This document shows positions 1 through 19,905 of a stretch of DNA of 19,905 nt, one piece after another (position 1 is the stretch's first letter; every line of letters starts with the position of its first letter). The stretch is from the IMG/VR virus record IMGVR_UViG_3300045988_172277; one strand, given 5' to 3'. The stretch is from a virus. The notes under the pieces were generated by a model, which was given only the letters and a program-made list of their open reading frames with translations, was not told the DNA's origin and ran no database searches. The position numbers were made by a program, and so were the translations under genes.

Positions 1-24
1 TTCAGACGTGTGCTCTTCCGATCT
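1..24. other. Illumina TruSeq adapter remnant (reverse complement of AGATCGGAAGAGCACACGTCTGAA); technical, not biological
   Basis: Exact 24-nt adapter string TTCAGACGTGTGCTCTTCCGATCT, mirrored at the other contig end. Confidence 0.97.
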
Positions 25-234
25 AAAAAATGCCTTAGCACATTTTTCGGGTGGTATTCTTCCCCCCATTAAGTAGTATCAAATACCATATAACTAAAAC
101 ATCTGTTCGTGTGGCCTAATCAATAATCATTATCCATTAACACTAATTTTCATATAATAATATTGCTCCATACCTTATCATAATATTTGTCGAAAATTTT
201 TATATATTTCTTTTAAATATTTAACCAAAAAGTA

Positions 235-263
235 TTGCATTTTCTGCTCAAATATTATATAAT
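235..263 (+). promoter_or_regulatory. Sigma-A-type early promoter inside left ITR (TTGCAT-17 bp-TATAAT)
   Basis: -35 TTGCAT at 235..240 and -10 TATAAT at 258..263 with 17-bp spacing, upstream of the first ITR gene. Confidence 0.6.
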
Positions 264-344
264 TAAATCATGGAAAGGGAAATAGATTAAATACAGAATT
301 CGACAAAATATGTCGAAAAATAAAATAAAGGGAGATTGGTTAAA

Positions 345-980
345 ATGTTAAAAAGAGACGTTAAAGAAATGGTTGAATATTTAATAAGTGAAAGAAAATC
401 TTTTAAGGTTACATTTGCTAATGGTAAAGTAGAAGTTATTGAATACAGAGGTTATTGTTGGGTATTAGGTAACAAAGGTTATAGTGATAAAGACTTAGTT
501 AAAAAAATGGTTAGGTTCCAAGACAATGTTAGTAAGTTCATAATCAGATTAGAAGTAATCGAAGAAGTAGAAGAATTAGAAGAAGTAGAAGAAATGAATT
601 ATGAAAAATCTTTAATAGAAGAAGTTGAAAATTTAAATGATGATTTATTCCAAGAAGAAGACATTGCATACTGTGAGGAAGCAATTGAAAGAGAAACACA
701 CAAAAAGGATAATGATATTATTACTAAATATGAGAATGATTTTTCTAATGGGTGCAATCAAAAATTAGTGTTCGGAAAAGGGTTAAATATAAGAGAAGAA
801 AGAGATATAAAAAACTATGGTAAAGAATTAAACAACATGAAAAAATATTTAGTTAATGTTTTAGGATTAGTTTTAAGTAAAGCACATAAAGTCATACAAA
901 CTTTAAATAGAAACAATAAAGTAATATTTAATAATGGTGAAATTAGTTTCTTTATAAAGATTAAGGAGGGGTGTAGTTAA
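345..980 (+). CDS. Hypothetical early protein with strongly acidic central region (ITR copy 1)
   Basis: The ORF track starts at TTG 336, only 1 nt after the SD AGGGAG (329..334). ATG 345 has about 10-nt spacing and is preferred. Central E/D-rich segment EEVEELEEVEEM...EEDIAYCEEAIERE. No recognisable family. Confidence 0.75.
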   Translation: MLKRDVKEMVEYLISERKSFKVTFANGKVEVIEYRGYCWVLGNKGYSDKDLVKKMVRFQDNVSKFIIRLEVIEEVEELEEVEEMNYEKSLIEEVENLNDDLFQEEDIAYCEEAIERETHKKDNDIITKYENDFSNGCNQKLVFGKGLNIREERDIKNYGKELNNMKKYLVNVLGLVLSKAHKVIQTLNRNNKVIFNNGEISFFIKIKEGCS

Positions 981-1144
981 TGAAAAGGTTGTTAAATTTA
1001 TGTAATAAATACAATTTAAAGTATAAAGGTAGAAACTCAAAAGGTTTCTATCTTGTATACAATGAAACTAATAGACATTTAATAAAAGGTTGTACGATTG
1101 AAAGTACAATATCAATAATTAATAAATATTATAAGGAGGGTTAA
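980..1144 (+). CDS. Hypothetical small protein, 54 aa (below ORF-track threshold; ITR copy 1)
   Basis: ATG overlaps the upstream stop (TAATG). SD AAGGAGGGG at 962..970. Hand translation MKRLLNLCNKYNLKYKGRNSKGFYLVYNETNRHLIKGCTIESTISIINKYYKEG. Fills an otherwise empty gap in a tightly packed operon. Confidence 0.55.
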   Translation: MKRLLNLCNKYNLKYKGRNSKGFYLVYNETNRHLIKGCTIESTISIINKYYKEG

Positions 1145-1146
1145 AA

Positions 1147-1341
1147 ATGACAAATCATGAAAAATTAATATTATATTTAGTGCAAGATAAAGTATCTTTT
1201 ATGATGGAAAATAATTGTGATAATAATTATATAGCTTTATATATTGATGATGTTATATCTAAATTACCTTCGGGTTATTCATGGGAATTATCTTCAATAT
1301 TATATAGAATGCACGATAATTTCTTAATGTATAAAGAATAA
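1147..1341 (+). CDS. Hypothetical small protein, 64 aa (ITR copy 1)
   Basis: ORF track entry. SD AAGGAGGG at 1133..1140 precedes the ATG. Confidence 0.7.
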   Translation: MTNHEKLILYLVQDKVSFMMENNCDNNYIALYIDDVISKLPSGYSWELSSILYRMHDNFLMYKE

Positions 1342-1354
1342 TAAAAATTGGGGG

Positions 1355-1711
1355 TTGAGGGTTATTAATATAAAATGTATAAACAATTATTTATTAAAAA
1401 ATTATTTAACTATAGGTAAACTTTATAATGTTGAACTGAAAGAAAATCGTGGATTTACAATTATAGATGATAGTGGCAATTTATTTGTTTATTGCTCTGA
1501 TAGGTTTACAATAGTAGATGACTTACCAATTGTAAGTAGTTTTAAATTAATAAAAGCAATAAATTCAGTTGGTATAAGTAAATATAAAATAATATCTAAG
1601 AACAGTAAATATGTTGTATTAGAAGAAACAAGTACAAGCTATTATGTTATAAATGACAAAGGTGCAAAGGGTAAATATCCAAAATCAAATTTTCAAATAG
1701 TAAAGGGGTAA
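1355..1711 (+). CDS. Hypothetical protein, 118 aa, with two tandem copies of a small domain; longer paralog of 18381..18551
   Basis: The ORF has no in-frame ATG at all. TTG 1355 directly abuts a G-rich SD-like run, so the start codon is uncertain. The first 56 nt lie inside the ITR. Confidence 0.55.
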   Translation: MRVINIKCINNYLLKNYLTIGKLYNVELKENRGFTIIDDSGNLFVYCSDRFTIVDDLPIVSSFKLIKAINSVGISKYKIISKNSKYVVLEETSTSYYVINDKGAKGKYPKSNFQIVKG

Positions 1712-1715
1712 AATT

Positions 1716-1829
1716 ATGGTCAATAATCAATTATGGGTAAATTATAAATTATACTGTTATAAAAATGGATTTGCAGAGGGTAGTTATAAAGTGTTTAGAG
1801 AATTTATGTTAAAAAACTTTACAATTTAA
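1716..1829 (+). CDS. Hypothetical micro-protein, 37 aa
   Basis: ATG 1716 preceded by SD AAAGGGG (1702..1708). Hand translation MVNNQLWVNYKLYCYKNGFAEGSYKVFREFMLKNFTI. Confidence 0.4.
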   Translation: MVNNQLWVNYKLYCYKNGFAEGSYKVFREFMLKNFTI

Positions 1830-1846
1830 GGTTAAAATCATACAAT
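1818..1846 (+). promoter_or_regulatory. Putative promoter TTTACA-17 bp-TACAAT (CATACAAT class)
   Basis: -35 at 1818..1823 and -10 at 1841..1846. No ORF lies between it and the terminator at 1950..1986. Confidence 0.45.
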
Positions 1847-1852
1847 ATAGTA

Positions 1853-1980
1853 TAATCCTAATTTAAACTTTTTAACCTTTTTTCTATTTTTCTATAACAT
1901 TTATTTTATCAGTATTTTAAACAATCTATCTCAAAACTTGAACAGAATTAAGAGTAACAAAATTAGTTACTCTTTTTTCT
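1853..1980 (+). ncRNA. Candidate small non-coding transcript (about 125-130 nt), function unknown
   Basis: Bounded by a predicted promoter (1818..1846) and an intrinsic terminator (1950..1986). It contains no ATG or GTG. The only TTG has no SD. Confidence 0.3.
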
Positions 1981-1986
1981 TTTTAT
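1950..1986 (+). terminator. Rho-independent terminator
   Basis: Stem AAGAGTAAC (1950..1958) pairs with GTTACTCTT (1966..1974) around a 7-nt loop, followed by TTTTCTTTTT. Confidence 0.7.
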
Positions 1987-2000
1987 TATAAAAATTTTTA

Positions 2001-2029
2001 TTAACATTTTTACTTAAATAACATACAAT
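2001..2029 (+). promoter_or_regulatory. Putative promoter TTAACA-17 bp-TACAAT (CATACAAT class) for the SSB operon
   Basis: -35 at 2001..2006 and -10 at 2024..2029, located right after the terminator and 47 nt before the SSB start. Confidence 0.45.
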
Positions 2030-2075
2030 ATAATATAAGGAAAAATAAAAATATTAAAAAGGGGATTTTAACATT

Positions 2076-2501
2076 ATGAATAAAGTATTTATCAATGGGA
2101 ATTTAACAAAAGACATGGAAGTTAATGTATTACAAAGTGGTACTTACGTAGGTAAGTTTACAGTTGCAAATACTGTAGGATTTGGCGATAAGAAAAAAAC
2201 TTACTTTGTACCTTGTACATTATTTGGAAAAAGAGTAGAAAGCCTAGAGAAATTACTACTTAAAGGAACTGGAGTATTAATTGAAGGTCAACTTGATATT
2301 ACAAATAAACAAGATGAAAATGATAATTGGAAAAATTATGTTAATGTTGTTGTTACTGAAATTGAAATAACAAAATTTAAAGAAGTTATTAATTATAATG
2401 ATAAAACTGTTGAAGAATTAAGACAAATTTGTAAAGATAAAAATATAAAATTCACATATAAAGATAGTAAAGAAGTTTTAATAAAGAAAATAAATGCTTA
2501 A
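2076..2501 (+). CDS. ssb: Single-stranded DNA-binding protein (OB fold) with a C-terminal HeH/SAP (Rho_N-like) motif in place of an acidic tail
   Basis: N-terminus MNKVFINGNLTKDMEV...GKFTVA...F.PCTLFGKRVE...LKGTGVLIEGQL matches the bacterial/phage SSB OB-fold pattern. C-terminus KTVEELRQICKDKNIKFTYKDSKEVLIKKI fits the helix-extension-helix pattern. Confidence 0.8.
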   Translation: MNKVFINGNLTKDMEVNVLQSGTYVGKFTVANTVGFGDKKKTYFVPCTLFGKRVESLEKLLLKGTGVLIEGQLDITNKQDENDNWKNYVNVVVTEIEITKFKEVINYNDKTVEELRQICKDKNIKFTYKDSKEVLIKKINA

Positions 2502-2516
2502 AGGAGAATATAAATC

Positions 2517-2786
2517 ATGTTAGAAAAATTACAATTATTAAAAATTGAAGTTGAGCAAGAAATTGAAAGTGTAAAGGAGCAATTAAAAGTTTCAAAAACT
2601 GATATTAAGAAACTTGAAAATGGTAAAAAGGTAGCAGTTGAAATAGGTGTTGATGTTAATCAAATTGATGAAAGAATAAGTTCTACAAATCATTTAATTA
2701 TAAATTTAAATAATAGAGTATCTGTATTAAAGAAAGTTAAATATAGATTAGAAATAGCAGAAAAAATGTTACATGAAATACAATAA
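2517..2786 (+). CDS. Hypothetical coiled-coil protein, 89 aa
   Basis: ORF track entry. SD AAAGGAGAA precedes the ATG. Heptad-like charged sequence. Confidence 0.65.
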   Translation: MLEKLQLLKIEVEQEIESVKEQLKVSKTDIKKLENGKKVAVEIGVDVNQIDERISSTNHLIINLNNRVSVLKKVKYRLEIAEKMLHEIQ

Positions 2787-2823
2787 TAATTAATCATTGC
2801 AATTCACCTCTTTAAATAAATTT

Positions 2824-2853
2824 AGAGCAGACAATATCTGCTCTTTTTATTTT
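2824..2853. terminator. Intrinsic terminator at the convergence point of the left and rightward transcription units
   Basis: Stem AGAGCAG (2824..2830) pairs with CTGCTCT (2838..2844), followed by a T-run on the + strand. The - strand tail is weaker (AAATTTATTT). It lies between the 2786 stop (+) and the 2847 stop (-). Confidence 0.7.
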
Positions 2854-3845
2854 ACACCTAAATCTTTTAGCATTTCATACATAGCTATTTTTATTTCTAT
2901 ACTTTTAAATCTAACTTTTCCAAATTGAAAGTATCTTATTAAATTATTAAAACAACTATTCCCAATATATTTATTATTTAAAAAAGTATTATCGTTATGG
3001 TCAGAAGCTAGTACGCTAAAACATTTTGCAGTTTTAGTGGGTTTATCAGTAATGTAAAGTATATCTTTTACAACATTTCCCCAAACCATGTATTTTTTAT
3101 TTTTATATTCTATTGAAAAATATTCATCACAATGCTTTAAACTCATTTGCTCTACAAATGTATTACTATCTCTTAAAGATTTATTTTCTATAGCATAATC
3201 ACTATATTTTGTATTTCTTATTAGTTTACCAAACTTTGTTTGCTTTTTCATTTCAATAAAAATATCATCTGTATTGTATTCTATTACCATTTCACCATCA
3301 CGAAGTAATGTAAATCTTTCACCCTCAACTATTTTTGCATTGAAATATGTAAAATAAGGGTTAACTTTTGTAATATTATTGGCTAAGAAATACATTCTTA
3401 CATTATTTCTAGTTCTTGCAACAGTTTCGTAAAAATCTAAAGCAACATCAACCTCATTAGGAATATATCTCATACTTACACTTTTATCTACAATAAATTC
3501 ATCAAACATTATAGTTGTTACATTTGGATAAGCAACAGATTTATACCTTTGAGAAACACTTAAAGCAACTGGAAACCCTGCGACTTTTCCATCTATATAA
3601 AATTTTCCTTTCTTATATTCTAATTTATTATTTGGAAATTTATTTCTTATATCATCAAACCATTTATCATTATCTTTAAGTTCTGTTTTCCATCTTCTTA
3701 AATAAATAAATTGCTCACCTTTTTTTAAAAAGTTTTTAATACATTTTTTTTTAAGGCCATATGATTTACCAAACCCTCTGTTTGTCAAAATAAAATTCCA
3801 TATGGCATTATAACTACATATTTTATCATAATTGTAATAATTCAT
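2847..3845 (-). CDS. DNA packaging (encapsidation) ATPase, phi29 gp16-like
   Basis: 332 aa, the same length as phi29 gp16. Walker A TNRGFGKSY, GEQFIYLRR, and Walker B YPNVTTIMFDEFI closely parallel gp16 (GARGIGKSY, GEQFIYVRR, YPNVSTIVFDEFI). SD AAGGAGGT. Confidence 0.93.
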   Translation of the reverse strand: MNYYNYDKICSYNAIWNFILTNRGFGKSYGLKKKCIKNFLKKGEQFIYLRRWKTELKDNDKWFDDIRNKFPNNKLEYKKGKFYIDGKVAGFPVALSVSQRYKSVAYPNVTTIMFDEFIVDKSVSMRYIPNEVDVALDFYETVARTRNNVRMYFLANNITKVNPYFTYFNAKIVEGERFTLLRDGEMVIEYNTDDIFIEMKKQTKFGKLIRNTKYSDYAIENKSLRDSNTFVEQMSLKHCDEYFSIEYKNKKYMVWGNVVKDILYITDKPTKTAKCFSVLASDHNDNTFLNNKYIGNSCFNNLIRYFQFGKVRFKSIEIKIAMYEMLKDLGVK

Positions 3846-3865
3846 ATTTTACCTCCTTAAAGTAA

Positions 3866-3884
3866 AAGCACCTAAAAGGTGCTT
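3866..3884 (-). terminator. Stem-loop between the holin-like gene and the ATPase gene (possible leaky terminator or processing site)
   Basis: On the - strand AAGCACC-TTTTA-GGTGCTT is followed by TTACTTT. The T tract is interrupted, so termination efficiency is doubtful. Confidence 0.3.
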
Positions 3885-3887
3885 GTC

Positions 3888-4055
3888 TTATTTATTAAAT
3901 TTGTCTTCTAAGTTGTCCATGCGTGTGGAAATTTCTTTTAATGTAACATTTAAATTATTTAAAGCTTCGGTAAACTTACCATTATTTATAAACATTACAA
4001 TGCAACAAGTAATTGGAAAACCTACATTACTTATCATACTTACTATTTCTTCCAT
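3888..4055 (-). CDS. YvrJ-like small membrane protein, 55 aa, putative holin (below ORF-track threshold)
   Basis: Hand translation MEEIVSMISNVGFPITCCIVMFINNGKFTEALNNLNVTLKEISTRMDNLEDKFNK. The NVGFPI motif plus a hydrophobic segment resembles the YvrJ family. SD GAGAGGT. Position just before the ATPase parallels the phi29 lysis cassette. Confidence 0.5.
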   Translation of the reverse strand: MEEIVSMISNVGFPITCCIVMFINNGKFTEALNNLNVTLKEISTRMDNLEDKFNK

Positions 4056-4100
4056 ATAATTTTACCTCTCTCATATAGTTTTACATAATTTAACTTATTG

Positions 4101-4661
4101 TTAATAAATAACTTTTAAACTAATTTTTTTATTACTTAAAGTTATAGAATTATCAGTTACATTTGTGAACCTAAGACTTAATACATTTTCATTTTCTATT
4201 CTATAATCATATATCACACCATTTTCAATACCTTCACTAAAATAAATATTAATTATAGATGTTTGAGGTATGTTATCATCTAATGGTACCATAAAACATT
4301 TTGAAGTCTTTGCTTCAATTATTGCATTTCCTCCAGTAATTAGCGATAAATCCGAAAAACTTTTTAAAGAAAAATTTAAATTTTTACTTATTTCTGTAAT
4401 TAATTCATTTTTTAAATTGATAATTATATAGTTGTTTATTATTTCTTTTAAAGTCCCATCATCTTTCCATGTATTAAGTATTTCTTTTACGTTATCCTCT
4501 ACACCTTCATTTTTTATCCATTCTAGTATTTCTGATGAATTGTTACATAAATTAAAACATTCTTCTAATTTTTGAAAAAACTTGCATTTTAACTCTTCAT
4601 TTGTCATATCAGAAAAATTATATATCGTTTTTAATAAATCTTCTCTAAATCCTTTTATCAA
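4101..4661 (-). CDS. Hypothetical late protein, 186 aa (possible tail or receptor-binding accessory)
   Basis: TTG start, 7 nt after SD AAAGGGGG. Downstream of an internal promoter. No motif recognised. Confidence 0.6.
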   Translation of the reverse strand: MIKGFREDLLKTIYNFSDMTNEELKCKFFQKLEECFNLCNNSSEILEWIKNEGVEDNVKEILNTWKDDGTLKEIINNYIIINLKNELITEISKNLNFSLKSFSDLSLITGGNAIIEAKTSKCFMVPLDDNIPQTSIINIYFSEGIENGVIYDYRIENENVLSLRFTNVTDNSITLSNKKISLKVIY

Positions 4662-4711
4662 AGCTATACCCCCTTTTATACAATAAAATGTAAAATTTAC
4701 ATTTACACTTT

Positions 4712-4740
4712 ATTGTATGATAATATAATATTATTTGCAA
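4712..4740 (-). promoter_or_regulatory. Internal promoter TTGCAA-17 bp-TACAAT (late motif TCATACAATAAAGTGTA)
   Basis: On the - strand, -35 at 4735..4740 and -10 at 4712..4717. It shares a 17-nt identical block with the promoter at 12881..12909. Confidence 0.5.
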
Positions 4741-6885
4741 TTAATTTCCAGTCATTATTTTATTTTCGACCCAAGTACCAGGACTTCCACTTGTTGTACA
4801 TGTCCACCCATCAATGATAAATAAACTGCCTGCAGTACCTTGCTCAACTGGCCTATAATTTTTTACAATATCTCCTCTATACCATTCACCTTGAGTAGGA
4901 GGTGCTATATGAAAATCATTACTATTAGAAATACTATCATTTAATGTTTTTTTCATTTCATTGTTAAATATTTTTGTAGTTTCTAACGCACCATTGATAA
5001 ATATTCCATTGTTAGCATATAATCCACCGAATTTTTGCTCTATATTATTTTTAAATATACTGTTTTTAATATTTTTCAACGTCCAAATAGGTGATTTGGT
5101 ATTTGTGAAAACATTATTTGTAACAGTTAAATCAACTACATTATCCGTAAAAACTATTCCACTGATTAAACTTACAAATTTGTTACTATCAAATATTATA
5201 TTACTTTTTTCATTAAATGCTTTATTACAAAATATCCCTATACATTTTTGACCACCAGAAAGATTATTACCAACTACATATAACAAATTGTTTGATTTGT
5301 GTTCGGCTATTGTAGTATTATTTTGTCCTCTTTCTATTGTAAGTCTTAAAATATCATATGTCCTTTTAGTTGTCATTCTTGTTGTTTTAATTACATTTGT
5401 TATTTTTATTAGTTCATTATCAATACTAGCATAGTCCCCAACATCAATATTAAACTCTTTATAGTATGCTACTTCTATTGTAGTATCTGTAAGTGATAAA
5501 CTTGTTAAAGTTGCATAAGGTAAACTGGAAAAAGTATTACCAACTATTTCAACACCTTGACTTACATTTGATTTAAAATGTATTAACATTCCTTTTCCAT
5601 AAACTACATTGTTTTTTATTATAGCGTTTTTATAAGTGTCACCAGCTTGACTATCGTCTCCCATAATAATACATAAATCAGTATTTAATCCACCTTTGTT
5701 TATGATTGTATTGTCTAAGACTTGTGCTCCATATGAATTGTTTTGAATTGACACTCCCCCGAAGTTTCCGTTGCTATCAATTATTATTGTATTACCTATT
5801 AATTTATGATTTGCACCACCACTAAGATAAACTCCAAATTTGCTTTTTAGGTATGAGTTTCGACAAATACAATTGCTTGATTTCATATTGGTTAAATCTT
5901 CTTTTGTATCATCACCAAATTCTAAAGCACCATCTGCTGCGTTTAAACTTATACAATTATCAACAAGTATATCTGTTGCTTCCCTTGGGAAATAAAATGC
6001 GTTTTGTGCTTTTGTGTCATCAACTAATACTTTTCTAACTGTAATTCTAGTACAATAATTACCAACAATTCCATTACTTCCACTATTGTATATTTTACAG
6101 TTTTCTATTAACCCATCTGTTACATATTCTAACCAAATTGAACCAGCACTAGTTTTAGAGCAACCGATATTTTGTATTATACAATCTCTAATTAATATAT
6201 TATTTACATACATTAACTTAACACCACATATAAGTTGTGTGTAAGTTGGGTCTTTATAACCAGTTATTGTTAACTTTTCAATACTAATATTATTACAATA
6301 TTGGGATTGTGTCCCTTGAATATCAAAAACATTAAACTCTCCATTTACTTCTATTTCTGAAAAATTCCCTTGGATAGCTATATTATTTTTATTTCTTAAT
6401 TGTATAGGTTTGTTTATTTTTATTTTTATATTTCGAGGAAATAAAATTGTTGTATTGTCTTTTAAATTTAAACTTAAACTATCAACATCTAAAATATTAT
6501 CAGTTATATAATTATCTGCATATAAATTTACAATACTACCTATTTGCGAATTAATTTCACTAACTTTAGTATCTATTTGTGAATTAATTTCTTTTATTTT
6601 ATTTTCAATTTTATTTTTAGTATCTACAATTTCATTTTTATTTTCTTCAATTTTATTATTTAATTGAACTTGTATATTTTCATCAATTAATATCTTTCTT
6701 AGTTTCTCATATTCACTTTTAATTTTTTTCATTAATGCAACTAAATTTGTATCACTTAATTTAATTTTTTCTGATAGTTTTTCAATGTCTTTCTCTAATT
6801 TTTTCCATTGTTGAAAATCAATGGCATTTTGGTCTTGTAATTCTTTTACATTTTGTTGAATTTTGTTTACATCAATATCGCTCAT
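4741..6885 (-). CDS. Tailspike / pre-neck appendage-like protein with an N-terminal coiled coil and a right-handed beta-helix (pectin-lyase-like) domain
   Basis: 714 aa. Residues 1-125 are heptad-rich. Repeated beta-helix signatures follow (NCISLNA.DGALEFG, NSGSNGIVGN, IENCKIYN, VLDNTIIN). Position after the collar gene matches phi29 gp12. Confidence 0.75.
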   Translation of the reverse strand: MSDIDVNKIQQNVKELQDQNAIDFQQWKKLEKDIEKLSEKIKLSDTNLVALMKKIKSEYEKLRKILIDENIQVQLNNKIEENKNEIVDTKNKIENKIKEINSQIDTKVSEINSQIGSIVNLYADNYITDNILDVDSLSLNLKDNTTILFPRNIKIKINKPIQLRNKNNIAIQGNFSEIEVNGEFNVFDIQGTQSQYCNNISIEKLTITGYKDPTYTQLICGVKLMYVNNILIRDCIIQNIGCSKTSAGSIWLEYVTDGLIENCKIYNSGSNGIVGNYCTRITVRKVLVDDTKAQNAFYFPREATDILVDNCISLNAADGALEFGDDTKEDLTNMKSSNCICRNSYLKSKFGVYLSGGANHKLIGNTIIIDSNGNFGGVSIQNNSYGAQVLDNTIINKGGLNTDLCIIMGDDSQAGDTYKNAIIKNNVVYGKGMLIHFKSNVSQGVEIVGNTFSSLPYATLTSLSLTDTTIEVAYYKEFNIDVGDYASIDNELIKITNVIKTTRMTTKRTYDILRLTIERGQNNTTIAEHKSNNLLYVVGNNLSGGQKCIGIFCNKAFNEKSNIIFDSNKFVSLISGIVFTDNVVDLTVTNNVFTNTKSPIWTLKNIKNSIFKNNIEQKFGGLYANNGIFINGALETTKIFNNEMKKTLNDSISNSNDFHIAPPTQGEWYRGDIVKNYRPVEQGTAGSLFIIDGWTCTTSGSPGTWVENKIMTGN

Positions 6886-6895
6886 AATTTACCTC

Positions 6896-7549
6896 CTAAA
6901 AAACAAATAAGAATAAGTTTTCAAGTTCTTTAAATATCATTTGGTCTATGTTAATTAAAACATTTCTCCACTTTTCTAATAGTTCTGCACTTGATGTAAT
7001 ACCAATGTTACCTTGTGATATTAATTCATACTCTTCTGTGTTATTTGACTTATTTTTTATTGTATTGTTTGCATTAGACGTAGAATTATTTGTTGAATTA
7101 CTATTAGTTTTACTTGCTGATGTCATATATTTATCTAAATCATCAATCTTATTTTGAGGTGTATCATTAGCAATTGATAAATCATTACTGGTAGATGTGT
7201 TATCACTACTAGAAGTGGCTTGACTATTTCCTTCGCTTTCCCCGTTTAACTTTCTTATATAGCTTTCTCTTAAATCTTTATTTAACATAAAGTCTATGTC
7301 ATGACATCTTATTTCTGTTTCATAAAGTTGTTTGTACTTTGGATAAATATCATTAAGTGTAGAAATTAAATGTTGTTTAAAAATATTAATATTATCAAAC
7401 CCAATTTCATAAAACATAAAATGCTGAAAAAATTTTTCTTGAAAGTAAGGCTTTAACTCATTATTATACAAGTTGTAAGGTTGGTCAAATAAATTATAAG
7501 TATCATCTTTATAAATGTAATAAAGTTGTAATGTATATTTACTACTCAT
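6896..7549 (-). CDS. Putative lower collar protein (gp11 position) with an S/N/T-rich low-complexity insert
   Basis: Assigned by synteny only, immediately after the portal gene. Start moved to ATG 7549 (MSSKYT...), 6 nt after SD AGGAGG. The track start at 7573 lies inside the portal gene. Confidence 0.5.
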   Translation of the reverse strand: MSSKYTLQLYYIYKDDTYNLFDQPYNLYNNELKPYFQEKFFQHFMFYEIGFDNINIFKQHLISTLNDIYPKYKQLYETEIRCHDIDFMLNKDLRESYIRKLNGESEGNSQATSSSDNTSTSNDLSIANDTPQNKIDDLDKYMTSASKTNSNSTNNSTSNANNTIKNKSNNTEEYELISQGNIGITSSAELLEKWRNVLINIDQMIFKELENLFLFVF

Positions 7550-8405
7550 TATTTTCCTCCTTTTCCTCATCATCTTGATAATATTTAGTTATCATTTCTT
7601 TGTTAGGTAATACTTTTACATTTAATCCAAATTTTTTATTAATTTCTTCACATGCTTGAAGTCTATTTTTATACATTAACATTGCATTTGTACTAATAAA
7701 GTCATTATTAGAATTGATTTCATCAGTTAATAACCTTTCTTTTTTTTCAAAGTTGTTATTTAATGATAAAAAAGTTAATATTTCTCTTTCAAGTTCGTAT
7801 TTATATTCGTTTAATTTATCAGCTACATAAGGCGTCGGCATAGTTAACACTTCTAGTGCATTTTCTCCTAATCCAATATCCTTATTAGCTAAAATAAAAG
7901 GCTCAAAATTTTCTACCTTTTCAAATATTATTTCTAGTGATTTTTTGGTTTTTTCTGTCGCATTAATGAACCATGGAAATTTTTGTTGATTTATATTTGC
8001 TCTTATACACATTTCAACCTCTAACATTCTTTCAGCATAATTACTTATATAATGTCTTGTTGCTTTTGCTAAATCATTATTTCTAATTAAAACACAATCT
8101 TTTTTATTTATATAATTAATAGTTTTTATATAATTATAACCCGAAGTTATTACCTCTGTACTTTCCCCATTTATATTCATATTAGCACCAAAATTACAAG
8201 GTACTGAAATTAAACTCATATTATCATCATTGTTAACAAGACAAAGCCCATTTTCATATAGTGCATTTTCAATGTAACGAGAGTTCATTGTTTGAGGTAA
8301 ATTTTCCCATGTAAACATGTTTAATGCTAACATTTTATAATAATCATAAATTCTAGTAAAATTTATATTTTTATAAACTTCTATTGCTTGTTTATTTTTA
8401 CTCAT
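7542..8405 (-). CDS. Portal / upper collar connector protein, phi29 gp10-like
   Basis: FTWENLPQTMNSRYIENAL, TPYVADKLNEYKYELEREILTFLSLNNNFEKKERLLTDEINSNND and ACEEINKKFGLNVKV parallel gp10 (FEWENLPPTINPSFLEKSI, APYVVDKLNAQK...LEKKERMVTDEVSSNDE, ACEKINELYGLNVKV). Start set at ATG 8405, 7 nt after SD GGAGGTG. Confidence 0.9.
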   Translation of the reverse strand: MSKNKQAIEVYKNINFTRIYDYYKMLALNMFTWENLPQTMNSRYIENALYENGLCLVNNDDNMSLISVPCNFGANMNINGESTEVITSGYNYIKTINYINKKDCVLIRNNDLAKATRHYISNYAERMLEVEMCIRANINQQKFPWFINATEKTKKSLEIIFEKVENFEPFILANKDIGLGENALEVLTMPTPYVADKLNEYKYELEREILTFLSLNNNFEKKERLLTDEINSNNDFISTNAMLMYKNRLQACEEINKKFGLNVKVLPNKEMITKYYQDDEEKEENNE

Positions 8406-8409
8406 AATA

Positions 8410-9699
8410 TTACACCTCCACATTCCCTTGTAATTGACTTACTGAATAATCTCCAATATTTGCCCCATTGTCAACGTGCCAAATTGTTACACCTCTATTA
8501 AAAATATCCTTTATTTCTTCTAAATATTCATGAGGTATTTCATCACCTACAATGTTACAAGTATTTGTTTTAATAAAGTTAAAATAACGTCTTGAATTTA
8601 CATTAATTTTTTCCCACTTATTAACTTTATATCCATACTTAACAAAATAATCATAAATTCTATGCTTGTATCTAAAATCTAAACCAAATTCTATAATATC
8701 TATCTTTCTATTACTATTTACTAAATTAAATAGCGTGTCGTTACCACTTGTTTTTATACTATTTGGAGTGTTTAATAAGTCTGTTGTTTTAGCATTTGCT
8801 AATGATGATACTTCAAAATTTGATAATTTATTTTTTTCTTTTAATTGACTATTATTTAAATTATTTGACAATGTATTAAAATGTTGGTTTATTCCTGCTT
8901 GTGCTACTCCCATTGCTCCATTAACAACTCCACCAAAATTTAATGAAAGTAAACTTGCAATTGCACCTAAACCACTACTAATACCCTGCATGTAATTATT
9001 TGTTGTATTTTGTCTATAATTTAAACTATTAGTTGCTAACCCTTGCTTTAATGTCAAATCATTTTCTAACATTGCATTAATATTACCTTGGTTAAAACTT
9101 GCTGAACTTGTTGCTAAAAATTGAGAATACGCACTAGATAAAACTGGTAACATTAAAGGACTATTATTAACAATTCCGTTTAAATTACCATTATAATCTC
9201 CCTTATAACCATTTACATATAAATTATATTTACTTTCTGTTGCAATATTTGTTGCTTTTACTCTTAATTTTAATGTCTTATTTTCACATAGTTCGGGTTT
9301 TATAACAAGAGGAGTATTCATATAGTCAGTTATCATAAAATATCTGAAAGGAAATGTGTATAATTTTGGTTCAAAAGTGGGTAATCCATTATCGTTGTCG
9401 GGGAAAGTATTTAATTCGTATAGTTGTTTATCAATTGTATCAAATCCCGACATTCTGTAACACTTTGGTATGCCACCTTTTGGTGAGCCGTACCTATCAC
9501 TATCAAATGAACACTCAACTATTGTACTCATGTCGTCAACTTCAATAAAAGGGTTATATGTTAAACTTTGTATTGTATCAACAAATCCTAAATAAGTTGC
9601 ACTATTAATTTTTTCCCTAGGTATGCAATAGTAATAAAGTCCAACGGGAATATTTCCCATTACACTACTTTCAATATCATTTCCAGCTACAATACTCAT
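8410..9699 (-). CDS. Tail knob protein, C-terminal two thirds of a phi29 gp9-like protein (includes the Gly/Ala-rich hydrophobic loop)
   Basis: YFVKYGYKVNKWEKINVNSRRYFNFIKTNTCNIVGDEIPHEYLEEIKDIFNRGVTIWHVDN parallels the gp9 C-terminus ([36 protein letters not shown]...IFDNGITLWHTDN). GLYYYCIP resembles the gp9 CYYIHP. The loop GISSGLGAIASLLSLNFGGVVNGAMGVAQAG resembles the gp9 pore-forming loop. Confidence 0.85.
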   Translation of the reverse strand: MSIVAGNDIESSVMGNIPVGLYYYCIPREKINSATYLGFVDTIQSLTYNPFIEVDDMSTIVECSFDSDRYGSPKGGIPKCYRMSGFDTIDKQLYELNTFPDNDNGLPTFEPKLYTFPFRYFMITDYMNTPLVIKPELCENKTLKLRVKATNIATESKYNLYVNGYKGDYNGNLNGIVNNSPLMLPVLSSAYSQFLATSSASFNQGNINAMLENDLTLKQGLATNSLNYRQNTTNNYMQGISSGLGAIASLLSLNFGGVVNGAMGVAQAGINQHFNTLSNNLNNSQLKEKNKLSNFEVSSLANAKTTDLLNTPNSIKTSGNDTLFNLVNSNRKIDIIEFGLDFRYKHRIYDYFVKYGYKVNKWEKINVNSRRYFNFIKTNTCNIVGDEIPHEYLEEIKDIFNRGVTIWHVDNGANIGDYSVSQLQGNVEV

Positions 9700-9711
9700 T
9701 CATTACACCTC

Positions 9712-11274
9712 CTAATCATTTATTATACTTCTATATCTATAATTGTCATTTGGTGTTCTATCATTTTCCATTATATCTGTACCAGTTTGTTTTGCCTCTA
9801 TTACATGAATTGAACCATCATTATTTTTAGAAATAAACATAACTACGTGGCCATTATCTGTTTTACCCCTTGTGAATACCAAATCACCCATTTTTAAATT
9901 GTCATATGTTGTTTCTTTCCCATCTTGTATTTGTGTATATGTTGTCCTTGAAATTTTTATTCCATTTTCATTATACGCCCATTGACATAAACCCGAGCAA
10001 TCAGTTCCTTTATCACTGCCTAATGGGGGATAATTGCCACCCCATACATAGGGTTTTCCTAACAATTTTCTTGCACTTGCAACTACATTTTCTCTTATTG
10101 TAGATGTAGGTTGCTCTTGTCGATTATATGGACTAGGTATATAACCCATACCGTTATTATCTGTTATATAACCGCTACCGTCTAATATTTCAATTTTTTT
10201 GTAATTATAGTCTGCATTTAAAAATACATTAGCTTCGGCTTTTCTTCTATTTCTTAATCCTTGCTCAAATTGTGAACCTTGCATAATTACAGTTGTTTTC
10301 CAAACTTCGGCAATACTTTCCTTGCTATCACCATTGATATACTTTGTAAAAATAGAGCGACTTGTTAAACTTCCAGTATTATAATAAAAATCTACAAAAG
10401 CGTCAAACTCATTTTGTTTCATTTTATTCATGTCGAAACCATAAGAAACAAAAGTATCATGGACATATTTTGAATAACTTTTATACAAACTGTCGCCTAA
10501 TACCTCCGAAGCTTGTTGCTCTGTACATTTAGGAGCAAGTTGATTATAATGTGTACTATCATATTCACTTGTTGTACCATATCCAATAGTGAATGTTCCA
10601 TCCCCCAAATTGTAAGGAGTTGAAGAAAATCCTTCACTTTGTTTTATGAAGTAAATACCTAGCATACTCATGTACCCATCTTTGTATAATGTAGATTGAT
10701 TACCCGTTGACCCACCAGTTGAGCCACCACTAGAACCACCATTTATCATTCCAAGTCGTGTGGAACTTGTCAAAAAATAACACCCTTTATCGCTATAGTC
10801 ATAAGCATTATAAATTTCTTGTACTTTTAACTCACCAACTTCTAAATCTTCGGGTTCTAGCAAATTATCTAAATCTATATTACCGTTGGTGTCAAATCTA
10901 TTACAATGTTGTCTTTCTATATAACTCTCTATTTTATCAAAGCTGATATTAAAATAATAAGTTTGAAACACATCTAATTTTACTATAAATTTTGTACTGC
11001 GTTCTGTTACATACTCTTTATTTATTATGAAAAAATATTCCCATCTTGTCCCGTTATTCCATAAACAATAATTATAATTCATGCAATCATCAATATATTT
11101 ATCAATTGTTAAACTTCTTTCTTTTCTTAAATAAGTGCATTCTGTCATTACATATTTTGCTTTATTTAAAAACCAGTTTATTTGATTATTTATATTTGTA
11201 AAATTTACAGTATGATTATAATTAATGTCAAGTTCGGGAATACTACAAAAGAAAACTTTGCTTAAACGTGGCAT
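9712..11274 (-). CDS. Tail-associated peptidoglycan hydrolase: gp9-like tail-knob N-terminal domain, Gly/Ser linker, GH24-type phage lysozyme and NlpC/P60 endopeptidase
   Basis: The N-terminal ~170 aa (NNQINWFLNKAKYV...RWEYFFII...LDVFQTYYFNISFDKIESYIERQHC) parallel the gp9 N-terminus (SNQYNWFNSKSRVY...KWFYAFVT...[23 protein letters not shown]). Linker GGSSGGSTGGSTG. Lysozyme motif QSEGF..PY.LGDGTFTIGYG...GLRNRRKAE. NlpC/P60 motif GKPYVWGG...GTDCSGL...GHVVMF. Confidence 0.85.
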   Translation of the reverse strand: MPRLSKVFFCSIPELDINYNHTVNFTNINNQINWFLNKAKYVMTECTYLRKERSLTIDKYIDDCMNYNYCLWNNGTRWEYFFIINKEYVTERSTKFIVKLDVFQTYYFNISFDKIESYIERQHCNRFDTNGNIDLDNLLEPEDLEVGELKVQEIYNAYDYSDKGCYFLTSSTRLGMINGGSSGGSTGGSTGNQSTLYKDGYMSMLGIYFIKQSEGFSSTPYNLGDGTFTIGYGTTSEYDSTHYNQLAPKCTEQQASEVLGDSLYKSYSKYVHDTFVSYGFDMNKMKQNEFDAFVDFYYNTGSLTSRSIFTKYINGDSKESIAEVWKTTVIMQGSQFEQGLRNRRKAEANVFLNADYNYKKIEILDGSGYITDNNGMGYIPSPYNRQEQPTSTIRENVVASARKLLGKPYVWGGNYPPLGSDKGTDCSGLCQWAYNENGIKISRTTYTQIQDGKETTYDNLKMGDLVFTRGKTDNGHVVMFISKNNDGSIHVIEAKQTGTDIMENDRTPNDNYRYRSIIND

Positions 11275-11290
11275 TTTTATACCTCCTAAT

Positions 11291-11318
11291 ATTAGAAAAG
11301 GGGAAAATTTTTCCCCTT
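11291..11318 (-). terminator. Hairpin with short T tract just after the capsid gene (probable partial terminator or attenuator)
   Basis: On the - strand AAGGGGAAA..TTTCCCCTT is followed by TTCT. It sits between the capsid stop (11322) and the SD of the next gene. Confidence 0.45.
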
Positions 11319-11321
11319 ATA

Positions 11322-12374
11322 TTATTCTTTTACTACAAATTTTACACAATTTACAAAGTTACAACTTGCAACAATTCCCCATCTATTGAACCAAACATTT
11401 GTGTATAAAGCTTGAGGGTTTCTAAAAGTTTCTGAACTGTTTAAAGTTTCCCATATTTGGATTGCTTCTTTATCACAAATTATACATTGAGTTTCTGTAT
11501 CTTCGGCATAAGTGTAAGTAGAAGTAGAAGTAGACTTTGTGCATTTTTCGAAATAATCGATTGGTAATACATGAAGATTAATTTCATCATAACTTACATT
11601 AAATGCTTGTGCTAATAATTGAACGTCCATAACTGCAAGTAAGTCAGTTGGGACAAAGCAAACTAACTCATTAGGTTTACTGTATGTCATTACACCTTGA
11701 CCATTATAATTATTAGATAAAAATTTCATCTTTAATATATAAGATTTTATTGCAGTAACTAAACTTTGTGCTTTAGCTTGTAATGTTAATTTATCATATT
11801 CAGTTTTCCCAATTTTGACTTCTGCACCTTTTATGTGAGCAAGTGCATGTTTTACCAATAAAAAGTCATCATATTCAGCAGAATTTAAAGGTGATTGTAA
11901 AATTCTTGATGTTAACTCACTTAATCCATTTTCATTTCTAAACGCACCCTTTAATTCCTCGTCAGAAATAGTTGCTTGATATTGCAATTGTTTATTTTCA
12001 CTATAATATTCAACCGTTACATTTGGTGCTTGTCTGCTTAATAAATCACTTGCTAAATTTGTTGCAGTTGTTTGCCTCGTCCTGTCTTTACCCTTAACTA
12101 TATCAACAAAAATACTTTCAATTGATTTTCCGTATGGCAATATCCCTTTTTTGAATAGCTTGTACGGATTTTCATAAGCCTTATTAAAAAATCTTTGTTT
12201 AGCAACTTGGTTTGTAAGAACTGTTACAAACTCGTTTTTTGCAGTTGGATAAGATGAAATAATATCACCAATTTTGTGCATATTTGCTTTTGTAATATCA
12301 CCTATTCTGTCTTTAAATTCTTGACTTGTTGCACTTGCAAGTGCTTTTGTAAAAGTAACATTATCTAATGCCAT
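11322..12374 (-). CDS. Major capsid protein, phi29 gp8-like
   Basis: [28 protein letters not shown] parallels the gp8 [37 protein letters not shown] parallels [39 protein letters not shown] parallels [30 protein letters not shown]. Confidence 0.9.
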   Translation of the reverse strand: [350 protein letters not shown]

Positions 12375-12386
12375 AATTTATTCCCC

Positions 12387-12671
12387 CTATTTATCAAAAT
12401 TCTTTAAAATATAATCTATGTCAATTTCATTATCGCCATCTTTTTTAGAAGATGAATTATTATTTGAATTATTATTTGAAACTGGTATTTGCTCAAACAA
12501 TTCATAATTTTTTATTTTTAATCTATTTATTTCTTCATTTAAAGAAGTTATATTGTTTTCTTTTTCTGTCATTGCTACTTTTTGATTTTCTAATAAATCA
12601 TTTAAATTTTTCTTTTCATCTTCAATTTTCTTTATATATTCTTGTGCTTCTTCAATTGTTTTAAATTCCAT
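12387..12671 (-). CDS. Scaffolding protein (gp7-like coiled coil)
   Basis: 94 aa and mostly heptad-like. First gene of the late operon, directly before the capsid gene. NYELFEQI resembles the gp7 NSKLFRQI. SD AAGGAGGT. Confidence 0.65.
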   Translation of the reverse strand: MEFKTIEEAQEYIKKIEDEKKNLNDLLENQKVAMTEKENNITSLNEEINRLKIKNYELFEQIPVSNNNSNNNSSSKKDGDNEIDIDYILKNFDK

Positions 12672-12880
12672 AATTTAACCTCCTTTTTTGTTTTACTCGT
12701 AAATGAGTATAACTGTATTCTTAATTAAGTCCTCATTTAAGAGGACTTTATAAAAATACAAAACTGCAATTATTTAAATGTATATAATAGTGTTGCAAAT
12801 CACAATATTACAGTTAGAGGCTCTTCACCTTTGCACTTAACTATAAGTATTATATTTAAACTTTTAAATAACTACACTTT

Positions 12881-12909
12881 ATTGTATGAAAAATTAAGAA
12901 AAAGGTTAA
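12881..12909 (-). promoter_or_regulatory. Putative late-operon promoter TTAACC-17 bp-TACAAT (late motif TCATACAATAAAGTGTA)
   Basis: On the - strand, -10 at 12881..12886 and -35 at 12904..12909, overlapping one terminator arm. A leader of about 200 nt follows before the scaffold gene. Confidence 0.45.
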
Positions 12910-12921
12910 CAAAAGTTAACC
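12890..12921 (-). terminator. Intrinsic terminator ending the replication/sigma operon
   Basis: On the - strand the stem GGTTAAC-TTTT-GTTAACC (12904..12921) is followed by TTTTTCTTAATTTTT. It lies 10 nt after the stop at 12931. Confidence 0.65.
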
Positions 12922-12930
12922 CTTTTTTCA

Positions 12931-13620
12931 TTAATTGTATAATAATTCTTTTATTTCTTCATCTTTTTTGTTTTTAATAATTTGTTTTCTTAAACATTCT
13001 ACTCTTAAATAAACTGTGTGTCTTGTAAAATTTTTTCCTTGCTTTGTTTTATAACCATGTTTGGTTAAATAATCAGCTATTTGACTAAAACTAAACCCAT
13101 CTGATAACATATATAAAATTATTTTATTAATTTCATAATAATAAGAATTTCCACAATCTAATATTTCATTTATTGCAGTTTCTAAAGTTTCAAACTGATA
13201 TTCATCTTCTTTCCCAGTATACCTATCTAGTAAATTTTCTCTTTCTACGTCCCCATTATTTTCTAAAATGTAATCTGTAGAATAATCAGCACCAAACTCA
13301 TTAAATTTTGATTTTCTATCATTATCTCTTAATTTGCTAGCTAGTTCTTTAAAAATTACTGTTGCTACAAAAGTATTTGCACTAGATATTTCATAATTTA
13401 GTTGAGGCCATACCTTGCTCAATTTTACACAAACAATTGATACACAATCTTCATAATCTAACCTTAATCTATTGAAACCACTTTTATATTTATTATATAC
13501 TACTTTTACTCTTGCATATATATACTTCATATTTTCATTACAAAATTCATTAAAATCTTCATATATTTTTCTTTCCTTTAATTCTCCAAATTTATTTTTT
13601 CTTAATATAACCTTGCTCAT
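12931..13620 (-). CDS. Sigma-70-family-like (ECF/group-5-like) transcription factor candidate
   Basis: Region-2-like DYEDCVSIVCVKLSKVWPQLNYE.SSANTFVATVIFKELASKLRDNDRKSK. Region-4-like HTH INKIILYMLSDGFSFSQIADYL...FTRHTVYLRVECLRKQI. Start moved to ATG 13620, about 10 nt after SD AAGGGGA, because track TTG 13629 is 1 nt from the SD. Confidence 0.5.
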   Translation of the reverse strand: MSKVILRKNKFGELKERKIYEDFNEFCNENMKYIYARVKVVYNKYKSGFNRLRLDYEDCVSIVCVKLSKVWPQLNYEISSANTFVATVIFKELASKLRDNDRKSKFNEFGADYSTDYILENNGDVERENLLDRYTGKEDEYQFETLETAINEILDCGNSYYYEINKIILYMLSDGFSFSQIADYLTKHGYKTKQGKNFTRHTVYLRVECLRKQIIKNKKDEEIKELLYN

Positions 13621-13646
13621 ATTTTCCAATCCCCTTTTTATTTTTA

Positions 13647-15806
13647 TTATCTTTCAAAATAATTATTTAAACTAATCATGTAAGCTTGCTCTTGTATTAT
13701 TGTACCACCTTTTATAATTTTTGACTTTTTAGATTTTATTAGTCCTTTAATCTTTTGTGTACATGCTTTATCTTTATAATAATATATATCACCTTCTTTT
13801 GTGAAATATTCCATTTTTGCTAATTCTTTTGCAGAATATTCGCAAACATCAAATACATTTATATCATCTAACTTTTTCATTATTTCATCAGTTAACCCAC
13901 AACATTTAATTTCCCATTCATGAGTTTTAATATTTTTTTCTGCATACCTTTTTGAACCAATATATTTGAAATCTTCAAAACACATTTCATTATCCCATAA
14001 TCCATAATCCTTTTTACCAATTTTAACACCTTTTACATCTTCAATTCTTCCATATAAATGTAAACTGTCAGTATCACAATACATAAATCTTTCATAGTTG
14101 TTATTAATTGCTTTAACTAAGTAATCTTTTGCCCAACTTGTTATAAAAGTTGCCATTGGTAAATAAATTGTATCACTTACAACATTTTCATGAGTGTGTT
14201 CAATTGTAAATACATCATCTACATTTTGAAAGTTTGTTAATTCTGTAACTCCTGCCATTCCAAACTTACCATACAATCCATTTTGCATTAACTTTGCAAA
14301 TGCCCTTAACGCTCCCTCATATTTTTTCTTAATCTTTTTCCAAAAATCTATATAATTTTTAAACAAATTATAACTTCCCATAAAAGCCATATGGCCACCA
14401 AGTTTATAAGCCTTTACATCATAACACTCAAAAAGCAAATCTAGTAAAACATTTGTTAATCTTAAATGTAATGTTACTTTTTTTCCATCTTTAATGTTAT
14501 TTTTTAAGCACTCCCTTCCACTAAAATGCTTGTTGTCTTTTACTTGTAAAAATGACATTTTATTCTTTTTAACTTTCAAATCAAAAATCGTTATATCTTG
14601 AATGTAAAGAGGGTAAAGTTCTTTGTAGTTTTCATTCATATTTTTATATGGGGTATCCCTATATTGTGCGTCGCCATAGGGTAATAATCGTGAAGTCATT
14701 ACAAAAGGATATAATGAATTAACATCTAAAACAATACCATTTCTATTTTTTCTTTTACTAAACTTTTTCACATTATTATATTCTACTGCACTAAGGCCAC
14801 CATAGTAACTATGTCTTTGCCATGCGTCTTGAAAATAACTTTGTTTTGGAAATAAAGCTTCAAAAATTATATTACTTTTTATTTCTGTTACATTACCTTT
14901 ATTTTTTAACTTATGAAAATTTGTTTTCATTAGTTTAGTATCAACCATTTCATATAAATTTTCATTTTCAAAACTATTTTGTTTATTAAGATAATCTTCT
15001 AAAAGTGTTAATTTATAATTTGCTAATGCTTGACCCGAATTTGTAAGCTTATCATATTTAATCTTTTGACCGTTTAAATCAATACCATTTATTTTTAATA
15101 ATTTTACTAGATAAGATAAACCAAATACATCTTCATAAATATACGTCATTTCTTGCTCTGTTAAAATATCATCAAGAGTTCTTTCTTTTTCATAGTCTAA
15201 ACCATCTTTACCCAAATTCAATCCTAGAAAATCAGAGCAACATTTTTTTAATGAAAATGGAGCAAGTTTAAAGGTATCATAAAAATTTATTAGACCGTAT
15301 TCAGTTGCTATAGTTAATTTATAAAACACACCATTTTTCATAAGTAATCGATATTCAAAAGGCTTTAATTCTTTATTTTCTTTATCAGAACTTTGAAAGT
15401 TTAAAACCTCATAAATTTTTTCAAATTCATTCCATTGTTTTTTTAAAAAATAATCTTCTTGTCTTTGTTTATTTCCATATCTCTTTACAAAGTCTAGTAG
15501 AAAAGGTTTTACATCATATAAACAGTTATGAGCAAATAAATTAATTTGTTTACAATTTAGATTTATTATCATGTCATTAAATTTACTAACATTATTGTAC
15601 CAGTAACATAAATCACTATCATTATTACAACTCATAAGAGCAATTGAATAAGTTAACATCTCACTTTTATTATTTATTGCACACGCTTCTATATCAAATG
15701 CAAAATTCAAAACGTCTTTATCACTTGTAGCTTTTATTTTATCTTTAGAAATATAATTCATAATCCCATTATTCTTTATATCTTTTAACCTTTCATTCAA
15801 ATCCAT
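13647..15806 (-). CDS. Protein-primed family-B DNA polymerase (phi29 gp2-like)
   Basis: Exo I FDIEA, Exo II HNCLYDVKPF, Exo III YIYEDV. Motif A LDVNSLYP, motif B KLMQNGLYGKFG, motif C YCDTDSLH, and KxY in GSKRYAEK. Confidence 0.95.
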   Translation of the reverse strand: MDLNERLKDIKNNGIMNYISKDKIKATSDKDVLNFAFDIEACAINNKSEMLTYSIALMSCNNDSDLCYWYNNVSKFNDMIINLNCKQINLFAHNCLYDVKPFLLDFVKRYGNKQRQEDYFLKKQWNEFEKIYEVLNFQSSDKENKELKPFEYRLLMKNGVFYKLTIATEYGLINFYDTFKLAPFSLKKCCSDFLGLNLGKDGLDYEKERTLDDILTEQEMTYIYEDVFGLSYLVKLLKINGIDLNGQKIKYDKLTNSGQALANYKLTLLEDYLNKQNSFENENLYEMVDTKLMKTNFHKLKNKGNVTEIKSNIIFEALFPKQSYFQDAWQRHSYYGGLSAVEYNNVKKFSKRKNRNGIVLDVNSLYPFVMTSRLLPYGDAQYRDTPYKNMNENYKELYPLYIQDITIFDLKVKKNKMSFLQVKDNKHFSGRECLKNNIKDGKKVTLHLRLTNVLLDLLFECYDVKAYKLGGHMAFMGSYNLFKNYIDFWKKIKKKYEGALRAFAKLMQNGLYGKFGMAGVTELTNFQNVDDVFTIEHTHENVVSDTIYLPMATFITSWAKDYLVKAINNNYERFMYCDTDSLHLYGRIEDVKGVKIGKKDYGLWDNEMCFEDFKYIGSKRYAEKNIKTHEWEIKCCGLTDEIMKKLDDINVFDVCEYSAKELAKMEYFTKEGDIYYYKDKACTQKIKGLIKSKKSKIIKGGTIIQEQAYMISLNNYFER

Positions 15807-16624
15807 TAATCATACACTCCTTTTAATTCTTTAAGTGTTTTGTATTTTTGTATTGATTTACTAACAGTATCATAAATATTTGTTTCAATTCTTTCTTCAT
15901 TTCCAATTACACTATCTTCGGGGTATCTATCTCTTAAATCTCTTAAAACTTCTTTAATCCACATATCTTTTTGAAGTGGTGTTAAACTGTTGTATTCTTT
16001 CCTTATCATTTCTTGTACGTAAGGCTTACACCCTAACTGTATACTAGGTGATGTCATAAATTCATTATTAAACCAGTTGTCATTTTCTGTACTGTCTGTT
16101 AATTTTTTATAAACATTAATAAATTTTATATCTTTCATATCTTGTTTGAACTTCTTTATCATTTCTTTTTTAGTTTTATTATCTGCAATATAAATATTAT
16201 CTAAGTGTTCCAATGGAATACCATCATATATAAATGATTTTTTATCATAATAAGTTAAGAATAAATCTTTACCCTTAAGATAATTTATTTGCAATTTTGG
16301 TAATCCCATTGTTTCAAGTGCTTGAAGTGTTTTATCAACTTCTTTATTATAGTTTTTAATAGTTTGATTGTATTGATAGTCAATTGACTTTTTGTAAGAT
16401 TTTTTTATAGTAGTTTCTTTTTTAATAACAGAATTTAACCCAGTAGTAATTTTATTAACTGCTTGCGTTAATTGTCTTTGTGAAAGTGATTTCCCTTGTA
16501 GATAACTTGGAATTGAGTACCCTAATAGTTCATATTTTTTAACTAAATATTTAATTTTTTGTTTATCATTTTTATTTGAAAAGTCTACCCTTTTAAGACC
16601 ACTTAATTGACGTTTAGCGTTCAT
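15806..16624 (-). CDS. Terminal protein (phi29 gp3-like primer protein)
   Basis: 272 aa, immediately upstream of the polymerase and overlapping it by 1 nt (TAATG). The basic N-terminus NKNDKQKIKYLVKK resembles the phi29 TP KDNDKAEYARLVKN. The genome has ITRs and defined ends. Confidence 0.75.
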   Translation of the reverse strand: MNAKRQLSGLKRVDFSNKNDKQKIKYLVKKYELLGYSIPSYLQGKSLSQRQLTQAVNKITTGLNSVIKKETTIKKSYKKSIDYQYNQTIKNYNKEVDKTLQALETMGLPKLQINYLKGKDLFLTYYDKKSFIYDGIPLEHLDNIYIADNKTKKEMIKKFKQDMKDIKFINVYKKLTDSTENDNWFNNEFMTSPSIQLGCKPYVQEMIRKEYNSLTPLQKDMWIKEVLRDLRDRYPEDSVIGNEERIETNIYDTVSKSIQKYKTLKELKGVYD

Positions 16625-16676
16625 AATATATCCCCCTCTAAGAACTACTAAAATCTTTAACCCTTTTCTTAATTAT

Positions 16677-16705
16677 ATTTTACCAAATATTACACACAAT
16701 TTCAA
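16677..16705 (-). promoter_or_regulatory. Strong sigma-A-type promoter TTGAAA-17 bp-TAAAAT with TG extension, for the TP/polymerase/sigma operon
   Basis: On the - strand TTGAAA (16700..16705), 17 bp, then TGgTAAAAT (-10 at 16677..16682). It is about 50 nt upstream of the TP start. Confidence 0.6.
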
Positions 16706-16707
16706 TA

Positions 16708-16740
16708 GAAAATATGAAAAATAGAGGATAAATTTATCCC
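16708..16740 (-). terminator. Intrinsic terminator after the MazG-like gene
   Basis: Palindrome GGATAAATTTATCC (16726..16739) directly follows stop codon 16741..16743, then TCTATTTTTCATATTTT on the - strand. Confidence 0.55.
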
Positions 16741-17010
16741 CTATTTATTATACAATCTTTCAAATCTTTCTTGCTTAAAATCTTTTATATAATTTAATTC
16801 TTTTTCTTGTAAATTCATTATGTTTTTTAACTTTGTTAAACATAGTTCAACGTCCGCAACCTCTTCTAAAATCATGTACTCTATTTCAATTTTACTATTT
16901 CTTAAAGTTTCATCAGAATTTATATAACGTACATATTTAGATAATGCTTGTATTAACTCTCCTAATTCTTCTATTGTAATTATTACTCTATCTAAACAAC
17001 TTTCATTCAT
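16741..17010 (-). CDS. MazG-like nucleotide pyrophosphohydrolase (small all-alpha type)
   Basis: 89 aa with EELGELIQAL and EEVADVELCL, the paired EExxE / ExxD helices typical of small phage MazG-like proteins. Start overlaps the upstream stop (ATGA). Confidence 0.55.
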   Translation of the reverse strand: MNESCLDRVIITIEELGELIQALSKYVRYINSDETLRNSKIEIEYMILEEVADVELCLTKLKNIMNLQEKELNYIKDFKQERFERLYNK

Positions 17011-17210
17011 AATAATAATTCATTCCTTATATCTTTATTTTCTATTAAAAAATTAACCATATATTCATAATCTTCCCTGCTTTTACAACCTGCATTAATG
17101 TAATCATAACATATAGATACAATGTCGGGAGGGTATAAATTATTGTAAGCTAATACTTGTCCAACCTTTCTTGATAGAATAACAAACATTGCAAATCTTT
17201 CATCACTCAT
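17007..17210 (-). CDS. Hypothetical early protein, 67 aa
   Basis: ORF track entry. SD TAGGAGGTC precedes the ATG. Confidence 0.65.
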   Translation of the reverse strand: MSDERFAMFVILSRKVGQVLAYNNLYPPDIVSICYDYINAGCKSREDYEYMVNFLIENKDIRNELLL

Positions 17211-17264
17211 TATAAATAGACCTCCTAATCTTAATCATTAACAATGATTATAATTCCTTTACAA

Positions 17265-17405
17265 TCATTGTAATTCCACCTCTTTCTTTTTATTATCAAC
17301 ATATACTGAAAAATCATCATGATAATAATCTACAAAAACAGTATAATCCCCTTTACCATCTTCAATTAATATTTCCAATTTTTCTTTTAACTCTTTTACT
17401 GTCAT
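17265..17405 (-). CDS. Hypothetical micro-protein, 46 aa (below ORF-track threshold)
   Basis: ATG 17405 preceded by SD GAGGTG. Hand translation MTVKELKEKLEILIEDGKGDYTVFVDYYHDDFSVYVDNKKKEVELQ. Fills a gap in the operon. Confidence 0.45.
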   Translation of the reverse strand: MTVKELKEKLEILIEDGKGDYTVFVDYYHDDFSVYVDNKKKEVELQ

Positions 17406-17406
17406 T

Positions 17407-17607
17407 TTAATACACCTCATTTATTATCATATTTTCAATATCTCCCTCACTCATATAGCGATAAGGAAAACAACCTTTCCTTGTATTACCCCATGTGTCC
17501 AAATATCTAATTATTATTATTCCATCTTCTATTTTACTACAAATAAATCTACAATGTAATCTTTCTAATATATCCTTTATTAATCTTTCAGCTTTAAATT
17601 TACACAT
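17407..17607 (-). CDS. Hypothetical early protein, 66 aa
   Basis: ORF track entry. SD-like AAAGGGG upstream. Confidence 0.6.
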   Translation of the reverse strand: MCKFKAERLIKDILERLHCRFICSKIEDGIIIIRYLDTWGNTRKGCFPYRYMSEGDIENMIINEVY

Positions 17608-17631
17608 ATTCCCAAGACCCCTTTAATTTAA

Positions 17632-17724
17632 TTAAATATTTCTTTTACAATATTCACATAAATGACCATTACAATAATATTCATAACTACTTATTTCTCT
17701 ATAACAATTTTCACAATGATACAT
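17632..17724 (-). CDS. Cys-rich micro-protein, 30 aa (zinc-ribbon-like CxxC...CxxxxCxxC)
   Basis: ATG 17724, 6 nt after the strong SD AAGGAGGA. Hand translation MYHCENCYREISSYEYYCNGHLCEYCKRNI. Confidence 0.4.
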   Translation of the reverse strand: MYHCENCYREISSYEYYCNGHLCEYCKRNI

Positions 17725-17726
17725 AA

Positions 17727-18098
17727 TTATTCCTCCTTATATAATTTTACATATTGCCATGGTTCAAATTCACTATAACCATAATACCCATACGTAAAGC
17801 TTGTTGCTCCATCACTAAAAGTATAAATTGTATTATTTTCAAATTTTGCAAAATGTGCATGATACCACACATCACCATCATTACTAACTAGAATTTTTGT
17901 ATCAACTGCAACTTTGCTCCAATCTATATTATAAAATTTTCTAAAATCTAAATCCAATATTTCTTTTAAAGTATAAAAATTATTTATATCGCACCAATCA
18001 CAAGTTAAATCCCCTTTATCAACTTTCCATTCTTTACCGTTATTATCTTTTACATAATCACCATCATTACATTTTTCAAATACTTCTTTAATATTCAT
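17727..18098 (-). CDS. Hypothetical early protein, 123 aa
   Basis: ORF track entry. SD AAGGAGGA precedes the ATG. Confidence 0.7.
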   Translation of the reverse strand: MNIKEVFEKCNDGDYVKDNNGKEWKVDKGDLTCDWCDINNFYTLKEILDLDFRKFYNIDWSKVAVDTKILVSNDGDVWYHAHFAKFENNTIYTFSDGATSFTYGYYGYSEFEPWQYVKLYKEE

Positions 18099-18101
18099 GA
18101 T

Positions 18102-18329
18102 TTAATCCTCCTTTTCTTCATAATACATTGAATAAGCTTGTATTATATTCTTTTCTTCGATAAACTCATAACTTATACTTGTATCTAATGGATTAATTCT
18201 ATATAATCTAATTCCTTTAGTTTCTTGGTATACACTATCTTCTACATTTAAAATTTCTACTATAACACCCCAATTTCCTCGAGGATTAATTGATGTTTTG
18301 TATTTTACTAAATCTCTTATATTAAACAT
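18102..18329 (-). CDS. Hypothetical early protein, 75 aa
   Basis: ORF track entry. Weak purine-rich SD (GAGAGAG). Confidence 0.6.
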   Translation of the reverse strand: MFNIRDLVKYKTSINPRGNWGVIVEILNVEDSVYQETKGIRLYRINPLDTSISYEFIEEKNIIQAYSMYYEEKED

Positions 18330-18380
18330 ATTTTATCTCTCTCTTTTTATTATTATTTTATTTTTTCACTCCAAATCTTT

Positions 18381-18551
18381 TTATTCTTCAACTATTTCGA
18401 AATCACATTCATGATATAACCACTCATAACCACTATCATCAACAATAGCGTAAAAGTCAATAGTTTTATCTATCACATCATAAACTTTACCAAATGTTAA
18501 ATAATTTTTTAATAAATAATTGTTTATACATTTTATATTAATAACCCTCAA
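18381..18551 (-). CDS. Hypothetical protein, 56 aa; short paralog of 1355..1711 (below ORF-track threshold)
   Basis: Same TTG and first 56 nt as 1355..1410 because that part lies inside the ITR. Hand translation MRVINIKCINNYLLKNYLTFGKVYDVIDKTIDFYAIVDDSGYEWLYHECDFEIVEE. Start codon uncertain, as for the paralog. Confidence 0.5.
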   Translation of the reverse strand: MRVINIKCINNYLLKNYLTFGKVYDVIDKTIDFYAIVDDSGYEWLYHECDFEIVEE

Positions 18552-18564
18552 CCCCCAATTTTTA

Positions 18565-18759
18565 TTATTCTTTATACATTAAGAAATTATCGTGCATTCT
18601 ATATAATATTGAAGATAATTCCCATGAATAACCCGAAGGTAATTTAGATATAACATCATCAATATATAAAGCTATATAATTATTATCACAATTATTTTCC
18701 ATCATAAAAGATACTTTATCTTGCACTAAATATAATATTAATTTTTCATGATTTGTCAT
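18565..18759 (-). CDS. Hypothetical small protein, 64 aa (ITR copy 2 of 1147..1341)
   Basis: Identical mirror copy. Confidence 0.7.
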   Translation of the reverse strand: MTNHEKLILYLVQDKVSFMMENNCDNNYIALYIDDVISKLPSGYSWELSSILYRMHDNFLMYKE

Positions 18760-18761
18760 TT

Positions 18762-18926
18762 TTAACCCTCCTTATAATATTTATTAATTATTGATATTGT
18801 ACTTTCAATCGTACAACCTTTTATTAAATGTCTATTAGTTTCATTGTATACAAGATAGAAACCTTTTGAGTTTCTACCTTTATACTTTAAATTGTATTTA
18901 TTACATAAATTTAACAACCTTTTCAT
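18762..18926 (-). CDS. Hypothetical small protein, 54 aa (ITR copy 2 of 980..1144)
   Basis: Identical mirror copy. Confidence 0.55.
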   Translation of the reverse strand: MKRLLNLCNKYNLKYKGRNSKGFYLVYNETNRHLIKGCTIESTISIINKYYKEG

Positions 18927-19561
18927 TAACTACACCCCTCCTTAATCTTTATAAAGAAACTAATTTCACCATTATTAAATATTACTTTATTGTTTCTATT
19001 TAAAGTTTGTATGACTTTATGTGCTTTACTTAAAACTAATCCTAAAACATTAACTAAATATTTTTTCATGTTGTTTAATTCTTTACCATAGTTTTTTATA
19101 TCTCTTTCTTCTCTTATATTTAACCCTTTTCCGAACACTAATTTTTGATTGCACCCATTAGAAAAATCATTCTCATATTTAGTAATAATATCATTATCCT
19201 TTTTGTGTGTTTCTCTTTCAATTGCTTCCTCACAGTATGCAATGTCTTCTTCTTGGAATAAATCATCATTTAAATTTTCAACTTCTTCTATTAAAGATTT
19301 TTCATAATTCATTTCTTCTACTTCTTCTAATTCTTCTACTTCTTCGATTACTTCTAATCTGATTATGAACTTACTAACATTGTCTTGGAACCTAACCATT
19401 TTTTTAACTAAGTCTTTATCACTATAACCTTTGTTACCTAATACCCAACAATAACCTCTGTATTCAATAACTTCTACTTTACCATTAGCAAATGTAACCT
19501 TAAAAGATTTTCTTTCACTTATTAAATATTCAACCATTTCTTTAACGTCTCTTTTTAACAT
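18926..19561 (-). CDS. Hypothetical acidic early protein (ITR copy 2 of 345..980)
   Basis: Identical mirror copy. Start adjusted to the ATG, as for copy 1. Confidence 0.75.
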   Translation of the reverse strand: MLKRDVKEMVEYLISERKSFKVTFANGKVEVIEYRGYCWVLGNKGYSDKDLVKKMVRFQDNVSKFIIRLEVIEEVEELEEVEEMNYEKSLIEEVENLNDDLFQEEDIAYCEEAIERETHKKDNDIITKYENDFSNGCNQKLVFGKGLNIREERDIKNYGKELNNMKKYLVNVLGLVLSKAHKVIQTLNRNNKVIFNNGEISFFIKIKEGCS

Positions 19562-19642
19562 TTTAACCAATCTCCCTTTATTTTATTTTTCGACATATTT
19601 TGTCGAATTCTGTATTTAATCTATTTCCCTTTCCATGATTTA

Positions 19643-19671
19643 ATTATATAATATTTGAGCAGAAAATGCAA
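19643..19671 (-). promoter_or_regulatory. Sigma-A-type early promoter inside the right ITR (mirror of 235..263)
   Basis: Identical mirror copy, TTGCAT-17 bp-TATAAT reading inward. Confidence 0.6.
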
Positions 19672-19881
19672 TACTTTTTGGTTAAATATTTAAAAGAAAT
19701 ATATAAAAATTTTCGACAAATATTATGATAAGGTATGGAGCAATATTATTATATGAAAATTAGTGTTAATGGATAATGATTATTGATTAGGCCACACGAA
19801 CAGATGTTTTAGTTATATGGTATTTGATACTACTTAATGGGGGGAAGAATACCACCCGAAAAATGTGCTAAGGCATTTTTT

Positions 19882-19905
19882 AGATCGGAAGAGCACACGT
19901 CTGAA
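19882..19905. other. Illumina TruSeq adapter remnant AGATCGGAAGAGCACACGTCTGAA; technical, not biological
   Basis: Exact adapter string, including the A-tail base. Confidence 0.97.

Follow-up and report, generated by a model that had tools for sequence, protein, structure and literature searches.

Phages of the phi29 type are the models of protein-primed replication, and their inverted terminal repeats (ITRs) are treated as short, non-coding origins. In the characterized phages checked, these repeats span 6-577 bp: 6 bp in phi29, 6-16 bp in its Bacillus relatives and 25-30 bp in the podophages of C. perfringens (PMC6266182, PMC3362512, PMC4974454), along with 236 bp in Cp-1, 350 bp in Mycoplasma P1 and 577 bp in Lactococcus asccphi28; the lengths given for phi29 (PMC4974454) and Cp-1 in the original prediction were both right. 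The window analysed here, the whole stretch of 19,905 nucleotides, spans the entire linear genome, 19,857 bp once the adapters are removed, of a phi29-like podophage known from human gut metagenomes but not cultivated; the phage presumably replicates by protein priming from both ends. It shares with the small protein-primed phages ITRs on a linear genome of ~12-20 kb encoding a protein-primed PolB, and a reiterated terminal base, which is required for sliding-back initiation. Further, an early promoter is situated in or beside the ITR, as in Cp-1, asccphi28 and P1, and a C-rich motif lies near the terminus, as in Cp-1. It departs from the characterized phages in that their ITRs are non-coding and at most 577 bp long, whereas that of the window extends over 1,386 bp and carries three complete genes and part of a fourth (Table 1). 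This long ITR is a real, strain-specific terminal replacement.

Table 1. Coordinates of the features in the window; mirror positions are those of the second copy in the opposite arm
Feature	Position	Strand	Remarks
Adapter remnant, left end	1..24	+	Illumina TruSeq index-side adapter, not phage DNA; equals the last 24 nt of GTGACTGGAGTTCAGACGTGTGCTCTTCCGATCT
Left ITR	25..1410	+	1,386 bp; holds the putative origin, the early promoter, all of genes 1-3 and the initial 56 nt of gene 4
Putative protein-primed replication origin	25..68	+	AAAAAA run (25-30) and C-rich motif CTTCCCCCCA (59-68)
Early promoter	235..263	+	TTGCAT-N17-TATAAT, inward-reading, exact match; mirror 19643-19671, -
Gene 1	345..980	+	211 aa; mirror 18926-19561, -
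Gene 2	980..1144	+	54 aa; GGAGG ribosome-binding site; mirror 18762-18926, -
Gene 3	1147..1341	+	64 aa; mirror 18565-18759, -
Gene 4	1355..1711	+	118 aa; DUF6501 (Pfam PF20111, E = 7.7e-07)
Microhomology, probable recombinant joint	1404..1410	+	ATTTAAC; mirror 18496-18502
Second patch	1415-1420	+	GGTAAA; probable crossover site in the variant strain
Protein-primed PolB and adjoining ORF	13647..16624	-	PF03175, E = 4e-31; ORF a putative terminal protein, by position only
Chimeric gene 4'	18381..18551	-	56 aa; DUF6501 (Pfam PF20111, E = 4.2e-07)
Right ITR	18496..19881	-	copy of the left terminal block in place of the native right terminus
Adapter remnant, right end	19882..19905	-	mirror copy; equals the last 24 nt of GTGACTGGAGTTCAGACGTGTGCTCTTCCGATCT

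The assignment to the phi29-like phages, already made in the original prediction, is borne out by the gene complement: in addition to the protein-primed PolB, all members of the phi29-type set tested (gp16 ATPase, connector gp10, phi29-type MCP, tail knob gp9 and lower collar) are present, with morphogenesis and packaging matches to PF05894 (8e-75), PF05352 (5e-51), PF25622 (2e-77) and PF20934 (8e-24), and phrog_5472 matching the lower collar. Beyond its Pfam match, the polymerase recovers phrog_1907 (E = 3e-89) and the phi29 DNA polymerase structures PDB 1XHX/2EX3 (E = 2e-49), but its identity to annotated phages is only 27-33% among the 30 best matches, the highest value (~33%) being to the C. 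perfringens podophages. The 272-aa ORF adjoining the polymerase gene (15806-16624) retains ~42% identity in the second clade of relatives and found no family match in Pfam and PHROG searches. In being linear, in its length, in the presence of an ITR and in its terminus AAAAAATG, the genome fits the phi29-like genomes of ~12-28 kb with a reiterated terminal base. No megablast match for it was found in 50,697 phage records, which, together with the low polymerase identity, points to an unclassified lineage of the phi29-like kind; judged by relatedness to the group compared, namely the phi29-like protein-primed podophages of the Salasmaviridae/Guelinviridae type (formerly Picovirinae), it would belong to no named genus or family. 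An Rfam search of the genome (E <= 1) recovered neither a pRNA nor any other RNA family, and the pRNAs of distant phi29-like members are too diverged for such a search to exclude one. No relative of the phage was found among 185,579 species-representative genomes; as host we guess at a low-GC Gram-positive gut anaerobe, given the GC content of ~25%, the lysozyme plus NlpC/P60 tail lysin and the distant relationship to C. perfringens phages.

Positions 1-1410 of the window are the exact reverse complement of its opposite end, with the first mismatch at 1411. A self-BLAST of the window extends the match to 1431 nt at 99.65%, all five mismatches (1411, 1412, 1414, 1421 and 1427) falling in the last 21 nt, and the figure of 1431 nt at "100%" given by the repeat search is a rounded value. 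The adapter remnant at the left makes nucleotide 25 the physical DNA end, and the presence of one at both ends of the window reduces the biological ITR to the span given in Table 1, precisely where it had originally been placed. The two copies make up 14% of the genome, and a perfect inverted repeat of 1.4 kb excludes a chance origin. An adapter of the same type adjoins the termini of the relatives 146843 and 152738; the termini are joined to the index-side adapter only, as would be expected from a blocked 5' end. The base-perfect identity of the arms may in part be a product of assembly, if a single graph edge served for both.

The outermost part of each arm probably functions as an origin: both clades of relatives retain the terminal A-run and, 35-45 nt from the end, a C-rich motif. 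The predicted inward-reading promoter occurs in each copy, and, as was also claimed, origins and early promoters are the same at both ends, the two arms being exact. Relatives of both clades have the same promoter motif, again exact, no more than ~300 nt from the contig end; in those with a known true end its distance from the terminus is ~140-180 nt. A generic sigma-70 scan of the window gave no excess (27 sites versus 25 expected); such a scan is uninformative in AT-rich DNA, and the promoter call is thus based on conservation. The three complete genes and the first 56 nt of a fourth (1355-1410), likewise predicted, are all found, and genes 1-3 are complete within the ITR, with ribosome-binding sites and conserved homologues. 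Gene 1 shows a modular alignment, in which an acidic linker joins a conserved N-domain to a hypervariable C-domain; its 186 homologues all come from the same phage group and are over-represented on short contigs. It recovered no Pfam or PHROG match, and its AlphaFold2 model, of low confidence (pLDDT 60.7), has no Foldseek match at E <= 0.001 in PDB or BFVD. The exact-protein index searched is patchy: at least five proteins (the polymerase, the 272-aa ORF, p123, P0001 and the MCP) have no record in it although the protein collection lists them. In 11 of the 14 blocks of this index, the exact gene 1 protein is carried by contigs <2 kb. The exact protein of gene 2 occurs on 20 contigs (its cluster has 43 members) and that of gene 3 on 21. 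In other strains gene 3 is confined to the left arm, contiguous with gene 4.

The relatives show a very different organization of the termini. All 16 whole relatives, drawn from two clades, have non-coding ITRs of ~90-270 bp, so that the window ITR is several times longer than that of any relative examined; equally long coding ITRs as a routine feature of close relatives, which the original prediction had named as removing the novelty, are thus not seen. In the close relatives the ITR is ~200 bp long and holds the origin only, followed in each arm by a promoter and small early genes particular to that arm. The right-arm match to the window ITR ends at window position 223 in five of them (162982, 167188, L033, L058 and L070), and in 167188 the short ITR, equivalent to window 124-223, directly adjoins the p75 gene. 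Nine other assemblies contain left arms whose genes 1-2-3-4 continue past position 1410 into the unique region, and it is common for relatives to have genes 1-4 at the left end alone. Native right arms with the order gene 4'-p75-p123 are found in L035 and L041, while those of L034 and L042 have gene 4', then p75-sized genes (without a significant p75 match) and p123. These relatives are collinear with the window as far as ATTTAAC; upstream of gene 4', L035, the closest native right arm, has early genes of 94, 66 and 66 aa that are absent from the window. The ancestral right arm was probably similar to those of such relatives, the p75 and p123 proteins of the window being 96% and 93% identical to those of L035.

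The boundary of the ITR cuts gene 4 after its first 56 nt. This gene, 95-96% identical in the relatives 162982 and 167188, was probably the left recombination partner. At the right, gene 4' is a chimera: gene 4 has supplied codons 1-18 and most of codon 19, and the remainder is the native right-arm gene 4'. In a nucleotide alignment the chimera is identical to left-arm gene 4 on the outer side of ATTTAAC and, on the inner side, to the native gene 4' of L035 and L041, and the homology of the L034 and L035 right arms to the window begins exactly at 18502. Native gene 4' and gene 4 share just 7 nt at the joint and a 13-nt patch further out. The native junction has the form ACTGCTGATTTAAC-ATTTGG with L035-type upstream genes. 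A variant chimera (P0302), encoded by a second JGI contig (17,303 nt in length), has its crossover 10 nt further in. It thus appears from the sequences that the boundary was made or moved by recombination between the ends, and the long ITR is a derived, strain-specific state reached via right-end replacement, not a family trait.

The converse, that a long coding ITR is ancestral, was kept identical by concerted evolution and was secondarily shortened in the relatives, is highly improbable. The 10-nt boundary difference between the two strains is compatible with continuing homogenization, and the disproportionate share of short contigs among the gene 1 homologues might point to such repeats in other family members; this is countered by the short ITRs of all 16 whole relatives, by the right-arm match stopping at 223 and by a native gene 4' that starts from an ATG and ribosome-binding site of its own, lies beside different upstream genes and is widespread (a cluster of 155 members versus two for the chimera). 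We also considered the short-contig skew of gene 1 in its own right as a sign that long ITRs are common: this is unproven, as the whole relatives are short in this respect and strain-variable termini, which fragment assemblies anyway, explain it equally well.

We therefore favor a derived repeat, and consider it highly probable that the right end of this phi29-like phage was replaced by an inverted copy of the left end through one illegitimate recombination at ATTTAAC. The native right-terminal ~1 kb would have been swapped, in a single event, for an inverted duplicate of the leftmost 1,386 bp, the site being the 7-nt microhomology within the DUF6501 paralogs gene 4 (left) and gene 4' (right), which face each other in inverted orientation. 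The event may have been a break-and-join or, more likely, a template switch by the strand-displacing polymerase, although sequence alone fits both. In the latter case a nascent strand primed at the left would switch at ATTTAAC to the other template strand at gene 4', giving A-U-rc(A) in one step. Phi29 DNA polymerase offers a precedent, in that it makes mostly inverted junctions at microhomologies of 2-21 nt during strand-displacement synthesis (PMC1855051). Both ends now carry the same origin, early promoter, genes 1-3 and 5' end of the now-chimeric gene 4'; genes 1-3 would be doubled in copy number and the right early operon would now begin with them. In the sister strain the boundary has probably since shifted by 10 nt through gene conversion or alternative heteroduplex repair. 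Any benefit of duplicating genes 1-3 is speculative.

Independent assemblies bear on whether such a molecule exists. A MEGAHIT contig from the FijiCOMP cohort (ENA ERZ947750 k127_37136; PRJNA217052), which recurs as the same contig in 13 samples, matches window 1284-11711 with 100% identity over the 10.4 kb compared. It starts at 1410-127+1, i.e. 127 nt inside the ITR boundary, and its length of 17,339 nt equals the unique region of 17,085 nt plus 2x127; from this length its far end would lie at 18622, the exact mirror of 1284. A SPAdes contig of 1,408 nt from another study (ENA ERZ2663860 NODE_7060; k-mer coverage 30.6) equals window 3-1410 and stops at the boundary. The second JGI contig gives the same sum, 17,303 = 17,065 + 2x119, as read from the P0302 protein and the nucleotide total. 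That MEGAHIT at k=127 and SPAdes both break at 1410 implies that a shared stretch of 127 nt or more is followed by two genuine continuations, and as only a 7-nt microhomology is present, no assembler with k>=21 would bridge the joint without real reads. The arithmetic of the unique region plus 2k thus indirectly backs the presence of the block at both ends of one molecule. Scans for the junction and terminus patterns found nothing in the JGI metagenome contigs, IMG/VR and GTDB genomes, implying that the strain of the window is absent from the scanned copies of these collections. The ITR variant circulates in many people.

Could the junctions be real but reside on separate molecules, with parental genomes mixed with rearranged or defective ones or with replication by-products? 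Inverted fold-back junctions near the terminus do occur in single assemblies of the relatives L058 and L079, meaning that aberrant inverted molecules or library chimeras exist for such phages, and phi29-type polymerases readily make inverted chimeras (PMC1855051). Nevertheless, we regard this as very unlikely: coexisting parental ends would create a branch and terminate the contig ~7 nt beyond 18495 instead of 127 nt inside the repeat, and the observed 17,339 nt matches no branch; the L035-type right-terminal genes are missing from the window; the structure is found again in 13 samples from one population cohort as well as in further studies; and the sister variant with its shifted boundary indicates a replicating lineage. 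Least probable of all is an assembly artefact, in which a block really present only at the left was appended to the right as its reverse complement, e.g. by a false join via the DUF6501 paralogs: perfect arm identity is a typical product of one reused graph edge and artefacts are known among ITR calls from metagenomes (PMC9610469), but the identity shared by the paralogs is far below any assembly k, both assemblers break exactly at 1410 in data of different studies, the unique-plus-2k sum fits in two assemblies and a second contig encodes a chimeric protein with a shifted crossover, all of which counters the assembler-made end raised as a concern in the original prediction.

With the terminal replacement thus accepted as real, a phi29-like phage can evidently tolerate and transmit a 1.4-kb ITR with a promoter and three genes, and a concrete, testable route emerges for rebuilding the ends of protein-primed genomes and swapping terminal early genes. 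A practical corollary is that such genomes are broken up by de Bruijn assemblers, the repeat becoming a contig of its own and the unique part a contig with inverted ends of length k, an outcome that may be mistaken for a complete genome whose ITR is k long. A bolder extension, which we put forward as a rather doubtful conjecture, is that end-onto-end copying by template switch is recurrent and ongoing in protein-primed phages, moving early and possibly anti-defence cassettes between the early operons, followed by inward creep of the ITR by gene conversion; this strain would then be the first natural snapshot of the process, with the doubled genes 1-3 kept for an advantageous early dosage.

A comparison with known systems places this ITR at the meeting point of several phenomena. 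In multiple displacement amplification (MDA), the chimeras made by phi29 DNA polymerase are inverted in >85% of cases and >70% start at a complementarity of 2-21 nt (Lasken and Stockwell 2007, PMC1855051). The window joint resembles them as an inverted junction at a short (7-nt) microhomology in the company of a strand-displacing PolB of the protein-primed type; MDA chimeras, however, are artefacts arising in vitro at random sites, whereas here a single junction is fixed in a viable lineage seen in many samples and studies. Adenoviruses provide another protein-primed linear genome, in which, under the ITR repair or panhandle model, the ends copy each other and the ITRs thereby stay identical; these are ~100-200 bp long and non-coding, and we know of no demonstration of the panhandle intermediate for phi29-like phages. 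A literature search of incomplete coverage returned no kilobase-scale ITR in terminal-protein phages, which is to be read as absence of evidence. Long ITRs with genes are already known in other linear replicons: poxviruses, Streptomyces chromosomes and plasmids, and fungal linear plasmids such as kalilo have gene-carrying ITRs on the kilobase scale, whose boundary varies by strain and falls inside genes and which arise and change by recombination in which a copy of one end takes the place of the other. The window resembles these in having identical inverted ends of at least 1 kb with complete genes inside. They are, though, far larger replicons or not tailed phages with a fixed small capsid, and the ends of poxviruses are hairpins rather than protein-primed. 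What further distinguishes the window from them is that both parental arm types are still circulating, so that the event can be reconstructed to the nucleotide, as a 7-nt microhomology between inverted paralogs.

The first 1410 nt of the window are identical to those of its own reverse complement, as established by self-comparison, with the first mismatch at 1411; the 1431 nt at "100%" returned by a repeat-finder is a rounded figure, the actual identity being 99.65%, with five mismatches within the final 21 nt. The outermost 24 nt at both ends are the index-side end of the Illumina TruSeq adapter. Thus, the biological inverted terminal repeat (ITR) comprises 1,386 bp, with precisely the boundaries of the original prediction, and the phage genome without adapter is 19,857 bp. 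The contents predicted for each copy are likewise all present: an early promoter, complete ORFs of 211, 54 and 64 aa (genes 1-3), which have GGAGG-type ribosome-binding sites, and the first 56 nt of a fourth (gene 4). The base-perfect identity of the arms may come from one graph edge used twice by the assembler.

Coordinates of the repeat and of other features in the window
Feature	Position	Mirror position	Remark
TruSeq index-side adapter end	1-24	19882-19905	
Biological ITR	25-1410	18496-19881	
C-rich motif CTTCCCCCCA	59-68	19838-19847	35-44 nt from terminus
Motif TTTGTCGAA	187-197		5' of early promoter
Early promoter TTGCAT-N17-TATAAT	235-263	19643-19671	exact
Hairpin TTCGACAAAATATGTCGAA	299-317		just 3' of promoter
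Gene 1	345-980		
Gene 4 (DUF6501)	1355-1711		cut by left ITR boundary
Bidirectional terminator hairpin	2824-2844		
Spike (receptor-binding) gene	4745-6590		
232-aa protein	12931-13629		between polymerase and capsid genes

The genome, with a GC content of ~25%, codes for a protein-primed family-B polymerase (PF03175) that matches phi29 polymerase structures at E = 2e-49 and whose closest homologs, among the best 30 matches, are those of Clostridium perfringens podophages (~33% identity). Other products are a gp16-type packaging ATPase, connector, phi29-type major capsid protein (MCP), tail knob, lower collar, lysozyme/NlpC-P60 tail lysin and beta-helix spike. A 272-aa ORF adjoining the polymerase, at the usual position of the terminal protein gene, found no match in family searches. 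Human gut metagenomes are rich in relatives; megablast against 50,697 phage records recovered no nucleotide similarity to annotated phages, and Rfam no prohead RNA anywhere in the window. The terminator hairpin separates the convergent left early and late operons, and the 232-aa protein, with weak matches to sigma-70 region 2 and a recombinase domain, may be a late-transcription regulator. The spike gene is swapped between strains otherwise 91-93% identical: the window has a 714-aa beta-helix type, L054, L055, L057 and L059 carry a GDSL-lipase type of 699 aa, and L056 carries a type of 641 aa.

For comparison, 16 whole relatives from two clades were reconstructed or retrieved. In five close relatives the right-arm match to the window ITR stops at 223, ~12 nt short of the -35 hexamer, which amounts to an ITR of ~199 bp; one relative reaches ~270 bp. 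In the second clade, contig 152738, which bears adapter at both ends, has an ITR of 87 bp exact or ~125 bp at 96% identity, the others being 89-236 bp. Contigs of relatives often end in exact inverted repeats of 55, 99 or 119 nt, i.e. the k of the assembler; these are cut ITRs, so catalogue ITR lengths are underestimated and the true genome ends missing. Such exact end repeats in public virus catalogues measure 99 nt (162982, 167188), 119 nt (135506) and 55 nt (L068). In this second clade (L008-L020, 64% polymerase identity), the late module, which spans MCP to ATPase, has the opposite orientation to that in the window, taking the putative terminal protein gene and the polymerase gene as reference, and a gene-1 homolog lies at the polymerase-proximal end in L010, L012 and L020.

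The relatives also supply both parental arms. Nine other assemblies carry the left arm, which starts at the terminus, comprises genes 1-4 and continues uninterrupted across 1410 into the unique region, at 92-97% identity. The native right arm, as in the relatives L035 and L041, has small genes followed by gene 4', p75 and p123; L034 and L042 share gene 4' and p123 with these, with different intervening small genes. Native gene 4' encodes a 51-aa DUF6501 protein with its own ATG and ribosome-binding site; it is a paralog of gene 4 (59% amino-acid identity, both matching PF20111), the two facing each other near opposite ends. L034 and L035 become homologous to the window at exactly 18502, and in nucleotide alignment the window right arm is identical to gene 4' of L035/L041 on the inner side of ATTTAAC and to left-arm gene 4 on its outer side. 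The right-terminal genes of L035 (94, 66 and 66 aa) have no counterpart in the window. That a long ITR was ancestral and then lost in the relatives is very improbable, given the native boundary at 223 common to them and an intact and widespread native gene 4', whose cluster has 155 members versus 2 for the chimera.

Independent assemblies bear on both junctions. The MEGAHIT contig k127_37136 from a Fijian cohort sample (ENA ERZ947750, SRR2248167, PRJNA217052), recorded in 13 samples, is 100% identical to window 1284-11711, its start corresponding to 1410-127+1. Its length of 17,339 nt equals the unique region of 17,085 nt plus 2x127, which places its far end at 18622, mirroring 1284 exactly. 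This symmetric shape is what a de Bruijn unitig has when flanked by an inverted repeat longer than k. In a SPAdes assembly from a different study (ERZ2663860), the ITR forms a stand-alone 1,408-nt contig equivalent to window 3-1410 that stops at the boundary, and of 14 index blocks with the exact gene-1 protein, 11 have it on contigs of <2 kb. The chimeric protein spanning the right junction is also encoded by a second JGI contig (17,303 nt), with LTIGKVYDV in place of the LTFGKVYDV of the window, pointing to a crossover in GGTAAA (1415-1420), the patch that the arms share next; beyond it they differ again at 1421, and 17,065 + 2x119 = 17,303. It is hardly credible that the two junctions lie on separate molecules: inverted fold-back junctions in single assemblies of relatives (L058, L079) attest to the existence of chimeras or aberrant inverted molecules, but with a parental end in the mixture the unique contig would branch at the joint rather than extend 127 nt into the repeat. 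Very improbable, too, is an assembler-made end, against which stand four independent lines: the symmetric MEGAHIT cut, the separate SPAdes contig, the second contig with the chimeric protein and the joint itself, where the meeting sequences have 7 nt in common, so that an assembler with k >= 21 could not have joined them without real reads. The ITR is thus very probably a real, strain-specific extension by terminal replacement, and its lineage is viable, occurring in many individuals and having a sister variant with a moved boundary.

With A as the left terminal block, U the unique region and B the native right terminus, a single recombination at the ATTTAAC microhomology would convert A-U-B to A-U-rc(A), where rc is the reverse complement. 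A template switch by the strand-displacing polymerase could achieve this in one step, if a nascent strand primed at the left moved to the opposite template at gene 4'. In vitro, strand-displacing polymerases yield mostly inverted junctions at microhomologies of 2-21 nt (PMC1855051). With both parental arms available from relatives, the event can be reconstructed with unusual clarity.

As a consequence, both ends bear an identical conserved early promoter with genes 1-3, and the right early operon now opens with genes 1-3 and the chimeric DUF6501 gene, the putative terminal protein gene and the polymerase gene following further on. Genes 1-3 probably have twice as many templates, early expression from both ends is predicted to be symmetrical, and the native right-end accessory genes appear to have been lost. 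Gene 1 is modular, with a conserved 70-aa N-domain, an acidic linker/helix and a hypervariable C-terminal domain that is exchanged in its homologs, where six or more unrelated types occur; some homologs carry DUF3310 (PF11753). Fast-evolving proteins that interact with the host are typically laid out in this way; Pfam and PHROG searches and an AlphaFold2 model compared by Foldseek (PDB, BFVD) assigned it no function. Contigs of 107-114 kb, well above the size of these phages, carry homologs of gene 1 (P0196, P0213) and native gene 4' (P0305); mis-scaffolding could be the reason, as could a host locus or another mobile element.

The adapter is joined directly to AAAAAATG in the window, to AAAAAATGG at the 5' end of contig 146843 and to AAAAATC at both ends of 152738, and these termini are therefore physical DNA ends. 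All five observed termini bear the index-side adapter as the sole type, the pattern expected if the 5' end were blocked by terminal protein or its remnant. The same putative origin region, an A-run plus the conserved C-rich motif, is present at both ends, and the distance of this motif from the terminus is kept in both clades of relatives. The motif, a candidate origin-recognition element, resembles CTCCCCCACC near the terminus of Cp-1. The TTTGTCGAA motif, found again in relatives, and the TTCGACAAAATATGTCGAA hairpin may be an operator pair. Fold-backs occur near the C-rich terminal motif in L058 (9448-9611/9600-10282; Logan SRR27430270_425) and in the final 70 nt of L079 (ERZ1034701 NODE-422), one of them fusing, in reverse complement, ITR coordinate ~60 with the gene 1 interior at a TAATGGG microhomology; replication by-products, defective genomes and library chimeras are all conceivable sources.

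ITRs of 6 bp in phi29, 6-16 bp in its Bacillus relatives and 25-30 bp in C. perfringens podophages are reported (PMC4974454, PMC6266182, PMC3362512), and annotated records give non-coding ITRs of 236 bp in Cp-1, 577 bp in asccphi28 and 350 bp in Mycoplasma P1, in agreement with the 6 bp and few hundred bp given for phi29 and Cp-1 in the original prediction. Our incomplete coverage of the literature yielded no report of a kilobase-scale coding ITR in such phages. A 1.4-kb coding ITR is surprising against textbook phi29-type ends. The system as such is not of a new kind: known protein-primed phages have ITRs too, that of the window differing in its kilobase scale and in the genes inside it, as in the gene-carrying, kilobase-scale ITRs of much larger linear replicons.

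What the first reader, a model, noticed from the sequence alone, without database searches (positions are those of the whole stretch)
8410..11274. Tail-knob (gp9-like) gene split by a dual peptidoglycan-hydrolase module
The first ~170 aa of the 520-aa ORF match the N-terminal domain of phi29 tail-knob gp9. The next ORF (429 aa) matches the rest of gp9, from about CYYIHP to the C-terminus and including the Gly/Ala-rich membrane-penetrating loop. Between them the first ORF carries a Gly/Ser linker, a GH24 lysozyme domain and an NlpC/P60 endopeptidase domain. The two ORFs are in the same reading frame. They are separated only by TAG-GAG-GTG-TAA-TGA, which is all three stop codons plus an embedded SD (GGAGGTG), followed by ATG. 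This looks like a fixed, engineered-looking split rather than a sequencing error or readthrough. In phi29 the tail hydrolase gp13 is a separate protein. Here the hydrolases appear tethered directly to a knob subunit fragment.
Basis: partly seen in the sequence, partly recalled or inferred. Interest (0 to 1): 0.7.

Follow-up and report, generated by a model that had tools for sequence, protein, structure and literature searches.

The report
Two-piece phage tail knob carrying wall-cutters
In this small phi29-like gut phage the tail-knob protein is made as two separate proteins, and the first one also carries two cell-wall-cutting enzymes; the split is real, but the same layout has been annotated in Clostridium perfringens phages since 2011-2012, so this is a new variant and not a new kind of thing.

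Summary
On the minus strand, ORF1 (9712-11274, 520 aa) has a phi29 gp9 N-domain (aa 1-174), a Gly/Ser linker, a GH24 lysozyme and an NlpC/P60 endopeptidase. ORF2 (8410-9699, 429 aa) is the rest of gp9, including the hydrophobic channel loop. The junction reads TAG-GAG-GTG-TAA-TGA-ATG, in frame.

The split is genuine. The exact ORF1 protein sits on 9 contigs. More than 120 protein clusters at 44-95% identity keep the same two genes. Clostridium perfringens podophages (Guelinviridae) have the same pair, and phiCP7R virion mass spectrometry found both proteins.

The shared frame and the two extra stops look like chance. Relatives have gaps of 1 or 13 nt, or an ATGA overlap, so the frame is not conserved. 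GGAGG 6-9 nt before the start codon is this phage's usual ribosome-binding site.

New here: NlpC/P60 replaces the M23 peptidase of the Clostridium phages, in an abundant uncultured clade seen in gut and faecal samples. A survey shows the knob N-domain carrying many different hydrolase sets. One lineage has an unsplit 812-aa knob with a lysozyme inserted at the same site.

[quoted passage not shown] This does the job of phi29 gp13 without being related to it. Verdict: new variant of a known kind, modest interest.

The parts
9712..11274 (-). ORF1, 520 aa: knob N-fragment fused to two peptidoglycan hydrolases (the predicted virion entry lysin)
   Evidence: The exact sequence is on 9 contigs and sits in a 277-member cluster that includes GenBank DAJ19562.1.
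10753..11274 (-). ORF1 aa 1-174: gp9-type N-terminal beta-sandwich domain, the part of the knob that meets the lower collar
   Evidence: phmmer against 5fb4 residues 21-171, E 2e-9. Foldseek against 5fb4/5fb5, E about 5e-7. PHROG 2248 positions 3-212. The AlphaFold2 model has block-mean pLDDT 72-91 over aa 1-110. The domain aligns collinearly with PZA, B103, Karezi and Athos gp9.
10678..10752 (-). ORF1 aa 175-199: Gly/Ser-rich flexible linker (INGGSSGGSTGGSTGNQ...)
   Evidence: Read directly from the sequence. pLDDT is below 50 here. Its length and sequence vary among relatives.
10195..10677 (-). ORF1 aa 200-360: GH24 (T4/P22-type) lysozyme domain
   Evidence: Pfam PF00959, E 4e-18. PDB endolysins 7m5i and 9kbq. 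The catalytic Glu (E214) is invariant and T229 nearly invariant across 31 homologues.
10090..10194 (-). ORF1 aa 361-395: short connector between the two enzymes (motif I..L.G.G.ITDN.G.GYIP)
   Evidence: The motif is kept in both the NlpC/P60-type and M23-type relatives and in the unsplit 812-aa protein.
9715..10089 (-). ORF1 aa 396-520: NlpC/P60 cysteine endopeptidase domain
   Evidence: Pfam PF00877, E 1e-19. PDB 8er5 and the diffocin hub-hydrolase 8v3w. Foldseek hits RipB, RipA and Acd24020. C426 (in the DCSG motif), H476 and E493 are invariant across 31 homologues.
9700..9714 (-). Junction: ORF1 stop TAG (9712-9714), Shine-Dalgarno GGAGGTG (9706-9712), then TAATGA as the spacer before ORF2's ATG
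   Evidence: The junction is identical in three close relatives and differs in more distant ones. GGAGG 6-9 nt upstream of the start is common across this genome.
8410..9699 (-). ORF2, 429 aa: the remainder of the knob protein, corresponding to roughly gp9 residue 190 to the C-terminus
   Evidence: Pfam PF20934 at 84.7 bits. phmmer against 5fb4, E 3e-23. hhalign probability 99.9. PHROG 2248 positions 193-585. All listed homologues are 408-436 aa.
8875..8991 (-). ORF2 aa 237-275: hydrophobic Gly/Ala-rich segment, the counterpart of the gp9 L loop / channel loop
   Evidence: This is the most hydrophobic stretch of ORF2. It aligns with the gp9 loop region at about residues 416-460. The AlphaFold2 model puts long helices here, at low confidence.
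11322..12374 (-). Major head protein gene, immediately upstream
   Evidence: PHROG 2006, E 2e-62. The same gene order is seen in phiCPV4 and phi24R.
7542..8423 (-). Upper collar / connector gene, overlapping the end of ORF2 by 14 nt
   Evidence: PHROG 2038, E 3e-61.
6896..7573 (-). Lower collar gene, the expected docking partner of the knob N-domain
   Evidence: PHROG 5472, E 7e-36. In phi29 the lower collar binds the gp9 beta-barrel domain (PMC6542822).

Best explanation
The tail knob of this phi29-like phage is built from two gene products instead of one. ORF1 supplies the N-terminal beta-sandwich, which docks on the lower collar. ORF2 supplies the tube, the tip and the membrane-inserting channel loop. 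By analogy with the phi29 and Andhra knob hexamers, six copies of each would form the knob.

The break falls exactly where the one-piece knob proteins leave the N-domain through an extended connecting loop. At that point ORF1 continues into a flexible Gly/Ser linker, a GH24 muramidase and an NlpC/P60 endopeptidase, and then stops. The virion would therefore carry up to six tethered two-enzyme modules around the knob. These would cut glycan strands and peptide stems of the thick Gram-positive wall so the knob can reach the membrane. That is the job done by the separately encoded gp13 in phi29.

The stop, Shine-Dalgarno site and ATG form an ordinary coupled gene boundary, which should favour roughly equal amounts of the two pieces.

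Shown here: the homology of each piece, the exact split point, the conservation of the split, the intact catalytic residues, and (in relatives) the presence of both proteins in virions. Inferred: the 6+6 stoichiometry, how the two pieces hold together, the enzymes' bond specificity and their role in entry.
For: - **Collinear pieces.** ORF1 aa 1-174 joined to ORF2 aligns end to end with four one-piece gp9 proteins. The junction falls at about PZA gp9 residues 186-190. PHROG 2248 is covered at 3-212 by ORF1 and 193-585 by ORF2.
- **Stable split.** The exact ORF1 is on 9 contigs. The 120 best ORF1 clusters, at 44-95% identity, carry the same domains; the full-length ones are 504-538 aa and a few shorter entries look truncated. 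ORF2 homologues are 408-436 aa. Four sampled relatives keep the order head protein, ORF1, ORF2, connector.
- **Cultured relatives.** phiCPV4, phi24R and CpV1 have the same pair. phiCP7R virion mass spectrometry found a 59.2-kDa lysozyme-peptidase and a 46.3-kDa tail protein (PMC3362512).
- **Co-evolving partners.** Identity of the N-domain tracks that of ORF2 (98/98, 47/50, 48/57, 40/50 %). The enzyme domains can be much more conserved than either, at 73-82%.
- **Intact active sites.** E214, C426, H476 and E493 are invariant in 31 homologues.
- **No gp13 homologue.** Pfam and PHROG scans of the other ORFs found no other peptidoglycan hydrolase in the window.
Against: - No structure or proteomics exists for this phage or its close clade. 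Virion location rests on relatives that are only 28-30% identical.
- The ORF2 monomer model is poor (mean pLDDT 52). Its Foldseek hit to gp9 is weak (E 0.013).
- ORF1 aa 112-193 are modelled with low confidence, so the contact between the two pieces is not shown.
- Pfam Caud_tail_N is just below its cut-off for ORF1.
- The stoichiometry could be lower than six.
- No endolysin was recognised elsewhere in the genome, so ORF1 might also, or instead, act in lysis.
Confidence: 0.8

Rival explanations
1. ORF1 and ORF2 are really one gene. The stop would be a sequencing or assembly error, or it would be bypassed by programmed readthrough or frameshifting to give one knob protein with internal enzymes.
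For: The two ORFs share a frame in the window. A one-piece 812-aa protein with a lysozyme inserted at the same site does exist in another lineage, on two contigs.
Against: - Readthrough would have to pass three in-frame stops.
- The exact protein recurs on 9 contigs, and the junction is identical in three further assemblies.
- In more distant relatives the two genes are in different frames, with gaps of 1 or 13 nt or an ATGA overlap.
- The 120 best ORF1 homologues are at most 538 aa, and the 120 best hits of each ORF2-family search are at most 436 aa.
- phiCP7R virions contain two separate bands of 59 and 46 kDa.
Confidence: 0.02
2. ORF1 is mainly, or also, the phage's lysis enzyme (endolysin). 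The knob-like N-domain would serve as a tether or regulator and not as an essential structural part of the knob.
For: Pfam and PHROG scans of all other ORFs recognised no amidase, lysozyme or other endolysin. A 55-aa ORF (3888-4055) has a strongly hydrophobic N-terminus and could be a holin. Lysozyme plus peptidase is also a common endolysin architecture. JGI names the protein simply 'cell wall-associated NlpC family hydrolase'.
Against: - ORF2 lacks the N-domain that one-piece knobs use to bind the collar, so some protein must supply it.
- N-domain identity tracks ORF2 identity.
- The homologous protein is a virion component in phiCP7R, and phiCPV4, CpV1 and phi24R also carry a separate amidase or endolysin gene.
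- A dual role is not excluded.
Confidence: 0.15
3. The two-gene state is ancestral, and phi29's one-piece gp9 arose by fusion. On this view nothing was 'split' by an inserted hydrolase module; the enzymes were simply added to the C-terminus of a free-standing N-domain protein.
For: Free-standing N-domain proteins exist. The survey found 29 of 150 representatives with the N-domain and none of the other four modelled domains; some of these are contig-end fragments. Phi29-like phages of Gram-negative hosts have separate N and C parts (PMC11476376). A 230-aa Cp-1 'tail protein' matches the N-domain.
Against: - One-piece knobs are the majority (76 of 150) and are spread across families.
- The 812-aa protein has a lysozyme inside an unbroken knob at the same site.
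- No rooted phylogeny was made, so the direction of change is not settled. This rival concerns history only and not how the knob works.
Confidence: 0.25

Closest known systems
Guelinviridae 'lysozyme-peptidase' plus short 'tail protein' pair (phiCPV4 gp20/gp19, phiCP7R, phiZP2, phi24R gp12/gp13, CpV1, CPS2)
   Same: The gene order is the same: head protein, then N-domain-linker-GH24 lysozyme-peptidase, then a tail protein of about 400 aa, with the connector further downstream. The split point is the same, and so are the Gly-rich linker and the short connector motif after the lysozyme. ORF1 matches PHROG 16615 at E 4e-59 and ORF2 matches PHROG 16740 at E 2e-71. Both proteins were found in phiCP7R virions.
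   Different: The C-terminal enzyme is NlpC/P60 (a cysteine peptidase) and not M23 (a zinc peptidase). Alignment to those proteins stops at about aa 372-389. Identity is only 25-30%. The window has no amidase endolysin or holin gene between the tail protein and the connector. The terminal repeats are 1,431 bp against 25-28 bp. The host is unknown, probably a gut Firmicute.
phi29 / PZA gp9 tail knob protein (PDB 5FB4, 5FB5; Pfam PF16838 + PF20934)
   Same: ORF1 aa 1-174 plus ORF2 together cover gp9 from end to end in the same order, including the hydrophobic loop and the conserved C-terminal block.
   Different: gp9 is one 599-aa chain with no enzyme domains. Here the chain is broken at about gp9 residues 186-190 and two hydrolases are attached to the first piece. 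The region matching gp9 residues 190-320 is shorter in ORF2.
Tail-tip entry lysins of picoviruses: phi29 gp13 (Phage_lysozyme2 + M23) and Andhra gp10 / P68 gp11 (glycosidase + CHAP)
   Same: All are virion-borne two-enzyme modules, one glycosidase and one peptidase joined by flexible linkers, and are thought to open the Gram-positive wall ahead of the knob (PMC11476376; PMC9710869).
   Different: Those lysins are separate proteins at the distal tip; Andhra has two copies of gp10. Here the module is fused to a knob subunit fragment, so up to six copies could sit at the collar-proximal end. There is no sequence similarity between ORF1 and PZA gp13 (E 0.87), so the relationship is analogy and not homology.
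Two-protein knobs of phi29-like phages that infect Gram-negative hosts (Phanie gp9/gp10, Astrid, DU_PP_III)
   Same: The knob is divided into an N-part protein and a C-part protein at about the same place, with extra domains at the break (PMC11476376).
   Different: In those phages the extra domains are Ig-like, non-enzymatic, and sit at the N-terminus of the second protein. Here they are enzymes at the C-terminus of the first protein.

Membership tests
phi29 gp9-type tail knob protein | N-terminal tail-tube-like beta-sandwich domain (Pfam PF16838) | tested here: met
   ORF1 17-163 aligns to 5fb4 residues 21-171, E 2e-9. Foldseek E is about 5e-7. Pfam gives 25.4 bits against a 27-bit cut-off for the window protein, but the domain is recorded for nearly all of its homologues.
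phi29 gp9-type tail knob protein | C-terminal knob body (Pfam PF20934), including the conserved C-terminal block | tested here: met
   ORF2 scores 84.7 bits against a 27-bit cut-off. phmmer against 5fb4 gives E 3e-23. hhalign probability is 99.9.
phi29 gp9-type tail knob protein | Both parts on one polypeptide of about 500-650 aa | tested here: not met
   The two parts are separate ORFs with three in-frame stops between them. The split is conserved across the clade.
phi29 gp9-type tail knob protein | Hydrophobic membrane-inserting loop inside the tube | tested here: inconclusive
   A Gly/Ala-rich hydrophobic stretch at aa 237-275 aligns with the gp9 loop region. The structural model there is of low confidence.
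phi29 gp9-type tail knob protein | [quoted passage not shown] | not testable with these tools
   No multimer prediction was available and there are no particles to examine. A lower-collar gene is present.
Guelinviridae 'lysozyme-peptidase' structural protein (PHROG 16615) | gp9 N-domain, then a Gly-rich linker, then a GH24 lysozyme | tested here: met
   PHROG 16615 gives E 4e-59 over aa 5-385. tblastn to phiCPV4, CPS2 and phi24R covers aa 4-381.
Guelinviridae 'lysozyme-peptidase' structural protein (PHROG 16615) | C-terminal Peptidase_M23 domain | tested here: not met
   The window protein has NLPC_P60 (E 1e-19) and no M23 hit. phiCPV4 gp20 has M23 at E 4e-31.
Guelinviridae 'lysozyme-peptidase' structural protein (PHROG 16615) | Followed directly by a separate short knob-C 'tail protein' gene | tested here: met
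   ORF2 starts 12 nt downstream. The same arrangement is seen in phiCPV4, phi24R and CpV1.
Guelinviridae 'lysozyme-peptidase' structural protein (PHROG 16615) | Present in purified virions | not testable with these tools
   This is shown only for phiCP7R (PMC3362512).
GH24 phage lysozyme (PF00959) | Catalytic Glu in the E-G-x5-Y motif, followed by T-x-G-x-G | tested here: met
   The window sequence is SEGFSSTPYNLGDGTFTIGYG. E214 is invariant and T229 nearly invariant. The second acidic residue (D225) is offset from the position of T4 lysozyme D20 and is not in the 90%-or-more conserved list, so it is left open.
NlpC/P60 endopeptidase (PF00877) | Cys-His-(His/Glu) catalytic triad | tested here: met
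   C426 (in DCSG), H476 and E493 are invariant in 31 homologues. Bond specificity was not tested.
phi29 gp13 tail-associated lysin | Phage_lysozyme2 (PF18013) N-domain and M23 C-domain on a free-standing protein | tested here: not met
   PZA gp13 matches PF18013. BLASTP of ORF1 against gp13 gives E 0.87. The role is analogous but ORF1 is not a member of this family.

The most novel reading that the evidence does not exclude
The boundary between the knob N-domain and the rest of the knob may be a general plug-in site, used many times independently in phi29-like phages. Enzyme cassettes (GH24, GH73, NlpC/P60 and M23, in different orders) and Ig-like domains are inserted there. The gene has been cut at this site repeatedly, because the C-part re-joins the N-domain by completing its beta-sheet. 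In the window's clade this knob-borne module may also be the only peptidoglycan hydrolase the phage encodes, serving both entry and lysis.
Probability: 0.3. Interest if true: 0.55.

Novelty: new variant of a known kind. Interest (0 to 1): 0.33.

Why it matters
- **Where picoviruses mount their wall-cutting enzymes.** Besides the tail tip (phi29 gp13, Andhra gp10) and the receptor-binding-protein anchor (Andhra gp6), enzymes can sit on a detachable fragment of the knob subunit itself.
- **A permissive break point.** The survey suggests the site tolerates insertion, gene fission and cassette exchange. That is useful for engineering phi29-type tails and for mining entry lysins matched to particular cell-wall chemotypes.
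- **Annotation.** These proteins are currently labelled 'Major tail protein', 'Lysozyme' or 'NlpC family hydrolase'. The short 'tail protein' next to them is only two thirds of a knob subunit.
- **Limits.** None of this overturns current understanding. The architecture was already recorded for Clostridium perfringens phages.

Tried and rejected
- **Megablast against 50,697 phage records:** no match for the region. There is no close cultured relative, and no phage record covers 80% or more of ORF1 in tblastn.
- **ORF2 structure:** the AlphaFold2 model built from a 30-sequence alignment was poor (pLDDT 52). Its Foldseek hits to gp9 were only E 0.013, so I relied on sequence and profile evidence instead.
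- **Homology to phi29 gp13:** rejected for ORF1 (E 0.87). Only the M23 domain of the Clostridium phage proteins resembles the gp13 C-terminus (E 1e-6).
- **Readthrough or sequencing error:** rejected; see the first rival explanation.
- **Meaning in the same frame and triple stop:** rejected, because neither is conserved and the Shine-Dalgarno site is generic.
- **Host identification through GTDB genome contigs:** the only hit was one 2.2-kb contig binned with a faecal 'Bacilli bacterium' MAG at 50% identity, which is a weak hint only.
- **Literature:** searches for an explicit description of a hydrolase-split knob in Guelinviridae, or of an NlpC/P60 knob fusion, found none. The 2024 review describes split knobs only for Gram-negative-infecting relatives.


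Full report
**1. The observation**

The window is a complete phi29-like genome of 19,905 bp with about 25% G+C. Most of its genes are on the minus strand. They include a type-B DNA polymerase, major head protein, connector, lower collar, a beta-helix appendage protein and the packaging ATPase.

The two ORFs of the finding are at 9712-11274 (520 aa) and 8410-9699 (429 aa) on the minus strand. The coding strand at the boundary reads AAT GAT TAG GAG GTG TAA TGA ATG AGT. That is 12 nt between stop and start, in the same frame, with GGAGGTG overlapping the stop.

**2. What the two proteins are**

ORF1 has three recognisable parts.
- Aa 17-163 align to residues 21-171 of the phi29 knob protein gp9 (PDB 5fb4, E 2e-9). 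Pfam Caud_tail_N is just under its cut-off at 25.4 bits against 27.
- Aa 211-347 match Pfam Phage_lysozyme, the GH24 family (E 4e-18).
- Aa 406-495 match NLPC_P60 (E 1e-19).

An AlphaFold2 model built from 31 homologues has mean pLDDT 79. The N-domain core, the lysozyme and the peptidase are modelled confidently, and aa 112-193 (including the Gly/Ser linker) are disordered. Foldseek with that model finds gp9 (5fb4/5fb5, E about 5e-7, 141 columns), NlpC/P60 enzymes (RipB, RipA, Acd24020, SagA) and GH24 endolysins.

ORF2 matches Pfam phi29_gp9_C (84.7 bits, cut-off 27) and gp9 residues 337-595 (E 3e-23). A profile-profile comparison maps ORF2 108-428 onto PZA gp9 322-598 with probability 99.9.

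One knob profile, PHROG 2248 with 590 positions, is covered at 3-212 by ORF1 and at 193-585 by ORF2. When ORF1 aa 1-174 is joined to ORF2, the product aligns collinearly with one-piece knob proteins of PZA, B103, Karezi and Athos. The join falls at about PZA residues 186-190 (...SKSIMH | GTAGEAE...). ORF2's AGND...GLYYYCIP lies over gp9's AGE...PLCYYIHP.

ORF2 therefore has no N-domain of its own, and ORF1 supplies exactly the missing part. The ORF2 monomer model was poor (pLDDT 52). Its best Foldseek hits were still gp9, but only at E 0.013, so I do not rely on it.

**3. The split is real and old, and the junction is ordinary**

- The exact ORF1 sequence occurs on 9 contigs. It belongs to a 277-member cluster that includes GenBank DAJ19562.1, 'MAG TPA: Major tail protein [Podoviridae sp. 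ct1Pw90]'.
- The 120 best ORF1 homologues (44-95% identity) carry the same domains. The full-length ones are 504-538 aa, and a few shorter entries look truncated.
- ORF2 homologues are 408-436 aa.
- Relatives at 45-62% identity keep the order head protein, ORF1, ORF2, connector.

The boundaries in those relatives differ. L005 and L006 have a 13-nt gap, L007 and phiCPV4 a 1-nt gap, and phi24R an ATGA overlap, so the frames are not shared. Only close relatives have the same 12-nt spacer.

GGAGG 6-9 nt before the start codon is the usual ribosome-binding site in this genome, and ORF1's own reads TTAGGAGGTATAAAAATG. On this A+T-rich strand a stop codon has a frequency of about 0.10. From that I calculate roughly a 5% chance of two extra stops in a four-codon spacer. 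The 'all three stops, same frame' pattern is best read as coincidence, and the boundary as a normal coupled one.

**4. It is already known in cultured phages**

tblastn of ORF1 finds the 'putative lysozyme-peptidase' of Clostridium perfringens podophages (family Guelinviridae) over aa 4-372 to 4-389 at 26-30% identity. GenBank notes for phiCPV4 gp20 and phi24R gp12 list a PHA00380 tail domain, a lysozyme domain and Peptidase_M23. The next gene in each is a 'tail protein' of about 400 aa.

Volozhantsev et al. 2012 (PMC3362512) described these domains and remarked that the tail protein is much shorter than phi29 gp9. They identified both proteins (59.2 and 46.3 kDa) in purified phiCP7R virions by mass spectrometry.

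I found no paper stating outright that the knob is split by the hydrolase module in this family. A 2024 review describes two-protein knobs only for phi29-like phages of Gram-negative hosts, where Ig-like domains sit at the break (PMC11476376).

**5. What is different here**

The C-terminal enzyme is NlpC/P60 and not M23. No phage record in the collection covers 80% or more of ORF1.

The clade is abundant in metagenomes. The traceable samples are from the gut: Hadza gut samples and a faecal MAG. The host is unknown; a single contig binned with a 'Bacilli bacterium' MAG is the only hint.

From my own knowledge, and not tested here: C. perfringens peptidoglycan has LL-DAP with a glycine bridge, which suits an M23 glycyl endopeptidase. 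NlpC/P60 enzymes typically cut gamma-D-Glu-mDAP in directly cross-linked walls. The peptidase swap may therefore follow the host's wall type.

**6. A wider survey**

I searched 1.84 billion representative proteins with ORF1 aa 1-178. This gave 2,350 hits at E 0.001 or better. I classified the best 150 with local profiles and checked ten examples against Pfam.

| Architecture | Count among best 150 |
|---|---|
| One-piece knob (N + C) | 76 |
| N-domain with none of the other four modelled domains (some are contig-end fragments; Pfam finds GH73 or M23 in several) | 29 |
| N + lysozyme + M23 | 12 |
| N + lysozyme | 11 |
| N + lysozyme + NlpC/P60 (the window's type) | 8 by my count of the rows; the call's automatic tally gives 6 |
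| N + NlpC/P60 + lysozyme (reversed order) | 2 |
| N + NlpC/P60 (at least one, P0344, also has a GH73 glucosaminidase) | 5 |
| N + M23 | 5 |
| One-piece knob + C-terminal M23 | 3 |
| One-piece knob with a lysozyme inserted at the same site (812 aa) | 1 |

The 812-aa protein occurs as two sequence variants on two contigs. One contig is a 16.6-kb phi29-like genome. Its sequence resembles the Clostridium-phage type with the M23 domain and the gene boundary deleted, so it could be either an intermediate or a re-fusion.

A 230-aa Cp-1 'tail protein' also matches the N-domain structurally.

Within the window's clade, N-domain identity follows ORF2 identity (98/98, 47/50, 48/57, 40/50 %). The enzyme domains can be far more conserved, at 73-82% in P0060 and P0062. 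This fits two co-evolving structural partners plus a cassette that is exchanged or evolves more slowly.

**7. How it most likely works**

In phi29 the lower collar binds the beta-barrel domain of gp9 (PMC6542822). In the Andhra knob the N-terminal beta-sandwich is joined to the distal part by an extended connecting loop. The chain later returns to complete the N-domain's beta-sheet (PMC9710869).

The break in the window falls where that connecting loop begins. I infer the following steps.
1. Six ORF1 N-domains and six ORF2 chains assemble into one knob, held together by the same sheet completion.
2. The Gly/Ser linker leads the two enzymes to the outside.
3. The enzymes open the wall locally during entry, as gp13 does for phi29.

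ORF1 is not related to gp13 (E 0.87). The catalytic residues E214, C426, H476 and E493 are invariant.

The stoichiometry, the contacts between the pieces, the bond specificity and the role in entry are all inferences.

**8. Rivals**

- Readthrough or sequencing error is effectively excluded (sections 3 and 4).
- A role for ORF1 in lysis cannot be excluded. No endolysin was recognised anywhere else in the genome, and a 55-aa hydrophobic ORF could be a holin.
- Whether fission followed insertion, or fusion produced the one-piece knobs, needs a rooted phylogeny.

**9. Verdict**

The junction has no special design. The architecture is a variant (NlpC/P60, uncultured gut clade) of one recorded for Guelinviridae since 2011-2012. 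The survey adds a modest general point: the end of the knob N-domain is a recurrent site for domain insertion and gene fission.

Noticed in passing
window 1-1431 and 18475-19905: A perfect 1,431-bp inverted terminal repeat duplicates three ORFs (214, 54 and 64 aa) at both ends. The Guelinviridae relatives have annotated repeats of 25-28 bp. In a 98%-identical relative (L016) the contig carries these genes at one end only and stops about 90 nt inside the repeat at the other end. That fits an assembler collapsing a real repeat, but it does not prove the repeat is real.
   Followed up: partly
whole window; candidate holin at 3888-4055 (-): Pfam and PHROG scans of all other ORFs found no endolysin, amidase or annotated holin. 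ORF1 is the only peptidoglycan hydrolase recognised. The 55-aa ORF at 3888-4055 has a strongly hydrophobic N-terminus. phiCPV4, CpV1 and phi24R each have an annotated amidase/endolysin and/or holin gene between the tail protein and the connector; this phage does not.
   Followed up: partly
window 4101-6885 (-) compared with L016 11718-16802: The tail-appendage region is swapped between near-identical genomes. The window has a 714-aa beta-helix protein and a 186-aa protein. L016 and L017 have a 504-aa beta-helix protein, a 638-aa GDSL-lipase-like protein and a 512-aa protein that hits Anti-Pycsar_Apyc1 / Lactamase_B.
   Followed up: no
window 12931-13629 (-): A 232-aa ORF between the DNA polymerase and head genes has weak Pfam hits to Recombinase (E 1e-6) and Sigma70_r2. 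These are unusual for a phi29-like phage. The ORF is conserved in relatives.
   Followed up: no
L013 546-2984 and L014 8001-10439: An 812-aa one-piece knob protein has a GH24 lysozyme inserted between the N-domain and the knob body and carries no peptidase. It occurs in two metagenomic contigs, one of which is a 16.6-kb phi29-like genome.
   Followed up: partly
L002 (CpV1) 4936-5183 and L003 (phi24R) 5545-5554: Two probable GenBank annotation problems. In CpV1 the 248-nt 'gap' before the tail protein encodes the conserved start of that protein; tblastn matches query aa 6-411 up to record position 11799, but the annotated CDS ends at 11565 on that side. In phi24R the annotated gp12 range contains an internal stop; the true end is a TGA overlapping gp13's ATG.
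   Followed up: partly
proteins P0060, P0062 and P0084 compared with window ORF1: ORF1 homologues are mosaics. The lysozyme and NlpC/P60 domains are 73-82% identical to the window's while the knob N-domain is only 44-47% identical, which suggests exchange of the enzyme cassette between knob lineages.
   Followed up: partly
BFVD hit Q38003 (Streptococcus phage Cp-1, 230 aa): A 230-aa Cp-1 'tail protein' matches the ORF1 model (E 6e-9). I take the matched region to be the N-domain, because the neighbouring hits are knob ('major tail') proteins. This hints that Cp-1 also makes the knob N-part as a separate protein.
   Followed up: no
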